Shown in pieces: positions 1 through 64,000 of a stretch of 64,000 nt of DNA. The position numbers and the translations under genes were made by a program. The DNA is from an uncultured Candidatus Saccharibacteria bacterium. Its GTDB lineage: Bacteria > Patescibacteriota > Minisyncoccia > UBA6257. Location of the stretch: NCBI GenBank assembly GCA_964479005.1, contig CAYZJA010000001.1:1-64000 (forward strand). Reading direction: 5' to 3'. Below the pieces are notes generated by a model. That model searched no databases and had not been told where the DNA came from. It was given only the letters and a program-made list of their open reading frames with translations. How positions within the stretch are numbered: position 1 is the stretch's first letter; each line of letters starts with the position of its first letter.

Positions 1-2
1 AA

Positions 3-548
3 GTGGCAAAAACAAGAATGGAAGATTTAAGTAAAGTTGAAAATCATGAAAAAGAAATTAGTGCTGTTATTCAAAATGTCCAAAAGGATTTAGAAATTGT
101 TCCTCAGGAAATCAAAAAAATAAATAAAAAACAGGTTGCGTTGAATGTTTCAAAAGATATTCAAGAAAGAAGTAAAGATTTAAAAAATCTCGCAGATAAA
201 ATTTCTCTTGAAGATAAAGAAAGAAATGAATTGAATCAAGCAGTAGAAAATTCCCAATCACAGGTTCTTGCTCTTATTATAGAAACCACTGAAGAAATTA
301 ATCAGTGTCCAAGTCGTTTGCAAAGAGAATTAGAATATTTAGGAAAATATTTTACTGATACAGAAGGAGAATTATATCAATGGTCTACAAATGATATTAT
401 AAAATGCAAGGATTTATTATCAGAAGCGAGTAATGCTTATAAAGCAGGAGATTGTTTGACAGCGATGGATAAGATTGAAAGTATTAATAAATTATTGTCA
501 ATCCACTCTTTGGATGTTCAGGTCGAAACTTCAACTCCAAAGATATAG
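3..548 (+). CDS. Hypothetical coiled-coil protein; 5' end runs off the window (partial)
   Basis: ORF open to the window edge. K/E-rich with predicted coiled-coil; no recognisable catalytic motif. Confidence 0.4.
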   Translation: MAKTRMEDLSKVENHEKEISAVIQNVQKDLEIVPQEIKKINKKQVALNVSKDIQERSKDLKNLADKISLEDKERNELNQAVENSQSQVLALIIETTEEINQCPSRLQRELEYLGKYFTDTEGELYQWSTNDIIKCKDLLSEASNAYKAGDCLTAMDKIESINKLLSIHSLDVQVETSTPKI

Positions 549-702
549 GATTCGCCTGCCAAAACTTTGGTAGGCAAAGGTTATTGCCCAACACGTTTAA
601 CGTGTTCCATAAGAAACTGATGGGTGCATAAAGAGCGCTCTTCATTAGTTTCAAGGCTGGTCGTTAATAACTATAAAATTAACAAAAAGTCGATTAAATA
701 AA

Positions 703-2763
703 ATGAATAAAAAAATTATTGCATCTGTTCTCGCTGTCGTTTTTGCCATTTCTATGGCTGGCCCAGTTGGAGCAGTTACCCTTGAAGAGCTGGAAACTCT
801 GTATGCTGACTTATTAGCTAAATATGAAGTTCTTTTAGCTCAAGTTGGACAACCAGCTGTCGCTACCGGAGTTTGTTTTGACGCTGATTTGCAACAGGGA
901 ATGACATCAGACGATGTCAAGGCTCTTCAAATCAAATTAGGAGTAATACCAACTTCTGGTTATTTTGGACCTATTACCTTAGCTGCTGTTAAAACTTTCC
1001 AGACAGCCAATGGAATTATTAACACTGGTTATGTTGGTCCTTTAACCCGAGCTCAATTGAATGCTTTGTATTGTACTCCAGCTCCAGTAGTTACCTATCC
1101 TGAAGGTTGTACTTCAGCTGTTGGTTTTAGTCCTACTACGGGATTATCATGTGCTGGTGTAGTTAGCTATCCTGAAGGTTGTACTTCAGCTGTTGGCTTT
1201 AGTCCAACAACAGGTCTATCCTGTGCTGGTGAAGTAGTTACCTATCCTGAAGGTTGTACTTCAGCCGTTGGCTTTAGTCCAACAACAGGTCTATCCTGTG
1301 CTGGAACAACTACTGTAGTTGCTCCCGCTGAAGGTTCTATTACGGTTAACTATGATGCTATTCCTGCAGCTAATGTAGTTATTAGCAAAGGCGTAGCTAA
1401 TCAATCAGCTATTGCTTTAAAGATCAAAGCTACAGGTTCTGATATGAAGATTAGTCGTGTTTGGTTGGATTTTGATAAGCGTTTATGGTTGTATGCAGAT
1501 TCTGCTTCTCTATTAGACGGATCAACAGTTCTTGCTGCCGCAGCACTTTCATCTTCAGCATTTTCTGAAGTTACTGCGGGTTCCAAATGGCAACTACAAT
1601 TTAATAATTTGGATGTTGTGGTTTCAGCTGGAACAACTAAGATATTGACATTAAAACTTGGTCGTCCAATGCTTACACAGGCTAGTGCAGTAGTTACTCT
1701 TCAAACTACAAGTTCTGTAAGAGCAACTGACGATGCTGGTTTTACAGATGCTTATGTTGTTTCTGCAACTCGTGCAATGAATCTTATAACTACCGCTGCA
1801 TTATCTGGCACATTAACAGCTAGCTCGAATGTAAATTCTCCAGCAATCCAGTCAGTTTCTGGTCTTAGTGATATTGCTGGTACATTGACTCCAGTTAAAT
1901 TGCTTGATTTTAACCTTAAGGCAAAATATGCAGACATGAATGTTACAACAATAGTTGCTGCCTTAGCAGGTGGTACTGTCGCTAACGCAGTTGCTTCAGT
2001 TGAACTTCGTGATGGAACTAGTGTTCTATCTTCTGTAACTGGTGCTGATACGGCTACATTTTCTAGTTTGGATATTGATATAGTTAAAGATGCAACAAAG
2101 ATATTATCAATCTGGGTTCAAATGAATCCTATTGGTACTGCAGGCGCTGGAAAGACAGCAAAGGGTCAGGACTTTACAGCAACCCTAACTTCTGCTTCCA
2201 CGATTACTACTGACGAAGCGTTCAATACTTATGTAGTTACATCCGCAGATGTTGTAGGAAAGAAACAGTATATGTTCCAATACGCTCCTACTTTTGCGTT
2301 AATATCAGCTTCAGCAGTCCCAGTAGATGAAACTGGTTCAGCTACAAGTACTCAAACGGGAGGTGCTTATTCAATTGCCTTTTCCGTTACTGCTCCCGCA
2401 GATATTGATATCCTTGTTGAGGCAGCAAGCACTACTGCAGTGGTTACTTTCGGTGCTGCAACAGCTGGAACTTCAAAGACTGTTGATGCTACTGGAGGAA
2501 CTCTTGTAACAGGATCGTCTGTATCAGGAGTAACATCAAAAGGTACTGTTGCTGATACTTTCGATAAAGTTGTTGCAGGTGCAACTAGAACATTTACTGT
2601 AACAGGACGTATTCCACATGGTGGTAACGCAGGTTTCGTTGGAATGCATATAGAGGGCATCCAGTGGACTGATACTGATGATACTGACCACGCGACTACT
2701 TCTATCGAACAGATTTGGGGTCTTTCAGACTTTAAGACTGCTGACGTATACGTAACTATATAA
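703..2763 (+). CDS. Secreted surface protein: signal peptide, peptidoglycan-binding-like domain, 3x Cys-containing 22-aa tandem repeat, long Thr/Ser/Ala/Val-rich beta-type region
   Basis: N-terminal signal peptide MNKKIIASVLAVVFAISMAGPVGA. The segment GMTSDDVKALQIKLG...YFGPITLAAVKTFQ...GYVGPLTRAQL resembles a PG_binding_1 fold. Three near-identical YPEGCTSAVGFSPTTGLSCAG units follow. The gene is closed by a strong intrinsic terminator. Confidence 0.75.
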   Translation: MNKKIIASVLAVVFAISMAGPVGAVTLEELETLYADLLAKYEVLLAQVGQPAVATGVCFDADLQQGMTSDDVKALQIKLGVIPTSGYFGPITLAAVKTFQTANGIINTGYVGPLTRAQLNALYCTPAPVVTYPEGCTSAVGFSPTTGLSCAGVVSYPEGCTSAVGFSPTTGLSCAGEVVTYPEGCTSAVGFSPTTGLSCAGTTTVVAPAEGSITVNYDAIPAANVVISKGVANQSAIALKIKATGSDMKISRVWLDFDKRLWLYADSASLLDGSTVLAAAALSSSAFSEVTAGSKWQLQFNNLDVVVSAGTTKILTLKLGRPMLTQASAVVTLQTTSSVRATDDAGFTDAYVVSATRAMNLITTAALSGTLTASSNVNSPAIQSVSGLSDIAGTLTPVKLLDFNLKAKYADMNVTTIVAALAGGTVANAVASVELRDGTSVLSSVTGADTATFSSLDIDIVKDATKILSIWVQMNPIGTAGAGKTAKGQDFTATLTSASTITTDEAFNTYVVTSADVVGKKQYMFQYAPTFALISASAVPVDETGSATSTQTGGAYSIAFSVTAPADIDILVEAASTTAVVTFGAATAGTSKTVDATGGTLVTGSSVSGVTSKGTVADTFDKVVAGATRTFTVTGRIPHGGNAGFVGMHIEGIQWTDTDDTDHATTSIEQIWGLSDFKTADVYVTI
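1088..1302 (+). repeat. Three tandem copies of a ~66-72 bp unit encoding (V)VTYPEGCTSAVGFSPTTGLSCAG, inside the surface-protein CDS
   Basis: Seen directly in the DNA and the translation. Copies differ by a few synonymous or near-synonymous substitutions. Each unit carries two Cys. Confidence 0.9.
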
Positions 2764-2812
2764 TTCTGTTTGTTAGTTTGAAGTTTTCCGATAGCAAATA
2801 ATCGGATAAACC

Positions 2813-2842
2813 AAAAACCACCTTCGGGTGGTTTTTGGTTTA
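2813..2842 (+). terminator. Rho-independent terminator after the surface-protein gene
   Basis: aaaaaCCACCttcgGGTGGttttt: perfect GC-rich stem with T-run. Confidence 0.85.
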
Positions 2843-2908
2843 ATGTATCTTTATTGCATTTTAATATATTTCTTTATTTTCTTTCCCCTTTTTGTTAATA
2901 TATAGTTA

Positions 2909-4567
2909 ATGTTTTTTCAGCGACGAAAATTCGTTTTCACTATTATTTTAGGAATAATATTTTTTGTCCCTGTTTTTGCTCAGGCAATTTCTGTGGGTCA
3001 AGAGCGTTCTTTTAATATTCAGTCAGATTATGATTTGTTAAGTCGTGGCAAAATAGATACTCAGTTAATAAAAATTACCAATCAATTATATTTTTATGCA
3101 GATAAACAATGGTTTAATAAACTCTCATCTGGAAATAGAACAAATATTGACAGTAAGATTTATAATTTAAGCAGTGAGTTTGAATATAGAATTTATCCAA
3201 TTTTAACTCAGACATTTAGCTTTGAAGATAATCCAGGTATAGACAATGATTCAAGAATCCTTGTGGTGTTGCATAAAATGAAAGCAGAAATTGGCGGCTA
3301 CGTTCAAACAGAAGATAATTATTCATCTCAAATTTATTCTCGTTCTAATGAAGGACAGATAATATATTTAAATGCCGATAATATTTTATCTTTACCTTCC
3401 AATAATTTAAATTATCATTTGGCTCACGAATTTATGCATTTGATTACTCTTAATCAGAATCCCAATGAAGAAACTTGGTTAAATGAAGCGCGCGCAGAAT
3501 ATACAGAAACTTTATTGAATTATGGAAAAGATTGGGCAAATAGTAATTTACAGAGAAGAGTACAGCAGTTTTTGATTAGTACGAATATTTCTTTATTAAA
3601 TTGGGATAATGCTAATTATGATTATGCTAAAGTTAATTTATTAACTCAGTATTTGGTTGAGCATTATGGTATTAGTATTTTAGTTGATTCTTTACATTCT
3701 TCTCAATCAGGAATTCCTGCCCTTGATTATGCTTTAAACAAAAATGGATTTTCTGAAGATTTTTCAGATGTTTTTATGAATTGGTTGATTACTAATGTAG
3801 TTAACGATTGTTCTCTGGGAGAAAAATACTGTTATAAAAATCCTTCTTTGCAAAATTTTACGATTTTTCCTTATAGCTATTATTTGCCTACAAGGGGGAG
3901 AGCTTCTTTATCAGTTACAGATTCTTTAAGAACTTGGAACGCAAAGTGGCAAAAGATTATTGGCGGAAGAGATATTTTAAAAATGAAATGGAAAATACCA
4001 GAGGATACTCCTATTTCTCAAGTTCCTTATGTTATAGTAAAAAATAATGAAGAAAAACAAGTTGGCTTTCTTGATTTTAAAGGAAGCAATATTGATGAAA
4101 TTTTTGTTTCAGATTTTGGAGATGAAAATATTACTTTGATTACTATTCCTTTTCTTGGGTCAACCCCTTTAGATAAACTTTATTATTTTTCCTGGGAAGC
4201 ATCAATATTAGAAAATTCAGAACAAGCTGAAGAGGAAGCAATAAAAGCCCTGCAGGCAAAAATATTTTTACTTCAACAAGAAATAGTTAAACTTCAGGCG
4301 CAACTGCTCGCTTTATCAGCAAGCCAGAATTCTTTTACCTGCTCTCCTTTTTATAGCGACCTTTATTTTGGAATGAATAGCAATCAAGTAAGTTGCTTGC
4401 AACAATATTTAAAATCTTTAGGCTCTGAGATTTATCCAGAAGGATTAGTAACAGGTTATTTTGGGTCTTTGACTCAAGCGGCAGTTAAGCGCTATCAGGC
4501 GTCGCAAAGCATTATTACTACTGGATATTTTGGACCATTAACCCGGACAGCAGTAAATAATCAATAA
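2909..4567 (+). CDS. Secreted zinc metallopeptidase-like protein (HExxH) with C-terminal peptidoglycan-binding domain
   Basis: Signal peptide, HEFMH motif followed by NEARAEY (possible gluzincin third ligand), and a coiled-coil segment. The C-terminal YFGSLTQAAVKRYQ...GYFGPLTRTAV is homologous to the PG-binding segment of the upstream surface protein. Confidence 0.65.
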   Translation: MFFQRRKFVFTIILGIIFFVPVFAQAISVGQERSFNIQSDYDLLSRGKIDTQLIKITNQLYFYADKQWFNKLSSGNRTNIDSKIYNLSSEFEYRIYPILTQTFSFEDNPGIDNDSRILVVLHKMKAEIGGYVQTEDNYSSQIYSRSNEGQIIYLNADNILSLPSNNLNYHLAHEFMHLITLNQNPNEETWLNEARAEYTETLLNYGKDWANSNLQRRVQQFLISTNISLLNWDNANYDYAKVNLLTQYLVEHYGISILVDSLHSSQSGIPALDYALNKNGFSEDFSDVFMNWLITNVVNDCSLGEKYCYKNPSLQNFTIFPYSYYLPTRGRASLSVTDSLRTWNAKWQKIIGGRDILKMKWKIPEDTPISQVPYVIVKNNEEKQVGFLDFKGSNIDEIFVSDFGDENITLITIPFLGSTPLDKLYYFSWEASILENSEQAEEEAIKALQAKIFLLQQEIVKLQAQLLALSASQNSFTCSPFYSDLYFGMNSNQVSCLQQYLKSLGSEIYPEGLVTGYFGSLTQAAVKRYQASQSIITTGYFGPLTRTAVNNQ

Positions 4568-6828
4568 TGAATAGATTAAAAACAATACTATTTTATCTTA
4601 CTATTGCAACTTTATTTACGCCTTTTTTGGTTAATACTCATACGTATTTTCCTTTTATTATTGCTAAAGCCACAGCTTTTCGAATAATAGTAGGTTTAAT
4701 GTTGGTGGTCTGGGTGTTTTGGCTAGTTAGAAGTCGAATAAAACTTACTCCTTTAGCTAAAGCAGTGATTATTTTTGGAGTTATAATCTTTATTTCTGCT
4801 CTTTTTGGCATAGATTTTTATTATAGTTTCTTTTCAGGAAACGAAAGAATGGAAGGAGTATTTGGAATTTGGCATTTTATGCTTTTTTTCTTGATTATTG
4901 CCACAGCATTTAATTATTTGGAAATAGAAAAAATTCTTAAAATTCAGGCGGGGATAGGTATTCTCTACTCAATAATGGCTGTTTTAGCTTATTTTGGTGT
5001 AGGAATAACTACTGCCCAATTAACTGGTAATCGCTTGGCTGGCTATACCGGTAATCCTTCTTTTTTCGCCGTTTATTTGCTTTTTAACGCTTTCTTAGCT
5101 TTATATTTTTATTTCAGGCAATATATTTTTGATAAAAAATTATTTAATTGGTGGCTGCCTGTTTTTTTTGGGCAAAGTTTTTTACTTTTTGCTACTTTGA
5201 CAAGAGGTTCAATGATGGGCTATTTAATTAGTATTGTATTAATCGCTTTTGGTATAGTTTTCTTGAAATCGGATTTTCAAAGAAAATCCGATTTCTCTGA
5301 TTCCTTGAAAAAAATCGCCATTGTTTTTTTAATTAGTATTTTGGTTTTATCTGTTTTTACTTTTAGTGCAAAAAATACTGATTTTGTAAAGAATAATAAA
5401 ATTCTAAGCAGGTTTTCTTCTATTTCTCTGGCAGATCCAACAGCTCTCTCTCGTCTTTTTTCTGCTGGGACAGCCTGGAAAAGTTTTTTACAAAAACCAT
5501 TCTTAGGTTGGGGTCCAGAAAATTATGAAGCAGCTTATATAACAAATTTTAATCCAGAAGTCTTAAAATATTTACCAGAAGATTTTTATTTTGACAGAGC
5601 GCATAATAAACCAATGGAGGTCCTGGCTACTAATGGTATTTTTGGCTTTTTGTCTTATCTTTCTATTTTTGGATTGGCTTTATATTCTTTAAATCGGCTT
5701 AGGAAAAAGAAAGAATGGTTTTTGCCGTCATTAGCTTTAGCAGGTTGTTTAATTGGATATTTTATTCAAAATGTTTTTATTTTTGATTTTCACGAAAGTT
5801 ATTTGATGTTCTTTTTGTTATTAGCTTTTATATCCTCGCTTTATCATCATCCTGAGGAGCGAAGCGACCAAGAACCTCTCGCGAATGACGATTCAAAAAA
5901 TTATGCTTCAAAAATGGGAAAGGGATTATTAGTTATTACTGTTGTTTGTTTGGTTATTTTTAGTAGTATTCAGTGGGTTATAAAACCTTATTTAGTAAGT
6001 AAAGGAATTTTTAATGTTGGCTCTTTGATCAAGCAAGAAGAAAGTGAAAAAGCATATAAAGAATTAAAGAAAATAATTAATAATCCCACTTTTTTGAAAG
6101 ATGATATTATTATAGGAATGAAAAAAATGTATTCCCTTTATAGTTTTAAAATTAGTGAAGAATACAAGGAAAAAATGATAAATGAGTTAGTTTTTAAGGC
6201 AAAAGAAGCATCTGAAAAAAGGCCGTGGCGATTTAGTTTAGTTATGGCAAAGGCAGACTTGGATACCATTTACTCTCAATGGGATAAAGATTGGCTTATT
6301 GAAGCTGAAAAATCAACCGAAGAAATACTTTCTCGTTTTCCGCATTTTCCACAGTCACATTTATTTGCCTCAAAATTTTACTTACTTAACGGAGAAATAG
6401 AAAAATCTATAACAGAAGCTGAAAAAGTTATTAATGTTAATCCACAAATTTCTACTTCTTATTATATTTTAGCATTTGCCTATGATGGATTAGGAAATGC
6501 GGAGAAAAGAGACGAGAACCTAATAAAGGCGGCTGAACTTAATTTTCCTTTTAAAGATAAAACTCAGATTTTAAATATAATAAATCTTTGCATAAAAGAT
6601 AAAAAGTATGAAGTTATAGAAAAACTTTATTTACAAGCAATGCAAATAGATCCACAAGAAATTTCTTTATATACTGGTTTGGCTGCTACTTATGGTAAGA
6701 TGCATGATAAGGAACGAGCTATTTATTATGCGCAAAAAGCGGCTGAGTTAAATCCTGATTTCAAACAAGCTAGCGAAGATTTTATAAAGTTAATAGAAAA
6801 TGAGCAGTGGGATCAAATACAAGACTAA
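4567..6828 (+). CDS. O-antigen ligase (Wzy_C/WaaL)-family polytopic membrane protein with C-terminal TPR repeats
   Basis: About 12 predicted TM helices in the N-terminal 430 aa. C-terminal TPR-like repeats (AFAYDGLGNAEKRDENLIKAAELNFPF..., YYAQKAAELNPDF). ATGA start/stop overlap with the upstream gene. Confidence 0.65.
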   Translation: MNRLKTILFYLTIATLFTPFLVNTHTYFPFIIAKATAFRIIVGLMLVVWVFWLVRSRIKLTPLAKAVIIFGVIIFISALFGIDFYYSFFSGNERMEGVFGIWHFMLFFLIIATAFNYLEIEKILKIQAGIGILYSIMAVLAYFGVGITTAQLTGNRLAGYTGNPSFFAVYLLFNAFLALYFYFRQYIFDKKLFNWWLPVFFGQSFLLFATLTRGSMMGYLISIVLIAFGIVFLKSDFQRKSDFSDSLKKIAIVFLISILVLSVFTFSAKNTDFVKNNKILSRFSSISLADPTALSRLFSAGTAWKSFLQKPFLGWGPENYEAAYITNFNPEVLKYLPEDFYFDRAHNKPMEVLATNGIFGFLSYLSIFGLALYSLNRLRKKKEWFLPSLALAGCLIGYFIQNVFIFDFHESYLMFFLLLAFISSLYHHPEERSDQEPLANDDSKNYASKMGKGLLVITVVCLVIFSSIQWVIKPYLVSKGIFNVGSLIKQEESEKAYKELKKIINNPTFLKDDIIIGMKKMYSLYSFKISEEYKEKMINELVFKAKEASEKRPWRFSLVMAKADLDTIYSQWDKDWLIEAEKSTEEILSRFPHFPQSHLFASKFYLLNGEIEKSITEAEKVINVNPQISTSYYILAFAYDGLGNAEKRDENLIKAAELNFPFKDKTQILNIINLCIKDKKYEVIEKLYLQAMQIDPQEISLYTGLAATYGKMHDKERAIYYAQKAAELNPDFKQASEDFIKLIENEQWDQIQD

Positions 6829-6831
6829 GAT

Positions 6832-8934
6832 ATGAAACAATTAGTTTTTAAACAAGGAAAAGTTGTTGTAGAAGAGGTTCCAACACCAGCTTGCGGAGCA
6901 GGCCAGATTTTAGTGGAAAATTTGTTTTCTTTAATTTCCTCTGGTACAGAATTATCAAGTTCAAATTATCCTACCAAATTAGCTAAAGGCATCAAATTGA
7001 TAAAAGAGCAGGGATTTTCCAATGCTTATAAAATAATTACAGGTATGCTTCAAGCAGGAGCAACGCCTGGATATAGTTGTTGTGGTCGCGTGATTAAAGT
7101 TGGGAAGGATGTAAATGATATTAAGAAAGGGGACATTGTTGCTTGTGCAGGAGCAAATATTGCCTCACATGCTGAGTTTATAGCTGTTCCAAGGAATTTA
7201 GCAGTAGAAGTCCCTAATGGGGTTTCTTTTGAAGATGCTTGTTCTGCCACAGTAGGTGCAATTGCTTTACAAGGTGTTAGGCAGGCAGATTTGCGCGTAG
7301 GAGAAAGTGTTGTAGTGGTTGGTTTGGGATTAATAGGTCAGTTAACTGCTCAGATTCTTTTGGCAAGTGGGATAAAAGTGATTGGTATTGAACTTTCCAA
7401 AGATAGAATAAAAAAAGCAAAAGAGAATGGTCTATTTAATGTTTTTTCTCCTACAGAGAAGAATCTTTTGAATAAAATTAATCATCTTACTAATTCACAA
7501 GGTGCAGACGCGACTATTATTACAGCTGCTAATCCATTAGATGATGAAATTATTAATCAAGCATTATTAATGACAAGAAAAAGGGGAAAGCTTGTTGTTG
7601 TAGGTGATATTGGTTTGAAAATTAATAGATTACCTTGGTATCAAAAGGAAATTGAATTGCGTATATCCACTTCTTATGGCCCTGGCAGAGGTGATTCTGA
7701 TTATGAAAACAAAGGAATTGATTATCCTTATGCTTATGTGAGGTGGACGGAAAATCGCAATATGCAGGCTTATCTGCAATTATTAAAAAACAAAAAAGTT
7801 GATTTTGGTTCTTTGATTGGAGGAAAATATTCTTTAGAACAGGCAGATTTAGCATATAAATTACTAAATTCTAAAAAGAAACCATTGGCAGTTCTGCTTT
7901 CTTATCCAGGCTCTATTTTAAAAGAAAAAGATTCGCAACAGTTTGTTGAATTATCTGTCCCGCAAAAAATTGAAGGGAAAATTGAATTAGGAATTATTGG
8001 AGTGGGAAGTTTTGCCCAGACCGTACATTTGCCTAATTTAATGAAATTAAGAGAATTTTACAGAATTCGTGGAATTTGTACCCATAATCAGGTAAAAGCC
8101 AAATATTTTGCCAGCCGTTATAATGCGAGTATTGCAACAACTGATTATAAAATTTTACTTAATGATCCAAAAATAAACCTTGTTATTATTAGCACAAGGC
8201 ATAATCTTCACGCTCAAATGGTGGTTGATGCTTTAAAAGCAGGGAAGAATATTTTTGTAGAAAAACCATTATGTCTAACCGAAGAAGAATTAAAAGAAAT
8301 TTTGGATATATTAAAAACACAAAATTTTGATTATTCTCCAATTGTTGCGGTTGGATTTAATCGGCGTTTTTCTCCGTTTATTCAGAAAATAAAAGAGGAA
8401 ATTGAGGATCGCCGCAGTCCAATAATAATTAATTATAGGGTTAATGATTCTTATCTTGCGCCAAGTCATTGGGTAAATACCAGCGAAGGCGGAGGAAGAG
8501 TTTTAGGCAATGCCTGCCATATGTTTGATGTTTTTTGCTATTTAGCTGAATCTGGAATTGAAAAAATTGATGCTCGCGCAATAACCTCAAAAGACACATT
8601 TTATCTTACTACTGACAATTTTGTTTCCACTATTAAATTTAAAGACGGCTCTTTAGCTAATTTAGTTTATACAACACAGGGAGATAGCGGAGCTGGTAAA
8701 GAATATATGGAGGTATATTCTGAGGGCAGAGTATTTATTCTAGATGATTATAAAAAGTTAAAAACATATGGGGTGAAAGCTGATATGAAAATGTACAAAC
8801 AAAATAAAGGGCTTTTTGAAGAGTTAAAAAGTTTAGCTTCTTGCTTGCAGCAGAGAAGAAGCCCAATGCCATTGGAGGAAATTATTAATGCAACTAAAAT
8901 TAGCTTAGAAGTGGATAAGCAAGTGAGAGGTTGA
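6832..8934 (+). CDS. Bi-domain oxidoreductase: N-terminal zinc-type alcohol dehydrogenase (MDR) fused to C-terminal Gfo/Idh/MocA NAD(P)-binding oxidoreductase
   Basis: N-terminal GroES-like plus Rossmann (VVVGLGLIGQL). Second Rossmann at IELGIIGVGSFAQ followed by an ISTRHNLHA...EKPLCLT Gfo/Idh/MocA-type core. Confidence 0.75.
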   Translation: MKQLVFKQGKVVVEEVPTPACGAGQILVENLFSLISSGTELSSSNYPTKLAKGIKLIKEQGFSNAYKIITGMLQAGATPGYSCCGRVIKVGKDVNDIKKGDIVACAGANIASHAEFIAVPRNLAVEVPNGVSFEDACSATVGAIALQGVRQADLRVGESVVVVGLGLIGQLTAQILLASGIKVIGIELSKDRIKKAKENGLFNVFSPTEKNLLNKINHLTNSQGADATIITAANPLDDEIINQALLMTRKRGKLVVVGDIGLKINRLPWYQKEIELRISTSYGPGRGDSDYENKGIDYPYAYVRWTENRNMQAYLQLLKNKKVDFGSLIGGKYSLEQADLAYKLLNSKKKPLAVLLSYPGSILKEKDSQQFVELSVPQKIEGKIELGIIGVGSFAQTVHLPNLMKLREFYRIRGICTHNQVKAKYFASRYNASIATTDYKILLNDPKINLVIISTRHNLHAQMVVDALKAGKNIFVEKPLCLTEEELKEILDILKTQNFDYSPIVAVGFNRRFSPFIQKIKEEIEDRRSPIIINYRVNDSYLAPSHWVNTSEGGGRVLGNACHMFDVFCYLAESGIEKIDARAITSKDTFYLTTDNFVSTIKFKDGSLANLVYTTQGDSGAGKEYMEVYSEGRVFILDDYKKLKTYGVKADMKMYKQNKGLFEELKSLASCLQQRRSPMPLEEIINATKISLEVDKQVRG

Positions 8935-8959
8935 CAAATCTAAAATATAGTAGTATAAT
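8931..8959 (+). promoter_or_regulatory. Consensus sigma70-type promoter (TTGACA-N17-TATAAT) driving the sRNA candidate
   Basis: TTGACA at 8931-8936, exact 17-nt spacer, TATAAT at 8954-8959. It overlaps the stop codon of the oxidoreductase gene. Confidence 0.6.
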
Positions 8960-8965
8960 AGCATG

Positions 8966-9127
8966 AAAGGCCTATTGATCTGTGGGCAAGCAAGCAAACG
9001 CTTGTCAGGGGTTCTCTGCAGATGGGTATCTTGGACATATTTATATGTCTGAGGTATACCTCGGGTTAATCTTTTAGTCTTCGTTTCGAAGGATATTTGC
9101 CTGCAGATTAATGGGCCTTTTTTTATT
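8966..9127 (+). ncRNA. Candidate structured small RNA (~160 nt), class unassigned (6S-like, SRP-like or novel)
   Basis: Predicted TSS 7 nt after the -10 element. A 15-bp closing helix pairs AGGCCUAUUGAUCUG (8968-8982) with CAGAUUAAUGGGCCU (9104-9118), followed by a U-run. Internal hairpins: GGCAAGC/GCUUGUC, GACAUAU/AUAUGUC, CUUCG/CGAAG. It lies between convergent genes with no CDS downstream, so it is not a leader. Confidence 0.45.
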
Positions 9128-9136
9128 GTGCGGGAA

Positions 9137-12031
9137 TTATACTCCAAGTACCCTTTTTATTTCTTCCCATGAGGTAATTCCCTGTAAAACTTTAATAACA
9201 GCGCTGTTAATTAATTTTGAAAATTTTACTTTTGTAAGATCTTTTGTTTCTGAAGGCGGTATAAGTATTTCAAATATTCCTGATTGGCCTTTATATCCGG
9301 TAAATCCACATTGGGTACAACCTTGAGCTTGGTAAATCTTTGAAGGCTTCTTATATTCTGGGAAATATTTCAAAGATGGCTTAATAAATTTAGACATTTC
9401 CGATGGAATTTTTATTTCTTTTTTACAATGAGGGCAAAGGCAACGGATTAATCGTTGCGCAATAACAGTGTTAATGGCAGGCATCAATTCTTTTGAAGGA
9501 ATTTCTAAACTCTGTAAACGTGATAAAACGCCTAAAGCGTCATTTGTATGAATAGTGGACAGAACCAAATGTCCTGTTGTAGACGCCTGCCAGACTAATT
9601 TAGCTGTTTCTTTGTCCCTAATTTCTCCAATTAGGAAAATGTTAGGGTTTTGGCGAAGCAAACTGCGAAGGACTTTGGAGAAGGTATATCCTTTTTCCTC
9701 ATTAACTTGAGTTTGCATAATTCCAGACAAGCGATATTCAATAGGATCTTCAACAGTAATCACTTTTACATCTGGCTTGGCAAGTTTTTTAAGTATTGTA
9801 AATAAAGTTGTGGTTTTTCCCGAAGAAGTAGGTCCGGCAGCTAAAATTAATCCGACTTTTTTTTCTAATACTTTTTCTATTTCTTCTTCCTGTTTCTTTA
9901 AAAATCCCAAGTTTTCTAAATTTAATAAAGATTCTTCCCCGCCCAAGATTCTTAAGGAGGCGCTTTCTCCATATCCGCCTGGAATTATTGAGAGCCTGAG
10001 GTCAAAAGATTTATCAGGAAGAATAAGCCGGAATCTTCCTTCTTGAATTATCTGTGTTTCCTCTGTTTTTAAACCGCTGAGGGCTTTTAATTCATTGATT
10101 AATTTAGGGTGTTCGTTGATATCAAAAGAAACTAATTTATGGAGCACTCCGTCAATTCTTTCCCTAATTTCACTGTTTTTTTCTTCTGGTTCAAAGTGGA
10201 CATCTGTAGCTCGTGATTTTAATGCAGTAGCTAAAATAATGGCAATTTGTCTTTCAGAAGATTTATCTTTTAGTAATGGAGAAATTGATTTATTTTTTTG
10301 AAGCAATTTTTCTATTTTCTTCTCTTCTTTGCTGCTTACTTTTACGCCTCGAGTCAAAACTTGAGAAAACAATTCTTTATATAATTCCTGGATATAGGAA
10401 ATATCACCTGCCACTCTTATAACTTCTTCCAAAGAAGTAATCCCTTCAATAGTTTTTAATAAACCGTCATGAAAAAGAGGCACCATTCCTTCGTCAATGG
10501 CTTTTGATCTTATTTCATTTTGGTCAGCGTCGGATCTGATTGTTTTAATAATTCTTGGACTTATATTAAAGTATTCAAAAATTCCAATCTGGCTTTTATA
10601 TCCCAACCAATGACATTTTGCGCAACCTTTTGATTTATAAAGATAGGGAATATCTTTTGGTATTTTTACTTTGCTTTTTGGAGAAAGAATACTAAAAGCC
10701 TCAATTAATCTTTCTTCCATTTCAGAAGTTGGTTTGTATTTTTCTTTGCAATCAGGACAGAGGCGTCGAATTAATCTTTGCGCCACGACTAATTTAAGCG
10801 CATTTGGAAGCATTTGGGCGTCAGCGCCTAATTCAACCAGTCTGGCAATAGTGCCGCTGGCTTCATTGGTATGGAGTGTAGAAAAAACTAAATGCCCGGT
10901 TAAAGCAGCTTGTATAGCGGTTTTTACTGTTTCTTCATCTCTCATTTCGCCAATCATAAGGACATCAGGATCTTGCCGGAGAATTGATTTTAATCCATTA
11001 GCAAAACCATATTTTTTTGATGTCTGAGTTTGGTTTACACCAACAAGCCGATATTCAATTGGATCTTCAATCGTGATAATTTTTACTCCCGGGGAAATCT
11101 TCTTTTTTAAAAAAGCGTATAAAGTAGTTGTTTTTCCCGAGCCTGTAGGTCCTGTGATTAAAATCATTCCATTTGGCGCTGATAAAGAATGGTTAAAAAC
11201 ATCTATACTTTTTTGTCCAATACCCAAATCTTTTAAACCAAAAGCGGCTCGTTTGGGGTTTAAGAGCCTAAATACTAAAAATTCTCCATGAGGACCTGGC
11301 AAGCTGGAAGCGCGAACATCAATAAAATTTTTATTATTTTGGATAGTAAATCTGCCATTTTGGGAAACATTTTCAATATTTAATTTTAAGCCAGACAAAA
11401 GCTTTAATCTTTGGTTAATGCCGCGGTGTTTCTTTTTTTCTATTTCAGAAACATCATATAAGACACCGTCCACACGAAAACGAACAAGAGCGCAGTCTTC
11501 CTGCGGTTCAATATGAATGTCAGAGGCGTCTATTTCAACAGCTGATTTTAAAATAAGAGAGACCAATAATGTGACTTCTTCTGTGGGAAGGGGTAAAAGT
11601 TCTTGATGAAGATCGGAAAATGCTATGGATTTAGCGCTAGTTACATCTATAAAATTTGACAATTCTTTTTGATGCTCATGGACAAAAGCATAATTTTTCC
11701 ATGCCCAATTAAGGCTTTCCTCAGTAACAACAAAAACGGCAACCTTATATCTTTCTTTTTTAATTTCTTCAATTGTTTTTATTGTTTCAGTATTAAAAGG
11801 GTCTAAAACAGCTAATTTAATTTGATTTCCTATTTTTTGGAAAGCAATAATATTAGTTTTTCTTGCTTTTTCTTCTGGAATTATAGAAAGAGCGCTTGTT
11901 TCAATTGGCGCTTTTCTTAAGTCAACATAAAGAAAATTGTGTTTTTCAGCCAGCCTCTGCGCTTCTCTTTCTTTTGATTCTTGCCAAAGAGCTTTAATTT
12001 TTTCCTCTCTTTTTTTGGCGAAGTCATTCAT
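9137..12031 (-). CDS. pilB: Type IV pilus/T2SS assembly ATPase (GspE/PilB family), complete intragenic tandem duplication with two full ATPase modules
   Basis: GspE_N-like N-terminus. Module 1: Walker A GPTGSGKTT, Walker B DPDVLMIGEMRD, His box TGHLVFSTLHTN, tetracysteine CPDC...CAKC. Module 2: GPTSSGKTT, NPNIFLIGEIRD, TGHLVLSTIHTN, CPHC...CTQC. Confidence 0.85.
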   Translation of the reverse strand: MNDFAKKREEKIKALWQESKEREAQRLAEKHNFLYVDLRKAPIETSALSIIPEEKARKTNIIAFQKIGNQIKLAVLDPFNTETIKTIEEIKKERYKVAVFVVTEESLNWAWKNYAFVHEHQKELSNFIDVTSAKSIAFSDLHQELLPLPTEEVTLLVSLILKSAVEIDASDIHIEPQEDCALVRFRVDGVLYDVSEIEKKKHRGINQRLKLLSGLKLNIENVSQNGRFTIQNNKNFIDVRASSLPGPHGEFLVFRLLNPKRAAFGLKDLGIGQKSIDVFNHSLSAPNGMILITGPTGSGKTTTLYAFLKKKISPGVKIITIEDPIEYRLVGVNQTQTSKKYGFANGLKSILRQDPDVLMIGEMRDEETVKTAIQAALTGHLVFSTLHTNEASGTIARLVELGADAQMLPNALKLVVAQRLIRRLCPDCKEKYKPTSEMEERLIEAFSILSPKSKVKIPKDIPYLYKSKGCAKCHWLGYKSQIGIFEYFNISPRIIKTIRSDADQNEIRSKAIDEGMVPLFHDGLLKTIEGITSLEEVIRVAGDISYIQELYKELFSQVLTRGVKVSSKEEKKIEKLLQKNKSISPLLKDKSSERQIAIILATALKSRATDVHFEPEEKNSEIRERIDGVLHKLVSFDINEHPKLINELKALSGLKTEETQIIQEGRFRLILPDKSFDLRLSIIPGGYGESASLRILGGEESLLNLENLGFLKKQEEEIEKVLEKKVGLILAAGPTSSGKTTTLFTILKKLAKPDVKVITVEDPIEYRLSGIMQTQVNEEKGYTFSKVLRSLLRQNPNIFLIGEIRDKETAKLVWQASTTGHLVLSTIHTNDALGVLSRLQSLEIPSKELMPAINTVIAQRLIRCLCPHCKKEIKIPSEMSKFIKPSLKYFPEYKKPSKIYQAQGCTQCGFTGYKGQSGIFEILIPPSETKDLTKVKFSKLINSAVIKVLQGITSWEEIKRVLGV

Positions 12032-12100
12032 AGAGATTACATTATTAATAATAATTTATTATACCATAAAGTATATGCTATAATAAGAATAATCAAAAAG

Positions 12101-12556
12101 ATGAAGATAAAAGTTATTAGCGAAAGCCCAAAAGAAACGCAAAAAATTGCCTCTTTTTTTATGCAGGCTGTTTTAATGAGATATATCCCAAAACGAAAGG
12201 GTTTAGTTATCTCTTTAGAAGGTCCTTTAGGCGGAGGTAAAACCGAGTTTCTTAAAGGAATAGCAAAGTTTTTAAAGCTTAAGGAAAAACTTTTTAGCCC
12301 TACTTTTTTGATTATGAAAAGTTTTCCTTGCAAAACTCGTTTTTTTAAAACATTATGGCATTTAGATTGTTATCGAATTGAAAAACCCAAAGAAATTAAA
12401 GAATTGGATTTTTCAGGAATTATTAAAAATCCGCAGAATTTAATTTTTATTGAATGGGGGGATAAGATTAAAAGAATTCTTCCCAAAGGTCATTTGAAAA
12501 TAAAATTTAAAATAACAGGAGAAAATACAAGAATATTGGAATTTCATCTACCATGA
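12101..12556 (+). CDS. tsaE: tRNA threonylcarbamoyladenosine biosynthesis protein TsaE (YjeE-like P-loop ATPase)
   Basis: EGPLGGGKTEFLKGIAK Walker A typical of TsaE. Start placed at the internal ATG at 12101 because the longer ORF (11981) would overlap pilB on the opposite strand. Confidence 0.7.
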   Translation: MKIKVISESPKETQKIASFFMQAVLMRYIPKRKGLVISLEGPLGGGKTEFLKGIAKFLKLKEKLFSPTFLIMKSFPCKTRFFKTLWHLDCYRIEKPKEIKELDFSGIIKNPQNLIFIEWGDKIKRILPKGHLKIKFKITGENTRILEFHLP

Positions 12557-15144
12557 AAAAGTTAGTTGTTATTGATTCTTATGCTCTAATACATCGTTCT
12601 TATCACGCTCTTCCTCCCTTAACTTCACCAAAGGGTGTTTTAGTTAATGGCGTTTATGGGTTTATGCTGTTCTTTTTGAAGATGATTAATGATTTGAAAC
12701 CAGATTATATTGTGGCGACTTTTGATATGGCAGCTCCGACTTTCCGCCATAAAGAATATAAAAAATATAAAGCTAAAAGGATAAAAATGCCGGATAATTT
12801 TTATGAACAGATTCAAATAGTGAAAAATCTTTTACAAGTTTTTAATGTTCCGATTTTGGAAAAAGAAGGTTATGAAGCCGATGATATTATTGGAACTATA
12901 ACTGAGAAATTGAAAAATAAAGACGTTAAATCTTTTATTGTTACAGGAGATTTGGATACACTGCAATTGATTAGTGACAAAGTGTTTGTTTATACGCTCC
13001 GTCGGGGTATTCAAGATCAAGTAATTTATGACAGAGAAAAAGTTTTTGAGAGATTTGAATTAAAGCCAGAGCAATTAATAGATTGGAAGGCGTTAAGAGG
13101 CGATCCCTCAGATAATGTTCCTGGAGTGCCTTCAATTGGTGAAAAAACAGTAAGTACATTAATAAAAGAATTCGGAACATTGGATAATCTTTATAAAAAG
13201 ATAAAAGATGGAGAAAAAATTAAAGTTTCCCCGAGAATTTTGGAAAAATTAAAGAATTATGAAGACCAGGCTTATTTTAGCCGTCATTTGGTAACAATTC
13301 AGAAAGACATAAAAATAAAATTTGATTTAGAGAAAGCCAAACTTAATCCTCCCCCAAAAGATAAATTAGTTTCTTTGTTAAGCGAATTGGGCTTCAGAAG
13401 TTTAATTTCAAAGATATTTGACCCTGAAGAAAATATTTCTCCTGCAGAAAAGATTTCTTTGAATATTATTAATACCTCTTCAGACATAAAAAAACTGAAA
13501 CAAAAAATGAATCAGGAACAAACAATCGGATTACTTTTAGATTTTAAAGGTGAAAAATTTGGACAGAGAGAAATTAATGGGATTGGGTTTAGTTTTATAG
13601 ATAATACTTTGTTTTATATTCCAAATCACCAATTTGTTGATTTTTTTAAGGAACAATTGGACTGGTCTCAAAAGAATTTAATAAGTTATGACGCTAAGGT
13701 TATTTTAGAGGAAATTGAAGAGTTTTCCGGTTGTTTATTTGAAGATATAAAAATATTAGTATGGTTATTAGATTCGGAAAGAAAAAATTATAAATTTTCT
13801 TCTATTGCGAAATTTTTTCTCGGGCAGGAAATTGACGATTCTTTTGCAGATTCTTTGTCTAAGCTGATTCCATTATGGGAAATTATTAAAAATAAAATAA
13901 CGGCATTGGAATTAGAAAATGTTTGGGAGACAGAAGAAAAACCTCTGATTCCCGTGATTTCTTTAATGGAAAAACATGGTATTTTAATAGATAAAAATTG
14001 GTTGGAAAAATTAACCAAACGAGCGGAAAAAGAAATAAATATTTTAGAAAAGAAAATTTATAAATTATCCGGAAAAGAATTTAATATCAGTTCTCCAAAG
14101 CAGTTGGCAGAAATTTTATTTGAAGACTTAAAAATTTCCTCATCAGACTTAAAAAAGACCACTACCAAGAAAATTTCTACTAATGCCAATGAGTTATTAA
14201 AGATTAGAAGCAGCCACCCAATTATTCCTTTAATTATTGAATATCGTGGAATAAAAAAATTAAAGAATTCTTTTCTTGATACGCTTCCCTCGTTTATTAA
14301 TCCAAAAACAAACAGGATTCATACAATTTGGAAACAAACAGGAACAGCTACAGGGCGCTTATCATCAGAAAAACCTAATTTACAAAATATTCCCCAAAAA
14401 GGCGATTGGGGAACACAAATTAGGAAAGCTTTTATTTCTGAAGAATTCTTTTCTTTAGTTTCATTAGATTATTCCCAGATAGAACTAAGATTGGCAGCTC
14501 ATCTTTCCGGGGATATTAAAATGATTGAGGTGTTTAATCAAGACAAAGATATTCATAAAATCACGGCTGCTTATATTCATAATATTTCTGATGAACAAGT
14601 TACTCCCTCTATGAGACAAAAGGCAAAGATTTTGAATTTTGGGATTATTTACGGAATGGGCAATAAAACATTTGCTCAGGAAGCAGGTATTTCTTTGGAT
14701 GAAGCCAAGGGCTTTAGGGAAAAATATTTTTCTAATTTTTCAGGCCTTAAAAATTATCTTGATTTTTCTCTAGAAAATGCCAAAAAATTGGGTTATGCAG
14801 AGACGATTTTCGGCAGAAAGAGGTTTCTTCCATTGCTAGGTGGTTTTGGGCGTATAGCTCGTGGACAAGAAAGGATTGCTCTTAATATGCCTATTCAGGG
14901 ATTAGCTGCGGATATTATAAAAATAGCAATGATAAAGATTCAAGAACTTATTAAGAACAAGCATATAGAAGATGAGATAAAAACTTTAATTCAGATTCAT
15001 GATGAATTGATACTGGAGGTAAAATCTGAGATAATAAAAGAAATAGCTCCACTTTTCAAAAATATAATGGAAAACGCGGTTAAATTAAAAGTGCCTTTAA
15101 AAGCAGATATAAGAACTGGAGATAAATGGGGGGAAATGAAATAA
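12553..15144 (+). CDS. polA: DNA polymerase I
   Basis: N-terminal 5'-3' exonuclease (FEN) region. Pol motifs DYSQIELR (A), KILNFGIIYGMG (B), QIHDELILEV (C). ATGA overlap with tsaE. Confidence 0.9.
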   Translation: MKKLVVIDSYALIHRSYHALPPLTSPKGVLVNGVYGFMLFFLKMINDLKPDYIVATFDMAAPTFRHKEYKKYKAKRIKMPDNFYEQIQIVKNLLQVFNVPILEKEGYEADDIIGTITEKLKNKDVKSFIVTGDLDTLQLISDKVFVYTLRRGIQDQVIYDREKVFERFELKPEQLIDWKALRGDPSDNVPGVPSIGEKTVSTLIKEFGTLDNLYKKIKDGEKIKVSPRILEKLKNYEDQAYFSRHLVTIQKDIKIKFDLEKAKLNPPPKDKLVSLLSELGFRSLISKIFDPEENISPAEKISLNIINTSSDIKKLKQKMNQEQTIGLLLDFKGEKFGQREINGIGFSFIDNTLFYIPNHQFVDFFKEQLDWSQKNLISYDAKVILEEIEEFSGCLFEDIKILVWLLDSERKNYKFSSIAKFFLGQEIDDSFADSLSKLIPLWEIIKNKITALELENVWETEEKPLIPVISLMEKHGILIDKNWLEKLTKRAEKEINILEKKIYKLSGKEFNISSPKQLAEILFEDLKISSSDLKKTTTKKISTNANELLKIRSSHPIIPLIIEYRGIKKLKNSFLDTLPSFINPKTNRIHTIWKQTGTATGRLSSEKPNLQNIPQKGDWGTQIRKAFISEEFFSLVSLDYSQIELRLAAHLSGDIKMIEVFNQDKDIHKITAAYIHNISDEQVTPSMRQKAKILNFGIIYGMGNKTFAQEAGISLDEAKGFREKYFSNFSGLKNYLDFSLENAKKLGYAETIFGRKRFLPLLGGFGRIARGQERIALNMPIQGLAADIIKIAMIKIQELIKNKHIEDEIKTLIQIHDELILEVKSEIIKEIAPLFKNIMENAVKLKVPLKADIRTGDKWGEMK

Positions 15145-15154
15145 TTTTGTATAT

Positions 15155-16471
15155 ATGTTTAACTTTTTTCAAAACCTAAAAAAACATTCTTCTTCGCCGC
15201 AATTATTGCCTTTTTGGTTTTTGGGCGGTTTGATTGTAGCGCAGATTGTTTTCAATGTGCTTTGGATTATTTGGCCCTTAAATTGGCTTATTAATATTGC
15301 CCTGATAATTTTTTATTTAATAATAACAGTTATTCTTTTAGGCGCGGTTGATACAGCTAGCCGTTTGGATTTAGAAAGAAATCAGATAAACGCAATGATA
15401 GGCAGTATTAATGATCCTGCTATTTCTTATACTGAGAATTTTGAGATTATTTTGATTAATAAAGCTATGGAGAAATTTCTTGGTATATCAAAAAAGGAGC
15501 TTTTGGGAAAAAATATTACACCTGAATTAAGTAACGACGTTCGTTATGGGCTTTTGTCTAAATTAATTTTTCCAAGTTTAGCTCCAGTTGTTTTGGAAAA
15601 ATCCACAGATACTTATCCAGCAAAAATAAAAGTAAAATTTTATCAGCCAAAAGAACTTATTTTAGAAATAATAACGACTAAAGTTATGGATGAAAAAGGA
15701 AAAACCTATGGGTTTTTGAGGATAATTCATGATTTAACCAAAGAGGAAGTATTAAAAAAAACCCAATCTGATTTTATTACGATAGTGGCTCACCAATTGC
15801 GAACTCCTCTTTCTGGCTTATCATGGATATTAGAAATTCTTGCCAAAAAGGAAATGGGTTCTTTAACATCAGAGCAGGAAAAACTTATAGATGATGGAAG
15901 AAAAGCAATGAAAGAAAGTTTAAAAACCGTGGAAGATCTTTTGAATGTTGCGCAGATTGAAGAAGGGCGGTTTGGTTTTCAATTTTCTATGGCAGACATA
16001 GAAAAAATTATAGAGAATGTTTTAATCAAATTTGAACCAGTGGCAAATATGGATGATGTTAAGTTAGTTTTTCACAGGCCAGAATTTCCACTCAAGCCAT
16101 TTGTAATGGATCCATTGCGAATTAAATTGGTTTTGGAAATCTTGGTTGATAACGCGATTAAGTATAATGTAAAAAATGGGGATGTTAGAATAAGAATAGA
16201 TCCTTTTGAAGGAAAGCCGTTTATACTTATTTCAGTTGAGGATACAGGCACTGGGATTTCCAGGGAAGATTTATCAAGATTATTCACTAAGTTTTTCAGA
16301 TCCAAGGCGGCGTTAAAAGGACAAACAAGCGGAATCGGATTAGGTTTGTATTTAGCCAAGAATATGATTGATAGGCACGGAGGAAAGATTTGGGCTAAAT
16401 CTGCAATAGGCAGAGGTTCTATTTTTACCTTTTCCTTGCCAATAGACCCTGACTACATACCATCGCAATAA
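15155..16471 (+). CDS. Sensor histidine kinase (2 TM helices, PAS-like region, HisKA, HATPase_c)
   Basis: H-box HQLRTPLSGL. N/G boxes VDNAIKYN...GTGIS...GIGLGLYLAK. No response regulator adjacent. Confidence 0.85.
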   Translation: MFNFFQNLKKHSSSPQLLPFWFLGGLIVAQIVFNVLWIIWPLNWLINIALIIFYLIITVILLGAVDTASRLDLERNQINAMIGSINDPAISYTENFEIILINKAMEKFLGISKKELLGKNITPELSNDVRYGLLSKLIFPSLAPVVLEKSTDTYPAKIKVKFYQPKELILEIITTKVMDEKGKTYGFLRIIHDLTKEEVLKKTQSDFITIVAHQLRTPLSGLSWILEILAKKEMGSLTSEQEKLIDDGRKAMKESLKTVEDLLNVAQIEEGRFGFQFSMADIEKIIENVLIKFEPVANMDDVKLVFHRPEFPLKPFVMDPLRIKLVLEILVDNAIKYNVKNGDVRIRIDPFEGKPFILISVEDTGTGISREDLSRLFTKFFRSKAALKGQTSGIGLGLYLAKNMIDRHGGKIWAKSAIGRGSIFTFSLPIDPDYIPSQ

Positions 16472-16473
16472 TT

Positions 16474-17415
16474 ATGTTGTATTTTATTTTTGGGGAAGAT
16501 AATTTTCGTTCGCATAAATATTTTTTTGAAGTAAGGAATTTTTACAAAGACAAAGGCGCCTCATTTTTTTCGTGTGATTTTTCAAATAAACTTTCTGCTT
16601 CGCTCGATATTTCCGCATTAGAGGATATATTTAAAAGTAATACTTTATTTTCTGGTAGTAAATTGGTGGCAATAAAGAATTTGTTTAAAAATACCAATAT
16701 TGAATTTCGAAAAGAATTGTTAGCTGTTTTAAAGAACAGAAAAATAGACGAAGCTAAAGATATAATGGTCATATTTTATGAGGACAATACTGTTCGCAGT
16801 AGTTCTTTACGGAAATGGTTGGAACAAAAAGCTAAAGGAGTAAAAGAATTTTCATTATTAAAGAGAAAAGGATTAGAGCGCTGGGTAATAGAAGAAGAGC
16901 AAAAAATGGGTTTAAAACTAACTCCTGAAGGCCGCCAGTCAATATTAATAAGTTTTCCTTCTGACACAGGTTCAATTTATTATTCTTTAGAAAAATTAGC
17001 TTTGATAAAAAAAGGCTTGATTAGTAAAGAATTAATAGAAGAAAATCTGTTTTTACCTTTAAACAGTAATATTTTTTCTTTTTTGGATAATTTAGTTGAG
17101 GGTAATATGAAAAGAGCCTTTTGGTTTTTAGAAACATTAATGAATCAGGGGATACATCCTTTATATATTTTAAAAATGATTATTTTTCAATTTCGCAATC
17201 TTTTGATAATAAAAAGCTTACAAATAAAACCGCCCTCAATGCACCCTTATGTTTTTCAGAAATTACATCCTTTGGCAAAAATTATTCCCTTGGAGACGCT
17301 CAAATCCATATTTCAACGCCTTCTTTATTATGACAGAAAAATAAAGAGAGGAGTTATTGACGGGCAAGTTGCTTTAGAGATGTTTTTGGTTGATTTTTCC
17401 AAGCAAAAATGTTAA
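16474..17415 (+). CDS. holA: DNA polymerase III delta subunit (HolA-like)
   Basis: N-terminal LYFIFGEDNF pattern, size, and a C-terminal helical domain. Divergent. Confidence 0.55.
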   Translation: MLYFIFGEDNFRSHKYFFEVRNFYKDKGASFFSCDFSNKLSASLDISALEDIFKSNTLFSGSKLVAIKNLFKNTNIEFRKELLAVLKNRKIDEAKDIMVIFYEDNTVRSSSLRKWLEQKAKGVKEFSLLKRKGLERWVIEEEQKMGLKLTPEGRQSILISFPSDTGSIYYSLEKLALIKKGLISKELIEENLFLPLNSNIFSFLDNLVEGNMKRAFWFLETLMNQGIHPLYILKMIIFQFRNLLIIKSLQIKPPSMHPYVFQKLHPLAKIIPLETLKSIFQRLLYYDRKIKRGVIDGQVALEMFLVDFSKQKC

Positions 17416-17444
17416 ATTAAACCACAATAAAAATTTATTCTATT

Positions 17445-17705
17445 ATGCCTATTACAAGTTCAGCAAAAAGAGCTCTTAGAGAGAGCTCTAAAAAAAGAAA
17501 AGCCAATTTACAGAAAAGAATTGTTTTAAAAAAAACAAAGAAAGACCTTTTAAAACTTATTGAGGATGGTAAAATCGAAGAGGCTAAAAAAATGCTCCCA
17601 AAAGCATATAAGCTTTTAGATAAAGCTGCAAAAGTGAATTTGATAAAGAAAAATAAAGCAGCGAGAGATAAATCTAGATTAGCAAAGAAAGTGATTAAGA
17701 AGTAA
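17445..17705 (+). CDS. rpsT: 30S ribosomal protein S20
   Basis: MPITSSAKRALRESSKKRKANLQKR... basic, typical S20 start and length. Confidence 0.85.
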   Translation: MPITSSAKRALRESSKKRKANLQKRIVLKKTKKDLLKLIEDGKIEEAKKMLPKAYKLLDKAAKVNLIKKNKAARDKSRLAKKVIKK

Positions 17706-17806
17706 TTTTTAATTTGATAAATTATACATAGACGGCCAGGACATTATCTTGGCTGTTTTTATTACTGATTGTTTTGTTCAATGTTTTCTAGTAAAATATT
17801 ATTATA

Positions 17807-18271
17807 ATGAGTTATAAATATAAAGTTTTGCCTCATCCAGCAGATATTAGATTAGAAATAACAGCCTCTTGCAAAGAGGATCTTTTTAAAGGAGCTTTAG
17901 AAGGAATGGCTTATATTATTCAGCCAAATGTTTCTCAAAAAAGTATTTTGAAGAAAGAACAAATAGAAATTCATTCCCTTGATATTAATGCTCTCTTAGT
18001 AGATTTTTTAAATGAAGTTTTAGCAAAATCAGATATTTATAATTCTGTTTTTGATAATATAAAAATAGAAAAATTAACGGATAATTATTTCGAGCGAAGT
18101 AAGAAACAAGGTTCTGGAGCGAAGCGAACAGCTTCTTATATAAAAGGAATAATAGAAGGCAGAAATGTAAAAGAATTTTCTAAAGAAATAAAAGCCGCAA
18201 CTTATCATCAATTAAATATCAATCAAGATAAAAATGGTAATTGGAAGGCAATAATTCTTTTTGACATCTAA
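17807..18271 (+). CDS. Archease (RtcB activator)
   Basis: ADIRLEITASCKEDLFKGALEGMAYII archease N-terminal signature. Immediately upstream of rtcB. Confidence 0.75.
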   Translation: MSYKYKVLPHPADIRLEITASCKEDLFKGALEGMAYIIQPNVSQKSILKKEQIEIHSLDINALLVDFLNEVLAKSDIYNSVFDNIKIEKLTDNYFERSKKQGSGAKRTASYIKGIIEGRNVKEFSKEIKAATYHQLNINQDKNGNWKAIILFDI

Positions 18272-18276
18272 ATTTT

Positions 18277-19677
18277 ATGTTTAATAAATCTGATTTAATT
18301 AAAATAAACGATTATCTTTGGGAAATCCCAAAATCTTTTAGAAAAGATATGCTGGTTCCAGCGAGGATTTATATTACTGAAAAAATGCTAGATGAGGTAG
18401 TAAAAGATAGGAGTTTAAATCAATTGGTTAATTTAACTACCCTTCCTGGAATTGTAAAATATTCTTTAGCTATGCCGGATATCCATGAAGGGTACGGAGC
18501 ACCAATTGGCGGAGTTTTTGCCACAAAACTACCTGATGGCATAATTTCTCCCGGCTCGGTGGGCTACGATATCAACTGTGGAGTTAGATTATTAAAATCA
18601 AAACACACTGAAAAAGAAATCAGGCCCTATTTAGAAAAATTGATAGAAGAAATTTTTCATACTATTCCTTCTGGTCTTGGAAAAGGGGGAAAGTTTAAAT
18701 TAAATATTCCTGAAATGGACAGGACTTTAGAAAAAGGAATGAAGTACTTAAAGGAAAAAGGATATGCTACAGAAAAGGATATTGAATATTGTGAGTCAGG
18801 AGGATGTTTAAAAGCAGATCCTTGTTTTGTATCTGATTTGGCCAAAAAAAGAGGACGGAACCAAGTAGGAACTCTCGGATCCGGCAATCATTTCGTGGAA
18901 GTTCAGGAAGTAACTGAGGTATATGAAGAAAAATCAGCTGAGGAATTGGGTCTTAGAAAAGGGCAAGTAGTAGTTCTTATCCATACTGGTTCTCGCGGTT
19001 TAGGTCATCAAGTGGCAACAGATTATATTCGTCTTTTTATGCGAGCAATGGATAAATATAATATTTCTCTTCCTGATAGAGAATTAGCGGCAATTCCTTT
19101 TTCTACTCCCGAAGGAAAAAAATATTTCCTGGCAATGGGAGCAGCAGCCAATTTTGCCTGGTCTAATCGTCAAATGATTACTTATTTAATTAGAAATGCT
19201 TGGAAAAAAGTTCTGGGAACAAAAGAAGAATCAATAGACTTAGTTTATGATGTGGCGCACAATATTGCCAAAATAGAAGAACATGAGATAGACGAAAAGA
19301 AAATGAAATTAATTGTCCATAGGAAAGGAGCAACTCGGGCTTTTCCTAATCAGCCAGTCTTAATTCCCGGCACAATGGGAACAGCTTCTTATGTTTTAGT
19401 TGGTACTGAAAAATCAAAAGAAGCTTTTTATACTGTTTGTCATGGCGCTGGAAGGGCAATGTCCCGTCATGAAGCAAAAAGAAAAACAAGCGGCAGAGAA
19501 GTTTTACAACAACTTGCTAAAAAAGGTATAATAGTTAAGTCAGGTTCTCTTTCTGATTTGGCTGAAGAAGCCCCTTTGGCATATAAAGATGTTGATGAAG
19601 TAGTAGAAGTAGTTCATCAAGCTGGGTTAGCTAAAAAAATAGTTCAATTAAAACCTTTAGCAGTTATAAAAGGATAG
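18277..19677 (+). CDS. rtcB: RNA-splicing ligase RtcB (3'-phosphate/5'-OH RNA ligase)
   Basis: HEGYGAPIGGVFAT, GYDINCGVRL, GSGNHFVEVQ, HNIAK and CHGAGR metal/GMP-binding motifs. Confidence 0.9.
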   Translation: MFNKSDLIKINDYLWEIPKSFRKDMLVPARIYITEKMLDEVVKDRSLNQLVNLTTLPGIVKYSLAMPDIHEGYGAPIGGVFATKLPDGIISPGSVGYDINCGVRLLKSKHTEKEIRPYLEKLIEEIFHTIPSGLGKGGKFKLNIPEMDRTLEKGMKYLKEKGYATEKDIEYCESGGCLKADPCFVSDLAKKRGRNQVGTLGSGNHFVEVQEVTEVYEEKSAEELGLRKGQVVVLIHTGSRGLGHQVATDYIRLFMRAMDKYNISLPDRELAAIPFSTPEGKKYFLAMGAAANFAWSNRQMITYLIRNAWKKVLGTKEESIDLVYDVAHNIAKIEEHEIDEKKMKLIVHRKGATRAFPNQPVLIPGTMGTASYVLVGTEKSKEAFYTVCHGAGRAMSRHEAKRKTSGREVLQQLAKKGIIVKSGSLSDLAEEAPLAYKDVDEVVEVVHQAGLAKKIVQLKPLAVIKG

Positions 19678-19714
19678 AGGTAAAAAAGGTCGAAAAATTA
19701 ATTATTTAATTATT

Positions 19715-19966
19715 ATGGAAGAAAAACTTATCGGAAAAATCACTCATTATTTTGGAAAAATTAGTGTTGCCATTGTTGAACTTTCTGGCGTACTCAAAAT
19801 AGGAGATAGAATTCATATTAAAGGGCATGGCACTGATTTTGAACAAGATGTTTCTTCAATTCAGATTGAACATGAGAATGTGGAAAAAGCGAAAAAAGGA
19901 GACGCAATTGGAATAAAAGTTGATGAAAAAGTGAGGGAAGGCGATGAGGTTTATTTAGTAGTTTAG
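19715..19966 (+). CDS. Small EF-Tu domain-2-like beta-barrel protein (translation-elongation-factor-like, no GTPase domain)
   Basis: 83 aa. GKISVAIVELSGVLKIGDRIHIKG...GDEVYLV resembles the EF-Tu/IF2 domain II barrel. Function unknown. Confidence 0.45.
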   Translation: MEEKLIGKITHYFGKISVAIVELSGVLKIGDRIHIKGHGTDFEQDVSSIQIEHENVEKAKKGDAIGIKVDEKVREGDEVYLVV

Positions 19967-19967
19967 T

Positions 19968-21131
19968 ATGAAAAAATTAGTCGTGCCTGAAGCTATTGCT
20001 GTTTTAATTGGAACAATTATTGGAGCTGGTGTTTTTACGCTTCCTTATGTGGCTGTTCATTCTGGATTAGCCACAACATTAATCTGGTTAATTATTGTTA
20101 GCTTCATTATTACTTATCTTCATCTTGCTTTTGGAGAAATAGTTTTAAGAACAAAACAAGATTTTCGTTTGCCCGGATATGTCGGGCATTATTTAAATTC
20201 TTCAGCCAAAAGATTGATTCTTTTAATAACTTTTTTTACTTTTTCATTTTCCCTTCTTATTTATTTACTCTTAGGTTCCCAATTTTTACGGGTAATTTTA
20301 AGTTCTATTTGGATTAATTTTTCTTTTCCGCAGGGATTTTTAGTTATTTTTCTTTGGCTCTTGTTAAGTTCGGCGATTTTAAGCAAAAGTAAAAGATTAT
20401 CCAAAATTAATTTTTATTTATCTTTTGCCCTGCTTTTTTTGTTTTTTATCATTGCCATTTTTGCTTTACCTCATTTTAAAACGGAAAATCTAAATTTTTT
20501 TGATTTTACTAACAGATGGGGTTGGTTAATTCCTTATGGCGTTGCCTTTTTTGCTCTTAATGGAATGGTGGCTATTCCTGAGGCGGCAAAAGTTTTAAAG
20601 ATAAAAGGGGAGAAAAAAGAAAAATTAAAAAAAGTCATTATTATCGGTACACTTATCCCCGCTTTTTGTTATCTGATTTTTATTTTGACAGTGGCAGGCG
20701 CCAGTGGATCTTTTACTTCAATAGAAGCTATTCAAGGACTAAAGGGTATTTTAGGAAATAATATTGTTTTATTAGGGGCAATGCTTGGGTTTTTAGCGGT
20801 TTCAACCTCTTATTTAATTTTTGCTTCTTATATTAAAAATAGTTTTATTTATGATTTTAAATGGTCTCGTTTTATAAGTTATTTTTTGGTTGTTGTTGGC
20901 CCATTACTGCTCTATTGTCTCCATTTAGAAAATTTAGTAAAACTTATTTCTTTTATTGGGGGAATGTTAGGAGGGCTTGAGGGAGTAATGCTTGTTCTCG
21001 TTCTGAGAAAAGCAAAACAACAAGGGGAAATAGAGCCGCCTTATCAAATTCCTTTAAATAAAGTTTTGATAATCATTTTTATATTAGCTCTCGCTATCGG
21101 AGCCCTTTGTCAAACCTTTTTAATCTATTAA
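19968..21131 (+). CDS. Amino-acid permease (APC/AAT-type, about 11 TM helices)
   Basis: N-terminal IGTIIGAGVFTLPY motif typical of amino-acid/aromatic amino-acid transporters. Polytopic. Confidence 0.6.
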   Translation: MKKLVVPEAIAVLIGTIIGAGVFTLPYVAVHSGLATTLIWLIIVSFIITYLHLAFGEIVLRTKQDFRLPGYVGHYLNSSAKRLILLITFFTFSFSLLIYLLLGSQFLRVILSSIWINFSFPQGFLVIFLWLLLSSAILSKSKRLSKINFYLSFALLFLFFIIAIFALPHFKTENLNFFDFTNRWGWLIPYGVAFFALNGMVAIPEAAKVLKIKGEKKEKLKKVIIIGTLIPAFCYLIFILTVAGASGSFTSIEAIQGLKGILGNNIVLLGAMLGFLAVSTSYLIFASYIKNSFIYDFKWSRFISYFLVVVGPLLLYCLHLENLVKLISFIGGMLGGLEGVMLVLVLRKAKQQGEIEPPYQIPLNKVLIIIFILALAIGALCQTFLIY

Positions 21132-21215
21132 ACGTATTATTATATCGTTAAATTGTTTTTTGCTGTTTGTTATTGTGAGCGTTAGCGAAGCAATGACATA
21201 TGTGTGGAATAAACA

Positions 21216-21248
21216 AAAAAACCACCAGTTAAAAACTGATGGTTTTTT
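21216..21248 (+). terminator. Rho-independent terminator after the permease gene
   Basis: CCACCAGTTaaaaACTGATGG stem followed by TTTTTT. Confidence 0.7.
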
Positions 21249-21332
21249 GATATATTATATTGTGATATAATTAAAATATGTTTGCTTTAAACTAAGTAAA
21301 TATATTTTAATTTCAACGTTCTTAAGCGAAGA

Positions 21333-21440
21333 CACGTTAAACGTGGCGAAGCGAGAGGTTGTTATAATTTTATTATGAAGATTATTTCGAATAAAGTGAG
21401 AAACAAGGTTCTGCCGAACAAAGTGAGGAAGGTTCTTATT
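21333..21440 (+). promoter_or_regulatory. Composite upstream element: CACGTTAAACGTG palindrome, GGCGAAGCGAGAGGTTGTTATAAT (TGnTATAAT-like -10), then two tandem GTGAGRAACAAGGTTCT units ending AGGTTCTTAT
   Basis: Read directly from the sequence. Related copies lie upstream of rpoB (35645-35685) and lepB (47390-47427). The TATAAT at 21363-21368 sits 6 nt before the annotated ATG at 21375, so the mRNA may be leaderless or the start may be downstream. Confidence 0.5.
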
Positions 21441-22673
21441 GCTGATTTTCACATTCATTCCAAATATTCGCGGGCTACTGCTCGTGATATGGATTTGGAA
21501 CATATTTTTCAGTCAGCGCAGGAAAAAGGAATTACCGTCGTTGGTACAGGTGATTTTACTCATCCAGAGTGGTTTAATGAGATTAAAAATAAATTAGAGC
21601 CGGTAGAGGAAGGGCTGTATAAACTAAAAAATAAAGATGATAGCGTAAGATTTGTTATAACAGGTGAGATAAGTAATATGTATACGAGACATGGAAGAGG
21701 CAGGAGAATTCATAATCTTATTATTTTACCCTCTTTGGAATCAGCAGAGAAAATAAATAAAATTTTATCATGGCAGGGGAATTTGAAATCAGATGGACGC
21801 CCTATTCTGGGAATGGATTCAGAAGAACTTTTAAAAATTGTTATTGACGCCGATTCAAACGCTTTATTTGTGCCGGCTCATTGCATGACCCCATGGTTTG
21901 GTGTATTTGGTTCAATGTCTGGTTTTGATTCTTTAGAAGAAGCTTTTGGAGAAAATACTAAATATATTTATGCAATGGAAACAGGTTTAAGCGCAAGTCC
22001 TGATATGCTTTGGAGAATGGCTGATGGCCGTAAAATGACTTTAATAAGTAATTCTGATGCGCATTCTCCCCGTAATTTAGGCAGGGAAGTGAATGTTTTT
22101 GATACAGAATTGAGTTATTCTGCTATGAGAGACGCTATTATTAAAAAAGATAAATCAAAATTTTTATATACAATTGAATTTTTTCCACAAGAAGGAAAAT
22201 ATCATTATGATGGGCATCGTTTGTGTAAAGTGAGTATGTCGCCAGAACAAAGGAAGGAGGTAAAAGGAATTTGCCCTAAATGCGGCCGTAAGCTCACAGT
22301 AGGTGTTTTGTCCAGGGTTGATGAATTAGCTGATAGAAAGGATGGTTTTGTGCCTCCTGGCGCTATTCCTTATAAAAGCCTGGTTCCATTAAAAGAAATT
22401 ATTGCTGAAGCTATAGGCATAGGGCCCCAAACAAAGGGTGTAGAGGAGCAATATCAAACATTAATTCAGAAATTTTCCAATGAATTTAATATTTTATTAG
22501 ATGTTCCATTAGAAGAATTGGATAAATTTACTTTGCCTAAAATTGCACAAGGCATACAAAGAGTAAGAGATGGTAAATTAATAATTGAGCCTGGTTATGA
22601 TGGTGAATTTGGTAAAGTTAAAATTTTTTATGAAGCTGAAAAAAATGAACTTAAACAAGATAAACTTTTCTAA
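21375..22673 (+). CDS. endoQ: Endonuclease Q (PHP-domain endonuclease for deaminated/abasic DNA) homolog
   Basis: Motif-by-motif match to archaeal EndoQ: DFHIHS, GTGDFTHPEW, LIILPSL, SDGRPILG, LSASPDM, SNSDAHSPRNLGREVNVF, GKYHYDGHRLC, Zn finger CPKCGRK, VPLKEIIAEA, KLIIEPGYDGEFG. The exact start codon is uncertain. Confidence 0.8.
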   Translation: MKIISNKVRNKVLPNKVRKVLIADFHIHSKYSRATARDMDLEHIFQSAQEKGITVVGTGDFTHPEWFNEIKNKLEPVEEGLYKLKNKDDSVRFVITGEISNMYTRHGRGRRIHNLIILPSLESAEKINKILSWQGNLKSDGRPILGMDSEELLKIVIDADSNALFVPAHCMTPWFGVFGSMSGFDSLEEAFGENTKYIYAMETGLSASPDMLWRMADGRKMTLISNSDAHSPRNLGREVNVFDTELSYSAMRDAIIKKDKSKFLYTIEFFPQEGKYHYDGHRLCKVSMSPEQRKEVKGICPKCGRKLTVGVLSRVDELADRKDGFVPPGAIPYKSLVPLKEIIAEAIGIGPQTKGVEEQYQTLIQKFSNEFNILLDVPLEELDKFTLPKIAQGIQRVRDGKLIIEPGYDGEFGKVKIFYEAEKNELKQDKLF

Positions 22674-22682
22674 TTTCTTAAT

Positions 22683-23030
22683 ATGGAGAAAACATTGATT
22701 GGGTATCTTTTAAAACAAATTGGTTTTTACTGTTCTGATTTTATCAGGGCTTACTTTAAAGGTGGCTACAGTTTCTTTTTTAGAATTTATCAATATCATT
22801 TTTCAAAATTGGAACGTAACACAGGTTTCATAGTTAATATTCGTTATTTTACCATTCCGCTTTGGCAGCAATATTCTTTTGCCTCTTATCTTATAAGTAT
22901 TCCCTATAGAATAACAAGAATTATTTTAGGGGCAGTGCTTTTAATAATTTTAACCCTGTTCTTTTCGGCAATTTATCTTTGTTGGATATTTTTGCCTGTT
23001 TACCTTATTCTAAAAACCATTTCACCATGA
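22683..23030 (+). CDS. Small hypothetical membrane protein (2 predicted TM helices)
   Basis: Hydrophobic C-terminal half. Stop overlaps the next gene's start (ATGA at 23027). Confidence 0.4.
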   Translation: MEKTLIGYLLKQIGFYCSDFIRAYFKGGYSFFFRIYQYHFSKLERNTGFIVNIRYFTIPLWQQYSFASYLISIPYRITRIILGAVLLIILTLFFSAIYLCWIFLPVYLILKTISP

Positions 23031-25585
23031 TGAAAAAAGAGACAAAACAAAAGAAGGTTGAGCAAAAATCAGGGGAGAAAACTGAGTTATTTTTCTCTGA
23101 TGCCTTCTTCTTTTGGCCTACATGGCAAAGATTTTTTTATAAAGTAATTCTTACTGTTTTTATTTCTTTAGGATTGATATTTTCTTTTTTCTTGGTGGTT
23201 CTTCGCATACAACCATGGTACAACTTAGGCATTCTTGTTTTATTGTTTTTCATCTACGTTCTTTTTAAACAAAATCTTTCAGATTTGCCTTTAGCAGAAA
23301 AATATTTTAAACAGAAAAAGATTAATTTAGCTCGTTTTCTTTCTCCACAAGCCAAAAATGTCCTTATTGAAGCAAGAGACGTTTCTTTTACTTTTCAACT
23401 TGATTTTTTTCAAGGAATTCTTTATGTCCTTCTTTCCCAAAGAGAGATAATTGATGCATTAGATATATTAGACATATCTTCAGAGGAGATAGAAGAGTTA
23501 AAGAAAAGAATAAAAGAAGAAAAAGCGGGTAAAAAAGAAATTACAAAAGAAAATTATCAAAAATTTTTAGAACAAATTACTTACTGGGCTTTTTTTGAAG
23601 CCAAGAAATTAAAGAAAAACTCTATAAACCCTGAATCCTTACTATTAGCTCTTTATTCTATTGGTAATTCTAAAATTTCTGATGCTTTTAATTTTTATCG
23701 TTTGGAAAAAAATGATTTGGCTGTAGCGTTTGTTTTGAATTATCTTTCGCGAATAAAAGGCATAGAAGTTCTAAAAGGATTAGCTGACAAAAGACAATTT
23801 AGCTTTCGGTTAAAAAGAGTAAAAGTTAATCGTTCTTTTACGTCCCGCCCTACACCATTCTTGGATTTATATGGCTTGGATTTTACTGAGCTGGCTTTAA
23901 AGCTAAAAATAGGCATTATGATAGGCCATGAGCAGGAATACCAAAGCCTTTTAGATATCTTGTGCCGCGAAGGCAGAAGAAATATCCTTTTAGTTGGACC
24001 AGCTGGCGTAGGAAAAGATACGTTAGTTTCCTATCTGGCTTTTAATTTAGTCAGAGATAAATCTCCTTTAAAATTACGGGATCGCCGCCTCATCAGCCTT
24101 TCCATCTCTTCTATTTTAGAGGATACAAAAGAGCCATTAGAGGTTTATAACCGTTTAACAAAGATTACAAAAGAGCTTTTAATTAACAGGGATATAATTA
24201 TTTATCTGCCACAATTTCATAATTATAAATTATTGGCTCAAAAAGGAGGATTTACCGCTTTAGAAGTTTTCCAATCACTAATAAATGCTTCATGGGTGCC
24301 TGTGATTGCGGCAACGACTCCTGCAGACTATCAACGTTATTTAGAACGAGATCCGATTGTGAAAGAGAATTTTGAAATCATTAAAGTAAAAGAGCTTTCT
24401 TCTGAAGAATCAATAAGGTTTTTAGCTTATCGTTCTTTGGAACTAAAAAGAAAAACCAAAGTAAAAATCAGTTACAAAGCCATTAAGAGAGCTGTAATTT
24501 TAGCTCAACGTTTTCTGACTTCAACTCCTTTGCCGTCTTCTGCAGAATCTCTTTTGACTGAAGCTATTGAAGGGGTTCGCAGAAAAGGCGGAAAAATAGT
24601 TTTAGAACAAGATATAGTTGATTTGGTAAGCTTAAAAACCCAAGTACCTTTAGAGGTTTCTTCTGAGCAGGAAAGGGAAAAATTATTGAATTTAGAAAAA
24701 CTTATTCATGAACGCTTAATTAATCAGGAAAAAGCAGTAAGTTTAGTATCTGCCGCTTTAAGACAATATAGGGCTGGTTTAACAAATGTTAAAAAACCAA
24801 TCGGTGTTTTTCTTTTTGTTGGGCCTACTGGAGTAGGTAAGACCCAATTAGCAAAAACATTGGCTAAAATTTATTTTGGAAGTGAAAAAACTATGATTCG
24901 TTTTGATATGGCAGAATATCAGGATAGAAAAAGCATTAATCGTTTTATTGGCAATCCTGAGGGAACAATGAGCGGATCTTTGACTGAAGCAGTAAAGAAT
25001 AAGCCTTTTTCCTTGATTCTTTTAGATGAATTTGAAAAAGCCCATTCAGATGTTTTAAATATTTTTCTTCCTGTTTTTGACGAAGGGAGATTGACTGATA
25101 ATCTCGGGCAAGTTATTGATTTTACTAATGCAATCATTATTGCGACTTCTAATGCTTTATCTGATTTTATAAAAAACGAAATAGAAAAGAATGTTGATAT
25201 TGACGATTTATCAGAAAGATTAAAAAAGAAATTAACGAATTACTTTAAGCCAGAGCTTTTGAACAGGTTTAACGAAGTTGTTGTTTTTAGGCCGTTAACT
25301 CAAGAGCACCTTAAAGAGATAGTAAAATTAAAATTAAATGAATTAGCATCTGCTTTATCAAAGAATAAAAAAATAGAATTATCTTTTGATAATTCTGTTA
25401 TTGAACGATTGGCTAAATTAGGCTATAACCCAATATTTGGAGCTCGGCCCTTAGATTCAGTAATCAGGCATTACATAAAAGATAATTTAGCCAGTTCCAT
25501 TCTAAGAAAGAAAATTAGTCCAAATACCAAGGTACATTTTACTTTAGAAGAAAACGAGTTTAAAGCGAGGATTGAATCTATTTAA
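23027..25585 (+). CDS. Membrane-anchored Clp/Hsp100-family AAA+ protein with degenerate D1 and intact D2 ATPase domains
   Basis: Start set at the ATGATG at 23027 (ATGA coupling). Two N-terminal TM helices, then two Clp_N-like repeats. D1 Walker A is GPAGVGKD (T to D) and D1 Walker B is IIIYLPQFH (no DE). D2 has [19 protein letters not shown] and ATSN. Confidence 0.75.
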   Translation: MMKKETKQKKVEQKSGEKTELFFSDAFFFWPTWQRFFYKVILTVFISLGLIFSFFLVVLRIQPWYNLGILVLLFFIYVLFKQNLSDLPLAEKYFKQKKINLARFLSPQAKNVLIEARDVSFTFQLDFFQGILYVLLSQREIIDALDILDISSEEIEELKKRIKEEKAGKKEITKENYQKFLEQITYWAFFEAKKLKKNSINPESLLLALYSIGNSKISDAFNFYRLEKNDLAVAFVLNYLSRIKGIEVLKGLADKRQFSFRLKRVKVNRSFTSRPTPFLDLYGLDFTELALKLKIGIMIGHEQEYQSLLDILCREGRRNILLVGPAGVGKDTLVSYLAFNLVRDKSPLKLRDRRLISLSISSILEDTKEPLEVYNRLTKITKELLINRDIIIYLPQFHNYKLLAQKGGFTALEVFQSLINASWVPVIAATTPADYQRYLERDPIVKENFEIIKVKELSSEESIRFLAYRSLELKRKTKVKISYKAIKRAVILAQRFLTSTPLPSSAESLLTEAIEGVRRKGGKIVLEQDIVDLVSLKTQVPLEVSSEQEREKLLNLEKLIHERLINQEKAVSLVSAALRQYRAGLTNVKKPIGVFLFVGPTGVGKTQLAKTLAKIYFGSEKTMIRFDMAEYQDRKSINRFIGNPEGTMSGSLTEAVKNKPFSLILLDEFEKAHSDVLNIFLPVFDEGRLTDNLGQVIDFTNAIIIATSNALSDFIKNEIEKNVDIDDLSERLKKKLTNYFKPELLNRFNEVVVFRPLTQEHLKEIVKLKLNELASALSKNKKIELSFDNSVIERLAKLGYNPIFGARPLDSVIRHYIKDNLASSILRKKISPNTKVHFTLEENEFKARIESI

Positions 25586-25922
25586 TCTCTTCAATAATTT
25601 TTTCAAAAATAGCAGGCTGTTTTTCTGCTAATTCGGCTAAGATTTTTCGATCAACCCGAATTTTTTTATCCTTTAAAGCCTTGATAAATTTACTATAACT
25701 AAGTTCGTATTTTCTTACAGCAGCGTTAATTTTGACTTGCCAGAGTCTGCGAGCATTTCTTTTTTTTAATCGTCTGTCTCTAAACGCATGTGTCCATGCA
25801 TGAAGAAGTGCTTCTTTAGCCAAACGATACTTTGTTTTTCGGCCATATCGAAAGCCCTTAGTATGTTTTAGCAATTTTTTTCTTCGTTTACTGGCAGTAA
25901 CGCTTCTTTTTACTCTTGTCAT
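25578..25922 (-). CDS. rplT: 50S ribosomal protein L20
   Basis: MTRVKRSVTASKRRKKLLKHTKGFRYGRKTKYRLAKEALL... canonical L20. Confidence 0.9.
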   Translation of the reverse strand: MTRVKRSVTASKRRKKLLKHTKGFRYGRKTKYRLAKEALLHAWTHAFRDRRLKKRNARRLWQVKINAAVRKYELSYSKFIKALKDKKIRVDRKILAELAEKQPAIFEKIIEEIK

Positions 25923-25962
25923 GTTGCTGAAATTAACTATTGAATTAACAGATATCCTCGAA

Positions 25963-26139
25963 TTAATGCGAATGCTTAATAATAGATTTTATATGTTTTG
26001 GCATAGAAATTAACCTTTTTCTTCTTCTCTTTACCTTAGAAGGGTCTTTGGCCTTCGTGTGCCCAAGATTAGAAGAACGCCTTAGAATTTTACCTGTTTT
26101 GGTTATTCTTAATCTTTTTTTAAATAATTTTCTTCTCAT
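25963..26139 (-). CDS. rpmI: 50S ribosomal protein L35
   Basis: Hand-translated; below the ORF-track cutoff. MRRKLFKKRLRITKTGKILRRSSNLGHTKAKDPSKVKRRRKRL... ATG overlaps the infC stop (ATGA). Gene order is infC-rpmI-rplT. Confidence 0.75.
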   Translation of the reverse strand: MRRKLFKKRLRITKTGKILRRSSNLGHTKAKDPSKVKRRRKRLISMPKHIKSIIKHSH

Positions 26140-26609
26140 TTTTTTAAAACCGTGATTAAACCGCGGGGGACTCTTTTTAATAGTTGGATAACTTTATACT
26201 CAATTTTAATTTTTGATAGAAATTCATCTATCTTTTTTTTAGCTAAATCAAAATGAGCTTTTTGCCTTCCCCTTAATTTCATTTCAATTGTTACTGTTTT
26301 TCCTTCTTCCAAAAATTTTTCTGCTCTTTTAACTTTTGTGTCTAAATCATGTTCTCCTTCATTAAAGCCAATACGAATTGATTTTGGAGCGGTTTTCCTT
26401 TCTTTTAATCTTTTTTTTCTAAATGCTTTCTCTTTTTTGTATCTTAATTTACCAGAGTCTCCAAATTTATATATTGGGGGCGTGGTTTTTTTTGTGATTT
26501 CAACTAAATCTAAACCACGCTCCTGGGCTATTTTAGAGGCTTCATCATAAGAAAAAATCCCTATTTGTTTTCCTTTTTCATCAATAAGTCGAACTTCTTT
26601 TGGTATCAA
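26136..26609 (-). CDS. infC: Translation initiation factor IF-3
   Basis: VRLIDEKGKQIGIFSYDEASKIAQERGLDLVEI... canonical IF-3. Apparent TTG start. Confidence 0.9.
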   Translation of the reverse strand: MIPKEVRLIDEKGKQIGIFSYDEASKIAQERGLDLVEITKKTTPPIYKFGDSGKLRYKKEKAFRKKRLKERKTAPKSIRIGFNEGEHDLDTKVKRAEKFLEEGKTVTIEMKLRGRQKAHFDLAKKKIDEFLSKIKIEYKVIQLLKRVPRGLITVLKK

Positions 26610-26645
26610 GTTTTATAAAAAGATTAATTGTTTAAGATATTTTAG

Positions 26646-27023
26646 TGGAGAAGGTGGGAGTTGAACCCACGTCTAAAAAGAATTTTTTAAATAATTCTAC
26701 GAGTGTAGTTCATTCTTTGTATCTCTTAAGAAAAGAAAGAATGAACAGACTTTTCTTAAAATTCTCCGAAAATAGTTCAATTGATTTTTGGTCGGAAAAG
26801 CCAGAAACCAATCTATCTCGAGGTTTATATCCTTTGGGGCTATCGAGAATCATCCCAAAGAATTTCCCTTAAAAAGGAATGGCTTAGCCTAAACGATTAA
26901 GCATAGGCATAAGCAGGAGTTTGATTGGCATTTATTGATGCCGCCTTGATTTTTATTGAGGGTACAAGACATCCTCAACTCGCTTATTTAAAAACTCTCT
27001 TTTTATCGAATCCCGTCATCCCC
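26646..27023 (-). ncRNA. ssrA: tmRNA (SsrA), standard one-piece form; predicted tag ANQTPAYAYA
   Basis: 5' end GGGGAUGACGGGAUUCGA... 3' end ...GACGUGGGUUCAACUCCCACCUUCUCCA (T-arm plus acceptor, CCA not encoded) closely matches the E. coli tmRNA 3' end. Internal reading frame GCC AAU CAA ACU CCU GCU UAU GCC UAU GCU UAA. Adjacent to smpB. Confidence 0.8.
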
Positions 27024-27035
27024 ATAACTGCATTA

Positions 27036-27485
27036 TCAAATTTCTCCTCTTTTAGCTCTATCTATTTTTCTTCTACTTTCTTTTTTCTTTATACTTTCTC
27101 TTTTATCAAATTTCTTTTTTCCTTTTGCTAATCCTAATTCTATCTTGATTAAACCGTGTTTATTATACATTCTTAGTGGTATTAAAGTCAAGTTTTTTTG
27201 TTTAATCTTACCTAATAGATGTGCTATTTGTTTTTTATTGAAAAGGAGTTTTCTGGTTCTGTCAGGATTGTAAATAAAATGAATATTTTTTGGCTGGTAA
27301 GGCGCAATAGAGCAATTTACAAGAGAAACTCTGTTATCCCTGATAATAGCAAAGCTGCCTGCTAAGTTAGCTTTTCCTGTTTTTACTGCCTTTGTTTCCA
27401 TTCCAGATAATACAATTCCTGCTTCTATTCTTTCTAGAATTTCATAATTAAAATATGCCTTTTTGTTTGTAGCTAAGGGTTTCAT
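27036..27485 (-). CDS. smpB: SsrA-binding protein SmpB
   Basis: KKAYFNYEILERIEAGIVLSGMETKA...GKANLAGSFA... canonical SmpB with basic C-terminal tail. Confidence 0.9.
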   Translation of the reverse strand: MKPLATNKKAYFNYEILERIEAGIVLSGMETKAVKTGKANLAGSFAIIRDNRVSLVNCSIAPYQPKNIHFIYNPDRTRKLLFNKKQIAHLLGKIKQKNLTLIPLRMYNKHGLIKIELGLAKGKKKFDKRESIKKKESRRKIDRAKRGEI

Positions 27486-27543
27486 GCTTTAATTATACAC
27501 GAAATTTTGATTTTTTGTCCATTTTAAAGTAAACTAAAAAGAT

Positions 27544-30444
27544 ATGGAAAAGACTTTAGAGTTTATTCAAAAAGAAAAAGAGGTTTTGGAATTTTGGGAG
27601 AAAAATAAGATTTTTGAGAAATCAATAGAACAAAGGCCAAAAACCAAATCTTATGTTTTTTTTGATGGCCCTCCTTTTGCGACGGGCTCACCTCACTACG
27701 GCCATATTCTTGCTTCTTTAAATAAGGATGTTGTGCCTCGTTATTGGACGATGAAAGGATTTCGTGTGGAACGGCGCTGGGGTTGGGATTGCCATGGTTT
27801 GCCAGTTGAAAATTTAATTGAGCAGGAATTAGGTTTAAAAAACAAAAAAGACATTGAATCCATTGGTATAGAAAAATTCAATCAAGCTTGCAAAGACAGT
27901 GTTTTACGCTATGTTGATGAATGGAAAAAAATTATTCCCCGAATTGGCCGTTGGGTTAATATGGATCATCCTTATAAAACCATGGATTTTGATTATATGG
28001 AGTCTATTTGGTGGGCGTTTGAGCAGTTATGGAATAAAGGATTAATTTATAAGGACTATAAGAGCATGCATATTTGCCCTCGTTGCGGGACAACTCTTTC
28101 TAATTTTGAAGTCACTCAGGGGTATAAAGATGTTGAGGATTTAACTGTCACAATTAAATTTAAGTTAAAAGACAGAGAAAATACTTTTGTTTTAGCTTGG
28201 ACAACTACTCCCTGGACTTTACTAGGAAATGTGGCTTTAGCAGTAGGAAAAGATATTGGTTATGTAAAGATACAAATTAAAAATGAATTTTATGTTTTAG
28301 CCAAAGATAGGTTAAAAATTATTAAGGATGAGTATAAAATTATTGAAGAAATGAAAGGCAAAGATTTGGTTGGATTAGAATATGAGCCCTTGTTTGATTA
28401 TTTTTCAAAAAAAGACGATTTAAAAAACAAAGAAAATGGGTGGAAGATATATGATGCTGATTTTGTTTCTACAGAAGAAGGAACTGGAATTGTTCATATT
28501 GCTCCGGCTTTTGGCGAAGACGATTTAAAGCTTGGATATTTGAAGAATCTTCCTTTTGTTCAGCATGTTGATGAAGGTGGTTGTTTTATTAACGAAGTTA
28601 CAGAATGGGCTGGAGAAGAGGTAAAACCAAAAGATGATATTTCTAAAATAGACAGGAAAATTGTTAGATGGTTAGAGCAGAAAAATAAATTATTATTTCA
28701 GGAAAAAATTATCCATAGCTATCCTTTTTGCTGGAGATGCGATACACCTCTTTTAAATTATGCTACGTCTTCATGGTTTGTAAAAGTTACCGCTATAAAA
28801 GATAAAATTATAAAAAATAACGAGAAAATAAATTGGGTTCCTGAACATATAAAGCGCGGCCGTTTTGGCAAATGGCTGGAAGATATAAGAGATTGGTCAA
28901 TTTCCCGTTCTCGTTATTGGGGAACGCCTTTGCCAATTTGGCAATGTAATCGTGGTGAAAATGATAAAGTGAGTTCTTGTGATAATATTAAAGTTTTTGG
29001 TTCAGTTAAGGAGTTGGAAGAATTAAGCAATAAAAAAATAAAAAACCTTCATAGACCATACATTGATAAAATTGTCTTCAAATGCGAAAAATGCGGCGGT
29101 TTAATGAAAAGAATTCCAGAAGTCTTTGATTGTTGGTTTGAATCTGGTTTAATGCCCTATGCTCAGGTTCATTATCCTTTTGAGAATAAGGAATCGTTTG
29201 AAAAGAATTTTCCAGCTCAATTTGTCGCTGAAGGTATAGATCAAACAAGAGGATGGTTTTATACTTTAATGGTTCTGTCCACAGCTTTATTTGATAAACC
29301 GGCTTTTCTTAACAATATTGTTAATGGCATTATTTTAGCTGAGGATGGCCAAAAAATGAGCAAGCGCTTAAAAAACTATCCCGAGCCAATGCAAATTATT
29401 GATAAATATGGCGCCGATGCGATGCGTTTTTATCTTTTAAGCAGCCCGGCGATGAAAGCTGATGATTTGCGTTTTTCTGAAAATGGAGTTGATGAAGTGT
29501 TAAAAAAGGTTTTAATAATTTTTTGGAATGTTCATACATTCTATAAATTATATGCAGAAGAAAGCGTGGAATTAGATATTAATTCTGTTGGTAATATTTT
29601 GGATAAATGGGTTTTGTCTAAGCTAGGCTCTTTAAACGAAGAGGTTAGTAAGGGAATGGATAAATATGATTTATTAAAAGCAGTAAGGCCCATAGAAAGA
29701 TTTATTAATGGTCTTTCAACATGGTATTTAAGGAGATCCAGGCAGAGGTTTAAAAATAGCAAAGAGAAAAAAGAAGCGTCACAAGTTTTGAAATATGTTT
29801 TATTTAATTTAAGTAAAATAATAGCTCCATTTACGCCATTTTTTAGCGAACAAATTTATCAAAGTTTAAGAGATAAAAAAGACCCAGAGTCAGTGCATCT
29901 TTGTGATTACCCTGAGATTGATAAAGAATTAATAGATAAAACTTTAGAAGAAGATATGGAGAAAATTCGGGTAATTACTTCATTGGCTCTCGCAGAGAGA
30001 GCTTCCGTAAGCATAAAAGTGAGGCAGCCATTAAATGAATTAAGAATTAAGAATTATGAATTAAAAGGTAAAGAAGAATTACTGCAGCTGATTAAAGATG
30101 AAGTGAATGTCAAACAAGTTGTTTTTGATAATAAATTAGAAAAGGAAGTTAAAATAGATACTGAAATTACGCCAGAGCTTAGAGAAGAAGGTATAATCCG
30201 TAATTGTTTTAGGCAGATTCAGATTATTCGCCAAAAATCCAAATTATTCCCCTCCGATAAAATAATTATTTGTTTTCAAGGCGAAAGTTCAATAATAGAA
30301 TTGTTAAAAAAGAATGAGAAACAAATAAAAGAAGGGTTACGGATAGAAAAAATTATTTGGGATAAAATTGAAGATTTTGATTTTAAAGAAGAGATAATCT
30401 TAGATAGTAGGAAAATAAATATCAGTTTAGAAAAGACTAATTAA
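27544..30444 (+). CDS. ileS: Isoleucyl-tRNA synthetase
   Basis: HIGH-type motif PHYGHILAS, KMSKS motif KMSKRLKN, CP1 editing region, Zn-finger cysteines. Confidence 0.95.
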   Translation: MEKTLEFIQKEKEVLEFWEKNKIFEKSIEQRPKTKSYVFFDGPPFATGSPHYGHILASLNKDVVPRYWTMKGFRVERRWGWDCHGLPVENLIEQELGLKNKKDIESIGIEKFNQACKDSVLRYVDEWKKIIPRIGRWVNMDHPYKTMDFDYMESIWWAFEQLWNKGLIYKDYKSMHICPRCGTTLSNFEVTQGYKDVEDLTVTIKFKLKDRENTFVLAWTTTPWTLLGNVALAVGKDIGYVKIQIKNEFYVLAKDRLKIIKDEYKIIEEMKGKDLVGLEYEPLFDYFSKKDDLKNKENGWKIYDADFVSTEEGTGIVHIAPAFGEDDLKLGYLKNLPFVQHVDEGGCFINEVTEWAGEEVKPKDDISKIDRKIVRWLEQKNKLLFQEKIIHSYPFCWRCDTPLLNYATSSWFVKVTAIKDKIIKNNEKINWVPEHIKRGRFGKWLEDIRDWSISRSRYWGTPLPIWQCNRGENDKVSSCDNIKVFGSVKELEELSNKKIKNLHRPYIDKIVFKCEKCGGLMKRIPEVFDCWFESGLMPYAQVHYPFENKESFEKNFPAQFVAEGIDQTRGWFYTLMVLSTALFDKPAFLNNIVNGIILAEDGQKMSKRLKNYPEPMQIIDKYGADAMRFYLLSSPAMKADDLRFSENGVDEVLKKVLIIFWNVHTFYKLYAEESVELDINSVGNILDKWVLSKLGSLNEEVSKGMDKYDLLKAVRPIERFINGLSTWYLRRSRQRFKNSKEKKEASQVLKYVLFNLSKIIAPFTPFFSEQIYQSLRDKKDPESVHLCDYPEIDKELIDKTLEEDMEKIRVITSLALAERASVSIKVRQPLNELRIKNYELKGKEELLQLIKDEVNVKQVVFDNKLEKEVKIDTEITPELREEGIIRNCFRQIQIIRQKSKLFPSDKIIICFQGESSIIELLKKNEKQIKEGLRIEKIIWDKIEDFDFKEEIILDSRKINISLEKTN

Positions 30445-30490
30445 ATTCTTGCTCTTAAGGGCTCTTTGTGTTAATCTTTTAAATCAAAAC

Positions 30491-30530
30491 AATAACTAAC
30501 AACTAACAGCTAACAATTTAACAGTTTAGC
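30491..30530 (+). promoter_or_regulatory. (A/C)TAACAR heptad repeat block including the 19-mer AACAACTAACAGCTAACAA, 26-44 nt upstream of rpmF
   Basis: The exact reverse complement of the 19-mer lies at 52574-52592, the same distance upstream of nrdD. A related ATAACAA x3 block lies upstream of rpsU (49245-49274). Confidence 0.45.
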
Positions 30531-30541
30531 AATTTATTATC

Positions 30542-30775
30542 ATGGGTGTTCCTGCTCGTCATCATACTCGTTCCAGAACTAATAAACGCCGATCTCATAT
30601 GGCTCTTAAGCCTCTGAATTTTATTAAATGTTCTCATTGTAAAGAAATGATAATGCCTGGTCGCGTTTGTCCTTATTGCGGTTATTATAAAGAAAAGGAA
30701 GTTATTGATGTGTTAAAAGGACTTTCCAAGAAGGAGAAGAAATTAAAGCAAAAAGAAATAGAAAAAAAGGACTAA
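30542..30775 (+). CDS. rpmF: 50S ribosomal protein L32 (with C-terminal extension)
   Basis: MGVPARHHTRSRTNKRRSHMAL... plus a CxxC...CxxC zinc ribbon. Confidence 0.85.
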   Translation: MGVPARHHTRSRTNKRRSHMALKPLNFIKCSHCKEMIMPGRVCPYCGYYKEKEVIDVLKGLSKKEKKLKQKEIEKKD

Positions 30776-30800
30776 TCTTTAAACTTTTAAACTTTTTCAT

Positions 30801-31253
30801 ATGGGCTCTCGACATCTTTCCCGCTCCATTATCTTACAGACTCTTTATGAATGGGATTTTTCGAAACAAAATAAAGATGTAAAGGAAATACTTCAAAGAA
30901 ATTTGAAATCATTAGGTGATGGACTGTCTAATAAAGAATATCCAGAAGAGCTTTTAGGCGGCATATTGAGTCAATGGGATAAATTAGATAAATTAATTCT
31001 TTCTGGGGCCCCTGAATGGCCATTGGAGCAAATTAATATTATTGATAGAAATATTCTAAGAATTGGAATTTTTGAATTGTTATTTGCTGATTCAAGAGAA
31101 GTTCCTCCAAAAGTCGCTATTAATGAATGTGTAGAGTTAGCTAAAACTTTTGGTGGCGATTCTTCACGCCGTTTTGTAAACGGAGTATTAGGGACAGTTT
31201 ATCGGGAGATGGAAGAGGTTATTCATAAAAAAGAAAAGGATAATGAAGATTGA
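30801..31253 (+). CDS. nusB: Transcription antitermination factor NusB
   Basis: SRSIILQTLYEWDF... and a helical NusB fold pattern. Confidence 0.8.
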   Translation: MGSRHLSRSIILQTLYEWDFSKQNKDVKEILQRNLKSLGDGLSNKEYPEELLGGILSQWDKLDKLILSGAPEWPLEQINIIDRNILRIGIFELLFADSREVPPKVAINECVELAKTFGGDSSRRFVNGVLGTVYREMEEVIHKKEKDNED

Positions 31254-31941
31254 TTTTCGCAAAATTGAGAAAATTCTAGGATTAGAATTTAATAATTTAG
31301 ATTTATTAAAACGGGCATTAACTCACCGGTCTTTTTTGAATGAGAATAAAGAATGGCTGGAAATAGGGCACAATGAAAGATTAGAATTTTTAGGAGACTC
31401 AGTCTTAGGATTGATTGTTGCTGAATATTTGTTTAAAGAATTTTCAAAGTTAAGGGAAGGGGAATTAACAGCTTTAAGAGCGGCGTTAATCAACAGCGAT
31501 TCTTTGTTAGACGTAGCTGATAAATTAAATTTGAAAAAATATCTTTTAGTTTCTAAAGGAGAAAAACATGAGTTGGAAAAAGCCCATCCATATTTTTTGG
31601 CTAATACTGTAGAAGCAATTGTGGGTGCTATTTATTTAGATAAGGGCTTTGATGAATCTAAAAAATTTGTGCAGAAACATATTTTATCCAAAACAGAAAG
31701 AATTTTAGAAACAGAGTCATATAAAGATCCAAAAAGCGTATTTCAGGAAAAAAGCCAGGAGAATTTAAGTATTACTCCAATTTATAAAACATTAGAAAGT
31801 TGGGGACCAGACCATTTAAAGCAATTTCGGGTTGGCGTATATCTTAACAAAGAATTTATTGCTAAAGGCGAAGGTCATTCCAAACAGGAAGCAGAAGTAA
31901 ATGCCGCTAAAAAAGCTTTGTCTAAGAAGAAATGGAAATAA
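31243..31941 (+). CDS. rnc: Ribonuclease III
   Basis: Catalytic signature ERLEFLGDSVLGLIVAEYLF and a C-terminal dsRBD. Confidence 0.9.
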   Translation: MKIDFRKIEKILGLEFNNLDLLKRALTHRSFLNENKEWLEIGHNERLEFLGDSVLGLIVAEYLFKEFSKLREGELTALRAALINSDSLLDVADKLNLKKYLLVSKGEKHELEKAHPYFLANTVEAIVGAIYLDKGFDESKKFVQKHILSKTERILETESYKDPKSVFQEKSQENLSITPIYKTLESWGPDHLKQFRVGVYLNKEFIAKGEGHSKQEAEVNAAKKALSKKKWK

Positions 31942-31951
31942 GATATTTTTT

Positions 31952-34057
31952 ATGTTTTTAAAGCGTATTATTTTAAAGAATTTTAAGTCTTTTTCAGGAA
32001 AGACTGTCTTGGATTTTCCTTGTCTTTTTACAGCTATTGTTGGTCCGAATGGTTCTGGAAAATCCAATATTGTTGATGCTGTCCGCTGGGCCTTTGGAGA
32101 ACAAAGTTTTAAAAATCTTCGTATAGAGAGAGGCAGGGATTTAATTTTTTCCAGTAAAAAGAAAAATTCTTCTGCTGGATTTGCTGAAGTGGAATTAGTA
32201 TTTGATAACAGCAAAAAGAATTTTCCTTTAGAAGTTTCCGAGTTAAGTATTTTAAGGCGAATTGATAAAGAAGATAATAATAGCTATTTTTTAAACCATC
32301 AATCCTGCCGCCTAAAGGATATTGTTGAAGTGCTTGCTGGGGCCAGATTAGGGCTAAAAGGCCTTTCTATAATTAACCAAGGATCTATTGGGGATATTTT
32401 AAAAGTTTCTTCTCAAGAAAGGAGAATGATGTTGGAAGAAAGTTTGGGATTAAAGAACCTGGAAATAAAGAAAGAAGAAGCAAAAAGAAAATTAGCAAAT
32501 ACTTTGATTAATTTGGACAAAGCTCAAGCTCTTCAACAAGAAATTCTTCCTCACTTGCGCTCTTTAAAAAGGCAAGTTAGTCGTTGGGAAAAAAGAAAAA
32601 AAATCAAGGAGGAATTGTTGAAGATAGAAAAGAAATACTTTGTTAATATTTATCACCAAACCCTGCAAGAAAATACTCATTCACATCTTGATATTGATAA
32701 AATTAAAAAAGATATTGAGGCTTTGGAAAATGGGATTAGGGAAAAAGAAAAAGAGATTGGTTTATCAAATGAAAAATTTGATAAAAGCCTAGAAATTAAA
32801 ATAAAAGACATTACCCAGCAAATTATTGATTTTCAAAACCAAAAATCAATCCAAATAAGGGCTTTAGGAAGAAAAGAAGTAAGCAGTAAATTAAATATTA
32901 CAGGAGAATCTCTTGAAAAAAGGATTTTTTCTATTAAAGAAAAATTACAACCTTTATTAAGCTTTTCCAATTTAGAGGAAATAAAAAAAGAGATAAAGGA
33001 TATAATCCAGGATATAAATACTTTAATCAATTCTGGAAGCCAGGAAGAAGAAAAGGAAGAAAATCTTAAAGAAATTCAGAAAAACCTGGAGAAAATCGAA
33101 GGAGAGATAAATGGAAGAAATGAACAATTGAGTAACTGGCAGGATCAATTAAATAAAAGGGGATTGGATTTTAGAAGTAAGTTTCAAGAAATAGAGTCAA
33201 AAAGGGAAGAAAAGGAAAAACTATACAGGAAATTACAAAGAGAGGAAATTTTAAATGAAAAATTTCGTTTGCGCATGGAAGATTTTAAGAGGCGATTAGG
33301 TGAAGCTGGATTTGAATTCCAAGAAATTGAAAAACTCTATCAAAACGAAAAAAATACGCAATTAGTTTCTTTGGAAGAATTCTCTGTTTTAGAAAATAAA
33401 ATTTGGCGAAGGAAAAAAGAATTATCAGAAATGGGCGCAGAAGACGAAAATATAATAAATGAGTACGCAGATGTTTCTAATCGTTATGATTTTTTGAGCC
33501 GACAGATTGAGGATCTTAATAAAGGGGTGGAAGATCTTAATACTTTGGTAAAAGAATTAAATAATCAAATTGAAGAGAAATTCAGCAAAGCGATTAATGG
33601 AATAAATGAAGAATTTAATCACTATTTCCAACTTATATTTAAGGGCGGTTCAGCGAAATTAATTCAGGTTAAACAAGAATCCAATAATCATGATGTTGTT
33701 TGGGGGGTTGATATTAAAATTAATATTCCAAAAACGCAATTAAAAGGCATTGACATGCTTTCTGGCGGGGAAAAAACCCTAATTACTGCCTGTCTTCTTT
33801 TTGCCTTAGTTAATCAGTCTAATTCCCCATTGGTTGTTGTGGATGAAATTGATGCGGCTTTAGATGAAGAAAATAGCACCCATTTTTCTGAAATTTTAAA
33901 AGCGCTTACTAAAAATACCCAATTTATTATCATTACTCATAATAGAATGACTATGAATGCTGTTCAAATAATTTACGGAGTGACTTTATCAGAGAATGAT
34001 AGTTCCCAACTTTTTTCATTAAAATTGGAAGAAGCAAAAGCCTTGGCAGAAGAATAA
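31952..34057 (+). CDS. SMC-like ABC ATPase (short; Walker A, long coiled coil, signature motif LSGGEKT, Walker B)
   Basis: FKSFSGKTVLDFPCLFTAIVGPNGSGKSN N-terminus; C-terminal LSGGEKTLITACLLFAL...VVVDEIDAALD. About 700 aa, shorter than canonical SMC, and no hinge is evident. Start set at the ATG at 31952, after the rnc stop. Confidence 0.65.
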   Translation: MFLKRIILKNFKSFSGKTVLDFPCLFTAIVGPNGSGKSNIVDAVRWAFGEQSFKNLRIERGRDLIFSSKKKNSSAGFAEVELVFDNSKKNFPLEVSELSILRRIDKEDNNSYFLNHQSCRLKDIVEVLAGARLGLKGLSIINQGSIGDILKVSSQERRMMLEESLGLKNLEIKKEEAKRKLANTLINLDKAQALQQEILPHLRSLKRQVSRWEKRKKIKEELLKIEKKYFVNIYHQTLQENTHSHLDIDKIKKDIEALENGIREKEKEIGLSNEKFDKSLEIKIKDITQQIIDFQNQKSIQIRALGRKEVSSKLNITGESLEKRIFSIKEKLQPLLSFSNLEEIKKEIKDIIQDINTLINSGSQEEEKEENLKEIQKNLEKIEGEINGRNEQLSNWQDQLNKRGLDFRSKFQEIESKREEKEKLYRKLQREEILNEKFRLRMEDFKRRLGEAGFEFQEIEKLYQNEKNTQLVSLEEFSVLENKIWRRKKELSEMGAEDENIINEYADVSNRYDFLSRQIEDLNKGVEDLNTLVKELNNQIEEKFSKAINGINEEFNHYFQLIFKGGSAKLIQVKQESNNHDVVWGVDIKINIPKTQLKGIDMLSGGEKTLITACLLFALVNQSNSPLVVVDEIDAALDEENSTHFSEILKALTKNTQFIIITHNRMTMNAVQIIYGVTLSENDSSQLFSLKLEEAKALAEE

Positions 34058-34073
34058 TTTGTCAATTGCTTGC

Positions 34074-34102
34074 TTGACTTTCCTTTTTAAGTATTTTAAA
34101 AT
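34074..34102 (+). promoter_or_regulatory. Sigma70-like promoter TTGACT-N17-TAAAAT upstream of the KH-domain gene
   Basis: Read from the sequence: TTGACT at 34074-34079, TAAAAT at 34097-34102. Confidence 0.5.
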
Positions 34103-34179
34103 AGAAATTATCCAGTGGCTAAGAGAGCGGTCGATAGCTACTTTAGTTGTTAAGTTAAGAAAATATTAATTCTGAAATC

Positions 34180-34539
34180 ATGGCAGAAACACATGTAGAT
34201 CAACAATTGCTCGAATTTATAGTTAAAAGCATCGCAAGTAATCCTGATGCAGTAAAGGTAGAGCGAAAAGTAGATGAAATGGGCGTACTCCTTTCTTTAA
34301 AAGTAGATCCTGAAGATATGGCCCAAATTATAGGCCGTCAGGGTTCAATGGCCAAAGCATTAAGGACTATTTTGAAAGTAGCTGGAGCGAAAAATAAAGC
34401 CCGAGTTAACCTCAAGATTGAAGAGCCTGAAGGCTCTTCAAGAGTAAGCCGAGAGGCTAGCGCTCCCGATTCATCAACTGATTCATCAAAAGAAGCAGAG
34501 AAAGCCGCAGATGATATTGTTGGGGATTTAAAACTCTAA
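34180..34539 (+). CDS. KH-domain RNA-binding protein (YlqC/UPF0109 family)
   Basis: IIGRQGSMAKALRTIL GXXG KH motif; acidic/Ser-rich C-terminal tail. In classical operons this gene lies in rpsP-ylqC-rimM-trmD. Confidence 0.7.
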   Translation: MAETHVDQQLLEFIVKSIASNPDAVKVERKVDEMGVLLSLKVDPEDMAQIIGRQGSMAKALRTILKVAGAKNKARVNLKIEEPEGSSRVSREASAPDSSTDSSKEAEKAADDIVGDLKL

Positions 34540-34688
34540 AATTACACTTAGGTGTAGTGGTAAAGGCGAGGAGAAATTGTTTCAAAAACACGCTAATCGC
34601 TATAGTTTTTTTCAACAACCTCTTCTCGCCTTTTCAATAGACAAATTTTTCCGCTTTTTTATGCTATTTGTTAATTGTTATTTGTATT

Positions 34689-35366
34689 ATGCGTTTTGAT
34701 ATTCTCACAATTTTTCCTGAGATTTTTGATTCTTATTTTGATGCTTCTATTCTGAAAAAAGCTCAAAAGAAAAGGCTTATAAAAATTCATATTCATAATT
34801 TGCGGAAATGGACGTTAGATCGCCACCAAACAACTGACGATTGTCCTTATGGCGGAGGCATGGGAATGATTTTTAAAGTGGAGCCGATTTTTAAAGCTGT
34901 AAAAGATTTAAAAAAGAAAAAAATTAAAAAATGCCGCATCATCCTTTTTTCCGCAAAAGGGAAGAAATTAACACAAAAAAAGGTAAAACAATTATCTAAA
35001 TACGACCAAATAATACTTATTTGTCCGCGTTATGAAGGCGTAGACGAGAGGGTTACTAAATATATTGCTGATGAGGAAATATCTATTGGGGAATATATTT
35101 TAACAGGCGGAGAATTGCCGGCAATGATTTTAGTTGATACTGTTAGTCGTTTTGTTCCCGGGGTTATTAAAAAAGAATCACTTTTAGAGGAATCATTTTC
35201 TATAGATTTTGAGGAAAAAGGCGAATATCCTCAGTACACAAGACCGGAAATTTTTTATCCAAATAAGAAAAAGAAAAAAATAGCTTGGCGAGTTCCTGAT
35301 ATTTTGCTTTCAGGAAACCATAAAAAGATTAAAGAATGGAGGCGTAGACATTTAAAAAGGATATGA
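34689..35366 (+). CDS. trmD: tRNA (guanine37-N1)-methyltransferase TrmD
   Basis: MRFDILTIFPEIF...PYGGGMGM...; SPOUT knot motifs. Confidence 0.9.
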   Translation: MRFDILTIFPEIFDSYFDASILKKAQKKRLIKIHIHNLRKWTLDRHQTTDDCPYGGGMGMIFKVEPIFKAVKDLKKKKIKKCRIILFSAKGKKLTQKKVKQLSKYDQIILICPRYEGVDERVTKYIADEEISIGEYILTGGELPAMILVDTVSRFVPGVIKKESLLEESFSIDFEEKGEYPQYTRPEIFYPNKKKKKIAWRVPDILLSGNHKKIKEWRRRHLKRI

Positions 35367-35575
35367 TTTTTCTTTCTTTTAATACAATTGAGGGACAAAA
35401 ATATCGCATTCAAGTGGAAAAAAGCGATGAATTGCTTAAAACACTTGACAAATTTTTAAAAAAGAATAAAATAAAGACGGCAAGTATTAAAGATTGGAAG
35501 GTTGCTTTTTCTAAAGAAAAAAGCATCACTTCGCGAAGAATATCCCAATCTATTTTACACGCGCTAAAATTTTAA
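35363..35575 (+). CDS. Small hypothetical protein, translationally coupled to trmD (ATGA)
   Basis: ORF only; basic; no recognisable motif. Confidence 0.3.
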   Translation: MIFLSFNTIEGQKYRIQVEKSDELLKTLDKFLKKNKIKTASIKDWKVAFSKEKSITSRRISQSILHALKF

Positions 35576-35618
35576 AATAGTCTCATTTTAGTTTCGACGT
35601 TTTTAAACAAAGCAAAAA

Positions 35619-35685
35619 GGTTATCATAACCTATTTTGAGCAGAGCGAGAAACAAGGTTCCGCGAAGTAGGTTCTTATTATAATT
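35619..35685 (+). promoter_or_regulatory. Upstream element of rpoB: AGGTTATcATAACCT palindrome, then AGCGAGAAACAAGGTTC and CGCGAAGTAGGTTCTTAT units ending in TATAAT (35680-35685)
   Basis: Same motif family as 21333-21440 and 47390-47427. Confidence 0.5.
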
Positions 35686-35705
35686 AGGAATTTTTTTGTT
35701 ATTAG

Positions 35706-38700
35706 ATGTCTAATCAACTGACAATAAAATCTTTTTCCCGTCATTCCCGGGGCATTTTAGAGCCTCCACGATTAACCCAATTTCAAACTGATTCTTTTCA
35801 GTGGTTTTTAGAAAAAGGAATACGGGAGGTTTTTAAAGAATTATTACCAATTGGGGATTATACAGGCAAAGATTTAGAATTGGCTTTTGGAGATTATTAT
35901 TTTGAACCTCCAAAAATATCTGAGATTAAAGCCAAAGAAAAAGGGTTAAATTATGAATCTACAATTCGTGTAAAGCTGCGTTTAATTCATAAAAAGACAG
36001 GTGTTGAGAGAGAACAAGAAGTATATTTTGGTGAAATTCCCGTTATGACTCCACGGGGGACTTTTATTATTAATGGTGTAGAAAAAGTTGTTATTTCGCA
36101 AATCAATCGTTCTCCAGGAGTATATTTTTCTTCTGTGAATTTTAGAGGACGAAGGCTATTTGGAGCAAAACTTATCCCTTATCATGGGGCCTGGTTAGAA
36201 TTTGAGACTGATAATGATGGGGTTATTAGCGTAAAAATAGACAGGAAAAGAAAAGTGCCAATAAGCGCTTTACTTAGGATTTTTGGCTTAAAGACAAATG
36301 ATGATATAAAAAAAGCGTTTAAAATTAAAAAAGAAAAATCTTCTATTGAATATATTGAAAGCACTTTAAAGAAAGATTTGTCTACTAATCAAGAAGAAGG
36401 TTATGTTGAAATTTATCGCCACTTACGACCCGGGGAATTAGCCACTTTTGATAATGCTTATGATTTAATTAATAATATGTTTTTCCGATCTGATAGATAT
36501 GATTTAGCTAAAGTTGGAAGGTATAAATTTAATCAACGGCTTGAGCTTGATACCTCTTTTGATGAAAGAAGTTTAAAATTAGATGATCTTGTAGCGATTG
36601 TTAAAGAAATTATCAGATTAAATGATGACCCAGAGGCTATTGATGATGACATTGATCATTTAGGAAATAGGAGAGTAAAAGCGGTTGGGGAAATTTTAAC
36701 AGAAAGATTTAGGGTTGGATTGATGCGTATGCGTCGGACAATACAAGATAGAATGGCGACTTTAGATCCTGAAACATTAGTCCCTGCCCAATTAATAAAT
36801 CCTCGACAATTAGTAGCTGTGCTGCGGGAATTTTTTAATGTTTCCCAGCTTTGCCAGTTTATGGAACAAATGAATATGCTTTCAGAATTAGAGCATAAAA
36901 GAAAAATTACTTGTATGGGTCCAGGTGGATTAGTAAGAGAAAGAGCGGGATTGGAAGTTAGGGATATTCATACCAGCCATTACGGACGTTTGTGTCCTAT
37001 TCAGACTCCTGAAGGGCAGAATATCGGTTTGGTTCTTTCCCTGTCTCTTTATGCGCGATTAAATGAGTTTGGTTTTATTGAAACACCTTATATCAAAGTA
37101 AAAAAAGCCAGGCTTACTAATGAAATAATCTGGCTCAACGCTTTTGACGAATTAAAATATAAGATTGCTCATGGCACTGTTAATGTTGATGAAAATGGAA
37201 GGATGAAAGAAGAATTAATAGGGGCAAGGGTTAAAGGGGAGCCAACTTTAATTCACAACAAAGAAATTGAATTAATTGATGTGTCTTGCCAGCAAATTAT
37301 CTCTGTTGCTGTTAGTTTAATACCATTCTTAGAGCATGATGAATCTAATAGAGCGTTAATGGGAGCGAATATGCAAAGACAGGCTGTTCCTTGTTTAAGG
37401 CCAAAAGCTCCGTTGGTTGGTACTGGAATGGAGGAAAAGATTGCTTTTGAGTCGGGCCAGTGCCTGATTAGCGATATTGAGGGAAAAGTTATTGAAGTGG
37501 ACGCAAATCATATTGTTGTAAAGACAAAGGATAAGAAAAATAGAACTTACGAATTAATTAATTTTGGCCGCAGCAATAAAAATAGTTGGTTGATGCAAAA
37601 ACCTGTTGTAAACAAAGGGGATGTTGTAAAGGAAGGAACTTTATTGGCAGATGGAGCAGCTACGGAAAACGGGGTTTTAGCTTTAGGGCAAAATTTATTG
37701 GTTGCTTTTATGCCATTTTTTGGAGCTAATTATGAAGATGCAATTGTTATTTCAGAACGAGTTTTAAAAAATGATTATTTTACCTCTGTTTATTTAGAAG
37801 AGTTTACTTGTGATGTAGTGGAAACTAAGTTAGGTCAGGAAAGCACCACTCGTGATATACCTAATGTTTCCGAAAATAAATTAAAGAACTTAGATGAGGA
37901 TGGAGTAATAATGATAGGAGCTGAGGTAAAAGGGGGGGATATTTTAGTTGGGAAAATTTCACCGAAAGGAAAAGCGGAATTAACTCCAGAAGAAAGATTG
38001 CTACAAGCTATTTTTGGAGAGCAGATGAAGGATATAAAAGATACATCTTTAACTCTTCAGCCATCTCGACAAGGCAGAGTTGTTAAAACAAAAATTCTTT
38101 CCCGTAAAGAAGGGGATAAATTAAATGTTGGCGTTATAAAAAGTATAAGCGTGGAAATTGCAGAGCTAAGAAAAACTATGGCAGGAGATAAATTATCTGG
38201 ACGGCACGGAAATAAAGGCGTTATTTCTGTTATTGTTCCTGAAGAAGATATGCCTTATTTAGAAGATGGAACTCCAATTGATGTGGTTTTAAATCCTTTG
38301 GGAATCGGCAGCCGAATGAATTTAGGGCAGGTTTTTGAAAATCATTTAGGTTTAGCAGCTCAAAAATTAGGATATAGAGCTGTTACTCCGTCTTTAGATG
38401 GTGCCACTGAGGAAGATGTAAAAAAAGAACTTGTAAAAGCCGGATTGCCAGAAGATGGAAAAATTGCTTTATATAATGGCAAAACTGGCGAGAAATTTCA
38501 TAAAGACGTAGCAGTAGGCATAATATATATAATGAAATTAGAGCATATGGTAAAGGACAAAGTTCATATGAGAGCAATTGGTCCATATTCTTTAATTACC
38601 CAGCAACCTTTAGGCGGTCGAGCTCATCTTGGAGGTCAGAGATTCGGTGAAATGGAAGTTTGGGCATTAGAAGGATATGGCGCCGCATACTCACTTCAGG

Positions 38701-38894
38701 AAATGATAACAATAAAATCTGATGATATATTTGGAAGGGGGTCAGCTTACGAAGCTATAATTACCGGGGAAAAAATTAAAAACCCAAATATCCCCGCCGC
38801 TTTTAACGTAATTCTCAAAGAATTGCAATCATTATCTTTATCAGTAAATTTGATTGGAGTAAAAAAAGAAGAAGAAACAAATAACGATAGATAG
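35706..38894 (+). CDS. rpoB: DNA-directed RNA polymerase subunit beta
   Basis: Canonical beta-subunit motifs throughout, e.g. NMQRQAVP and GGQRFGEMEVWALEAYGA. Confidence 0.97.
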   Translation: MSNQLTIKSFSRHSRGILEPPRLTQFQTDSFQWFLEKGIREVFKELLPIGDYTGKDLELAFGDYYFEPPKISEIKAKEKGLNYESTIRVKLRLIHKKTGVEREQEVYFGEIPVMTPRGTFIINGVEKVVISQINRSPGVYFSSVNFRGRRLFGAKLIPYHGAWLEFETDNDGVISVKIDRKRKVPISALLRIFGLKTNDDIKKAFKIKKEKSSIEYIESTLKKDLSTNQEEGYVEIYRHLRPGELATFDNAYDLINNMFFRSDRYDLAKVGRYKFNQRLELDTSFDERSLKLDDLVAIVKEIIRLNDDPEAIDDDIDHLGNRRVKAVGEILTERFRVGLMRMRRTIQDRMATLDPETLVPAQLINPRQLVAVLREFFNVSQLCQFMEQMNMLSELEHKRKITCMGPGGLVRERAGLEVRDIHTSHYGRLCPIQTPEGQNIGLVLSLSLYARLNEFGFIETPYIKVKKARLTNEIIWLNAFDELKYKIAHGTVNVDENGRMKEELIGARVKGEPTLIHNKEIELIDVSCQQIISVAVSLIPFLEHDESNRALMGANMQRQAVPCLRPKAPLVGTGMEEKIAFESGQCLISDIEGKVIEVDANHIVVKTKDKKNRTYELINFGRSNKNSWLMQKPVVNKGDVVKEGTLLADGAATENGVLALGQNLLVAFMPFFGANYEDAIVISERVLKNDYFTSVYLEEFTCDVVETKLGQESTTRDIPNVSENKLKNLDEDGVIMIGAEVKGGDILVGKISPKGKAELTPEERLLQAIFGEQMKDIKDTSLTLQPSRQGRVVKTKILSRKEGDKLNVGVIKSISVEIAELRKTMAGDKLSGRHGNKGVISVIVPEEDMPYLEDGTPIDVVLNPLGIGSRMNLGQVFENHLGLAAQKLGYRAVTPSLDGATEEDVKKELVKAGLPEDGKIALYNGKTGEKFHKDVAVGIIYIMKLEHMVKDKVHMRAIGPYSLITQQPLGGRAHLGGQRFGEMEVWALEGYGAAYSLQEMITIKSDDIFGRGSAYEAIITGEKIKNPNIPAAFNVILKELQSLSLSVNLIGVKKEEETNNDR

Positions 38895-38915
38895 TAATTA
38901 GTAATTAAGTAGTTT

Positions 38916-41900
38916 ATGATAAAAGACACAGAAAAAAAGGTTAGTGATTTTGAAGCGCTTGGTTTAAAAATTGCCTCTCCAGAGGAGATTTTATCTTGGT
39001 CATATATAGAAGGGAATAAGTCATACGGAGAAATTACTAAAGCTGAGACAATTAACTATCGGACTCAAAAGCCGGAAAAAGAAGGCCTCTTTTCTGAGCA
39101 GATTTTTGGACCTGTAAAAGATTATGAATGTCCTTGCGGAAAATATAAAGGCGCTCACTACAAAGGGATTATTTGCGATCGTTGCGGAGTAGAAATAACC
39201 CGTTCTTTTATTCGCAGAGAAAGGATGGGTCATATTAAATTAGCTACTCCAGTAGTTCATATTTGGTTTTTACGTAGCATTCCTTCACGAATTGCTTTGG
39301 CGCTTGATGTTCCAATGGCCGCTTTAGAAAGAGTCATTTATTACAATAGCTATATTGTAGCTTCTATAGATGAAGCCGCAAAAAAAAGAGCTTTAGATGA
39401 AATAGAATCTGAATACAAGATTAAATCAAAAACATGGCCCAAAGATAAGAAAAAAGATTTAACAAAATCCCGCAGTCAAGCGCGAATGGGATTAGATATG
39501 ATAAAGCCAAAAGCTATTTTTTCTGAAATTGATTATTTAAACCTTTCAAAAAAATATGGTGAAGTTTTCACAGCAGAAACAGGAAGTGAGCCAGTGAGAA
39601 AATTCTTGGAGCAGATAGACCTTAAAAAATTAGTTAGTGAGTTAGAAAAAGAAATTGAGAAAAAATCGCACTTAAAAAATGTTGATAAAAAACTTCTTAA
39701 TCGTCTTAAATTAGCGAAAGGGTTTTTACACTCAAAGGCGCGCCCAGAGTGGATGTTTTTAACTATACTCCCCGTACTTCCTCCTGATTTGCGTCCAATG
39801 GTTGAGTTGGATGGAGGAAAATTTGCTACATCAGATTTAAATGACCTTTATCGCCGTGTTATTAATCGTAATAATCGTTTAAAAAAATTATTAGAGCTTA
39901 GAGCACCTGAAGTTATTATAAAAAATGAAAAGAGAATGCTGCAGGAAGCAGTAGACGCTTTAATTGATAATTCTATAAGAAAAGGTTCTGGCGCTACACC
40001 TATGCATTCAGCTCAACATCGTCCGTTGCGTTCTTTAGCTGATATCTTACAAGGCAAGCAAGGGCGTTTCCGTCAGAATCTTTTAGGAAAAAGAGTGGAT
40101 TATTCAGGCCGTTCAGTAATTGTTATTGGTCCTGAACTAAAAATTCACGAATGTGGATTGCCAAAAAAAATGGCTTTGGAATTATTTAAACCATTCGTAG
40201 CTGGGGAGTTAATAAAAAGAGAAATTGTTTTTAATCCTCGCGCCGCAAACCATTTAATTGAAGAGGGGTCTGACGTTATATGGGAAATTTTAGAAAATAT
40301 AGTAAAAAATAAATACGTTCTTTTAAATAGGGCTCCTACGCTTCATCGTTTAAGCATTGAAGCTTTTCGTCCAAAATTAATCGAAGGATTAGCTATTCAA
40401 ATTCCTGCAATGGTTTGCCCTCCTTTTAATGCTGATTTTGATGGAGATCAAATGGCAGTGCATGTTCCTTTATCTGAGGAAGCTCAGAGGGAGAGTGAAA
40501 ATAGAATGTTATCAACCTTAGGATTATTAAAGCCGTCTAATGGAGAACCTGCTATGTTGCCTCGACATGAAATGGTCGCAGGTATTTATTGGTTAACAAT
40601 GGATATGACGGAGAAAGAGGTTAAAGGCGATGATTTAAAAGAAAAAATCTTTTCTGATTCAAATGATGCGTTATTAACTTATGAATATAAAAAGATCGGA
40701 CTTCAAGAAAGAATTAAGGTCCGTATTTTAAAAGAAAACAATAAATTGATTAGTACTACTGTAGGAAGAATTATTTTTAACGAGATTTTACCAGAAGACT
40801 TTCCGTTTATAAACAAACAATTGAAGAGCAAGGACATAAAAGGTATTACTAAGGATATAATCCATTATTTTAATGATTTTCATAAAAGCGCCGAAATTCT
40901 AAATAATATAAAGAAGTTAGGTTTTTATTATTCTACTTTATCAGGCGTGTCATGGGGGCTTACTGATATAAAAGTTCCTGTAAAGAAAAAAGAGATTTTG
41001 GATGAGGCATCTGCAAAAGTTGAAGAGATTACCATTCAATATGAAGAAGGGCTTTTAACTGCGCAGGAAAAGAAGATTTTAACAGAGACACAATGGAGGC
41101 ATGCCGTTGATCAAATATCAGGATTAGTTTTAAAGACTTTAGACCCGAAAGATTCAGTTTATATATTTTTTAATTCAGGGGCAAAAGGAAATTGGGCAGT
41201 GGCCGCGCAAATTATGGGTATGAAGGGATTAGTGGTTAATCCTCTTGGGCAGTTGATAGAAATGCCTATTTTATCTTGTCATCAGGAAGGGTTTAATGTT
41301 CTGGAATATTTTGCCGCTTCACATGGCGGAAGAAAAGGATTGGCTGATACTGCTTTAAAGACCTCTTTTGCAGGCTATCTCACCAGAAGATTAGTGGATG
41401 TTGCTCAAGATGTTCTTATTAGGGAAAAAGATTGCCGAACAAAAAAGGGCTTGATTGTTAATAGAAAAAAGGTTGAAGAACAAAATGAAGATTTATCAAA
41501 GAAGATTTTTGGAAGAATTTTGAGTGATAATGCTGTTGATAAAAAAGGCAAAATTATAGCTAAAAGGGGAGAATTAATGGATGAAATATTAACTAAAAAA
41601 ATAGTAGATTCTTCAGTTGGAGAAATATTAGTTCGTTCTCCAATCACTTGCGAAAGCTTAAATGGAATTTGCCAGAAGTGTTATGGGCTTGATTTAGCAT
41701 GGAGAAAACTTATTGATTTAGGAGAAGCAGTTGGTGTTGTAGCTGCTCAATCTATAGGAGAACCAGGTACCCAGTTAACTTTAAGGACATTTCATACAGG
41801 TGGAGTAGCTCAAGCCGTTGATATTACTCAAGGGTTGCCAAGAGTAGAAGAAATTTTTGAAGCCAGGATACCTAAAGGTGAGGCGCCTATGAGCGAAGTA

Positions 41901-42524
41901 GATGGAGAGATTATTGAAATAAAAAAAATAAATCATCAAAAATTTATCAGGATAAAACCAAATGACAAAAAATCTCGTGTACTTGAATATGTTATATCTG
42001 AAACAGTAACTTTATGGGTTAAAAATGGAGAAGAAGTCAAAAAAGGCGATCAGCTTTGCGAAGGGCATCTTAATCTTAAAAAACTTTTTAGGATTTTGGG
42101 CAAAAATGCTTGTCAGGAATATATATTGGCGGAAATAAAGAAAGTATATGATATTGCGGGCGAGAATATTAATAATAAGCATTTTGAGATAATCATTAAA
42201 CAAATGTTCTCTCAATTAAAAATTACACATAGTGGTGATAGTGAGTTTATTCCAGGTGAAGTGATATCTAAAAAATCTTTTCAAGAAGAAGTAGATAGAT
42301 TGAAAAGTTTAAAGAAAGAAGCGCCTAAGGGAAGCGAAATACTTATGGGAATTAAAAATGTTGCGTTGAATTCTGACAGCTTACTTTCAGCTGCGTCCTT
42401 CCAAGAAACATCAAGAGTATTAATCAGAGCTGCTGTTGAAGGAAAAAAAGATTATCTGAAAGGCCTTAAAGAAAATGTTATTATTGGCAGGTTGATTCCT
42501 GCTGGGACAGGGTTTAGGGAATAA
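38916..42524 (+). CDS. rpoC: DNA-directed RNA polymerase subunit beta'
   Basis: Zn-binding CxxC...CxxC; catalytic NADFDGDQM. Confidence 0.97.
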   Translation: MIKDTEKKVSDFEALGLKIASPEEILSWSYIEGNKSYGEITKAETINYRTQKPEKEGLFSEQIFGPVKDYECPCGKYKGAHYKGIICDRCGVEITRSFIRRERMGHIKLATPVVHIWFLRSIPSRIALALDVPMAALERVIYYNSYIVASIDEAAKKRALDEIESEYKIKSKTWPKDKKKDLTKSRSQARMGLDMIKPKAIFSEIDYLNLSKKYGEVFTAETGSEPVRKFLEQIDLKKLVSELEKEIEKKSHLKNVDKKLLNRLKLAKGFLHSKARPEWMFLTILPVLPPDLRPMVELDGGKFATSDLNDLYRRVINRNNRLKKLLELRAPEVIIKNEKRMLQEAVDALIDNSIRKGSGATPMHSAQHRPLRSLADILQGKQGRFRQNLLGKRVDYSGRSVIVIGPELKIHECGLPKKMALELFKPFVAGELIKREIVFNPRAANHLIEEGSDVIWEILENIVKNKYVLLNRAPTLHRLSIEAFRPKLIEGLAIQIPAMVCPPFNADFDGDQMAVHVPLSEEAQRESENRMLSTLGLLKPSNGEPAMLPRHEMVAGIYWLTMDMTEKEVKGDDLKEKIFSDSNDALLTYEYKKIGLQERIKVRILKENNKLISTTVGRIIFNEILPEDFPFINKQLKSKDIKGITKDIIHYFNDFHKSAEILNNIKKLGFYYSTLSGVSWGLTDIKVPVKKKEILDEASAKVEEITIQYEEGLLTAQEKKILTETQWRHAVDQISGLVLKTLDPKDSVYIFFNSGAKGNWAVAAQIMGMKGLVVNPLGQLIEMPILSCHQEGFNVLEYFAASHGGRKGLADTALKTSFAGYLTRRLVDVAQDVLIREKDCRTKKGLIVNRKKVEEQNEDLSKKIFGRILSDNAVDKKGKIIAKRGELMDEILTKKIVDSSVGEILVRSPITCESLNGICQKCYGLDLAWRKLIDLGEAVGVVAAQSIGEPGTQLTLRTFHTGGVAQAVDITQGLPRVEEIFEARIPKGEAPMSEVDGEIIEIKKINHQKFIRIKPNDKKSRVLEYVISETVTLWVKNGEEVKKGDQLCEGHLNLKKLFRILGKNACQEYILAEIKKVYDIAGENINNKHFEIIIKQMFSQLKITHSGDSEFIPGEVISKKSFQEEVDRLKSLKKEAPKGSEILMGIKNVALNSDSLLSAASFQETSRVLIRAAVEGKKDYLKGLKENVIIGRLIPAGTGFRE

Positions 42525-42547
42525 TTTTTAATATTTAATTTATTATT

Positions 42548-45181
42548 GTGCCTTTAGGAAGATTTACAGCAAAAGCTCAAGCGGCGATAGAAAGGGCTCA
42601 GCAAATGGCTATGGAAAGAAACCAGGGAGAGATGCGCGCTCTCCATCTTTTGTATGTTTTGTTGGACGAAGAAGGGTCTGGCCCAAGGGAGATTTTAGAA
42701 AAAGAATTAAAAATTAATGTAGAAAAATTCTTAAAGAAGATATTAGAGGAAATTGTTAAATTACCGCGCATCTTTTCTGTTGGCAAGGGTTTTGGTCCAA
42801 TGTATCTTTCTCAGGAAATGTTGCAAATTATAGAAGTTACCGCTAAAAAAGCGATGGAGGAAAAAAATGAATTTATTTCCCCAGAATATTTATTTTATGG
42901 CATACTTGCTTCTAAAAATTCTGCGCAGGAATTAATAAGCGAATTTAATATTAGCAAGGAAGAGTTTTTAAAAGCTCTTCATCATTATACAGCTGGTGAA
43001 AAAATTACTGATGAATTTCAAGAAGTTGGCGCTAATGCTATAGAAAAATATACCCAAGATCTTACTGAATTAGCAAGAGAGAATAAATTGGACCCAGTGA
43101 TAGAAAGGGAGGAAGAATTACGGCGAGTTATGCAGATATTGTCACGCAGGACAAAAAATAACCCAATATTAATGGGTGAAGCAGGTGTAGGAAAAACCGC
43201 TATTGTAGAAGGATTGGCTCAACGTATTGCTTCTTCCGAAGTTCCGGAAAGTTTAATTGATAAAAAAATTATATCATTAGATTTAGGGGCATTAATAGCC
43301 GGGACCCGTTTTAGAGGGGAGTTTGAAGAACGATTAAAAAATCTTCTTAAAGAAATAAAAAAGGCCGGTAATATTATAATTTTCATTGACGAAATTCATA
43401 CATTGGTAGGAGCAGGAGCGGCTGAAGGAGCTATTGACGCTTCTAATTTATTAAAACCCGCATTAGCCAGAGGTGAATTGCGGGCTATTGGAGCGGCAAC
43501 TTTTAAAGATTATCGTGAATATATTGAAAAAGACCCGGCTTTAGAAAGACGTTTTCAGCCAGTATTAGTAGAAGAACCTTCAATTGAAGAAGCAATTGAG
43601 ATTTTACGGGGATTAAAATCAAAATATGAAGCTCATCATGGATTAAAGATATCTGATCAAGCAATTATAATGGGAGTACAATTATCCAGCCGTTATATTA
43701 CCTCCCGTTTTTTGCCTGATAAAGCCATAGATTTAATGGATGAAGCCGCTTCATCAATGAGCTTGGATATTGGTAGCATTCCTTTGCCCATCTCTGAATT
43801 AGAAGCCAAAATAAAATCTCTGGAACTGCAAAAAGAGGCAAGCAAAAAGGAAATACGGGAAGGTAAAAAAATAACGCAAGATAGAAGAAGAATCGGAAAC
43901 GAGTTGAAGAAATTAAAACAAAAATATAATAAGATAAAAAGTAAATGGCAGAAGGAAAAAGAAATATTTAACGAAGTGAGCGCCATTAAAAAAGAAATAG
44001 AGGAATTAGAAAAAAATTCGCAAGAATTTGAGAGGACTGGGCAATTAGATAAAGTTGCGGAAATAATTTATGGTAAAATTCCCCAATTAAAAAAAACATT
44101 AAGATTCAATGGAAAGTCTTTGAGTAAAATTTCCGAAGAAGAAAGGTTTTTAAAAGATGAGGTAACAGCTGAAGATATCGCCCGCGTAGTTTCCCGATGG
44201 ACTGGAATTCCTGTAACAAGAATGCTTGAAGAGGAAAGCAAAAAATTAGTGAGAATGGAGAAAGACTTAAGCAAAAGAGTTGTGGGGCAAAAAGAGGCTA
44301 TTTTTGCGGTAAGCAGGGCTATTAGAAGAGCCCGCGCAGGAATATCAGAAGAAGACAGACCCATAGGTTCTTTTATGTTTTTGGGGCCAACTGGAGTGGG
44401 AAAAACAGAGCTTGCTAGGGCTTTGGCAGAATTTATGTTTTCTAATGAAAAAGCAATGATTCGTATAGATATGTCCGAGTATATGGAAAAACATAGTGTT
44501 GCCCGTTTAATTGGTTCTCCTCCTGGATATGTTGGTTATGAAGAAGGGGGGCAATTAACAGAAGCAATAAAACATCGCCCATATAGCCTGATTTTGTTTG
44601 ATGAAATAGAAAAGGCCAATCCAGAGGTATTTAATATTCTTCTTCAAATATTAGATAATGGCCGTCTTACTGACGGTAAGGGTCGGGCAGTGAATTTTAA
44701 AAACACAATTATTATTATGACCTCTAACTTGGGCGGGGAATATTTACAGGAAATGGTTTCTTTGGGATTTGTTGCGAATAAAAAGAATAAGGTGGAACAA
44801 CAGAAAGAGGAATTAAAAAATAAAATTCATGATGCTTTAAGGGAAAAATTCCGTCCAGAATTTCTTAATCGTGTTGATGAAATTGTCATTTTTAATACTT
44901 TAAGCATTCGGAGCATAGAAAAAATTGTGGATTTGCAAATAAATATAATTAATCATCGGTTAGTTGATAAGAAGATTGCTTTAAAATTAAGCAAAGAGGC
45001 AAAGAAATATTTAGCTCAAAAAGGTTATAATCCTAATTATGGCGCACGACCGTTAAAAAGACTTATTGAAAAAGAAGTCCTTGATCCTTTAGCTGATGAA
45101 ATTATCAAAGGCAAAATAAAAGAAGGAAACAAAATTACCGTTTCTTTCAAGAAAAATACTCTGAATTTATGCAAAAAATAA
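42548..45181 (+). CDS. clpB: Chaperone ClpB (Hsp100 disaggregase) with middle coiled-coil domain
   Basis: Clp_N repeats. D1 GEAGVGKT / IIFIDEIH. M-domain coiled coil. D2 GPTGVGKT / [10 protein letters not shown]. Confidence 0.9.
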
Positions 45182-45816
45182 AAGATTTTTTTTCTTTTAT
45201 CGGAATTAGAAAGTTTCTCTTTTTTTTGTTCTACGGCTTTTGTCTGATTGGTAGCATCCTTTTTTCTTTATCTTTTTTTCAGTCTATTTTTATATGTTTT
45301 TTGCTAATTTTTCTATGGAAAGCGTTTTTAGGCCTTTCCTGGTTTAATTTTATCTTTCTTCTTTTAGCTTCTCTCGAAGTCAATATTTTAGTCTTTTTTG
45401 TAAAACCTTTGTGGGCTATTGGTTTTGTTTTAATATTTCTGGGTCTTTTTTGGAAGAAATTGTTTTTTCCTCTACCTAGAGAAAAGTATTGGCAGGAACT
45501 TTTATTTTATTATCTTTTTTTATTTTGGATAATTATTTCCTACGGCCTTTATTTTTTTCTTAATTATCCTTTTTGGATTGGGTTTTTAATTTATGCTTTA
45601 GGGCTAATAGGTTTTTCCTATTTTTATTTTTTTTCCACTGACACCTTGCGCTCAGATTTTCTACCGTCATTTTTGGTTTTGATTCTTGTGAATTTGGAAT
45701 TTTTCTTGCTTCTAAGTTATCTTTCCCTGAGTACTTTGGCATTAGGAGTACTTAGCATTTTAATTTTCCGTTTTGTTATTTATCTCTTCCAATATGATTG
45801 GGAAAAGTTTTTCTAA
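45169..45816 (+). CDS. Hypothetical polytopic membrane protein (Phe/Leu-rich)
   Basis: ORF with about 6 hydrophobic segments. Low-complexity codon usage in AT-rich DNA, so it may be spurious. Confidence 0.35.
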   Translation: MQKIKDFFSFIGIRKFLFFLFYGFCLIGSILFSLSFFQSIFICFLLIFLWKAFLGLSWFNFIFLLLASLEVNILVFFVKPLWAIGFVLIFLGLFWKKLFFPLPREKYWQELLFYYLFLFWIIISYGLYFFLNYPFWIGFLIYALGLIGFSYFYFFSTDTLRSDFLPSFLVLILVNLEFFLLLSYLSLSTLALGVLSILIFRFVIYLFQYDWEKFF

Positions 45817-46305
45817 AACCTTATTTTCTTGCAGAGTGAAATTTTTGAGAACCAATTTATCGGCTTTTTCCCTTTTTTTGGAAGAAGGCCTGATGCCTAT
45901 TCTTATTCTATAAAAAGTTTTTGATTTGAGGTAATTAATAATAGATTTAATACCATTGTGTCCTGCTGATCCGCGATCATAGCTTATTTTAAAATCTCCT
46001 AAGCTTATATCAGCGTCATCTTGCGCAATGAATATATTTTTTAGCGGTACGTTATAAAATTTTTTAAGCTGGACCACGCTTTTTCCTGAATTATTCATAA
46101 ATATCAGTGGTTTGGCTAAGATAATCTTTTTATCTTTTTTTTCAACGTAGCTTATTTCAGCAAAGCATCTTTTATTCTTTTCCCAGCCAGAACCACGCCA
46201 CTCTTTTTCTAAAAACATGACAAAATCAGAACCGATATTATGTCGGTTTTTTTCATATTTTTTATCAGGATTTCCTAAGCCAATGAGAAGATAGTTTTTA
46301 TTCAT
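45760..46305 (-). CDS. pth: Peptidyl-tRNA hydrolase
   Basis: LLIGLGNPDKKYEKNRHNIGSDFV... canonical Pth. Confidence 0.9.
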   Translation of the reverse strand: MNKNYLLIGLGNPDKKYEKNRHNIGSDFVMFLEKEWRGSGWEKNKRCFAEISYVEKKDKKIILAKPLIFMNNSGKSVVQLKKFYNVPLKNIFIAQDDADISLGDFKISYDRGSAGHNGIKSIINYLKSKTFYRIRIGIRPSSKKREKADKLVLKNFTLQENKVLEKLFPIILEEINNKTEN

Positions 46306-47308
46306 AAATTTTTTCCTTAATATAATTATTTATTTCTTCATAATTTTCAAATCCTTTGGCTGGTATAAGAATATAAATATCCTTGTCAGCCCAATTGTCA
46401 TATATTGTAGATGTCATTAATAGTTCATCAGGGGGTTTGTTTGTTATGCTGAGATATTGGATTTGGCTGGATGATATATCCTTCACAACAGGGAATATTT
46501 GCCATATTGTATTAAAATCCAGGTTAGTGATAACATGCCCGCTTAAAGACTGCCAAATCTTTAACCAAGTAATTAAATTCCAAATGTCAGCTAATTTAGT
46601 AAGTTTATCTTTTAATGCGGCAATTATTTGTTGTTGATGCTCAATTCTATAGAAATCGCCATTAGGGGCATAACGTGTGCGAATAAATTTTATAACTAAT
46701 GCTCCGTCTAAATGGCGCCAGCCAGCAGAAAGATGAAAAATTTCCGAAGGATTATGGGGATTTACTAAACTTGGATCTATTATATCTTTTTCCAGCCAAA
46801 TATCTATTCCTCCCAAAGCGTCAATTAACTTTTCAAATCCTTTTAAATCAAGAATAACAATATAATTCATAGGCAATCCTGTTATGTCCTCTATTTTTTC
46901 TTTTATTAATTCATAAGAGTCTGCTTTTGAGAATCTTTTTCCTTTGTTTTCTAATTCATAAAGGGAATTAATTTTAACGCCAGTAGAGCCACTTGGAATT
47001 TTTACCCATAAATCTCGGGGCAGGGAAATCATTGAGATTTGTTTTTTAGATGGAATAATACTCGCGACGAAAATAGTGTCGGTAAGAAAAGCGCCTCGCG
47101 ATTCTTCTCCTGCTATTCCTAAAAAGAGGATATTAATTGGTGAATTTTCTGGTTTTGGAAATTCTTCTTTTGAGAAGGCGTTGGAATCATTATTATAAGA
47201 AAAAGAGTATTTTTTTGAATCATTTAATCCATAAAATAAAAAGAACAGAAATATAATTCCGCCAATAATTAACCCCAATACGATGGTTTTTTTGTTAATT
47301 AACGTCAT
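46298..47308 (-). CDS. LytR-CpsA-Psr (LCP) family cell-wall glycopolymer transferase
   Basis: N-terminal TM anchor and the LCP core NILFLGIAGEESRGAFLTDTIFVASI...SLPRDLWVKIP. Confidence 0.8.
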   Translation of the reverse strand: MTLINKKTIVLGLIIGGIIFLFFLFYGLNDSKKYSFSYNNDSNAFSKEEFPKPENSPINILFLGIAGEESRGAFLTDTIFVASIIPSKKQISMISLPRDLWVKIPSGSTGVKINSLYELENKGKRFSKADSYELIKEKIEDITGLPMNYIVILDLKGFEKLIDALGGIDIWLEKDIIDPSLVNPHNPSEIFHLSAGWRHLDGALVIKFIRTRYAPNGDFYRIEHQQQIIAALKDKLTKLADIWNLITWLKIWQSLSGHVITNLDFNTIWQIFPVVKDISSSQIQYLSITNKPPDELLMTSTIYDNWADKDIYILIPAKGFENYEEINNYIKEKIYE

Positions 47309-47389
47309 GCTTTCTATAATCTAACATATTTGCTTTGATGGTTCAATTATGGTATTATCAGCAATAGTTTTTACTAATTATGAGCCAAA

Positions 47390-47427
47390 GGCGAATAACA
47401 AGGTTCTTGTAAACGAGGTTCTTATAT
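47390..47427 (+). promoter_or_regulatory. GGCGAATAACAAGGTTCTTG + AAACGAGGTTCTTATAT motif copy abutting the lepB start codon
   Basis: Third locus of the GYGAR-AAGGTTCT family. The GAGG within it is positioned like an SD, 10 nt before the ATG. Confidence 0.5.
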
Positions 47428-47958
47428 ATGTGGAAGAAAATTCTTCGGGAAAATATAGAAATGATTTTTATCGCTATTCTTATAGTCGCTCCTATAAGAT
47501 ATTTTTTAATTCAACCTTTTATAGTTCATGGCAGCAGTATGGAGCCAAATTTCTATACCCAGGATTATCTCATTATTGATGAATTGTCGTATCGCTTTCG
47601 TCAGCCAACAAGATATGAAGTAATAGTTTTTAAAGCCCCTAATCATCCACATCAATATTATATCAAAAGAATTCTTGCTTTACCTATGGAAACAATAATC
47701 ATAGAAGATGGCAATATAACCGTACTTGATAGTTCTGGGGCTCAAATCTCTTTAGAAGAAAATTTTTTACCTAAGGCATCAAATACCTCAGGCAATCTTG
47801 AGTTAACCCTTGGAGAAAACGAACTTTTTGTTTTAGGCGACAATCGTTTGGCTTCTTACGATTCACGTAATTGGGGGCCCTTGGATGAAAAATTGGTAAT
47901 AGGCCGGGTATGGCTTCGGCTTTGGCCTTCACAAAGAATAATGGCTTATGGTTTATAA
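47428..47958 (+). CDS. lepB: Signal peptidase I
   Basis: Catalytic Ser box GSSMEPNF, Lys box KRILALP, and GDNRLASYDSRNWGPL. Confidence 0.9.
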   Translation: MWKKILRENIEMIFIAILIVAPIRYFLIQPFIVHGSSMEPNFYTQDYLIIDELSYRFRQPTRYEVIVFKAPNHPHQYYIKRILALPMETIIIEDGNITVLDSSGAQISLEENFLPKASNTSGNLELTLGENELFVLGDNRLASYDSRNWGPLDEKLVIGRVWLRLWPSQRIMAYGL

Positions 47959-49252
47959 AAGAAAATTTTTTCAAACGCTTCGCGGAATGAAAGATATCTT
48001 GGCAAAAGATTGGCTTTATTATGATTATATTTTATCTAATGCTAAAAAGATTTTCGAATTTTACGGTTTTCAAAGAATAGAAACTCCCATATTAGAAAAA
48101 GCCGAATTATTTACCAAAGGAATAGGTAAAAAAACAGATATTGTAGGCAAAGAGATGTATATTTTGAGAGCCAAAGAAAATAAGGAATTATTGGCTCTTC
48201 GGCCAGAAGGAACAGCTTCAATAGTAAGGGCATATATAGAAAAAGGGATGTTTAATTTGCCTCAGCCAGTCAAGCTTTATCATTTTGGTCCTTTCTTTCG
48301 CCATGAAAAACCACAAGCCGGCCGTTACCGTCAATTCTATCAATTAGGAGCGGAAATAATTGGGGAAGGTTCTCCAGCCACTGATGTAGAAATAATTATT
48401 GCTTCAAAAGTTTTTTTAGAAAGCTTGGGATTTAAGCAAAAGAATATTTGTTTATCTCTTAATAGTATTGGTTGTTCTGAATGTAGGCCTGTCTATATAA
48501 AAGAATTAAAAAAATATTATAGAAAATATATTAAGCAAATCTGCGCTGATTGCCGAAGGCGCATAAGAGAAAATCCTTTAAGGGTTTTAGATTGTAAAAA
48601 TGAGAAATGTTTATCTATTAAAAATGGCGCTCCAACTTTTTTAGATTACCTTTGTTTAGAATGTCATAGCCACTTTAAAGATATTTTAGAATTATTGGAT
48701 TATTTAGGCATTTCTTACATACTGGACAAAACATTAGTCCGGGGGTTTGATTATTACACAAGAACTGTTTTTGAATTTTCTCTTGGCAGCGAAATAAAAA
48801 GCATTGCTTTAGCTGGTGGTGGAAGATATGATAAATTGGTAAAATTTTTAGGCGGAACATATAAACCGGCTGTTGGCGTTGCTTTTGGCGTTGAAAGATT
48901 GATAAATGAGTTGATAAAAAAAGGCAAAGAATTAGTTTTGCCAAAACCAAAAATATTTTTGGTGCAAATAGGAGATGCGGCAAAGAGGCAATCTTTCAAG
49001 CTTTTAGAGCAATTTCGTAAAGAAAATATTTTTCTTGGGGAGAATTTAGGAAAAGAGAGTTTAAGGGCTCAATTAACAGCTGCCAATAAATTAAATGTAG
49101 ACTATGTTCTTATACTTGGACAGGAAGAGGTTTTAAATGGTATGATAATTTTGAAAGATATGGATTCAGGGCTGCAAGAATTAATTCCTCTGGAAAAGAT
49201 AATCAATGAAGTTAAAAAGCGATTAAAGAAGCAGAAAACAAAGAACAAATAA
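47948..49252 (+). CDS. hisS: Histidyl-tRNA synthetase
   Basis: Class II motifs (ALRPEGTAS, FRHEKPQAGRYRQF, GGGRYD) and a C-terminal anticodon-binding domain. Confidence 0.9.
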   Translation: MVYKRKFFQTLRGMKDILAKDWLYYDYILSNAKKIFEFYGFQRIETPILEKAELFTKGIGKKTDIVGKEMYILRAKENKELLALRPEGTASIVRAYIEKGMFNLPQPVKLYHFGPFFRHEKPQAGRYRQFYQLGAEIIGEGSPATDVEIIIASKVFLESLGFKQKNICLSLNSIGCSECRPVYIKELKKYYRKYIKQICADCRRRIRENPLRVLDCKNEKCLSIKNGAPTFLDYLCLECHSHFKDILELLDYLGISYILDKTLVRGFDYYTRTVFEFSLGSEIKSIALAGGGRYDKLVKFLGGTYKPAVGVAFGVERLINELIKKGKELVLPKPKIFLVQIGDAAKRQSFKLLEQFRKENIFLGENLGKESLRAQLTAANKLNVDYVLILGQEEVLNGMIILKDMDSGLQELIPLEKIINEVKKRLKKQKTKNK

Positions 49253-49279
49253 CAAATAACAAATAACAATTTGTAAGAT

Positions 49280-49495
49280 ATGCCTATTACAGTAAAAAGA
49301 AGACAAGGAGAAAATCAGAATTCTTTTCTCGGCCGAGCCTTTAAGATTATAAAAAAGAGTGGTGTGCTTTTGGAAGCTCGAAAAAGAAAATATTACCATT
49401 CTAAACCGACTAAAAGAAGCCAAAAATTATCAGCTCTTCATAAAATAAAAGTTCTCAAAGAAGTAGCTATTAAAAGAAAAAAGGGGATTCTTTAA
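49280..49495 (+). CDS. rpsU: 30S ribosomal protein S21
   Basis: MPITVKRRQGENQNSFLGRAFKIIKKSGVLLEARKRKYYHSKPT... S21 pattern. Confidence 0.85.
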   Translation: MPITVKRRQGENQNSFLGRAFKIIKKSGVLLEARKRKYYHSKPTKRSQKLSALHKIKVLKEVAIKRKKGIL

Positions 49496-49504
49496 CATAA
49501 AACG

Positions 49505-49990
49505 ATGGTTTTCAAGCATGAAGTTTTAATATATAATTTAGATAGACAAAATATCCCTTCTAAAAGATTCTTTTACGGCATTGTTGAGAAGTCCTTAATC
49601 GTTCTAAAAGAAAACAAAAGAATAGTTTTATCTTTAATTTTTGTCAATTCTCAAAATATTCGCCGGTTAAATAATTATTGGCGAGGAAAAAATAAAGAGA
49701 CCACTGTTCTTTCTTTTCCCTTGAATGAAACTCTTCCGCTAGAATTAGGAAAAAAAGAAAAAATACTTGGGGATATTTTTCTTTGCCCTGAAGAAATAAA
49801 AAGACAAGTTAAAATATTCAATGTATCCCTGGATTCTTTTTATCAAAAATTAGTAGTCCATAGCCTATTGCATCTTTATGGGTATACTCATGATAAAAAG
49901 GAGAACAAGTTGAAAATGGAACGTTTAGAAAATAAAATTCTGCTCACTCTGGCTCCCAGAATTTTGTTTTCTCGCTTTGCTCAAAAATAA
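49505..49990 (+). CDS. ybeY: rRNA maturation endoribonuclease YbeY
   Basis: Zinc motif HSLLHLYGYTHD (HxxxHxxxxxH). Confidence 0.85.
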   Translation: MVFKHEVLIYNLDRQNIPSKRFFYGIVEKSLIVLKENKRIVLSLIFVNSQNIRRLNNYWRGKNKETTVLSFPLNETLPLELGKKEKILGDIFLCPEEIKRQVKIFNVSLDSFYQKLVVHSLLHLYGYTHDKKENKLKMERLENKILLTLAPRILFSRFAQK

Positions 49991-50045
49991 AATTCTACAG
50001 GCAATTAATGAGTAATTAATAATTTGTAATTGGAAAATAACAAAT

Positions 50046-51254
50046 ATGCGTTCTCATATTTTAGCAATAGATTTAGGCACGTCTAATATGAAAGCTTTAG
50101 TTGGAAAGCAAGATTCTGACAATTGGAGTGTTGTTTTGTCTGCCCATAGAAAATCTCGCGGCATTAAAAAAGGAGAAATTGTGGATATAGAGGGAACAGC
50201 TGAGGAATTAGATAATTTGGTGGCAGAAATAGAAGGAATGCTAAAGAATGTTCATTTTAAAGAATCCATTATAGGCATAGGAGGTCCTAATATAAAAACC
50301 CGTCTTTCTAAGGGTGTGGCCGTAGTTTCACGGCCAGATCAGGAGATTACTGAGGAAGATAAAGAAAGGGCAGATAAAGCTGCCCAAGCTTTTGCTCTTC
50401 CATCTAACAGAACATTAGTTCAAACTGTTTCAAGAAGCTACATTGTTGATGGAGTGGCAAAAGTAAAAGATCCAGTAGGAATGAAAGGATTAAAAATTGA
50501 GACCGAGTGCCTTTTAATTGATGCTTTTAGCCCTAATATTAGTTATATTAATCGTTTAGGCGAAATAATTGGTTTAAGGCTTGATCCAAAAATTATTTTA
50601 CCATTTGCAGGGGCAGAAATTGTTCTTACTGACCAAGATAAAGATTTAGGGGTAATTGCTTTGGATTTAGGCGCTGGAACTACTAGCGCTTGTGTTTATG
50701 AAAATGATGAGATTTTGGATTTGCAGGTGTTTTCAATGGGAGGGGATAATATTACAAATGATATTGCAGTAGGCCTAAAAACTTATGTTGATATTGCTGA
50801 AAAAATAAAAGTTAATGAAGGTGCGGCAATAAAAAAGAAAATTAGCAAGAATGAAAATGTAGATTTAAATATTTACCTGGAAGAAACTGAATCTAGCGAG
50901 AAAGTAAGTAAAAGATTTTTAGCGGAAATTATTGAAGCTCGCTTATCAGAAATTTTCGATTTAGTAATAAAAAGATTAAAAGAAATTGATCGCTTTGGAA
51001 AACTTCCTGGCGGCGTGGTTCTTTATGGCGGTGGGGCTAATATGCCTTTTATTGTTGAGTTAGCAAAAGAAAAATTCAAACTTCCTGTAAGATTAGCTAA
51101 TCCGGATATTGAATGGTATAGAGAAAACCCAGATTTATCTTTTATTCCTGTATTGGGATTACTTAACTTGAGATTTCAAGCAGAAAATGGTCCGATTCCC
51201 ATGGAAAATAAGATTTTTCAAAAAATTAGGAATTTTTTCAATGGCCGTTTATAA
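50046..51254 (+). CDS. ftsA: Cell division protein FtsA
   Basis: Actin-fold ATPase: ILAIDLGTSNMKALVG, IALDLGAGTTS, VVLYGGGANMPF. Confidence 0.9.
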   Translation: MRSHILAIDLGTSNMKALVGKQDSDNWSVVLSAHRKSRGIKKGEIVDIEGTAEELDNLVAEIEGMLKNVHFKESIIGIGGPNIKTRLSKGVAVVSRPDQEITEEDKERADKAAQAFALPSNRTLVQTVSRSYIVDGVAKVKDPVGMKGLKIETECLLIDAFSPNISYINRLGEIIGLRLDPKIILPFAGAEIVLTDQDKDLGVIALDLGAGTTSACVYENDEILDLQVFSMGGDNITNDIAVGLKTYVDIAEKIKVNEGAAIKKKISKNENVDLNIYLEETESSEKVSKRFLAEIIEARLSEIFDLVIKRLKEIDRFGKLPGGVVLYGGGANMPFIVELAKEKFKLPVRLANPDIEWYRENPDLSFIPVLGLLNLRFQAENGPIPMENKIFQKIRNFFNGRL

Positions 51255-51310
51255 TATCAAATATTAAACATTAAACTTTTAAACTGACAGCGTAGCATTA
51301 CAATAATTTT

Positions 51311-52540
51311 ATGAAAAAACAAAAAAAAAGAGTACTAATAGAAAAAAAACAGAATAAAGGGTTAAAACATAAACAGAAGCCAAAACAGAAATTGGTTGAG
51401 AAACCAAAACAAAGATTGAGGCCAATAAGGAAGAAAGCAAAGGAAAAGGAAAAGAAGAAGTTTTTAACTAAAAATATTCGTGTAAAAATAGTTGGTGTAG
51501 GGGGAGCTGGTGGAAATGTAGTGACAAGGATGAAAGAGAAAAAGATTGAGGGAGTAGAGTTTATTACTATTAACACTGATACTCAAGGTTTGCATAATAC
51601 AAAGGCAGATATTAAATTACAAATTGGAAAAGAAGTTTGCCGCGGGTTAGGGGCTGGAATGGACCCAACAAGGGGAAGAGAAGCGGCAGAGGAAAATATT
51701 GAAGAAATAAATCAGATAATCCAAGGCGCTGATATGCTATTTCTTACATGTGGTTTGGGAGGAGGAACTGGTTCAGGCGCTTCGTCTATTATTGCAAATT
51801 TGGCAAGACAATCAGGAGCTTTGGTGATAGCGGTAGTAACAAGGCCGTTTGTTTTTGAAGGAGAAAAAAGGTTGGAAATTGCCGAGGAGGCATGGAGCAG
51901 GCTTTTCAATGAAGTTGACGCTTTAGTGACAATTCCTAATGATAGAATTTTTAATATTATTGATGAAAAGACGCCGATTCTTGACGCTTTTATTAAAGTT
52001 GATGATGTTTTAAAGCAGGGAGTGGAAGGAATGGTTAATTTAATTGCTTATCCTGGTTTAATTAACTTAGATTTTGCAAATTTAAGAACAACTTTAACAG
52101 AGGCGGGAAGCACTTTATTGGGGATAGGAAAAGCAAAAGGGCAGGAACGGGCGAAAAAAGCGGCTCAATTAGCTATTTCCTCGCCTTTATTAGATATTTC
52201 TATAGACGGGGCAAGACGTGTTCTGTTTAATGTGGCTGGCGGGAAAGATATGTCATTAGTGGAAATTCATGACGCGGCTCGAGTTATTACTGAATCTATA
52301 GCAAAAGATGCGCAGGTGGTTTTCGGCGCTAGTTTTGATAATGATCTTAGGAAAGGAGAAATGAAAGTTACAGTTGTAGCTGGAGGTTTTGGAGAAGAAT
52401 TTAAAGAAACCAGTCGCGTTTTACCATTAGAAATAAAAATTCCTGTGAACGAAGAAGAAAAAAAAGAAGAAAAAGCAAAAGAATTTGAGATTCCCGCTTT
52501 TCTCCGAAGAAAAAACAAGAAAGACGACGAAGAAGAATAA
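51311..52540 (+). CDS. ftsZ: Cell division GTPase FtsZ (with a ~55-aa Lys-rich N-terminal extension in the longest ORF)
   Basis: GVGGAGGNVV, GGGTGSGAS tubulin signature, T7 loop NLDFANL. The extension depends on start-codon choice. Confidence 0.92.
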   Translation: MKKQKKRVLIEKKQNKGLKHKQKPKQKLVEKPKQRLRPIRKKAKEKEKKKFLTKNIRVKIVGVGGAGGNVVTRMKEKKIEGVEFITINTDTQGLHNTKADIKLQIGKEVCRGLGAGMDPTRGREAAEENIEEINQIIQGADMLFLTCGLGGGTGSGASSIIANLARQSGALVIAVVTRPFVFEGEKRLEIAEEAWSRLFNEVDALVTIPNDRIFNIIDEKTPILDAFIKVDDVLKQGVEGMVNLIAYPGLINLDFANLRTTLTEAGSTLLGIGKAKGQERAKKAAQLAISSPLLDISIDGARRVLFNVAGGKDMSLVEIHDAARVITESIAKDAQVVFGASFDNDLRKGEMKVTVVAGGFGEEFKETSRVLPLEIKIPVNEEEKKEEKAKEFEIPAFLRRKNKKDDEEE

Positions 52541-52544
52541 TAAT

Positions 52545-52592
52545 AATCAAGAACCAAATAACAATTAACATTTTTGTTAGCTGTTAGTTGTT
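52545..52592 (+). promoter_or_regulatory. ATAACAAT/TAACA block plus the inverted 19-mer TTGTTAGCTGTTAGTTGTT, 26-44 nt upstream of the nrdD start
   Basis: Exact reverse complement of 30498-30516. Confidence 0.45.
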
Positions 52593-52617
52593 CATTCTTA
52601 ATTTATATTTTATTTGT

Positions 52618-54729
52618 ATGTCCCCAAAAAGAAAATTTCATAATCATATAAAGCAAGTAGAAAAAAGAACAGGGGATATTGTTCTTTTTGATAAAAAGAA
52701 GATTGAGGAAGTTGTTTACAAAGCTTTAACAGCCACTGATGAAGGTGGTAAAGTTTTATCACGGCAATTATGCACTCGTGTAATAAAAATTTTAAACAGG
52801 AGATTTAAAAAAGAAGAAATTCCTACTGTAGAACAGATTCAGGATATTGTTGAAGAGGTTTTCATTTTAGAGAATTTGGTGGAAACAACAAAAGCTTATA
52901 TTTTATACCGTGAGCAGCGCAAGAAAATAAGAGAGAGTCGCATTGTTTCCGAAGAAGCAATAAGTTTAGTGGATGAATACTTGAAAGAAAAAGATTGGGA
53001 GGTAAAAGAAAATAGCAATATGGCTTTTTCTTTGCAGGGATTAAATCATTATGTTGCTGCTTATGTGGCAAAAAAATATTGGTTAAGGAAAATTTATCCG
53101 CCAGAAATTAGGGAAGCAGCTGAAACAGGCGATTTTCATATTCATAATTTGGATATTTTAGCTACTTATTGCTGCGGTTGGGATTTATATGATCTTTTGT
53201 TAAAAGGATTTGGCGGGGTTTTTGGCAAGATACAATCCAAACCTGCAAAACATTTTCGTCCTGCTTTAGGCCAAATAGTTAATTTTTTCTATACATTACA
53301 GGGAGAAGGGGCTGGTGCTCAGGCTTTTTCTAATTTTGACACTTTGTTAGCGCCTTTTATTCGTTATGATGATTTAAATTATAATGAGGTAAAACAATCC
53401 TTGCAGGAGTTTCTTTTTAATTGCAATGTTCCGACTAGGGTAGGGTTCCAAACTCCATTTGAAAACATTACATTGGATTTGAAAGTTCCAAATCATTTCA
53501 AAGACTTGCCTGTGATAATTGGCGGTCAGTCCCAGAAGGAAACTTATAAAGAGTTTCAGAAAGAAATGGATATGCTTAATCAGGCGCTTTGTGAGGTTTA
53601 TGTAGATGGTGACGCCAGTGGCAGAGTTTTTACTTTTCCCATTCCCACATATAACATTACTAAAGATTTTGATTGGAATAATCCAATTTATGATGGAATT
53701 TGGAAGATGACGGCAAAGTATGGCATTCCATATTTCTCAAATTTTATTAATTCTGATATGAGTCCTGACGATTCACGTTCAATGTGCTGCCGACTCAGGC
53801 TGGATAACAGAGAGCTTTATAAACGCGGGGGAGGATTGTTCGGAGCAGCGCCCTTAACAGGAAGTATTGGCGTAATAACCATTAATATGCCTCGCTTAGC
53901 ATATTTATCAAAAACAAAAAAAGAATTTTTCCAAAGATTAGCTGATTTAATGGATTTAGCAAAGGTTAGTTTAGAAATAAAAAGGAAAGTTTTGGAAGAT
54001 TGGACAGACAAGGGGCTTTATCCTTATGCGCAACATTATTTAGATGGAGTAAAAAAGATGAGGGGTTATTATTGGGGCAATCATTTTTCCACTATCGGAT
54101 TGATTGGAATGAATGAAGCTTTGCTTAATTTTTTGGGAATAAATATTGCAAATAAGAAGGGCATAGAATTTACTTTAGAAGTATTAGATTTTATGCGCGA
54201 TAAATTAGTAGAATATCAGGAAGAAACTGGAAATATGTATAATTTGGAAGCTACTCCTGCTGAAGGGACATCTTATCGTTTGGCGCTAAAAGACAAGAAA
54301 AAATATCCTGATATTATTACTGCAGGGGAAAAAGAACCTTATTATACCAATTCCACCCAATTGCCTGTAAATTATACAGATGATTTATTTGAAGCTTTGA
54401 AATTGCAGGATGAATTACAAACAAAATATACTGGCGGTACGGTATTTCATGCTTTTTTAGGGGAGGCAGTGTCTAATTCTGAATCAGTAAAATCTTTAAT
54501 TAAGATTGTTTTTGAAAAATTCCGTTTGCCGTATTTTACTCTTACGCCTACTTTTTCTGTTTGTCCTATTCATGGATATATAGCAGGGGAACATTTTATT
54601 TGTCCAAAATGCACAATAGAACAAACTTGCGAGGTTTATTCCAGAATTGTCGGATATTTGCGTCCTGTACAACAATGGCATAAAGGAAAACAAGAAGAAT
54701 TTGGAGAACGTTCCACCTTTAAAATATAA
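52618..54729 (+). CDS. nrdD: Anaerobic ribonucleoside-triphosphate reductase (class III RNR) with N-terminal ATP-cone
   Basis: ATP-cone KRTGDIVLFDKKKIEE...; glycyl-radical motif SRIVGYLRPV near the C-terminus; Zn ribbon CPIHG...CPKC. Start set at the ATG at 52618 (MSPKRK). Confidence 0.88.
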   Translation: MSPKRKFHNHIKQVEKRTGDIVLFDKKKIEEVVYKALTATDEGGKVLSRQLCTRVIKILNRRFKKEEIPTVEQIQDIVEEVFILENLVETTKAYILYREQRKKIRESRIVSEEAISLVDEYLKEKDWEVKENSNMAFSLQGLNHYVAAYVAKKYWLRKIYPPEIREAAETGDFHIHNLDILATYCCGWDLYDLLLKGFGGVFGKIQSKPAKHFRPALGQIVNFFYTLQGEGAGAQAFSNFDTLLAPFIRYDDLNYNEVKQSLQEFLFNCNVPTRVGFQTPFENITLDLKVPNHFKDLPVIIGGQSQKETYKEFQKEMDMLNQALCEVYVDGDASGRVFTFPIPTYNITKDFDWNNPIYDGIWKMTAKYGIPYFSNFINSDMSPDDSRSMCCRLRLDNRELYKRGGGLFGAAPLTGSIGVITINMPRLAYLSKTKKEFFQRLADLMDLAKVSLEIKRKVLEDWTDKGLYPYAQHYLDGVKKMRGYYWGNHFSTIGLIGMNEALLNFLGINIANKKGIEFTLEVLDFMRDKLVEYQEETGNMYNLEATPAEGTSYRLALKDKKKYPDIITAGEKEPYYTNSTQLPVNYTDDLFEALKLQDELQTKYTGGTVFHAFLGEAVSNSESVKSLIKIVFEKFRLPYFTLTPTFSVCPIHGYIAGEHFICPKCTIEQTCEVYSRIVGYLRPVQQWHKGKQEEFGERSTFKI

Positions 54730-54732
54730 ATT

Positions 54733-55428
54733 ATGTTGTTTGGCGGTCTACAAAAAACAACTTTAGTTGATTATCCGGGGAAAGTGGCAGCTACTGTTTT
54801 CGCTGTTGGCTGTAATTTTCGTTGTCCATATTGTCATAATCCAGAATTAGTTTTACCAGAATTAATAAAAAAACAGCCAAAAATTACAGAAAAAGAAATT
54901 CTTGATTTTTTAAAAGAACGCCAGAAATTATTAGAAGGATTATGTATTACTGGAGGAGAACCCACTATTCAACCTGATTTAATTGATTTTATAAAAAAAG
55001 TAAAGGATTTGGGTTTTTTGATAAAATTAGACACGAATGGTTCTTGCCCAGATGTTTTAAATAGTTTAATCGAGGAAAAGTTAATAGACTATGTGGCAAT
55101 GGATATAAAAGCGCCGAAAGAAAAATATGAAATTTTTAGTGAAGATGAGAAGATTATAGAAAAAGTTAATAAAAGTATTGAATTATTAAAGAAAGATAAA
55201 ATTGATTATGGATTTAGAACAACTTTGGTGTCTGATATTTTAGATGAGCAGGATATTTTGGCCATTGTTAATTGGATAAAATTCGCTCCTCATTATTATC
55301 TTCAGCGTTTTCAAAAAGGCAAGGTTTTGGATGAGAAATTTCAAAATGCCCAACCGTGGTCAGAACAAAGAACAAAGCAACTATTAAAAAAAATAAAACC
55401 GTATTTTTCCAAATGTAGTATAAGATGA
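54733..55428 (+). CDS. nrdG: Anaerobic RNR activating enzyme (radical SAM)
   Basis: CNFRCPYCHNPE CxxxCxxC cluster motif and a G-rich SAM motif. Confidence 0.88.
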   Translation: MLFGGLQKTTLVDYPGKVAATVFAVGCNFRCPYCHNPELVLPELIKKQPKITEKEILDFLKERQKLLEGLCITGGEPTIQPDLIDFIKKVKDLGFLIKLDTNGSCPDVLNSLIEEKLIDYVAMDIKAPKEKYEIFSEDEKIIEKVNKSIELLKKDKIDYGFRTTLVSDILDEQDILAIVNWIKFAPHYYLQRFQKGKVLDEKFQNAQPWSEQRTKQLLKKIKPYFSKCSIR

Positions 55429-56819
55429 CGCTCTCGGCTTCAAAAGTATTTCGTCAATGCGGGGCGTCTTTTTTAATTGGTGTAATTTTATCTTATTACT
55501 TTTCCTTATCTGTTGTTTTCTTCTTTGCTTTCTTACTTTGCGTTTATCTTTATTATAAAAGAAAAGAATTTATTGTTTTGATTTTAGTTTTATTAAGTTT
55601 ATTTTTAGGGGGATATCGATATTTTGTTGTTTTTAGAGAATTAAAAAATACTGCAATTGTGGAAGAAGTGCAAATAGAAATCAAAGCTCCAATTATTGCA
55701 GAGCCTATTCTTAAAGAGAATTATCAAAGAATTATCATCTCAAAAATTGTTATCTATGCAGATAGATATCCTCGTTATCATTATGGGGATATTATAAATA
55801 TTAAAGGCAAAGTTAAACCCTTTTCTGACTTTCGTTCATATAGCTCAATAATTGTTTCTGGAAGAATGAGTTATCCCTCAATTGAGCTTTTTTCTCCAGC
55901 TAAATTTTCTTTGAGAAGAGCCGCTTTATTAGTAAAAAATAAAATTACATCATCTTTACAAAAAATAATTCCTGAACCCAAATCCAGCCTTCTTATTAGT
56001 TTAATGTTTGGCGCTAAAAATAATTTAACGTCTATTTTGGAAGAACAAATAAGAAGATGTGGTTTATCTCACGTTATTGTCGCGTCTGGCCTTCATTTAT
56101 CAATAATAGCAAAAGCGCTTTCTGGTTTTCTTGATATTTTATGTATGAGTAATTCTGTTAATTTTATTATTTCTTTTCTGTTTATATTAAGCTTTGCTTT
56201 TATGGCAGGTTTAACTCCGTCTATTATTCGGGCTGCTATTATGGCGTCTTTATTGATTTTATCCCGTTTCAGTTTTCGTCTTTACAATTCCTTTAATGCT
56301 CTGCTTTTAGCTGCTGTGATAATGATTTGGTTAAATCCTTTGGTTCTTTTTTGGGATTTGGGTTTTCAACTTTCTTTTTTAGCTACTGCAGGGATAATTT
56401 TTCTTTATCCTATATGGAAAGAAAGTCCATTTTGGCAACAAGATTGGTTTAATCAAAAAGGCCAGATTATCAGGGAAACAGCTCTTTCTACATTTTCAGC
56501 TTTAACATTTGTTATTCCTTGGGTGATATTTAAAATGCAGGTTTTTTCTCTGGTTTCTCCAATTACAAATCTTTTAATCCTTCCTTTGGTTCCTTTAATA
56601 ATGGCAGGCGGAGCAATTGTAGCGATTTCTTCTTTATTGTTTTATCCATTAGGGCTTTTTCTCGGGGCTTTGCTTAATTTAATTCTTGCCTATTTCCTAA
56701 AAGTTATTTCATTATTTTCTTCTTTGCCTTGGTCGCAGATTTATATTCCATCCATTTTACATTGGCTCATTATTCCTTATTATATTTTTCTTTTCTTCTA
56801 CATTCGCAAAAGAACATGA
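55425..56819 (+). CDS. comEC: ComEC/Rec2 DNA-uptake channel, membrane portion (DUF4131 + competence domain)
   Basis: Polytopic. Conserved ISLMFGAKNNLTSILEEQIRRCGLSHVIVASGLHLSII. Confidence 0.8.
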   Translation: MTLSASKVFRQCGASFLIGVILSYYFSLSVVFFFAFLLCVYLYYKRKEFIVLILVLLSLFLGGYRYFVVFRELKNTAIVEEVQIEIKAPIIAEPILKENYQRIIISKIVIYADRYPRYHYGDIINIKGKVKPFSDFRSYSSIIVSGRMSYPSIELFSPAKFSLRRAALLVKNKITSSLQKIIPEPKSSLLISLMFGAKNNLTSILEEQIRRCGLSHVIVASGLHLSIIAKALSGFLDILCMSNSVNFIISFLFILSFAFMAGLTPSIIRAAIMASLLILSRFSFRLYNSFNALLLAAVIMIWLNPLVLFWDLGFQLSFLATAGIIFLYPIWKESPFWQQDWFNQKGQIIRETALSTFSALTFVIPWVIFKMQVFSLVSPITNLLILPLVPLIMAGGAIVAISSLLFYPLGLFLGALLNLILAYFLKVISLFSSLPWSQIYIPSILHWLIIPYYIFLFFYIRKRT

Positions 56820-57640
56820 AAAAACTTTTTAAGTATTTTTTAATAATTTTCATTTGTGCCAACATTTTTGCTTATTGGATTATTCTTGATTTTCTTTATA
56901 TGCCTAAAGGTGAAGTGAGTTTTTTATCTGTTGGACAGGGTGATGCTCAACTTATTCAAATTTTAGCTGGCAATATTTTAATTGACGCTGGCCCTGACGC
57001 GAAAATTCTTTCTGAATTAGACAAATTATTGCCTTTTTACGACAGGACAATTGATCTATTTATACTTTCTCACCCTAACAAAGACCATCTTAATGGTCTG
57101 TTTGATATATTGGAAAGATATAAAATTAGGGCTGTAATGCTTAATAATTTATCTTATTCTAGTTCTTTGTTTCAAAAACTGCTCCAAGAATTAGACAAAA
57201 GAGGAATATTGATAATTAAGGGAATAACTGGTGTAAATGTAAGTTGGGAAAATCAAGACAATCTTTTATTTCTTTATCCAGATACAATGGTTTCTTCCAG
57301 GCAAGATCCTAATAAATTTAGTTCGGTTAATATGTTATTTTTGGGACAAAATTGTTTTCTTTTTACTGGAGACATTAGTTTTGCCCAAGAAAAGAAAATC
57401 CTGCCTTTGCTTTCCTGTTCTAATGATAATTCTCACATACTAAAAGTGCCGCATCATGGTTCTCGTTATTCATCTTCCAATCTGTTTTTAGAAAAATTTA
57501 AACCTCAAATAGCGGTTATTGAGGTAGGGGAAAACAGTTATGGTCATCCACATCCTGACACGCTTGAGCGTTTAAAAAACATTGGCGCTCAAATCTTTCG
57601 CACTGATTTAGACGGTACAATCCGTTTTAAAATTAAATAG
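56816..57640 (+). CDS. ComEC-type metallo-beta-lactamase domain protein, encoded separately from the channel
   Basis: GQGDAQLIQ...IDAGPD, HPNKDHLNGL, HHGSRYSSS MBL motifs. Start set at the ATG at 56816, which overlaps the comEC stop (ATGA). Confidence 0.75.
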   Translation: MKKLFKYFLIIFICANIFAYWIILDFLYMPKGEVSFLSVGQGDAQLIQILAGNILIDAGPDAKILSELDKLLPFYDRTIDLFILSHPNKDHLNGLFDILERYKIRAVMLNNLSYSSSLFQKLLQELDKRGILIIKGITGVNVSWENQDNLLFLYPDTMVSSRQDPNKFSSVNMLFLGQNCFLFTGDISFAQEKKILPLLSCSNDNSHILKVPHHGSRYSSSNLFLEKFKPQIAVIEVGENSYGHPHPDTLERLKNIGAQIFRTDLDGTIRFKIK

Positions 57641-57678
57641 TTGCCTAATAACGCTTTTTATTATACAATAAAAACATT

Positions 57679-59088
57679 ATGCGCCTTTGGATAAAAGATA
57701 CTCCACAACATATTGATAAAGAGATAACCCTTTATGGATGGGTAGATTCCCGTAGAGATCACGGGAAGATTATTTTTATTGATTTGCGCGACAGAACAGA
57801 AAAAGTACAAGTTGTTTTTTCCCCAGACAAAAAAGAAACTTATGAATTAGGCAATAAACTGCGTCCAGAATGGGTTATAGAGATAAAGGGCGTTGTGAAG
57901 GCTCGTCCCAAATCAATGGAAAATCCCAAAATGCCAACTGGCTCCATAGAAATTGAAGCAACTGGTTTAAAAATATTAAGTGAAGCGCTTACTCCGCCAT
58001 TTGATTTATCAACTGATGGCAAGGATGTTAAAGAAGAAGTGCGTTTAAAATATAGATATTTGGATTTGCGTCGAGAACGCTTGAGTAAAAATATTGTTTA
58101 TAGGCATAAAATAATTAAGTTTATTCGCGATTTTCTTTCTGATGATGGTTTTATAGAAGTGGAAACGCCTATTTTAACTAAATCTACTCCAGAAGGAGCC
58201 CGTGATTATATTGTACCTTCCCGTCTAGATCCTGGAAAATTTTATGCTTTACCACAAAGCCCCCAACAATATAAACAACTTTTAATGGTGGCTGGGCTTG
58301 AAAGATATTTTCAAATTGCCCGTTGTTTTCGGGACGAAGATACGCGTGGCGACAGACAACCTGAATTTACCCAATTAGATTTGGAAATGGATTTTCCTAC
58401 GCAAGAGGACATTTTAAGTTTAATAGAAAATTTATTCAAGCAATTAATTGAAAAAATTTATCCTGAGAAAAAGATTAAAGAATTTCCTTTTCCGCGCATT
58501 AGCTATAAAGATGCAATTGAAAAATATAAATCAGACAAGCCTGATTTGAGAAAAGATAAAAACAATCCAAATGAATTAGCTTTTGCTTTTGTTGTTGACT
58601 TTCCTCTTTTTGAATTTAAAAAAGAAGAAAAGAAATGGGGAGCTGTTCATCATCCATTTACAAGGCCTAAATTAGAAAAAGACGAAACAGTTGAGCAGTT
58701 GATTAAAAGAATTAAAAAAGATCCAGGTAAACCATTTGCCGACCAGTATGATTTTGTTTTAAATGGTTATGAGATTGGAGGTGGTTCTTTAAGAATTCAT
58801 GAGCCAAAATTATTGCAAGCTATTTTTGAACTATTAGGTCATAAAAAAGAAGACATTGTAGAAAAATTTGGCCATTTAATAGGAGCGTTTAAATACGGAG
58901 TTCCTCCTCATGGAGGTATTGCATTGGGGCTTGATAGAATTGTAATGATTTTTGAAGATGAACCGAGTATTCGGGAAGTAATTGCTTTTCCTAAAACCGG
59001 AGACGGCAAAGATTTAATGATGAATGCTCCAGCAGAAGTGGATGAAAAGCAGTTGAAGGATCTTCACATTAAGACTTTAAAATCTTAA
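57679..59088 (+). CDS. aspS: Aspartyl-tRNA synthetase, short archaeal/eukaryal-type (no GAD insertion domain)
   Basis: N-terminal OB fold. Class II motifs FRDEDTRGDRQPEFTQLD and GGGSLRIH...GLDRIVM. At 469 aa it is shorter than the ~590-aa bacterial-type enzyme. Confidence 0.88.
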   Translation: MRLWIKDTPQHIDKEITLYGWVDSRRDHGKIIFIDLRDRTEKVQVVFSPDKKETYELGNKLRPEWVIEIKGVVKARPKSMENPKMPTGSIEIEATGLKILSEALTPPFDLSTDGKDVKEEVRLKYRYLDLRRERLSKNIVYRHKIIKFIRDFLSDDGFIEVETPILTKSTPEGARDYIVPSRLDPGKFYALPQSPQQYKQLLMVAGLERYFQIARCFRDEDTRGDRQPEFTQLDLEMDFPTQEDILSLIENLFKQLIEKIYPEKKIKEFPFPRISYKDAIEKYKSDKPDLRKDKNNPNELAFAFVVDFPLFEFKKEEKKWGAVHHPFTRPKLEKDETVEQLIKRIKKDPGKPFADQYDFVLNGYEIGGGSLRIHEPKLLQAIFELLGHKKEDIVEKFGHLIGAFKYGVPPHGGIALGLDRIVMIFEDEPSIREVIAFPKTGDGKDLMMNAPAEVDEKQLKDLHIKTLKS

Positions 59089-59093
59089 ACCTT

Positions 59094-59105
59094 TGTGCTA
59101 TAATG
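59094..59105 (+). promoter_or_regulatory. Extended -10 promoter TGCTATAAT, with a ~165-nt structured leader before rpmB
   Basis: GTGCTATAATG; leader contains an 8-bp perfect hairpin CAGGACAA...TTGTCCTG (about 59141-59190) and a UGGGU/ACCCA long-range pairing. Confidence 0.45.
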
Positions 59106-59277
59106 CACTGGGTCTTGCCGGATTAAGGAACGATTCAGGACAAGTTGGTTTTCAAAGGGAGCTCAATGTCTTTTGTCCTGTTGGGCAAAAGCGCGAGCAC
59201 CCACTTTACTACTAGCTGATTCGACCTTAGTTGCGGGTAAGGCCCGTTATTTATACTTTTAAACCTTTTATATAATT

Positions 59278-59469
59278 ATGTCACGAGTTTGCTCAATTTG
59301 CGGAAAAAGCTATCAGAATGCCATTAAATACAAAAAAGTTCATTCAGCTTATAACCCAACTTCCCGGCATCGTCAGATGCCTAATTTGCAATGGTTTAGA
59401 ATGCCAGACGGCAAAAGAGTAAAGGCTTGCACTAAATGCCGCAAACGCCTTTCCAAAACAATCTCTTAA
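59278..59469 (+). CDS. rpmB: 50S ribosomal protein L28
   Basis: MSRVCSICGKSYQNAIKYKKVHSAYNPTSRHRQMPNLQ... L28 pattern. Confidence 0.8.
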   Translation: MSRVCSICGKSYQNAIKYKKVHSAYNPTSRHRQMPNLQWFRMPDGKRVKACTKCRKRLSKTIS

Positions 59470-59475
59470 ACCTTT

Positions 59476-59688
59476 ATGAAAAAGGTAAAAATAGATAAAC
59501 AAAAATGCCTCGGTTGCGGAGTATGTATTAGTCTTTGCCCCGAGGTTTTTGAATTAAAGGACGGAAAATCACAAATAAAAGGAAAAGTTGATTTTAAAAA
59601 ACACAAAGATTGTATTAAAGAAGTAATTGATTCCTGCCCTGTAAATGCGATATCATCAGTCATTGCGAGCAAAGGGAAGCAATCTTAA
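59476..59688 (+). CDS. Small [4Fe-4S] ferredoxin
   Basis: CLGCGVCISLCP plus a distal C...CP; 70 aa. Confidence 0.7.
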   Translation: MKKVKIDKQKCLGCGVCISLCPEVFELKDGKSQIKGKVDFKKHKDCIKEVIDSCPVNAISSVIASKGKQS

Positions 59689-59730
59689 TTACTAGTTATT
59701 TGGTTGTTTTTTCACTTTTGATTTTCTTCC

Positions 59731-59807
59731 CGGGGTGTGGCCTAGTGGTTTAGGGCGCTCGCATGGGGTGCGAGAGATCTTCGCAGGTTCGAGTCCCGCC
59801 AGCCCGA
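59731..59807 (+). tRNA. tRNA-Pro (anticodon GGG) candidate
   Basis: Perfect anticodon stem CUCGC/GCGAG with loop AUGGGGU (U33, GGG, G37). T-loop GGTTCGAGTCC. C1-G72 and A73 are Pro identity elements. D-arm GCCU/GGGC. Irregularities: an 8-nt variable region, one mismatch each in the T-stem and acceptor stem, and CCA not encoded. Confidence 0.55.
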
Positions 59808-60386
59808 CAAAACAACAAATACTTCTTTACTTCTTTTCCGCGTTGCTTTGGGTCTGAACATTTTAAAGAATTTAAAAAGCGAAGATACTTTTTTAGCTAA
59901 AAAATGAACATCATTACTTTCAAAGGCTTTACAAACAAAAGAGCCTTCTTTTTTTAATAAAGGGGGAATAAAAGAAAAAGCTTTTTTGATTAATTCAAGA
60001 GAGCGTTCGCTATCAACATCTTTAATTCCAGAAGTTGCTGGAGCAAGATCAGATATAATCACATTGAATTTATCTGGAAGATTATTTTTTTTAAGCAAAT
60101 TTTGAATTTTCTCAACTTTTAGCTTAAAAATATCTTTTTGAAGGAAAATAGCTTTGGTAGAAACAGTAATTGGCTTTAAATCTACTCCCACAACTTTTCC
60201 ATTGGGTTGAATAACTTTTTGGGCGTAAAGTAACCAAGAACCTGGGAAACAACCAAGGTCCAAAACTAAGTCACCAGGTTTAAAAATATGGAATCTTTCG
60301 TCAATTTCTTTTAGTTTATAAACTGAACGGGCAGGATAGCCCTCTTTTTTTGCTTTTTTGAAATAATGGTCTTGGGATTTATACAT
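59742..60386 (-). CDS. rlmE: 23S rRNA (uridine-2'-O)-methyltransferase RlmE/FtsJ
   Basis: SAM motif VLDLGCFPGSWLLYA; K-D-K-E catalytic residues pattern. The annotated 3' end reads through the tRNA-Pro on the opposite strand. Confidence 0.8.
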   Translation of the reverse strand: MYKSQDHYFKKAKKEGYPARSVYKLKEIDERFHIFKPGDLVLDLGCFPGSWLLYAQKVIQPNGKVVGVDLKPITVSTKAIFLQKDIFKLKVEKIQNLLKKNNLPDKFNVIISDLAPATSGIKDVDSERSLELIKKAFSFIPPLLKKEGSFVCKAFESNDVHFLAKKVSSLFKFFKMFRPKATRKRSKEVFVVLSGWRDSNLRRSLAPHASALNH

Positions 60387-60474
60387 TATGTTCAGTATAA
60401 GGAATAAAAATTAAGAGGGCAAGGATATTAATATGTGATTGTGAATAAAGCACAATCATAGTAAAATAATATTA

Positions 60475-63063
60475 ATGAAGAGAATGTGGCATAGTCTTTC
60501 TTGGCAGGAAGCATTGCAAATATTAGATTCAGACTTTAAACAAGGTTTGTCTAAGGAAGAAATAAAGATTCGCCAAAAAGAATTTGGAAAAAACAAGCTT
60601 CCTGAAGAAAAACCATTATCAAAATTAAAAATATATTTGGAGCAGTTTAATAGCCCCTTTGTTTATATTCTAATAGTTGCTGGAATTGTTACTTTATTTT
60701 TAAGAGAATTTGCTGATACTATTGTTATTTGGGCGGCAGTGTTTATGGATACAACCGTTGGGTTTATTCAGGAAAACAGAACTTCAAACGCTTTAAAAGA
60801 ATTAAAAAAGATTATTAAACAAGAATCTGAAGTTCTCAGGAATGGAAATTTAAAAATTATTAATTCTGAAGAATTGATTCCTGGCGATATTATCATTTTA
60901 AATCCTGGAGATAAAATTCCTGCAGACGCGAGAATAATTGAGTCCCAGGGCCTAAAAGTGAATGAGATGACTTTGACTGGAGAATGGTTGCCATCAGAAA
61001 AGATTTTCAGAACATTATTAGGTCAGACGCATTTGATGGACAGGGACAATATGGTTTATATGGGATGTATTATAGAAGCTGGAAAAGGCAAGGCTATTGT
61101 GGTAAATACCGGCATATATACAGAAATTGGAAAGATTGCCAAAATGGTAAAAGAGGCGCCAGAAAGAAAAACTCCTTATCAAAAGAAATTAGCAAGTTTT
61201 TCAACTATGATAGGAATAGGCATTACTTTTGTTTGTGCCTTTATTTTTTTTGAGGGATTAATAAAGGGAAAAGAATTTGTAGAAATGTTTACTACTTCTG
61301 TTGCTGTGGCTGTTTCTGCTATACCCGAAGGATTACCTGTGGCAATAACAGTAATTTTAGCTTTAGGAATGCAGAAAATTTTAAAAAAGAAAGGATTAAT
61401 AAGAAAATTGGCTTCAGCAGAAACCCTGGGAAATACCAGTATAATATGCACTGATAAAACAGGTACTTTGACTAAAGGAAAGATGAAAGTTAGTGAGATA
61501 ATTGGTGATAAATCTTTGGTTCTTAAATCAGCTGTTTTAACATCAGAAGCGTTTATTGAAAATCCAGATGATATTATGAAAAAATGGATTCTAAGAGGTA
61601 GGCCCACAGACAGGGCTTTATTAGAAGCTGGAATTGAAAATGGATTGATTAATATGAAGAAAAAGATGGAAGAAGATAAATTATCTGAGGTTCCTTTTAA
61701 CCCAATAAATAAATTTGCTGCTGCTTTTTATAAAGAATCAGGGGAAATGAATTTGTATATTTGCGGCGCTCCAGAAAGAATTTTTGAAAGAAGTAATTTA
61801 AATGATGAACAAAAAAGAAGATTAGAAGAAAAATTAAAAGGATTAACTAGTAAAGGATTGCGTGTACTTGCTACAGGCTGCAGGAAAGTTGAAAAAAGTG
61901 AGAATATAACTTATGAAATTAAAGGATTAGAAGTGCTTTGTTATGATTTTATTTTTACTGGTTTTATTGCTTTAAATGATCCAATTCGTAAAGAGGTAAA
62001 ACAAGCAATAAGAGTTTGCCAAAAAGCTGGTATGAGACCTATTATAGTTACTGGAGACCATAAATTAACAGCTAAGGCAGTGGCAGAAGAATTAGGTTTT
62101 GAAATAACAAAAGAAAATATTTTAGAAGGAATGGATTTGGATAAATTGTCTAATAAAGAATTTGAAGCAATTCTGGATAAAATACAGATTTATTCTAGAG
62201 TGGAACCTAAGCATAAGATGAGAATTATTGATGCTTGGCAGGATAGAGGTGAAGTTGTGGCAATGACCGGAGATGGAATAAACGACGCGCCAGCTTTGAA
62301 AAAAGCGGATATTGGGATAGCCTTAGGTTCTGGAACAGCTGTGGCAAAAGAAAGTTCAGATTTAATTTTATTAAATGATAGTTTTTCTATCATTGTTAAA
62401 GCCATAGAAGAAGGAAGGGTTATTATTGATAATATTAGGAAGGTTATTACATATTTACTTTCAGATAGTTTCACAGAAGTAATTTTAATAGGGACGAGTA
62501 TCTTTATTGGAGCTCCTTTACCAATAATCGCCGTACAGATATTATGGGTTAATTTAATTGAAGATGGTTTGCCTGATATTGCTTTGGCTTTTGAACCCAA
62601 AGAAGAGGGAATAATGGAACAAAAAGCCCAAGGCCATGAAGTTCATTTATTGACCAAAGAAATGAAATTCATAATTGTGATTATTGGAGTGATTACTGAT
62701 TTAATGCTTTTAGGATTATTCTTTTGGTTATGGAAACTAAATTTTGATATTACATATATCAGAACAATGATTTTTGCCTGCCTTTCAATTGATTCAATTT
62801 TTTATGTTTTTTGTTGTAAAAGCCTGCGTAAGAATTTATGGCAGATTAATATTTTTTCCAATAAACTTTTATTAGTAGCAGCAGTTTTAGGAATAATAAT
62901 GTTGGTAGCTGCTGTTTATGTTCCAATGCTTCAAAGTCTTTTGAAAACAGTACCTTTGGGAATTTATGATTGGTTGATTGTATTGACCTTGGGAATAATT
63001 GAGTTAATTGCTATTGAAGCGGCAAAGCATTATTTTATTGTCCGCCACCAAACCGAAGATTAA
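60475..63063 (+). CDS. P-type cation-transporting ATPase (P2-type, Ca2+/Mg2+-like)
   Basis: Phosphorylation site ICTDKTGTLT, TGD, hinge MTGDGINDAPALKKADIGIALG; about 10 TM helices. Confidence 0.9.
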   Translation: MKRMWHSLSWQEALQILDSDFKQGLSKEEIKIRQKEFGKNKLPEEKPLSKLKIYLEQFNSPFVYILIVAGIVTLFLREFADTIVIWAAVFMDTTVGFIQENRTSNALKELKKIIKQESEVLRNGNLKIINSEELIPGDIIILNPGDKIPADARIIESQGLKVNEMTLTGEWLPSEKIFRTLLGQTHLMDRDNMVYMGCIIEAGKGKAIVVNTGIYTEIGKIAKMVKEAPERKTPYQKKLASFSTMIGIGITFVCAFIFFEGLIKGKEFVEMFTTSVAVAVSAIPEGLPVAITVILALGMQKILKKKGLIRKLASAETLGNTSIICTDKTGTLTKGKMKVSEIIGDKSLVLKSAVLTSEAFIENPDDIMKKWILRGRPTDRALLEAGIENGLINMKKKMEEDKLSEVPFNPINKFAAAFYKESGEMNLYICGAPERIFERSNLNDEQKRRLEEKLKGLTSKGLRVLATGCRKVEKSENITYEIKGLEVLCYDFIFTGFIALNDPIRKEVKQAIRVCQKAGMRPIIVTGDHKLTAKAVAEELGFEITKENILEGMDLDKLSNKEFEAILDKIQIYSRVEPKHKMRIIDAWQDRGEVVAMTGDGINDAPALKKADIGIALGSGTAVAKESSDLILLNDSFSIIVKAIEEGRVIIDNIRKVITYLLSDSFTEVILIGTSIFIGAPLPIIAVQILWVNLIEDGLPDIALAFEPKEEGIMEQKAQGHEVHLLTKEMKFIIVIIGVITDLMLLGLFFWLWKLNFDITYIRTMIFACLSIDSIFYVFCCKSLRKNLWQINIFSNKLLLVAAVLGIIMLVAAVYVPMLQSLLKTVPLGIYDWLIVLTLGIIELIAIEAAKHYFIVRHQTED

Positions 63064-63120
63064 AAACCCCGAAGAGTTATTGACAACCAGTTATTAATAT
63101 ACGATTATATAAATGATAGA

Positions 63121-63561
63121 ATGTTCTTAACGCTCTTTGATAATATAGTTCCCAAAAGTCCTGACCTAAGAATGACAGTCAGGAGAAAGGAGGAAAATAA
63201 AATGGGAACGTCTCAGGTCGTTCTAACAAAGAAAATTTCTTTGTGGGAAGACCCGGAAATCAGAAGTGAGGGTTTAATAGGAACCAAGAATGAGGTTCTA
63301 AAAATTCTCAGCGAAATTCTTGATAAGAATCAACATCCATTGTTTGATTTAGTGCTGTATACAGACGGTCAAGGTAGCACTGGGCCTTTTGTGAATAAAA
63401 TTTTTATTCTTGGAAGACGAGAAGTTATTTCCTGTAATCTACAAGAGATTGCAGAGAGAATAGCTTCTAAAAAGAGATTGAAGAAGAATGAAGTCTGGAT
63501 TAGGGGAATCTGGATCGGGTTTGATCCTTTAGGAAAACCAAGGATTGAGGAATTGACTTAA
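63121..63561 (+). CDS. Hypothetical protein
   Basis: ORF only; no recognisable motif. Confidence 0.35.
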   Translation: MFLTLFDNIVPKSPDLRMTVRRKEENKMGTSQVVLTKKISLWEDPEIRSEGLIGTKNEVLKILSEILDKNQHPLFDLVLYTDGQGSTGPFVNKIFILGRREVISCNLQEIAERIASKKRLKKNEVWIRGIWIGFDPLGKPRIEELT

Positions 63562-63810
63562 TTTTTTCTAGTCTTTGTTATAAAAGAAAGAAACGCGTAC
63601 TTATAAAAAATAGAAGGAGTAAAGTATTATGATTTTCATAATACTTTCTCCTTCCCAAACATTTCAAAATTTTAAGCCTAATTATAGGGCTTTTTTTATT
63701 ATTTACGTTTAATTCAAAGGGTTAACATAGCATAGAAAAGGGAGTAAAATATGTTATATAGCTGAAAACTCAAAATTTAAAGGGTTGGAAGTTAATTAAA
63801 AGATAAATTT

Positions 63811-64000
63811 ATGGAGAAACAAGAAAATAATTTTGCCTTTATTGATAGTCAAAATCTTAACTTAGGAATTCAAAGTTTAGGCTGGAAATTGGATCATCGA
63901 AGATTTAGAATTTATTTAAAGGAAAAGTATAGAGTCTCAACGGCATATCTTTTTATTGGTTATATTCCGGCTAATCAGGATTTATATTCTGCATTACAAA
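63811..64000 (+). CDS. NYN/LabA-like domain protein, 3' end runs off the window (partial)
   Basis: Hand-translated from the ATG at 63811: MEKQENNFAFIDSQNLNLGIQSLGWKLDHRRFRIYLKEKYRVSTAYLFIGYIP... resembles the N-terminus of NYN-domain proteins. Confidence 0.35.
   Translation, partial: MEKQENNFAFIDSQNLNLGIQSLGWKLDHRRFRIYLKEKYRVSTAYLFIGYIPANQDLYSALQ

Follow-up and report, generated by a model that had tools for sequence, protein, structure and literature searches.

The 64,000-nt stretch of DNA analysed here (the window) contains a short spacer between the stop codon of an oxidoreductase gene and the 3′ end of a convergent pilB gene, and the question is what this spacer encodes. The earlier note, which was made from the letters alone, took it for a stand-alone structured small RNA (sRNA) gene that possesses its own promoter and terminator and looks like an abundant housekeeping RNA of the 6S, SRP or CPR-specific kind. 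CPR/Patescibacteria account for much of bacterial diversity and have tiny genomes, and their RNA level is almost uncharacterised. PilB is the motor (extension ATPase) of type IV pili. The elements used below are listed in order, with positions in the window.

8931–8936, + strand: −35 hexamer TTGACA, which holds the oxidoreductase stop codon TGA (8932–8934)
8954–8959, + strand: −10 hexamer TATAAT, separated from the −35 hexamer by a 17-nt spacer
8965–8989, + strand: 5′ arm of the closing stem P1, including the 5′ A-tract (AAA, 8966–8968)
8990–9005, + strand: hairpin P1a, GCAAGC-AAAC-GCUUGU, found in the main clade only and missing in locus L022 and the distant group
9008–9015, + strand: 5′ strand of P2, GGGGUU, plus a CU linker (family consensus GGRRUUYU)
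9016–9064, + strand: P3 module, the most conserved part of the RNA family
9068–9073, + strand: 3′ strand of P2, AAUCUU (family consensus AAUYCU)
9078–9092, + strand: hairpin P4, UCUUCG-UUU-CGAAGG, whose sequence varies while the hairpin is kept
9097–9121, + strand: 3′ arm of P1, assigned from the fold and covariation
9118–9124, + strand: U7 tract (T7 in the DNA) of the intrinsic terminator, read from the sequence
9137–12031, − strand: pilB/gspE-family ATPase gene (964 aa, a tandem of two ATPase modules), convergent to the RNA and its invariant neighbour

The promoter, TTGACA-N17-TATAAT at 8931–8959, matches the consensus at 12 of 12 positions and overlaps the oxidoreductase stop codon within its −35 hexamer, as the earlier note had described. 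It is the sole site within one mismatch of this pattern on both strands of the 64-kb window. TTGACA is kept in most relatives, both close and distant; the match is again 12/12 in L006, and 11/12 with an extended −10 TG in L048. Transcription is predicted from the promoter position to start at approximately 8965–8967, and the 3′ end is predicted at approximately 9122–9127. We infer from these signals a transcript of about 155 nt (approximately 8965–9124, + strand), together with its ends, abundance and stability. A near-consensus sigma-70-type promoter of this kind would lead to strong transcription of the RNA, on which ground the labels “abundant” and “housekeeping” are plausible.

The transcript folds with a minimum free energy of −70.2 kcal/mol (z = −7.77), a stability equalled by none of 200 shuffles, and its reverse strand folds to only −47.2 kcal/mol. 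The 5′ and 3′ ends form P1, a helix of 24–25 bp (8965/8966–8989 with 9097–9120/9121). The 15-bp end pairing noticed previously is real and is followed directly by T7, but it is only part of this longer helix. Among the three internal hairpins proposed at the same time, GGCAAGC/GCUUGUC was placed in the wrong register: covariation puts GGGCAA (8984–8989) in P1, and it is the second repeat, GCAAGC (8990–8995), that pairs with GCUUGU (9000–9005) to generate P1a. The other two, GACAUAU/AUAUGUC and CUUCG/CGAAG, were recovered as the tip of P3 and as P4, respectively. The 5′ side of P3 runs in the order CU, a GCA bulge (9018–9020), GA and a single bulged U (9023), which is followed by the GGGUAUCUUGG...CUGAGGUAUACC hairpin with its variable tip, the invariant CCUC (9059–9062) and GG.

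Homologues were gathered from 8 syntenic genomes, from 24 metagenome loci by a core-pattern scan independent of synteny, and from 10 distant loci reached via PilB relatives. This gave more than 30 distinct sequences, which include close relatives as well as remote Patescibacteria with a PilB identity of only 47%. They all share the long P1, the P2–P3 rod with a bulge and the invariant CCUC, and the hairpin P4. P1 varies from 13 to 25 bp, and hardly any member departs from the AAA(A) leader and the U-tract. The rod carries the conserved elements GGRRUUYU/AAUYCU, a bulge of 0–5 nt, G-A-(N)-G-G paired with C-C-U-C, and YUGG. In the main-clade alignment (A4), 98.5% of the cells are paired and double-sided changes occur in 20 of 57 pairs; no shuffle out of 500 reached the observed values, and slid controls were 37–52% paired. 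The distant-group alignment (A6) is 93.1% paired, with compensatory changes in 28 of 51 pairs; here the shuffles reached the observed values in 0/500 cases on four of five measures and in 8/500 on the fifth, and slid controls were 35–62% paired. P1 contributes compensatory changes in 10 of 24 pairs (main clade) and 19 of 22 (distant group), P1a in 3 of its 6 pairs with 100% of the cells paired, and P4 in 3 of 4 pairs, the last two being main-clade values. Conservation of the helices, whose absence from related genomes the earlier note had named among the observations that would refute it, was thereby found in related and distant genomes alike. The covariance models were also reciprocal: R1 detects the distant copies, R2, which was built without main-clade sequence, detects the copy in the window, and neither gave a match in control loci. 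Two relaxed core-pattern matches on viral contigs fit neither model and were set aside as chance. The RNA gene is present as one copy per locus, with no second copy within the window, which rules out a repeated or mobile element.

The paired columns also carry information on the coding strand. For G·U against A·C, the ratio reaches 277:7 among the main-clade sequences and 56:13 among those of the distant group. The sense strand folds better than the antisense strand by a mean of 17 kcal/mol. The excess of G·U over A·C indicates that the functional RNA lies on the strand convergent to pilB. An opposite-strand promoter for the next gene was considered as a cause of the sequence conservation, and none was found in L048. 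We regard a real, conserved and strand-specific structured RNA gene as practically certain from these alignments; the stand-alone sRNA gene of the earlier note, with its 12/12 promoter, P1 plus U7, and covarying helices, is upheld. As far as the collected sequences reach, the family is widespread in Paceibacteria-type Patescibacteria (CPR) and previously uncatalogued, and the CPR-specific nature suggested before is borne out by its confinement, by lineage, to CPR/Patescibacteria.

The same alignments bear on whether the locus is instead a small-protein or dual-function gene, in which a 28-codon ORF (ATG 8963) or a 15-codon ORF (ATG 9023, MGILDIFICLRYTSG) is translated. An ATG stands at the base of P3 in 28 of 31 distinct members, an SD-like GGAG is located about 10 nt upstream of ATG 9023, and six distant members have one frame in common, M-x-x-L-A-R-A-R-L-x-L-G-K.... 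However, the P3-base ATG is missing in L048, L052 and L049, it does not keep one frame with respect to the conserved CCUC (mod 3 = 0, 1, 2), not even between L025, L019 and L027, which are close relatives, and its peptides are anywhere from 6 to 39 aa long. Variable sites number 7, 8 and 12 by codon position, which is no significant third-position bias, and the substitutions compensate one another within base pairs. Helices sequester both the SD-like motif and the ATG, and an ATG at the 8963 position occurs only in the window and L007 among 11 representative members. Both short ORFs were rejected on the lack of conservation of ATG, frame and length and the lack of codon-position bias, and a translated product is considered extremely unlikely.

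We now turn to the geometry between the RNA and pilB. A convergent pilB is present at every locus with enough flanking sequence, including 19 of the 19 pattern-scan loci with downstream sequence, and the upstream neighbour varies. A same-strand downstream CDS is absent in every locus and the RNA always faces pilB, which agrees with the earlier statement that it is not a leader or riboswitch of a following gene. In the window, 12 nt separate the U-tract from the pilB stop codon; in about two-thirds of 31 measured loci, the stop codon overlaps the U-tract or lies no more than 5 nt away, and in most relatives the pilB stop codon TAA is formed, on the other strand, by the last T residues together with the A that comes after them. 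The pilB ORF even reaches about 22 nt into P1 in four loci (L013, and L021, L024 and L040, which have the same 3′ flank). The spacing is 25–137 nt in four other lineages (L028, L054, L045 and L039), which shows that the family can do without the overlap. Distant-group loci have pilB followed by a ruvB or comEA-like gene in the same direction, and the RNA gene, encoded on the opposite strand, takes up the entire spacer between the two.

Since the pilB stop codon lies in or next to the U-tract in most lineages, P1 probably doubles as a bidirectional terminator, and we consider a terminator shared with pilB to be somewhat more probable than not. The usual traits of such a terminator are present, namely a G+C-rich stem that is preceded by an A-tract, followed by a U-tract and placed between two converging transcription units; read on the other strand, the 5′ A-tract supplies the U-tract of the proposed reverse terminator. 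The stem does not form a compact short-loop hairpin, as it encloses a covarying domain of 85–110 nt, and in the window a 24-bp stem with a 107-nt structured insert is unusual as an intrinsic terminator. P1 itself was not recognised by the consensus terminator scan, whose loop limit is 3–8 nt; the scan gave only a short 5-bp sub-hairpin beside the U-tract, and nothing in L048. No compact terminator on the pilB strand was found in the two loci scanned. Termination is expected to be weaker on the pilB strand, because the G·U pairs of P1 become A·C mismatches there and the U-tract of that strand is poor in this window (UUUCAU).

Two further readings take the terminator as their starting point. One sees in the whole element no more than an elaborate terminator or insulator that works in both directions between convergent or tandem genes, with an RNA product that has no function of its own. 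The conserved A-tract/stem/U-tract and the pilB stop codon overlapping the U-tract would fit this, but a terminator needs neither its own family-conserved promoter (12/12 in the window) nor a covarying domain of 100 nt with invariant nucleotides, and it does not call for the strand-specific G·U bias. Moreover, L054 keeps the whole RNA despite an extra simple terminator hairpin. This reading is therefore judged very improbable. The other is that a ligand-sensing riboswitch governs read-through of the terminator, and hence antisense transcription into pilB. Its conserved nucleotides do cluster at the internal loop and junction, the terminator directly faces pilB, and the second CUGCAGAU of the main clade could pair alternatively with the 5′ arm. 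This alternative pairing, however, falls to 4 bp in L022, and a switch based on it was dropped; no competing anti-terminator has covariation support, and a P1 of 22–25 bp is far too stable to depend on a ligand. A riboswitch is hence hardly to be expected here.

If pilB uses P1 as its terminator, the pilB 3′ UTR is antisense to the RNA. This raises the reading that the RNA is a cis-encoded antisense regulator of the GadY type, which would set the processing or stability of pilB mRNA and hence type IV pilus extension. Its target would be the pilB 3′ UTR, or the pilB-to-next-gene spacer in the distant group, and the fold would serve only stability and pairing kinetics. Support comes from the tail-to-tail pilB at every flanked locus, which is kept down to a PilB identity of 47% while the other flank varies, and from the pilB stop codon that overlaps or abuts the U-tract in most lineages, leaving no room for a separate pilB terminator. 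The layout of the distant group also equals that of gadX–GadY–gadW. Synteny alone is weak evidence of a functional relationship, because the divergent tsaE–pilB adjacency is kept to a similar degree, at nearly every locus showing that side, with no obvious functional link.

Several observations on the RNA itself also speak against an antisense role as its main function. The complementarity is automatic in cis and cannot explain why P2–P3 is near-identical while P1 is replaced, as seen in L022, where the P1 sequence is wholly replaced and yet the core UCUGCAGAUGGGUA...UAUACCUCGGG is identical. The terminal loops of the family are not conserved: the tip of P3 appears as UUUA, GAGA, UUCG, GUUU or UUU, and in the distant members it alternates between GNRA (GAGA) and UUCG. 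Loops of this kind, least conserved where kissing nucleation would take place and capped by GNRA or UUCG at P3, are ill suited to antisense recognition through kissing loops. The G·U:A·C bias indicates selection on the fold of one strand and not on duplex formation, and the near-consensus promoter suggests that the RNA is expressed constitutively, an odd property for a dedicated regulator. An antisense regulator of pilB is accordingly considered possible but on the unlikely side. As a separate idea, pairing in trans with the pilB translation-initiation region gave duplex energies no better than those of shuffles over 17 lineages (mean z = +0.23); L022 alone stood out (z = −4.3), and this was not conserved, so that the idea was rejected.

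The reading that we favour, tentatively and with somewhat less than even confidence, is a stable protein-binding RNA of the RNP type, whose core function would be protein binding and not a purely antisense one. An architectural, protein-bound RNA is preferred because P1 is replaced in L022 with the core identical, and because the loops are unconserved and carry GNRA/UUCG caps. P1 and the U-tract would end the transcript and clamp both of its ends, leading to a stable RNA. P1 would at the same time be the only available terminator for the convergent pilB, such that the 3′ UTR of each pilB mRNA would be fully complementary to the RNA. The fold-specific function would reside in the conserved P2–P3 internal-loop module, which is most likely a protein-recognition site, and the RNA may act in trans by binding or sequestering a partner protein. 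An antisense duplex with the pilB 3′ end, probably sensitive to RNase III as for GadY/gadX, would be a likely second consequence of the geometry. A more specific version is doubtful, though it can be formulated: an RNP-forming RNA class specific to Paceibacteria-type CPR bacteria that shares the pilB terminator and is fully antisense to the pilB 3′ UTR, and whose abundance would set pilB expression and thereby host attachment or DNA uptake dependent on type IV pili.

No lineage-specific structured sRNA of CPR is described in Rfam 15 or in the literature searched. The present family is easily recognised, broadly conserved and strongly covarying, and is thus well suited to become an Rfam entry and to be studied experimentally. 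It also points to an unusual terminator biology, in which the closing helix of the RNA seems to terminate the opposing protein gene as well, which would force a complete sense–antisense overlap. Type IV pili are reported to be necessary for episymbiosis in cultivated CPR bacteria; if the abundance of the RNA does set pilB expression, this would be the first case of an RNA that controls the episymbiotic life of these bacteria.

The last question is how this RNA relates to those already known. A gathering-threshold scan of the whole window against Rfam 15 gave no matching family for the sRNA. The matches within the 64-kb window were a tmRNA and one tRNA only, which is uninformative on a 6S RNA elsewhere in the genome. 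When four variants were searched as stretches of 190–400 nt at E ≤ 10, no 6S, SRP, RNase P or supported Y RNA match was obtained; the matches were at chance level only (L20 leader, miRNAs, snoRNAs, and Y_RNA at 14.6 bits). The identification as a 6S- or SRP-type RNA, which the earlier note had offered as one possibility, was thus not borne out by the families in Rfam. In the literature searched, CPR/Patescibacteria were not linked to 6S RNA, a pilB-associated sRNA or a named RNA motif, and two genome surveys of the Breaker laboratory mention neither pilB nor CPR.

A CPR counterpart of 6S or of another universal housekeeping RNA might be too diverged for the Rfam models. The RNA does resemble 6S RNA (RF00013) in its size of 130–160 nt, its paired termini, elongated rod-like helical shape, strong near-consensus promoter and single copy, as well as in its breadth within the clade. 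Unlike 6S RNA, it gives no covariance-model match, and its three- or four-way junction leaves hardly any of the 5′ strand unpaired. This 5′ junction strand comprises 0–4 unpaired nt in the distant members and is occupied by P1a in the main clade; a 6S-like central bubble, and with it a single-stranded template for product-RNA synthesis, is therefore absent. It differs from bacterial SRP RNA (RF00169/RF01854) in that there is no match and the P3 tip is variable (GAGA, UUCG, UUU), with none of the SRP-type GNAR loop or the AGCA or GGAA motifs. A diverged counterpart of this kind is considered improbable. Y RNA/YrlA is similar in that both ends are held in a long stem, the internal module is structured and the 3′ tail is U-rich, whereas the single match, in L022, scored 14.6 bits vs a gathering score of 38 (E = 2.2, chance level), and no Ro60/TROVE (rsr) gene was found among the neighbourhoods with Pfam listings.

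No known protein-binding motif was recognised in the RNA. The K-turn was looked for by eye in the alignment, as were SRP domain IV and the 6S bubble, and none of the three was found. A K-turn (L7Ae-type site) consists of a 3-nt bulge followed by tandem sheared G·A/A·G pairs. At the P2–P3 bulge, GCA is followed by G-A opposite U-C, which yields Watson–Crick G-C and A-U pairs, and this candidate was rejected.

GadY is an E. coli sRNA encoded opposite the gadX–gadW spacer, and its processing with gadX is linked to RNase III. The present RNA is similar in having its own promoter and lying opposite the 3′ end of a protein gene, in the co-directional spacer occupied in the distant group, and in the 3′ overlap thus implied. 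It is distinguished by a strongly conserved, covarying fold with internal nucleotides invariant over deep divergence, which is not expected of a purely antisense RNA, and the two have no sequence relationship. Finally, like a bidirectional terminator, the locus presents an A-tract, a G+C-rich stem and a U-tract between convergent units, with the stop codon of one gene inside the tract. Unlike such a terminator, the stem holds a structured domain of 85–110 nt instead of a loop of 3–8 nt, one of the two “genes” is the terminator structure itself, and the G·U bias makes the arrangement asymmetric.

The RNA gene is preceded by TTGACA-N17-TATAAT at 8931-8959, which matched the consensus at 12 of 12 positions and was unique at up to one mismatch across both strands of the 64-kb window. 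Within the -35 hexamer lies the TGA with which the upstream oxidoreductase ORF ends, so that the perfect promoter overlapping this stop codon, described in an earlier note, was confirmed. The 162 nt downstream of the promoter gave a minimum free energy of -70.2 kcal/mol (z = -7.77), which none of 200 shuffled sequences equaled, against only -47.2 kcal/mol for the reverse complement. The element has ~43% G+C versus ~32% for the genome and is single-copy in the window, where the other structured RNAs are one tmRNA and one tRNA only. The features are located as follows.

6832-8934, ORF of the upstream ADH_zinc_N/GFO_IDH_MocA oxidoreductase, 700 aa
8965/8966-8989 with 9097-9120/9121, closing helix P1, 24-25 bp
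8990-8995 (GCAAGC) with 9000-9005 (GCUUGU), hairpin P1a
9118-9124, T7 tract after P1
9137-12031, minus strand, convergent GspE/PilB-family ATPase gene (pilB), 964 aa, tandem of two ATPase modules
12101-12556, plus strand, tsaE, divergent from pilB
26643-27023, minus strand, canonical tmRNA (Rfam 134 bits; ARAGORN tag peptide ANQTPAYAYA)
59731-59808, plus strand, tRNA-Pro, anticodon GGG, the sole tRNA in 64 kb

The 15-bp terminal pairing proposed previously is real and is followed by T7, but it is only part of the 24-25 bp P1. Two of the three proposed internal hairpins were recovered, GACAUAU/AUAUGUC as the tip of P3 and CUUCG/CGAAG as P4, while GGCAAGC/GCUUGUC was in the wrong register: GGGCAA is assigned to P1, and P1a is formed by GCAAGC/GCUUGU. 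Main-clade RNAs contain two copies of the octamer CUGCAGAU (9016-9023 and 9100-9107), each complementary to 8978-8985. An alternative structure is conceivable in which the P1 5' arm pairs with the internal copy; this pairing is not conserved, and 4 bp of it are left in the divergent locus L022.

Close relatives were reached via the flanking oxidoreductase (68-96% protein identity), and the element was present in eight syntenic MAG loci at 69-91% nucleotide identity. These MAGs are labelled Candidatus Paceibacterota or "uncultured Saccharibacteria". A synteny-independent scan of metagenome contigs with two invariant core blocks, GCAGATGGGTA-N8-38-TATACCTCGGG, gave 24 additional loci, including the divergent pair L022/L032, in which P1a is absent, the core is identical, and P1 is wholly different in sequence yet paired (ACAGAUCUAGGGCUGGGGG / CCCCCAGCCCCAGGUCUGU). 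A distant group was obtained by fetching contigs of L022-type PilB relatives at 71-81% identity, one of which is named Candidatus Nealsonbacteria by a source; the RNA lay on the strand convergent to pilB in every fetched locus, and even the "invariant" core changed, compensatorily. The suggestion that the RNA is CPR-specific is supported.

Among 24 main-clade sequences (22 distinct), 98.5% of cells were paired versus 37-52% when the 3' partners were slid, both sides had changed in 20 of 57 pairs, and none of 500 shuffles attained any of five measures. For 10 distant sequences, on which RNAalifold was also run, the corresponding values were 93.1% versus 35-62%, with both-sided changes in 28 of 51 pairs (19 of 22 within P1); 0/500 shuffles attained four measures and 8/500 the fifth. 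The helices thus proved to covary in relatives, a check proposed in the earlier note. A covariance model built from the main clade detected the distant copies, and one built from distant copies only detected the window copy (8970-9118, plus strand, E = 0.003 in a 285-kb search) and other main-clade copies; neither model matched unrelated control loci. In paired columns, the G·U to A·C ratio was 277:7 for main-clade sequences and 56:13 for distant ones, and the sense strand folded better than the antisense by a mean of 17 kcal/mol. This strand bias indicates selection on the RNA transcribed towards pilB. These results establish the stand-alone sRNA postulated earlier as an independently promoted, terminated, strand-specific and covarying RNA gene.

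A merged alignment of 31 distinct sequences gave the family anatomy, listed from 5' to 3'.

5' A-tract
P1 5' arm; helix of 13-25 bp, sequence free to vary
Junction of 0-4 nt; only the clade of the window has hairpin P1a here
P2, GGRRUUYU with AAUYCU
5'-strand bulge of 0-5 nt (GCA in the window copy)
P3 base, G-A-(N)-G-G with invariant C-C-U-C, one bulged nucleotide on each side
P3 hairpin, YUGG conserved; variable tip alternating among GNRA (GAGA), UUCG and other loops
Short A-rich linker
P4 hairpin, whose loop reads GUUCCUAA in the majority of distant members but is not conserved among main-clade sequences
P1 3' arm, then U-tract

Additions seen in particular lineages do not disturb the core: locus L060 carries a 5' hairpin between promoter and P1 (~1557-1620, minus strand), and locus L054 a simple terminator hairpin (CCUCCUCUCAAAGAGGAGGUUUUUUU) after P1 (~4340-4410, minus strand). 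Inside P2/P3 (9008-9025), an SD-like GGAG/GGGG lies ~10 nt before an AUG family-wide and resembles a translation-initiation region. This AUG is found in 28 of 31 members and is missing in three lineages, and its frame is unconserved. A small protein as the product is very improbable, since ATG, frame and length are all unconserved in the small ORFs and third-position bias was not detected.

The upstream neighbor of the RNA is an oxidoreductase, a Wzy_C/TPR protein or another gene, and the promoter is near-consensus in the scanned loci (12/12 in L006; 11/12 with an extended -10 TG in L048). In the distant group, the upstream-side gene is ruvB or an LTD/HHH_3 comEA-like gene, co-directional with pilB, whose start codon lies in the promoter spacer (TTGACAAAnnTTnCATAA) of the RNA (L048 4437-4465; L049 ~4486-4500; L045 ~4500-4525; L022 379-407); the promoter and the N-terminal codons of this post-pilB gene therefore overlap on opposite strands. 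An own-strand promoter for it was not found in L048. In two distant loci (L048 5713-6810, L049 5251-6321), a LAGLIDADG homing-endonuclease-like gene adjoins the LTD gene, and L045 has a large serine recombinase close to the locus (5615-7228).

On the other side, pilB was convergent in each locus reached via PilB and in all 19 pattern-scan loci whose downstream sequence was available. The window PilB has an MshEN-type N-domain with two matched stretches (NCBIfam), while distant-group PilBs accompanied by the same RNA are single modules of 430-445 aa. In some two-thirds of the 31 loci measured, the pilB TAA overlaps the U-tract or is at most 5 nt away from it; often this stop codon is the reverse complement of the tract's last T residues plus the next A. 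The pilB ORF enters the P1 3' arm by ~22 nt in four lineages (L013, with L021, L024 and L040 sharing its 3' flank). The gap is 12 nt in the window and larger in L028 (137 nt), L054 (106 nt, with the extra hairpin), L045 (38 nt) and L039 (25 nt). Because the ends are interlocked and the pilB strand lacked a compact terminator in two scanned loci, we infer that P1 with its conserved flanking A-tract and U-tract is a bidirectional terminator. P1 would terminate the RNA and clamp both its ends, and would also terminate pilB from the opposite side, so that the pilB 3' UTR would be a full antisense of the RNA. That the locus is a bare terminator or insulator appears quite unlikely. Divergent tsaE adjoins pilB in nearly every locus with that side visible, for no obvious functional reason, and this pairing is as conserved as that of the RNA and pilB; conserved synteny alone is hence no proof of an RNA-pilB link.

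The nucleotides that stay constant despite complete turnover of P1 lie in the P2-P3 bulge module, and terminal loops either lack conservation or consist of GNRA/UUCG caps. Such a pattern is typical of a protein-recognized, architecturally defined RNA. We therefore tentatively favor, at somewhat less than even confidence, a stable RNP-type RNA that would act through the P2-P3 module. The main rival, antisense action on the pilB 3' end as the primary function, is possible but less probable, as this pattern fits a kissing-loop antisense RNA poorly; under the RNP-type reading, antisense cross-talk with this end is likely a secondary consequence. Pairing in trans with the pilB initiation region was not better than that of shuffled controls.

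The 6S or SRP-type identity raised earlier was not borne out, since no Rfam 15 family matched any of four variants at E ≤ 10. The RNA has neither the GNAR loop nor the AGCA motif of SRP RNA, and a diverged 6S analogue is unlikely because the central bubble is missing in distant members. Y RNA gave a chance-level match only, without an rsr neighbor, and a K-turn was rejected as the post-bulge pairs are Watson-Crick. A riboswitch or leader, already discounted in the earlier note, can scarcely be entertained, as no gene follows on the same strand, pilB being convergent, and P1 is too stable for switching.

The RNA family is new, being absent from Rfam 15 and from the literature searched. Its kind, the stand-alone structured sRNA, is already known in bacteria; unusual is the closing helix, which is interlocked with the stop codon and the putative terminator of the opposing pilB.

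Follow-up and report, generated by a model that had tools for sequence, protein, structure and literature searches.

The gene analysed here, from a Paceibacterota (CPR) bacterium, encodes a 964-aa ATPase of the PilB/GspE family that is a genuine covalent duplication, with two full motors, each consisting of an N2D and a CTD, placed behind a single N1D in one polypeptide. Our preferred reading, which we hold as probable, is that this protein is a functional extension-type ATPase whose core was duplicated within the gene, that three chains come together into one six-module ring, and that this ring drives a filament of the type IV pilus or competence type. The gene lies within a 64-kb stretch of DNA, the whole of which we refer to as the window.

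The coding region is one uninterrupted ORF of the minus strand, with an ATG start and zero internal stops in the ORF listing (Table 1). The Pfam family T2SSE (PF00437) matches the protein in two stretches (693.8 bits, gathering cutoff 24.9), and MshEN matches it in a single copy (37.6 bits, cutoff 23.1), ahead of module 1 only. When residues 157-542 are aligned with residues 596-963, the two halves are 41% identical as protein (E = 4e-90) and 52% identical as DNA, with a longest identical run of 11 nt. The preliminary description of this DNA, which had proposed two full motor cores behind one GspE_N domain, is borne out by these matches, and the motifs that it quoted are all located in the protein: the Walker A sequences GPTGSGKT at 294 and GPTSSGKT at 733, the His boxes TGHLVFSTLHTN at 378 and TGHLVLSTIHTN at 819, and the CxxC pairs at 425 and 470 in module 1 and at 866 and 905 in module 2. 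Its reading of DPDVLMIGEMRD as a joint Asp box and Walker B stands in part. This segment, at 354, and its counterpart NPNIFLIGEIRD, at 795, hold the atypical Walker B with the catalytic Glu, whereas the Asp boxes are IEDPIEY in module 1 and VEDPIEY in module 2, both intact.

The AF2 monomer model has a pLDDT of 86.3 and a pTM of 0.50, a value that leaves the orientation of the modules to each other undefined. In this model, the N1D is an alpha/beta domain (pLDDT about 80-89), followed by a hinge of low pLDDT at 119-124 in the connector to N2D1, whose length in the family is 40-48 residues. The inter-module linker is predicted to consist of a helix (544-555), a flexible hinge (554-560), a strand (562-564), and two further helices (567-579 and 584-587), and it contains no Met. 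In a Foldseek search, 5tsh (PilB), 5oiu (PilF), and 5it5 match at the level of one module, with TM scores of 0.88-0.91 relative to the target and RMSD values of 2.3-3.2 A, and each module, bilobed like solved PilB, superposes on PilB/PilF at a TM of about 0.9; none of the structure matches searched is a solved structure with two modules in one chain.

Table 1. Coordinates in the window of the two-module ATPase gene, its parts, and the neighbouring element.
Feature	Position	Strand	Residues	Sites and remarks	Basis
Two-module PilB/GspE-family ATPase, complete ORF	9137..12031	-		Stop codon included	ORF, Pfam, alignment of halves
N1D, MshEN/GspE_N-type	11672..12031	-	1-120	One per chain	Pfam MshEN 35-113
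N1D-N2D1 connector	11576..11671	-	121-152	Strand and helix	AF2 secondary structure
Module 1 N2D	11222..11575	-	153-270	Arginine fingers R240, R255; R227	Family alignment
Module 1 CTD	10403..11221	-	271-543	Walker A 294-301; Asp box 322-327; Walker B and catalytic E362; His box 378-387; R422; Zn site C425/C428/C470/C473	Motifs, Foldseek
Inter-module linker	10259..10402	-	544-591		AF2
Module 2 N2D	9905..10258	-	592-709	R666, R679, R694 invariant	Family alignment
Module 2 CTD	9137..9904	-	710-964 and stop	Walker A 733-740; Asp box 761-766; Walker B and catalytic E803; His box 819-828; R863; Zn site C866/C869/C905/C908	Motifs, family alignment
Module-2 signature segment	9641..9673	-	787-797		Family-wide comparison of modules
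Perfect sigma-70 consensus promoter	8931-8959	+			Sequence
Structured RNA, about 162 nt	8960-9121	+		3' of the sigma-70 promoter	Predicted

A fused gene of this kind might be suspected of being an artefact of assembly or annotation, where two adjacent or collapsed pilB genes were falsely merged as one ORF; the genome is metagenome-derived, and tandem repeats are a recognised assembly hazard. However, halves as diverged as these, sharing no run longer than 11 nt, offer no substrate for a collapse, and the exact 964-aa sequence is present on three contigs (NCBI, JGI, and Logan), the longest of which has 551,616 bp. The 90% cluster of the protein has 24 members, 11 of the 15 listed being of 964 aa and one of 973 aa. 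Beyond this cluster, the same continuous architecture recurs in at least 120 clusters with identities as low as 40%, and the length of the inter-module linker is conserved as well. We regard such a false merger as having a negligible chance of being true, and the assembly collapse that the preliminary description had raised is set aside on the divergence of the halves and the recurrence of the exact protein.

The two-module clusters, counted at 90% identity, comprise proteins of 964-1030 aa from Paceibacterota, Minisyncoccia, and Moranbacteria, and at 50% identity they amount to about 13 of about 14,458 T2SSE-family clusters. Judged from these sequences, the architecture is that of a conserved family of a CPR clade and not a one-off. 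Regarding the possibility that it was already common and described, it proved to be common within the CPR clade, but no published description of a two-module single-chain PilB/GspE ATPase was found in the searchable literature. At present, the architecture is concealed under the generic annotation "GspE/PulE family protein".

Residue conservation, linker, and modules were compared over 120 homologs among those listed. Both modules have the hallmarks of the superfamily, namely Walker A, the Asp-box Glu, the Walker B Gly with the catalytic Glu, the His box, and two arginine fingers, and all of them are invariant. The equivalents of R271, R286, E357, E395, and T411 of Geobacter metallireducens PilB, as well as those of H413, H420, R455, D398, and the four Cys, are conserved in all 120 sequences or nearly so in both modules; R240 and R255, which correspond to R271 and R286 (PMC5424180), and the eight Zn-site cysteines are found in 120/120. 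Pairwise identity averages 50.8% in N2D1, 47.6% in N2D2, 59.6% in CTD1, and 54.8% in CTD2, while the N1D, at 36%, has the lowest mean of the folded parts. This pattern suggests that purifying selection is equal on both modules, and neither copy is decayed, as the preliminary description had already proposed. Both modules retain every residue required to bind and hydrolyse ATP, to coordinate Mg2+, to bind Zn, and to sense the neighbouring subunit, and are apparently active.

Only four positions distinguish the modules throughout the family: A787, L791, N795, and N797 of module 2, in place of the G, I, D, and D found both in module 1 and in canonical PilB. All four (346-356/787-797) adjoin the Walker B strand. 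We considered whether the resulting change from DPD to NPN impairs module 2, and rejected this. In the PilT/GspE family, it is the Glu of the Asp box that coordinates Mg2+, and a Gly replaces the acidic residue of Walker B (PMC5424180); the corresponding E765, G802, and E803 of module 2 are invariant. That N2D1 and N2D2 have each become adapted to a different domain of the platform is equally unsupported, as the family-wide comparison found no N2D position that is kept within each of the two and differs between them, and the data therefore do not account for the fusion being favoured. The linker is also under constraint: the distance from Q542 to Q596 is 53 residues in 105 of the 120 sequences (range 51-57), and Y546, Y551, Q557, L559, R561, and G562 are conserved. 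That both sites and the linker length have been kept throughout a large CPR clade indicates that the fusion is functional.

The class to which these modules belong has to be read from each half. The whole protein scores 768.8 bits with TIGR02538 (T4aP PilB, cutoff 675.65) and 787.4 with TIGR02533 (T2SS GspE, cutoff 630.25), passing both equivalog cutoffs only because the scores of two modules are summed. Taken singly, half 1 reaches 432 and 434 bits and half 2 reaches 343 and 358, respectively, so that, against equivalog cutoffs of 630-676 for PilB and GspE, the halves stay at 343-434 bits and below every NCBIfam equivalog cutoff. Pilus assembly as the specific role, as opposed to another type IV filament, is suggested by homology at the family level.

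Could the two modules then have opposite tasks, with module 1 extending the filament and module 2 retracting it, as a PilB and a PilT in one chain? Bifunctional motors do exist in Tad systems, and pilT, which lies immediately downstream of several other CPR pilB genes, is not adjacent at the two-module locus. Against this, module 2 has the tetracysteine Zn motif that marks the PilB/GspE clade and is absent in PilT/PilU and FlaI (PMC5424180), and the family alignment contains no AIRNLIRE-like motif in the module sequences, module 2 included. With the PilT model (TIGR01420, cutoff 319), half 1 obtains 168.6 bits and half 2 does not appear at E <= 1e-40, while half 2 obtains 343-358 bits with the PilB and GspE models, and in the tree module 2 falls among CPR PilB cores, apart from PilT. 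Zn motif, profile scores, and tree position being all of the PilB type, module 2 was rejected as a PilT-like retraction unit, and we judge a motor that both extends and retracts to be very unlikely.

Contrary to canonical PilB, which is encoded in a pilB-pilT-pilC operon, the two-module gene is solitary. The absence of adjacent pilC, pilM, and pilin genes, already remarked on in the preliminary description, extends to the whole window: Pfam scans of all ORFs of at least 120 aa detected no other pil genes, and searches for a second T2SSE ORF and for a pilin-like N-terminus were also negative. None of 10 two-module loci examined has an adjacent pilC, pilM, or pilin, with PilM_2-family genes lying 8-9.5 kb from the two-module gene in two relatives. 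The gene occupies instead the pilB position of a conserved CPR block, polA<-tsaE, pilB->ruvB->ruvC. Elsewhere, the pilB of this block has one module or is truncated at the N terminus, and the two-module gene is the positional ortholog of this orphan pilB. The synteny set came from a motif scan of contigs (GPTGSGKTT, T[VI]EDPIEY), and the matches listed are mostly single-module pilB loci. The genes for single-module or N1D-less PilB at tsaE/ruvB (for example L006, L007, L011, L013, L019, L026, and L028) share position and neighbours with the two-module gene, whereas their products have one core (431-630 aa) in place of two. An element outside the protein, at 8931..9121 of the plus strand, is convergent with the 3' end of the two-module gene; its structured RNA has no Rfam assignment, and the same RNA is located downstream of several single-module or N1D-less pilB genes at the tsaE-ruvB locus.

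This genomic setting bears on the identity of the filament. CPR carry two classes of pilB, one at the tsaE/ruvB locus and the other beside pilM or pilT, and the orphan-locus pilB, single or tandem, might drive a competence-type pseudopilus for DNA uptake while a separate PilB of the pil operon serves an adhesive or motility pilus. Such a division is compatible with the main architecture and competes solely on filament identity. It would agree with the neighbourhood, in which genes of DNA repair and recombination are conserved even between distant CPR lineages (polA upstream; ruvB, ruvC, or recG downstream), with the ComEC encoded in the window, and with the dependence on DNA uptake attributed to CPR (PMC6744442, PMC11809585). 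However, the synteny of core informational genes in reduced genomes may not reflect function, no comG-like pilin genes are adjacent, and the ComGA model NF041000 (cutoff 300) gives 233 bits for the module 1 half and 247.5 for the module 2 half, values that miss its cutoff and are exceeded by the PilB and GspE scores. We see a dedicated DNA-uptake role as a possible but rather unlikely assignment.

Regarding the origin of the tandem, module 1 falls in the tree among the single-module or N1D-less PilB of the tsaE-ruvB locus, and the monophyly of module 2 is weakly supported (26-51% bootstrap, NJ tree). The two halves are mutually closest in two CPR lineages at this locus and in one non-CPR protein, which suggests that the architecture may have arisen more than once. 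The non-CPR protein, where two soluble T2SSF-like repeats are fused to two ATPase modules, is independent of the CPR family. P0128 and P0129 group with single-module genes of the same locus, and P0128 has conversion-like tracts; for these two proteins, independent duplication and gene conversion are not cleanly separable.

PilB from G. metallireducens and Myxococcus xanthus, PilF from Thermus thermophilus, and GspE/EpsE share with the two-module protein the order N1D-N2D-CTD, together with Walker A, Asp box, atypical Walker B with catalytic Glu, His box, arginine fingers, and tetracysteine Zn site. The two-module protein differs in that each chain carries two N2D-CTD cores, connected through the conserved linker of 53 residues, and has only one N1D for the pair of motors. 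Two related P-loop modules alternating round a six-membered ring are found in engineered linked ring-ATPase subunits and in the alpha3beta3 of F1. In F1, catalysis has been lost in one of the two module types; in the two-module PilB, by contrast, both sites are intact. A counterpart in having two diverged PilB-type extension ATPases for one machine is the pair PilB and TfpB from Acinetobacter baylyi, both of which are required (PMC8213720). However, these are separate genes and proteins with proposed temporally distinct roles, whereas here the two are covalent and fixed at 1:1.

The most likely structural hypothesis, and the best one, is a trimer of tandems. An in-gene tandem duplication of the whole motor core (N2D and CTD, about 400 residues) would have produced the order N1D-[N2D1-CTD1]-53-residue structured linker-[N2D2-CTD2], and three chains would close into an (M1-M2)x3 ring as the counterpart of the PilB hexamer. 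Of the two types of N2D:CTD packing unit, one would then be intramolecular. It had been proposed that the fusion hard-wires the asymmetry of a C2 hexamer with alternating subunit states. The PilB hexamer, however, does not alternate, but follows a C2 pattern of closed-closed-open-closed-closed-open in which opposite subunits are equivalent (PMC5424180). In an (M1-M2)x3 ring, each M1 lies opposite an M2, so that the fusion cannot encode C2 asymmetry, and only a C3 alternating pattern fits such a ring. With both sites equally conserved, a fixed division of labour is disfavoured; as both have escaped degeneration, we infer that all six would fire in a rotary cycle.

The partner of the motor offers a parallel. 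PilC/GspF is an internally duplicated subunit (Cyto1/Cyto2) for which a trimer has been proposed (PMC10790770), its duplication being ancient (PMC6668835); in the PulF trimer, Cyto1 and Cyto2 alternate around a ring, and each pairs with one ATPase N2D (PMC10790770). Although it is a different protein family, the solution is the same, an internal tandem duplication leading to a pseudo-six-fold ring of three chains, and the three-chain, six-module logic of the motor agrees with this recently proposed trimer. The pairing of such a platform with the tandem ATPase is our proposal: the ring would dock on a PilC-type trimer, where Cyto1 and Cyto2 alternate and each of these six domains would meet one of the six N2Ds, PilM would be offered just three N1D anchors per ring, and the motor would power the polymerisation of a type IV pilus or a competence-type pseudopilus. 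Likely gains would be that three chains have to be assembled and not six, and that neighbour relationships are fixed.

Two intact modules could also be arranged as a hexamer of tandems, with stacked rings of M1 and M2 and twelve sites, like the double-ring AAA+ proteins ClpB or p97; the 53-residue linker with its flexible hinge could bridge two tiers, and the pTM of 0.50 permits an alternative inter-module geometry. However, no stacked rings were seen among the PilT/GspE-family structures found by structure search, and each chain has a single N1D anchor. Current models place the N2D face against the platform (PMC10790770), which would leave the N2Ds of one ring partnerless, yet N2D2 is as conserved as N2D1. 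We consider stacked rings improbable and retain the trimer of tandems. More tentatively, and with somewhat less than even confidence, we suggest that a natural single-chain "dimer" motor yields here a trimeric pseudo-hexamer that mirrors the trimeric, internally duplicated PilC, and that this solution recurs at the same CPR locus, in lineages with mutually closest halves, and in the non-CPR protein, whose two further repeats resemble the cytoplasmic ones of PilC.

How ATP hydrolysis in PilB-type motors yields pilin polymerisation is an unresolved question in the field, and C2 versus C3 operation, the number of firing sites, and the dimeric or trimeric state of the platform are likewise open. 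A fused motor fixes which modules are neighbours, and every second site can thus be mutated by one substitution (E362Q or E803Q), while in ordinary homohexamers an alternate-site mutation requires engineered linked subunits. If the trimeric pseudo-hexamer is true, it would provide independent evolutionary support for the contested 6:3 stoichiometry of ATPase and platform, and a natural tool for asking whether ATP hydrolysis is needed at all six sites or just at every other one. Type IV pili have a central part in the episymbiosis and DNA scavenging of CPR, which makes a clade-specific motor at a conserved non-pilus locus relevant to the biology of these bacteria.

The gene is a single unbroken ORF of 964 aa with an ATG start, in which Pfam places one MshEN/GspE_N domain (N1D, residues 35-113) and two T2SSE modules (M1 and M2, each with an N2D and a CTD), as in the preliminary description of two motor cores behind one GspE_N. 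The alignment of the halves proposed there gives 41% identity (residues 157-542 and 596-963, E = 4e-90). All the motifs quoted for both modules are present where they had been placed; DPDVLMIGEMRD, which had been labelled as Asp box/Walker B, is the atypical Walker B with the catalytic Glu, the true Asp box being IEDPIEY/VEDPIEY. An assembler collapse or mis-join of two pilB copies, regarded from the start as fatal to the finding, is rejected, since the halves of the gene share 52% DNA identity and no identical run longer than 11 nt. The identical protein is also found on three contigs (NCBI, JGI and Logan; the longest of 551,616 bp). The 90% cluster of this protein comprises 24 members, and among the 15 listed, from separate NCBI, JGI and ENA assemblies, 11 have 964 aa and one has 973 aa.

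The functional residues of PilB defined by McCallum et al. in 2017 comprise the Walker A, the Asp-box Glu responsible for Mg2+ coordination, a Gly standing for the usual Walker B acid and followed by the catalytic Glu, two arginine fingers, R455, the pore-loop D398, and four Zn-binding cysteines (PMC5424180). The equivalents listed in the table are invariant, or at most two sequences short of it, in both modules across 120 homologs, so that neither copy has decayed, as originally proposed, and both look active. The evolutionary rates of the modules are also similar, with mean pairwise identities, for module 1 versus 2, of 50.8% versus 47.6% (N2D) and 59.6% versus 54.8% (CTD). Against the consensus of 172 single-module PilBs, module 1 shows no systematic departure, and module 2 departs solely at a pair of Asp that precede the Walker B strand (DPD to NPN). 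When the test is relaxed, four positions set the modules apart, and all lie within 346-356/787-797, a helix and turn running into the Walker B strand; this is the sole family-wide mark of module 2, and a position-by-position comparison found no family-wide differentiation between the two N2Ds. The change to NPN, which also occurs in the single-module PilB P0201, takes away no catalytic residue, because in the PilB family the binding of Mg2+ falls to the Asp box (PMC5424180).

The tandem PilB shows every sequence and fold feature that defines the PilB/GspE clade. A PilT-like nature of module 2 is rejected: it carries the Zn motif and no AIRNLIRE-type motif, scores on PilB and GspE models instead of PilT, and is placed by the tree with CPR PilB cores. 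The whole protein exceeds the NCBIfam PilB and GspE equivalog cutoffs, which is a double counting of two modules; single halves stay below the cutoffs, with 343-434 bits for PilB/GspE (cutoffs 630-676) and 233-247 bits for ComGA (cutoff 300). The protein is no equivalog of T4aP PilB, T2SS GspE, TfpB, or ComGA and is to be classed as a PilB/GspE-family ATPase whose motor core is tandem.

In a similarity search across 5.8 billion protein clusters, 119 of the best 120 matches had 925-1030 aa, 95-100% query coverage, and 40-91% identity, the named sources among the 120 being Paceibacterota, Minisyncoccia, Moranbacteria, or Parcubacteria. HMMER, run exhaustively over 1.84 billion 50%-identity representatives (E <= 1e-30), matched 14,458 proteins, only 13 of them with the full two modules (978-1018 aa, > 690 bits), below which the scores fall to single-module levels. 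Therefore, the architecture is rare among secretion ATPases (~0.1% of clusters), yet a stable trait of one CPR clade. Whether it was already common and described had been posed as a challenge to its novelty: it does recur across that clade, but no reference to a PilB/GspE ATPase in tandem or fused form was found in the full-text literature covered, which included type IV filament evolution, CPR protein families, Saccharibacteria two-pilus work, and a Patescibacteria genome description, and excluded most subscription journals. Database names for these proteins are generic only.

The window has the gene content of typical CPR housekeeping (polA, tsaE, rtcB, archease, ileS, smpB/tmRNA, rpoB/C, ftsA/Z, nrdD, comEC). 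No pil operon surrounds the two-module gene in any of the ten loci examined (the window, L001, L081, L082/L083, and L084-L088). The gene lies instead in a conserved CPR block, where polA<-tsaE flanks a central pilB and ruvB->ruvC (or recG) follows downstream; archease-rtcB is frequently close by. Single-module forms occupy the same slot, as do N1D-less forms in Wildermuth-, Nealson- and Staskawiczbacteria-type genomes; therefore, the locus harbours three PilB architectures across CPR, and the tandem gene is thus orthologous by position to an orphan pilB, duplicated in place. The other class of CPR pilB, very strongly conserved, accompanies pilT or pilM at genuine pilus loci. The Paceibacterota/Kaiserbacteria PilB represented by L031, outside the tsaE-ruvB locus, is unusually conserved, all the 120 90%-identity clusters listed being 87-96% identical to it, versus 40-91% in the tandem family.

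In a neighbour-joining tree of modules, M1 and M2 of the window protein pair in 0/100 bootstraps, and the main-family module 2s group together weakly (26-51%). The halves of P0128 and P0129, two-module proteins from the same syntenic locus, are mutual closest relatives (74% and 56% identical, respectively, both with 100/100 bootstraps). The P0128 modules form a nucleotide mosaic, with 30-codon windows at 97-99% and an identical run of 74 nt, against 51-71% outside two high-identity stretches, which indicates intragenic gene-conversion tracts. Therefore, this locus has undergone repeated duplication, concerted evolution, or both, which are not fully separable. In P0135, from a non-CPR context, the N-terminus consists of two T2SSF repeats (PilC-type cytoplasmic; 78.5 bits), soluble and free of any transmembrane segment, and precedes two T2SSE modules that are mutually closest (85/100 bootstraps), uniting platform-like domains and tandem motors at 2:2 within one chain.

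The 200-nt gap downstream of the tandem pilB holds a promoter and a structured RNA (MFE -71.9 kcal/mol, z = -9.5) without match in Rfam, whose fold combines a long closing helix with two variable hairpins and, at its centre, a conserved hairpin bearing a GGUUYCGRCUG-type motif. Six other two-module loci carry the same RNA in the interval that separates pilB from ruvB, again opposite in strand to pilB, with compensatory changes in 16/34 consensus pairs. The covariance model built on it (R1) matches the untrained loci L088, L020, L019, L035, L011, L028, and L017, including carriers of single-module and short pilB. The RNA, a candidate new CPR family, belongs to the locus rather than to the PilB fusion.

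Other observations concern the rest of the window. ComEC is divided between two overlapping ORFs, which agrees with the fused ComEC-lactamase form being essentially absent from CPR (PMC6744442). An oxidoreductase fusion of 700 aa neighbours a Wzy_C O-antigen-ligase-like gene and two PG_binding_1 proteins. These 64 kb of a reduced genome include two ClpB-like AAA+ genes, and tmRNA directly adjoins smpB, an ordinary arrangement.

Coordinates of features in the window and compared loci (L numbers); residue pairs are module 1/module 2
Feature	Location	Strand	Remarks
Tandem pilB	9137-12031	-	
Asp box	322-327/761-766		IEDPIEY/VEDPIEY, intact in both
Arginine fingers	R240/R679, R255/R694		
Asp-box Glu (Mg2+)	E326/E765		
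Walker B Gly, catalytic Glu	G361/G802, E362/E803		
Other functional equivalents	T378/T819, H380/H821, H387/H828		
R455 equivalent	R422/R863		
Pore-loop D398 equivalent	D365/D806		
Zn cysteines	C425,428,470,473/C866,869,905,908		
Module-2 signature	A787, L791, N795, N797 (nt 9641-9673)		G, I, D, D in module 1 and canonical PilB
Promoter and structured RNA	8931-9121	+	perfect TTGACA-17-TATAAT sigma-70 consensus; RNA ~162 nt
RNA copies	L081:12922-13089, L001:9183-9355, L084:13036-13200, L082:13045-13224, L085:13045-13219, L086:13064-13231	-	
RNA copy	L088:13059-13226	-	found by R1, outside training set
Single-module pilB	L004, L006, L007, L010, L011, L013, L017		tsaE-ruvB slot; 560-700 aa
pilB without N1D	L019, L020, L026, L028, L035 (~10000-11300)		tsaE-ruvB slot; 431-437 aa
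P0128	L087:3226-6213		two-module syntenic ortholog
P0135	L089:10001-13144		1047 aa; near sulfatases, ECF sigma factor, BatA
Conserved PilB	L031:9812-11560		Paceibacterota/Kaiserbacteria
ComEC, Competence domain	55425-56819	+	
ComEC, metallo-beta-lactamase domain	56729-57640	+	
Oxidoreductase fusion	6832-8934	+	zinc-type alcohol dehydrogenase (ADH_zinc_N) and GFO_IDH_MocA domains
ClpB-like	22979-25585	+	just second AAA module and D2-small domain match (E <= 1e-8)
ClpB-like	42548-45181	+	
tmRNA and smpB	26643-27023 and 27036-27485	-	tag peptide ANQTPAYAYA

The AlphaFold2 model (60-sequence alignment; pLDDT 86.3, pTM 0.50) predicts well-defined domains whose relative orientation is not defined. 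Foldseek matches in the PDB (PilB 5tsh, PilF 5oiu and 5it5; target-relative TM 0.88-0.91, RMSD 2.3-3.2 A) each span a single module, and no solved chain spanning both was found there. The linker (544-591) is modelled as a helix followed by a hinge of low confidence (554-560), then a short strand and two more helices, resembling the segment that precedes the first N2D. It measures 53 residues from Q542 to Q596 in 105/120 family members (range 51-57), contains no Met, and keeps Y546, Y551, L559, R561, and G562, behaving as a constrained structural element rather than a loose tether.

In the PilB ring, each N2D packs against the CTD of the adjacent chain, forming six packing units with ATP between them (PMC5424180). 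The simplest and most likely assembly of the tandem protein would be three chains closing into a single ring of six modules in which M1 alternates with M2, where one of the two packing-unit types would be intramolecular and only three N1D anchors would be present. This matches the experimentally supported trimer model of PulF (GspF/PilC), an alternating Cyto1/Cyto2 ring in a 6:3 complex where every Cyto domain pairs with one ATPase N2D (PMC10790770); the platform protein was itself born of an ancient internal duplication (PMC6668835). The suggestion that the fusion hard-wires C2 asymmetry does not fit, since the C2 ring of PilB (closed-closed-open-closed-closed-open) makes opposite subunits equivalent (PMC5424180), whereas an alternating ring would oppose M1 to M2. 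The full conservation of both sites rather argues that each would run through every state.

The identity of the filament driven by the tandem PilB is inferred. PilM-family genes lie 8-9.5 kb from the two-module gene in two relatives, so pilus machinery is present in such genomes. Given the persistent linkage of the gene to polA, ruvB, ruvC, and recG, and that CPR bacteria are thought to rely on DNA uptake (PMC6744442, PMC11809585), a reasonable alternative is that the tandem PilB powers a competence-type pseudopilus.

Follow-up and report, generated by a model that had tools for sequence, protein, structure and literature searches.

What a membrane-anchored relative of the Clp/Hsp100 proteins does next to a gene for a DNA repair nuclease is the question raised by a tight run of three genes in the 64,000-nt stretch of DNA analysed here (the window), which belongs to a Parcubacteria-type bacterium with a tiny genome. 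The run lies on the plus strand and comprises endoQ (21375-22673), a gene for a 115-aa membrane protein (22683-23030) and a gene for an 852-aa Clp/Hsp100 paralog, hereafter TM-Clp (23027-25585). All three ORFs of the preliminary description are present, and the last two genes overlap by ATGA at 23027-23030, as it had reported; endoQ and the small gene are separated by 9 nt, not by the 10 nt given there. A terminator-like hairpin without assigned strand (21208..21256; a 15-pair stem followed by a T-run, forming an inverted repeat with 23-nt arms) sits between an upstream permease operon and endoQ, and is likely to be the 5' boundary of the endoQ-small gene-Clp transcription unit. Between the three genes no promoters above chance were found (12 promoter-like sites against 18.4 expected), and it is probable that endoQ is co-transcribed with the other two. 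Genes for ComEC and a pilus ATPase are also found in the window.

The endonuclease Q homolog

The product of the first gene (21375..22673, plus strand) is predicted to be a nuclease of the PHP fold that acts on deaminated bases and carries a zinc-binding domain. Its earlier identification as a clear EndoQ homolog was borne out by full-length matches to the EndoQ structures 5zb8 and 7k30 in the PDB (E~1e-62), the alignment to Pyrococcus furiosus EndoQ pairing residues 21-424 with residues 3-389 (E=1.5e-62). The metal and catalytic residues described for EndoQ are H8, H10, E76, H84, R114, H139, W144, D193 and H195 (PMC5961232). In the alignment to 5zb8 all of them are kept, namely the six PHP metal ligands (H8, H10, E76, H84, H139 and D193) plus H195, R114 and W144, and the residues of the base pocket are likewise conserved. 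The homolog thus resembles Endonuclease Q of P. furiosus, B. pumilus and B. subtilis over its full length, and differs from the known enzymes in two respects. The zinc finger claimed in the preliminary description is there as a domain but is not a four-cysteine one, for ligand 1 of the C4 set is His (HRLC...CPKC, H-C-C-C), which is still a zinc ligand, while the other three Cys are kept; and the TIGR00375 score is 203 bits, under the curated cutoff of 326.6. Since the first 20 aa are unconserved among homologs, the true start may be further downstream. The protein is predicted to be a genuine endonuclease for deaminated bases, which as an EndoQ would be expected to cut DNA 5' of dU, dI or AP sites. 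Its host lineage, the Patescibacteria, is outside the few bacterial lineages noted in PMC5961232.

Architecture of the membrane-anchored Clp paralog

Hydropathy, family alignment and the AF2 model agree on an N-terminal TM hairpin in TM-Clp (23120..23272, plus strand, residues 32-82; helices 32-58 and 65-82, pLDDT 82-90), which supports the two TM helices first proposed. The hairpin is followed by a divergent Clp_N-like N-domain (23327..23752, plus strand, residues 101-242) and by two tandem AAA+ modules, D1 and D2, of which D1 aligns to the D1 of ClpB and ClpC. The two Clp_N-like repeats suggested previously are visible in the AF2 model as 4+4 helices (107-164 and 174-242) but are weak by sequence; Pfam Clp_N gave no match at E<=0.01 among the 25 most-matched families, and the N-domain aligns in register with that of ClpB at an hhalign probability of 41% (E=2.8e-4). 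The Pfam search did return AAA_2 (E=2.4e-52) and ClpB_D2-small (E=9e-23).

With the AF2 model as query (pLDDT 82.9), the top Foldseek matches were ClpC, as protomers from active hexamers, and ClpB; the ClpC protomers are the closest structures, with a target-length-normalised TM-score of 0.9 and an rmsd of about 3 Å over about 580 columns. A homolog search with residues 1-545 returned 71 clusters that form a tight family; all reach 254 bits or more except a 381-aa fragment (P0072) at 191 bits, and the next matches were canonical ClpC/ClpB at 130 bits. TM-Clp scores below the cutoffs of the established ClpB and ClpA/ClpC models: its best NCBIfam match, ClpB, reached 448 bits, far under the TIGR03346 cutoff of 1232, and for ClpA/ClpC, TIGR02639 gave 408 bits against a cutoff of 993. 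As far as sampled, TM-Clp and its small partner are confined to Patescibacteria of the Parcubacteria/Paceibacteria type.

In D1, both degenerate motifs of the preliminary description were seen: the Walker A motif reads GPAGVGKD (23996..24019, 24 nt, plus strand), with Thr replaced by Asp, and the Walker B motif IIIYLPQFH (24194..24220, plus strand), with Asp-Glu lost. A motif alignment and census of 56 family sequences gave GKE in 31, GKD in 10, GKS in 11 and GKT in 2 at the last Walker A position, and Pro for Asp in Walker B in 53 of 55 members. Conservation of these states throughout the family rules out sequencing errors, which had been named beforehand as a possible refutation. The window protein, with GKD, LPQ and ENFE at the Arg-finger site, has neither the catalytic Walker A and B residues nor the Arg fingers in D1. 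Identity within the family is highest in D2 (0.70 for the large domain) and amounts to 0.46-0.51 in D1, which indicates that D1 is retained and not decaying. Judged by its motifs, D1 of the window protein is a conserved, catalytically dead scaffold.

D2 had been called fully intact. This holds for catalysis, as shown by an intact Walker A (GPTGVGKT, 24821..24844), Walker B (LLDEFEKA, 25019..25042), sensor-1 (TSN), trans-acting Arg finger in LLNRFN (25256-25273) and sensor-2 (GARPL, 25439-25453), all on the plus strand; the Arg finger, R747, is invariant across the TM-Clp family. It does not hold for the pore. The D2 pore-loop-1 segment reads GNPEGTMSGS (24950..24979, plus strand), and a 4-residue deletion relative to ClpB takes out the aromatic of the canonical GYVG, while the D1 loop reads KEPLEV in place of the canonical KYR, so that neither D1 nor D2 has kept its pore-loop-1 aromatic. 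In D2 this loop is hypervariable, with 45 variants in the 56 sequences and an aromatic in only 3 of the 56, at non-conserved positions. Two further elements are missing: the M-domain, whose whole region is a gap against the ClpB and ClpC references, and the ClpP-docking IGF/L loop, which is present as an insertion in the ClpC references and absent from all members of the family. Taken together, the motifs, the TM hairpin and the family census support the earlier view of an Hsp100 that departs from the canonical types, is tethered to the membrane and has a pseudo-ATPase as its D1.

Compared with known systems, TM-Clp shares with ClpC (B. subtilis, S. aureus; ClpC1 of M. tuberculosis) two AAA+ modules, a TPxLD-type motif before D1 (here SRPTPFLD), an eight-helix N-domain and the best structural match over the D1-D2 core. 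It differs from ClpC in having no (L/I)GF loop for ClpP docking, no M-domain, no live D1 and no aromatic pore loops, and in having gained the TM hairpin and a small membrane partner. With ClpB/Hsp104 it shares a D2 of the AAA_2 plus ClpB_D2-small type without a ClpP loop; unlike them it is membrane-anchored and lacks the pore-loop tyrosines and the M-domain, the coiled coil that couples ClpB to DnaK. In FtsH, Msp1/ATAD1 and Bcs1 an N-terminal TM anchor puts the AAA+ ring at the membrane (PMC7949044, PMC12793716), as the hairpin of TM-Clp may do. These proteins belong to the classical AAA clade and form a single ring with aromatic pore loops, FtsH with a protease in addition, whereas TM-Clp is Hsp100-type, two-tiered and without aromatic loops.

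The small membrane protein and the gene neighbourhood

The 115-aa protein (22683..23030, plus strand) matches no Pfam family, and a structural search of the PDB with its AF2 model (pLDDT 91.8) returned no match. It consists of two long helices with a conserved loop, P-L-Y/W-Q-D/Q-Y-S, between them. Of the two TM spans claimed for it, one is clear, the hydrophobic C-terminal stretch at about 77-110; the other is a long amphipathic N-terminal helix and not a classical TM segment. At 50% identity the family splits into at least 529 clusters, whose members are all about 110-120 aa long.

The small gene is directly upstream of TM-Clp in 40 of the 41 assessable loci, and the two are usually translationally coupled, the overlap being usually 4 nt. 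In at least one lineage they are fused: in P0392 the small domain was recognised with an hhalign probability of 98% (E=1.6e-13) and the protein is 37% identical to the Clp across 578 aligned columns; a fragment, P0368, is colinear with residues 4-182 of P0392. In this fusion the D2 pore loop is deleted outright, and the D1 Walker motifs of the lineage are intact, which means that a dead D1 is not universal. The pairing and the fusion argue that the small protein is the true partner of the Clp and that the two together are the conserved functional unit.

The arrangement pointed out in the preliminary description is conserved and not a one-off, with EndoQ directly upstream in 22 of the 41 loci, about half; these 22 are spread over all four major clades. 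In 5 other loci the place directly upstream is taken by a UDG-superfamily gene, and in one further locus such a gene lies two genes upstream; on a neighbour-joining tree the five fall at two to four separate places, and none has EndoQ in that slot as well. Labelled by Pfam, the genes 3' of the Clp include PolX in 9 loci, in four of which it overlaps the Clp stop or almost touches it, NUDIX in 15 DNA-bearing loci and an MGMT-like gene in 6, the last two being found also in one JGI locus outside that set; the loci behind these counts are not phylogenetically independent. The recurrent order is [EndoQ or UDG] - small - TM-Clp - [PolX] - NUDIX - [MGMT-like]. PolX, NUDIX and MGMT have been lost from the locus in the window lineage, and at the fusion locus (L039) no repair gene lies nearby. 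ClpP and HSP20 genes occur near the pair in a few loci.

Across many orders the place of the pair within a syntenic block of housekeeping genes is fixed; the block also holds genes for translation, for RNA repair and for a permease, and so has the look of inherited synteny. The whole region is such a block in a streamlined lineage. Its link to the repair of deaminated bases is therefore old and recurrent, and we read it as an ancient Parcubacteria cluster in which maintenance genes share regulation or are kept in synteny. A fixed position of this kind is just what a variable defence island lacks, and bears on the suggestion of a defence-like module. That the locus might be an anti-phage or otherwise accessory, mobile module gains some colour from the PADLOC models DolB (E=1.5e-35) and PDC-M37B, which match the D2 region; the matches span only generic ClpB-type D2, the same search gave no match for EndoQ or the small protein, and no system had all its components matched. 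Because the homology is generic and the locus lies among housekeeping genes, we do not take the locus for a defence module and consider such a role highly improbable.

Predicted activity and possible roles

Our preferred interpretation, to which we give about an even chance, is that the pair constitutes a two-subunit membrane AAA+ remodeller specific to Parcubacteria, derived from a ClpC-like ancestor, driven by D2 only and unlikely to thread substrates processively. The TM hairpin would hold the ClpC-derived paralog in the membrane with the 115-aa protein as its obligate membrane partner, and D2 would be the sole motor of the predicted ring. Such a machine would be unable to pass substrates to ClpP or to receive them from DnaK through an M-domain. 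Because the aromatic paddles are missing, a non-processive remodeller or switch seems most likely, whose client would be membrane-proximal and gripped by the Clp_N-like domain and the small subunit. Non-aromatic loops do serve substrate grip in some AAA+ motors, which counts against the inference of non-threading, and the Clp_N-like domain also fits ordinary substrate or adaptor binding, which counts against a remodeller.

By analogy, the system resembles Torsin and its cofactors more than ClpB, ClpC or ClpA. Torsin, which acts with LAP1/LULL1 in the eukaryotic ER and nuclear envelope, is a membrane-associated, Clp/Hsp100-related ATPase with a C-terminal helix bundle, no aromatic pore loops and a membrane-anchored cofactor, a degenerate AAA+ fold being one member of the pair (PMC5425593). 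In TM-Clp the degenerate fold, D1, belongs to the ATPase polypeptide itself, the cofactor is a helical protein of about 115 aa with no AAA+ fold, and homology is seen within the Clp clade only. Torsin, moreover, has no Arg finger of its own, activation coming in trans from its cofactor, whereas D2 of TM-Clp keeps its own, R747, which weighs against a Torsin-like reading.

The pair might instead be an ordinary though divergent unfoldase or disaggregase, tethered to the membrane and serving the quality control of membrane proteins, in which D2 threads by non-aromatic loops and the small protein is an adaptor or substrate receptor, doing the job of Msp1 or FtsH without a protease. The complete catalytic set of D2, the most conserved domain, would suit this, as would the superposition of the protomer on substrate-bound ClpC and ClpB protomers, the Clp_N-like N-domain with its membrane anchor, and the nearby ClpP and HSP20 genes. 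What weakens it is the loss of both pore-loop-1 aromatics, together with a D2 loop that is hypervariable and, in P0392, absent; besides, the genome already has a canonical ClpB with GYVG and FIDEIH intact (42548-45181, 17 kb off). We regard a quality-control unfoldase as unlikely. Of the initial interpretation, then, the non-canonical tethered Hsp100 and the conserved arrangement stand, the defence-like module finds no support and the unfoldase has lost ground.

Beside the remodeller that we favour, the neighbours call for comment. Five repair genes of unrelated fold (EndoQ, UDG, PolX, NUDIX and MGMT-like) flanking the pair on both sides, together with the exchange of EndoQ for UDG, go beyond what drift alone would be expected to give, so that a tie to DNA maintenance keeps some plausibility. 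The membrane ATPase might be coupled to DNA base repair or scavenging, acting with EndoQ or UDG and with PolX, NUDIX and the MGMT-like protein, for example in processing damaged DNA from competence uptake or, in these very small cells, in clearing DNA of repair proteins that have stalled or become cross-linked there. The recurrence of these genes and the presence of ComEC and pilus ATPase genes in the window are consistent with it, competence genes being core in Parcubacteria (PMC4508563). Against it, neither the Clp nor the small protein has a DNA-binding motif or basic pore loops, the block includes genes of other functions, the window lineage and the fusion locus have few or no repair neighbours, and the loci share ancestry. 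We therefore hold such a coupling to be rather doubtful, and more doubtful still its specific form, a membrane ring ATPase working in a Parcubacteria-specific pathway for deaminated or alkylated bases. If the latter were true, DNA uptake or scavenging at the membrane might be coupled to the sanitation of damaged DNA, or trapped repair proteins might be extracted from DNA, and either role would be previously undescribed for any Hsp100.

Layout of the locus and the EndoQ homolog

All three plus-strand open reading frames of the preliminary description are present in the window, which has a GC content of about 32% and whose named relatives are every one Patescibacteria of the Parcubacteria/Paceibacteria type. 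They are endoQ (21375-22673), encoding a 432-aa endonuclease Q homolog, a small gene (22683-23030) encoding a 115-aa membrane protein, and the TM-Clp gene (23027-25585, from the ATG at 23027), encoding an 852-aa membrane-anchored paralog of the Clp/Hsp100 ATPases with two AAA+ modules, D1 and D2. The gap between endoQ and the small gene is 9 nt, the small gene and the TM-Clp gene share an ATGA overlap, and the TM-Clp stop codon overlaps the convergent rplT on the downstream side. A terminator-like hairpin upstream of endoQ (21208-21256) parts this unit from an operon consisting of archease, rtcB, a small EF-Tu-domain gene and a permease gene, and no promoter-like signals above chance were found within the unit. 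Given the hairpin, the tight spacing and the lack of an above-chance internal promoter, the three genes would most simply be read as one transcript.

An inverted repeat just upstream of endoQ (21269-21312; 19-nt arms, 89% complementary, 6-nt spacer) could be an operator; it has no alignable conservation in the relatives examined, among which the intergenic region upstream of the unit gave no useful alignment. No CIRCE heat-shock operator was found in the window, and the sole match in an Rfam scan of the locus was the neighbouring tmRNA gene (26643-27023, minus strand; RF00023, 134 bits), which lies between infC and smpB and explains the spurious ORFs at 26645-26872 and 26925-27131. A tRNA-like sequence was seen by eye between the permease gene and endoQ in two related loci, L008 (about 3900-3990) and L009 (about 4190-4270), where it would set endoQ-small-clp apart as a separate unit.

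Pyrococcus furiosus EndoQ and the 432-aa protein can be aligned from end to end (E=1.5e-62). Of the residues reported to serve in metal binding, in catalysis or in the base pocket (PMC5961232), the window protein keeps H8, H10, E76, H84, R114, H139, T142, W144, E167, G169, L170, N191, D193 and H195, and the sole change is L168 to Thr; its first zinc ligand is His, not Cys. The protein scores 203 bits on TIGR00375, below the curated cutoff of 326.6, which points to a divergent EndoQ member, and it is predicted to be an active nuclease.

The small protein and its partnership with TM-Clp

The small protein, labelled 'hypothetical protein' in the database, has no match in Pfam, NCBIfam or PADLOC, and a Foldseek search of its high-confidence model against PDB returned only helical-hairpin noise with E>1. 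Among 1.84 billion representative proteins, a profile search recovered 529 members at E<=1e-3, almost all of them 100-125 aa in length, and the family size was thus taken as at least 529. Residues F20, P59, R76 and W101 are invariant in the family, and Y98 and P105 are near-invariant; judged from its sequences, this is a genuine conserved family. In the AF2 model (pLDDT 91.8) a conserved P-L-Y-Q-D-Y-S loop connects two long helices (5-47 and 66-113). The protein had been described as having two TM segments, but a classical hydrophobic span is found in the second helix only, the first being amphipathic with a conserved Arg/His stripe.

The comparison of gene order covered the window itself, 32 species-level genome loci, a further eight from metagenomes and one JGI locus represented without DNA sequence. 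The region upstream of Clp was assessable in 41 loci, leaving out L012, which is cut by a contig end, and L039, which carries a fusion. In 40 of the 41 (all but L028) Clp is immediately preceded by the small gene. The two genes overlap by as much as 11 nt or stand up to a few tens of nt apart, a 4-nt overlap being common; in L033 the gap is 74 nt.

In L039 the small-protein domain is joined to Clp in a single protein of 849 aa (P0392, 723-3272). Residues 10-103 of P0392 match the small family (hhalign probability 98%, E=1.6e-13; library-wide hmmsearch E=4.3e-13), a TM segment follows this domain, and the remainder aligns to the window Clp with 37% identity in 578 columns. A fragment, P0368, runs colinearly with residues 4-182 of P0392. 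The fusion protein has intact D1 Walker A and B motifs (GCGKT, FVDEVH), and its D2 pore loop is deleted altogether. Taken together, the conserved adjacency, the translational coupling and the fusion are strong evidence that the small protein and TM-Clp act as one unit.

TM-Clp as a second Hsp100 paralog

Hsp100/Clp ATPases are textbook threading machines. TM-Clp carries AAA_2 and ClpB_D2-small domains, and its D1 aligns to the D1 of ClpB and ClpC; its best curated-model scores (448 bits for ClpB and 408 bits for ClpA) are both far under the cutoffs. A family search with residues 1-545 as query gave 71 clusters of 812-855 aa, plus two shorter partial sequences, with scores of at least 254 bits and identities of 32-100%, and all members carrying names are Patescibacteria. 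A 381-aa fragment, P0072, scores 191 bits, and the next proteins, ordinary ClpC and ClpB, fall to 130 bits; the family is sharply bounded. Its members are labelled generically in the databases as 'ATP-dependent Clp protease ATP-binding subunit', 'ClpC' or 'AAA family ATPase', and full-text literature searches aimed at the family found no description of it.

The window also encodes a near-canonical ClpB (42548-45181, plus strand), directly after rpoB and rpoC. This protein matches TIGR03346 along its whole length with 1154 bits; it has a Clp_N domain, a D2 pore loop that reads GYVGYEEGG, and an intact D1 (Walker A GEAGVGKT, Walker B IIIFIDEIH). Its presence rules out TM-Clp as the only Hsp100 of the lineage and marks TM-Clp, by sequence comparison, as a second, specialised paralog rather than the housekeeping disaggregase.

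Motif states were determined by column-by-column comparison with ClpB and ClpC references and by a census of 56 sequences. The proposed TM helices were borne out: the N-terminal hairpin occurs in every family member compared and in the AF2 model of TM-Clp (pLDDT 82.9; helices 32-58 and 65-82), which further shows an N-domain of 4+4 helices and a linker (246-267) that is disordered. TM-Clp also has a juxtamembrane motif, F-x-D-x-x-F-x-W-P-x-W-x-R-F. The 4+4 helices agree with the Clp_N-like repeats reported earlier, to which the sequence itself lends weak support. The D1 Walker A motif ends in E (31 members), S (11), D (10) or T (2), Pro replaces the Asp of Walker B in 53 of 55, and neither the Arg fingers (ERRFQ) nor the pore loop (KYRGEF) of D1 has been retained. 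Since the D1 changes are kept across the family, they represent an evolved state and not sequencing errors. The mean pairwise identity is 0.46-0.51 in D1, 0.70 in D2 and 0.29 in the N-domain and TM region, and D1 remains under constraint.

The description of D2 as fully intact holds for its ATPase elements, as Walker A, Walker B (E668), sensor-1, sensor-2 (GARPL) and the Arg finger (R747) vary little or not at all, but not for its pore loop, where a 13-residue stretch (letters not shown) has become G-x-P-(E/D)-G-x-x-x-G with a 4-residue deletion and without the aromatic. An aromatic residue occurs in this loop in only 3 of the 56 sequences, at non-conserved positions, and 45 different loop sequences were counted. 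Relative to the references, the family wholly lacks the M-domain and is missing the ClpP-docking loop insertion of ClpC. The D1-D2 core of the AF2 model superposes on ClpC protomers from active hexamers with a TM-score of 0.9 (normalised by target length) and an rmsd of about 3 Å.

The anatomy of TM-Clp is firmly established, and we regard its architecture and motif states, its partnership with the small protein and its paralogy to ClpB as shown. As to the mode of action, the trans-acting Arg finger of D2, its full set of catalytic residues and the match to hexameric ClpC suggest that TM-Clp probably forms a ring driven by D2 alone. Such a ring would not be a protease partner, as there is no ClpP loop, nor a DnaK-coupled disaggregase, as there is no M-domain; processive threading is unlikely, because both pore-loop aromatics are gone and the D2 loop is hypervariable and, in P0392, deleted. 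The nearest functional analogy is the Torsin/cofactor system, in which a Clp-related, membrane-associated ATPase without aromatic pore loops has a degenerate AAA+ fold and a membrane cofactor as its partners (PMC5425593). TM-Clp is likewise Clp-related, located at the membrane and devoid of aromatic loops, with a degenerate AAA+ fold and a membrane partner; it differs from Torsin in that D2 retains its own Arg finger, contrary to the Torsin activation criterion.

The repair-gene neighbourhood

In 22 of the 41 loci the gene next upstream of the small gene is endoQ. In five others (L017, L019, L029, L034 and L035) this slot is taken by a UDG-superfamily gene (PF03167), and in a further locus such a gene is the second one upstream; no locus has both EndoQ and UDG at the slot. 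In three loci the small gene is immediately preceded by ClpP and 2-hydroxyacid dehydrogenase genes (L015, 5463-6083; L036, 5401-5985; L038, 5337-5924), and the remaining loci have other genes there. A HSP20 gene is divergently adjacent in L037. On the downstream side, a PolX gene (HHH_8, thumb and PHP) comes after Clp in nine loci (L015-17, L023, L030, L033, L035, L037 and L038), overlapping or nearly abutting the Clp stop in four of them; a NUDIX gene is found in 15 DNA-bearing loci and a PF01035 (MGMT-type) gene in 6, and both are present in the JGI locus. After these repair genes comes a convergent rplT-infC-smpB block. In the window lineage the locus no longer has the downstream repair genes, nor were any found elsewhere in the 64 kb. 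In a neighbour-joining Clp tree, EndoQ-linked loci fall in all four major clades and UDG-linked loci at two to four separate places; it is therefore likely that the ancestral order was EndoQ - small - Clp - PolX - NUDIX - MGMT-like, with later in-place swaps of EndoQ for UDG, and losses.

The preliminary description had allowed for incidental gene packing. The arrangement is more than the incidental packing of one genome. However, the syntenic block also carries RNA-repair, permease and translation genes, the compared loci are phylogenetically non-independent, and the neighbours of the fusion locus L039 are a glycosyltransferase and a peptide-release-factor gene, with no repair genes. We therefore regard functional coupling of the small protein and TM-Clp to DNA repair as an improbable, minority hypothesis. 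An archease - RtcB RNA-ligase pair (17807-19677, plus strand) lies upstream in the same block, and in many relatives it stands beside the EF-Tu-domain gene and permease. Parcubacteria-type organisms are usually described as poor in DNA repair (PMC4508563); the UDG or EndoQ, PolX, NUDIX and MGMT-like genes make up a conserved base-repair cluster in this group.

In six loci of one clade (L013, L014, L018, L021, L027 and L032), genes are broken by in-frame TGA under table 11. We rejected a pseudogene reading of these loci, because the TGAs in the L018 small gene sit on conserved Trp columns, including the invariant W101, and translation with table 4 gives higher HMM scores. It seems, then, that this clade of Parcubacteria has recoded UGA as Trp. 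Elsewhere in the window, a 964-aa T2SSE/PilB-type ATPase (9137-12031, minus strand), with two matched ATPase stretches and a MshEN domain, looks like a tandem-duplicated or fused pilus/secretion ATPase, and the genes for a ComEC-type competence channel (55425-56819, plus strand) and an anaerobic ribonucleotide reductase (NrdD; 52588-54729, plus strand) fit a lifestyle of DNA and nucleotide scavenging.

The TM-Clp subfamily is conserved across many orders and kept in genomes of about 0.5 Mb beside a normal ClpB. It no longer docks ClpP, has neither M-domain nor D1 catalysis, and lacks both aromatic pore loops; what it has acquired is an anchor in the membrane and an obligate small subunit. As the partner of that subunit, it also delimits a family of uncharacterised small membrane proteins with at least 529 members. 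The locus also flags a conserved repair-gene cluster in organisms usually called repair-poor (PMC4508563). TM-Clp would be a bacterial counterpart of the Torsin puzzle, namely the role of a Clp-type ring that is unable to thread.
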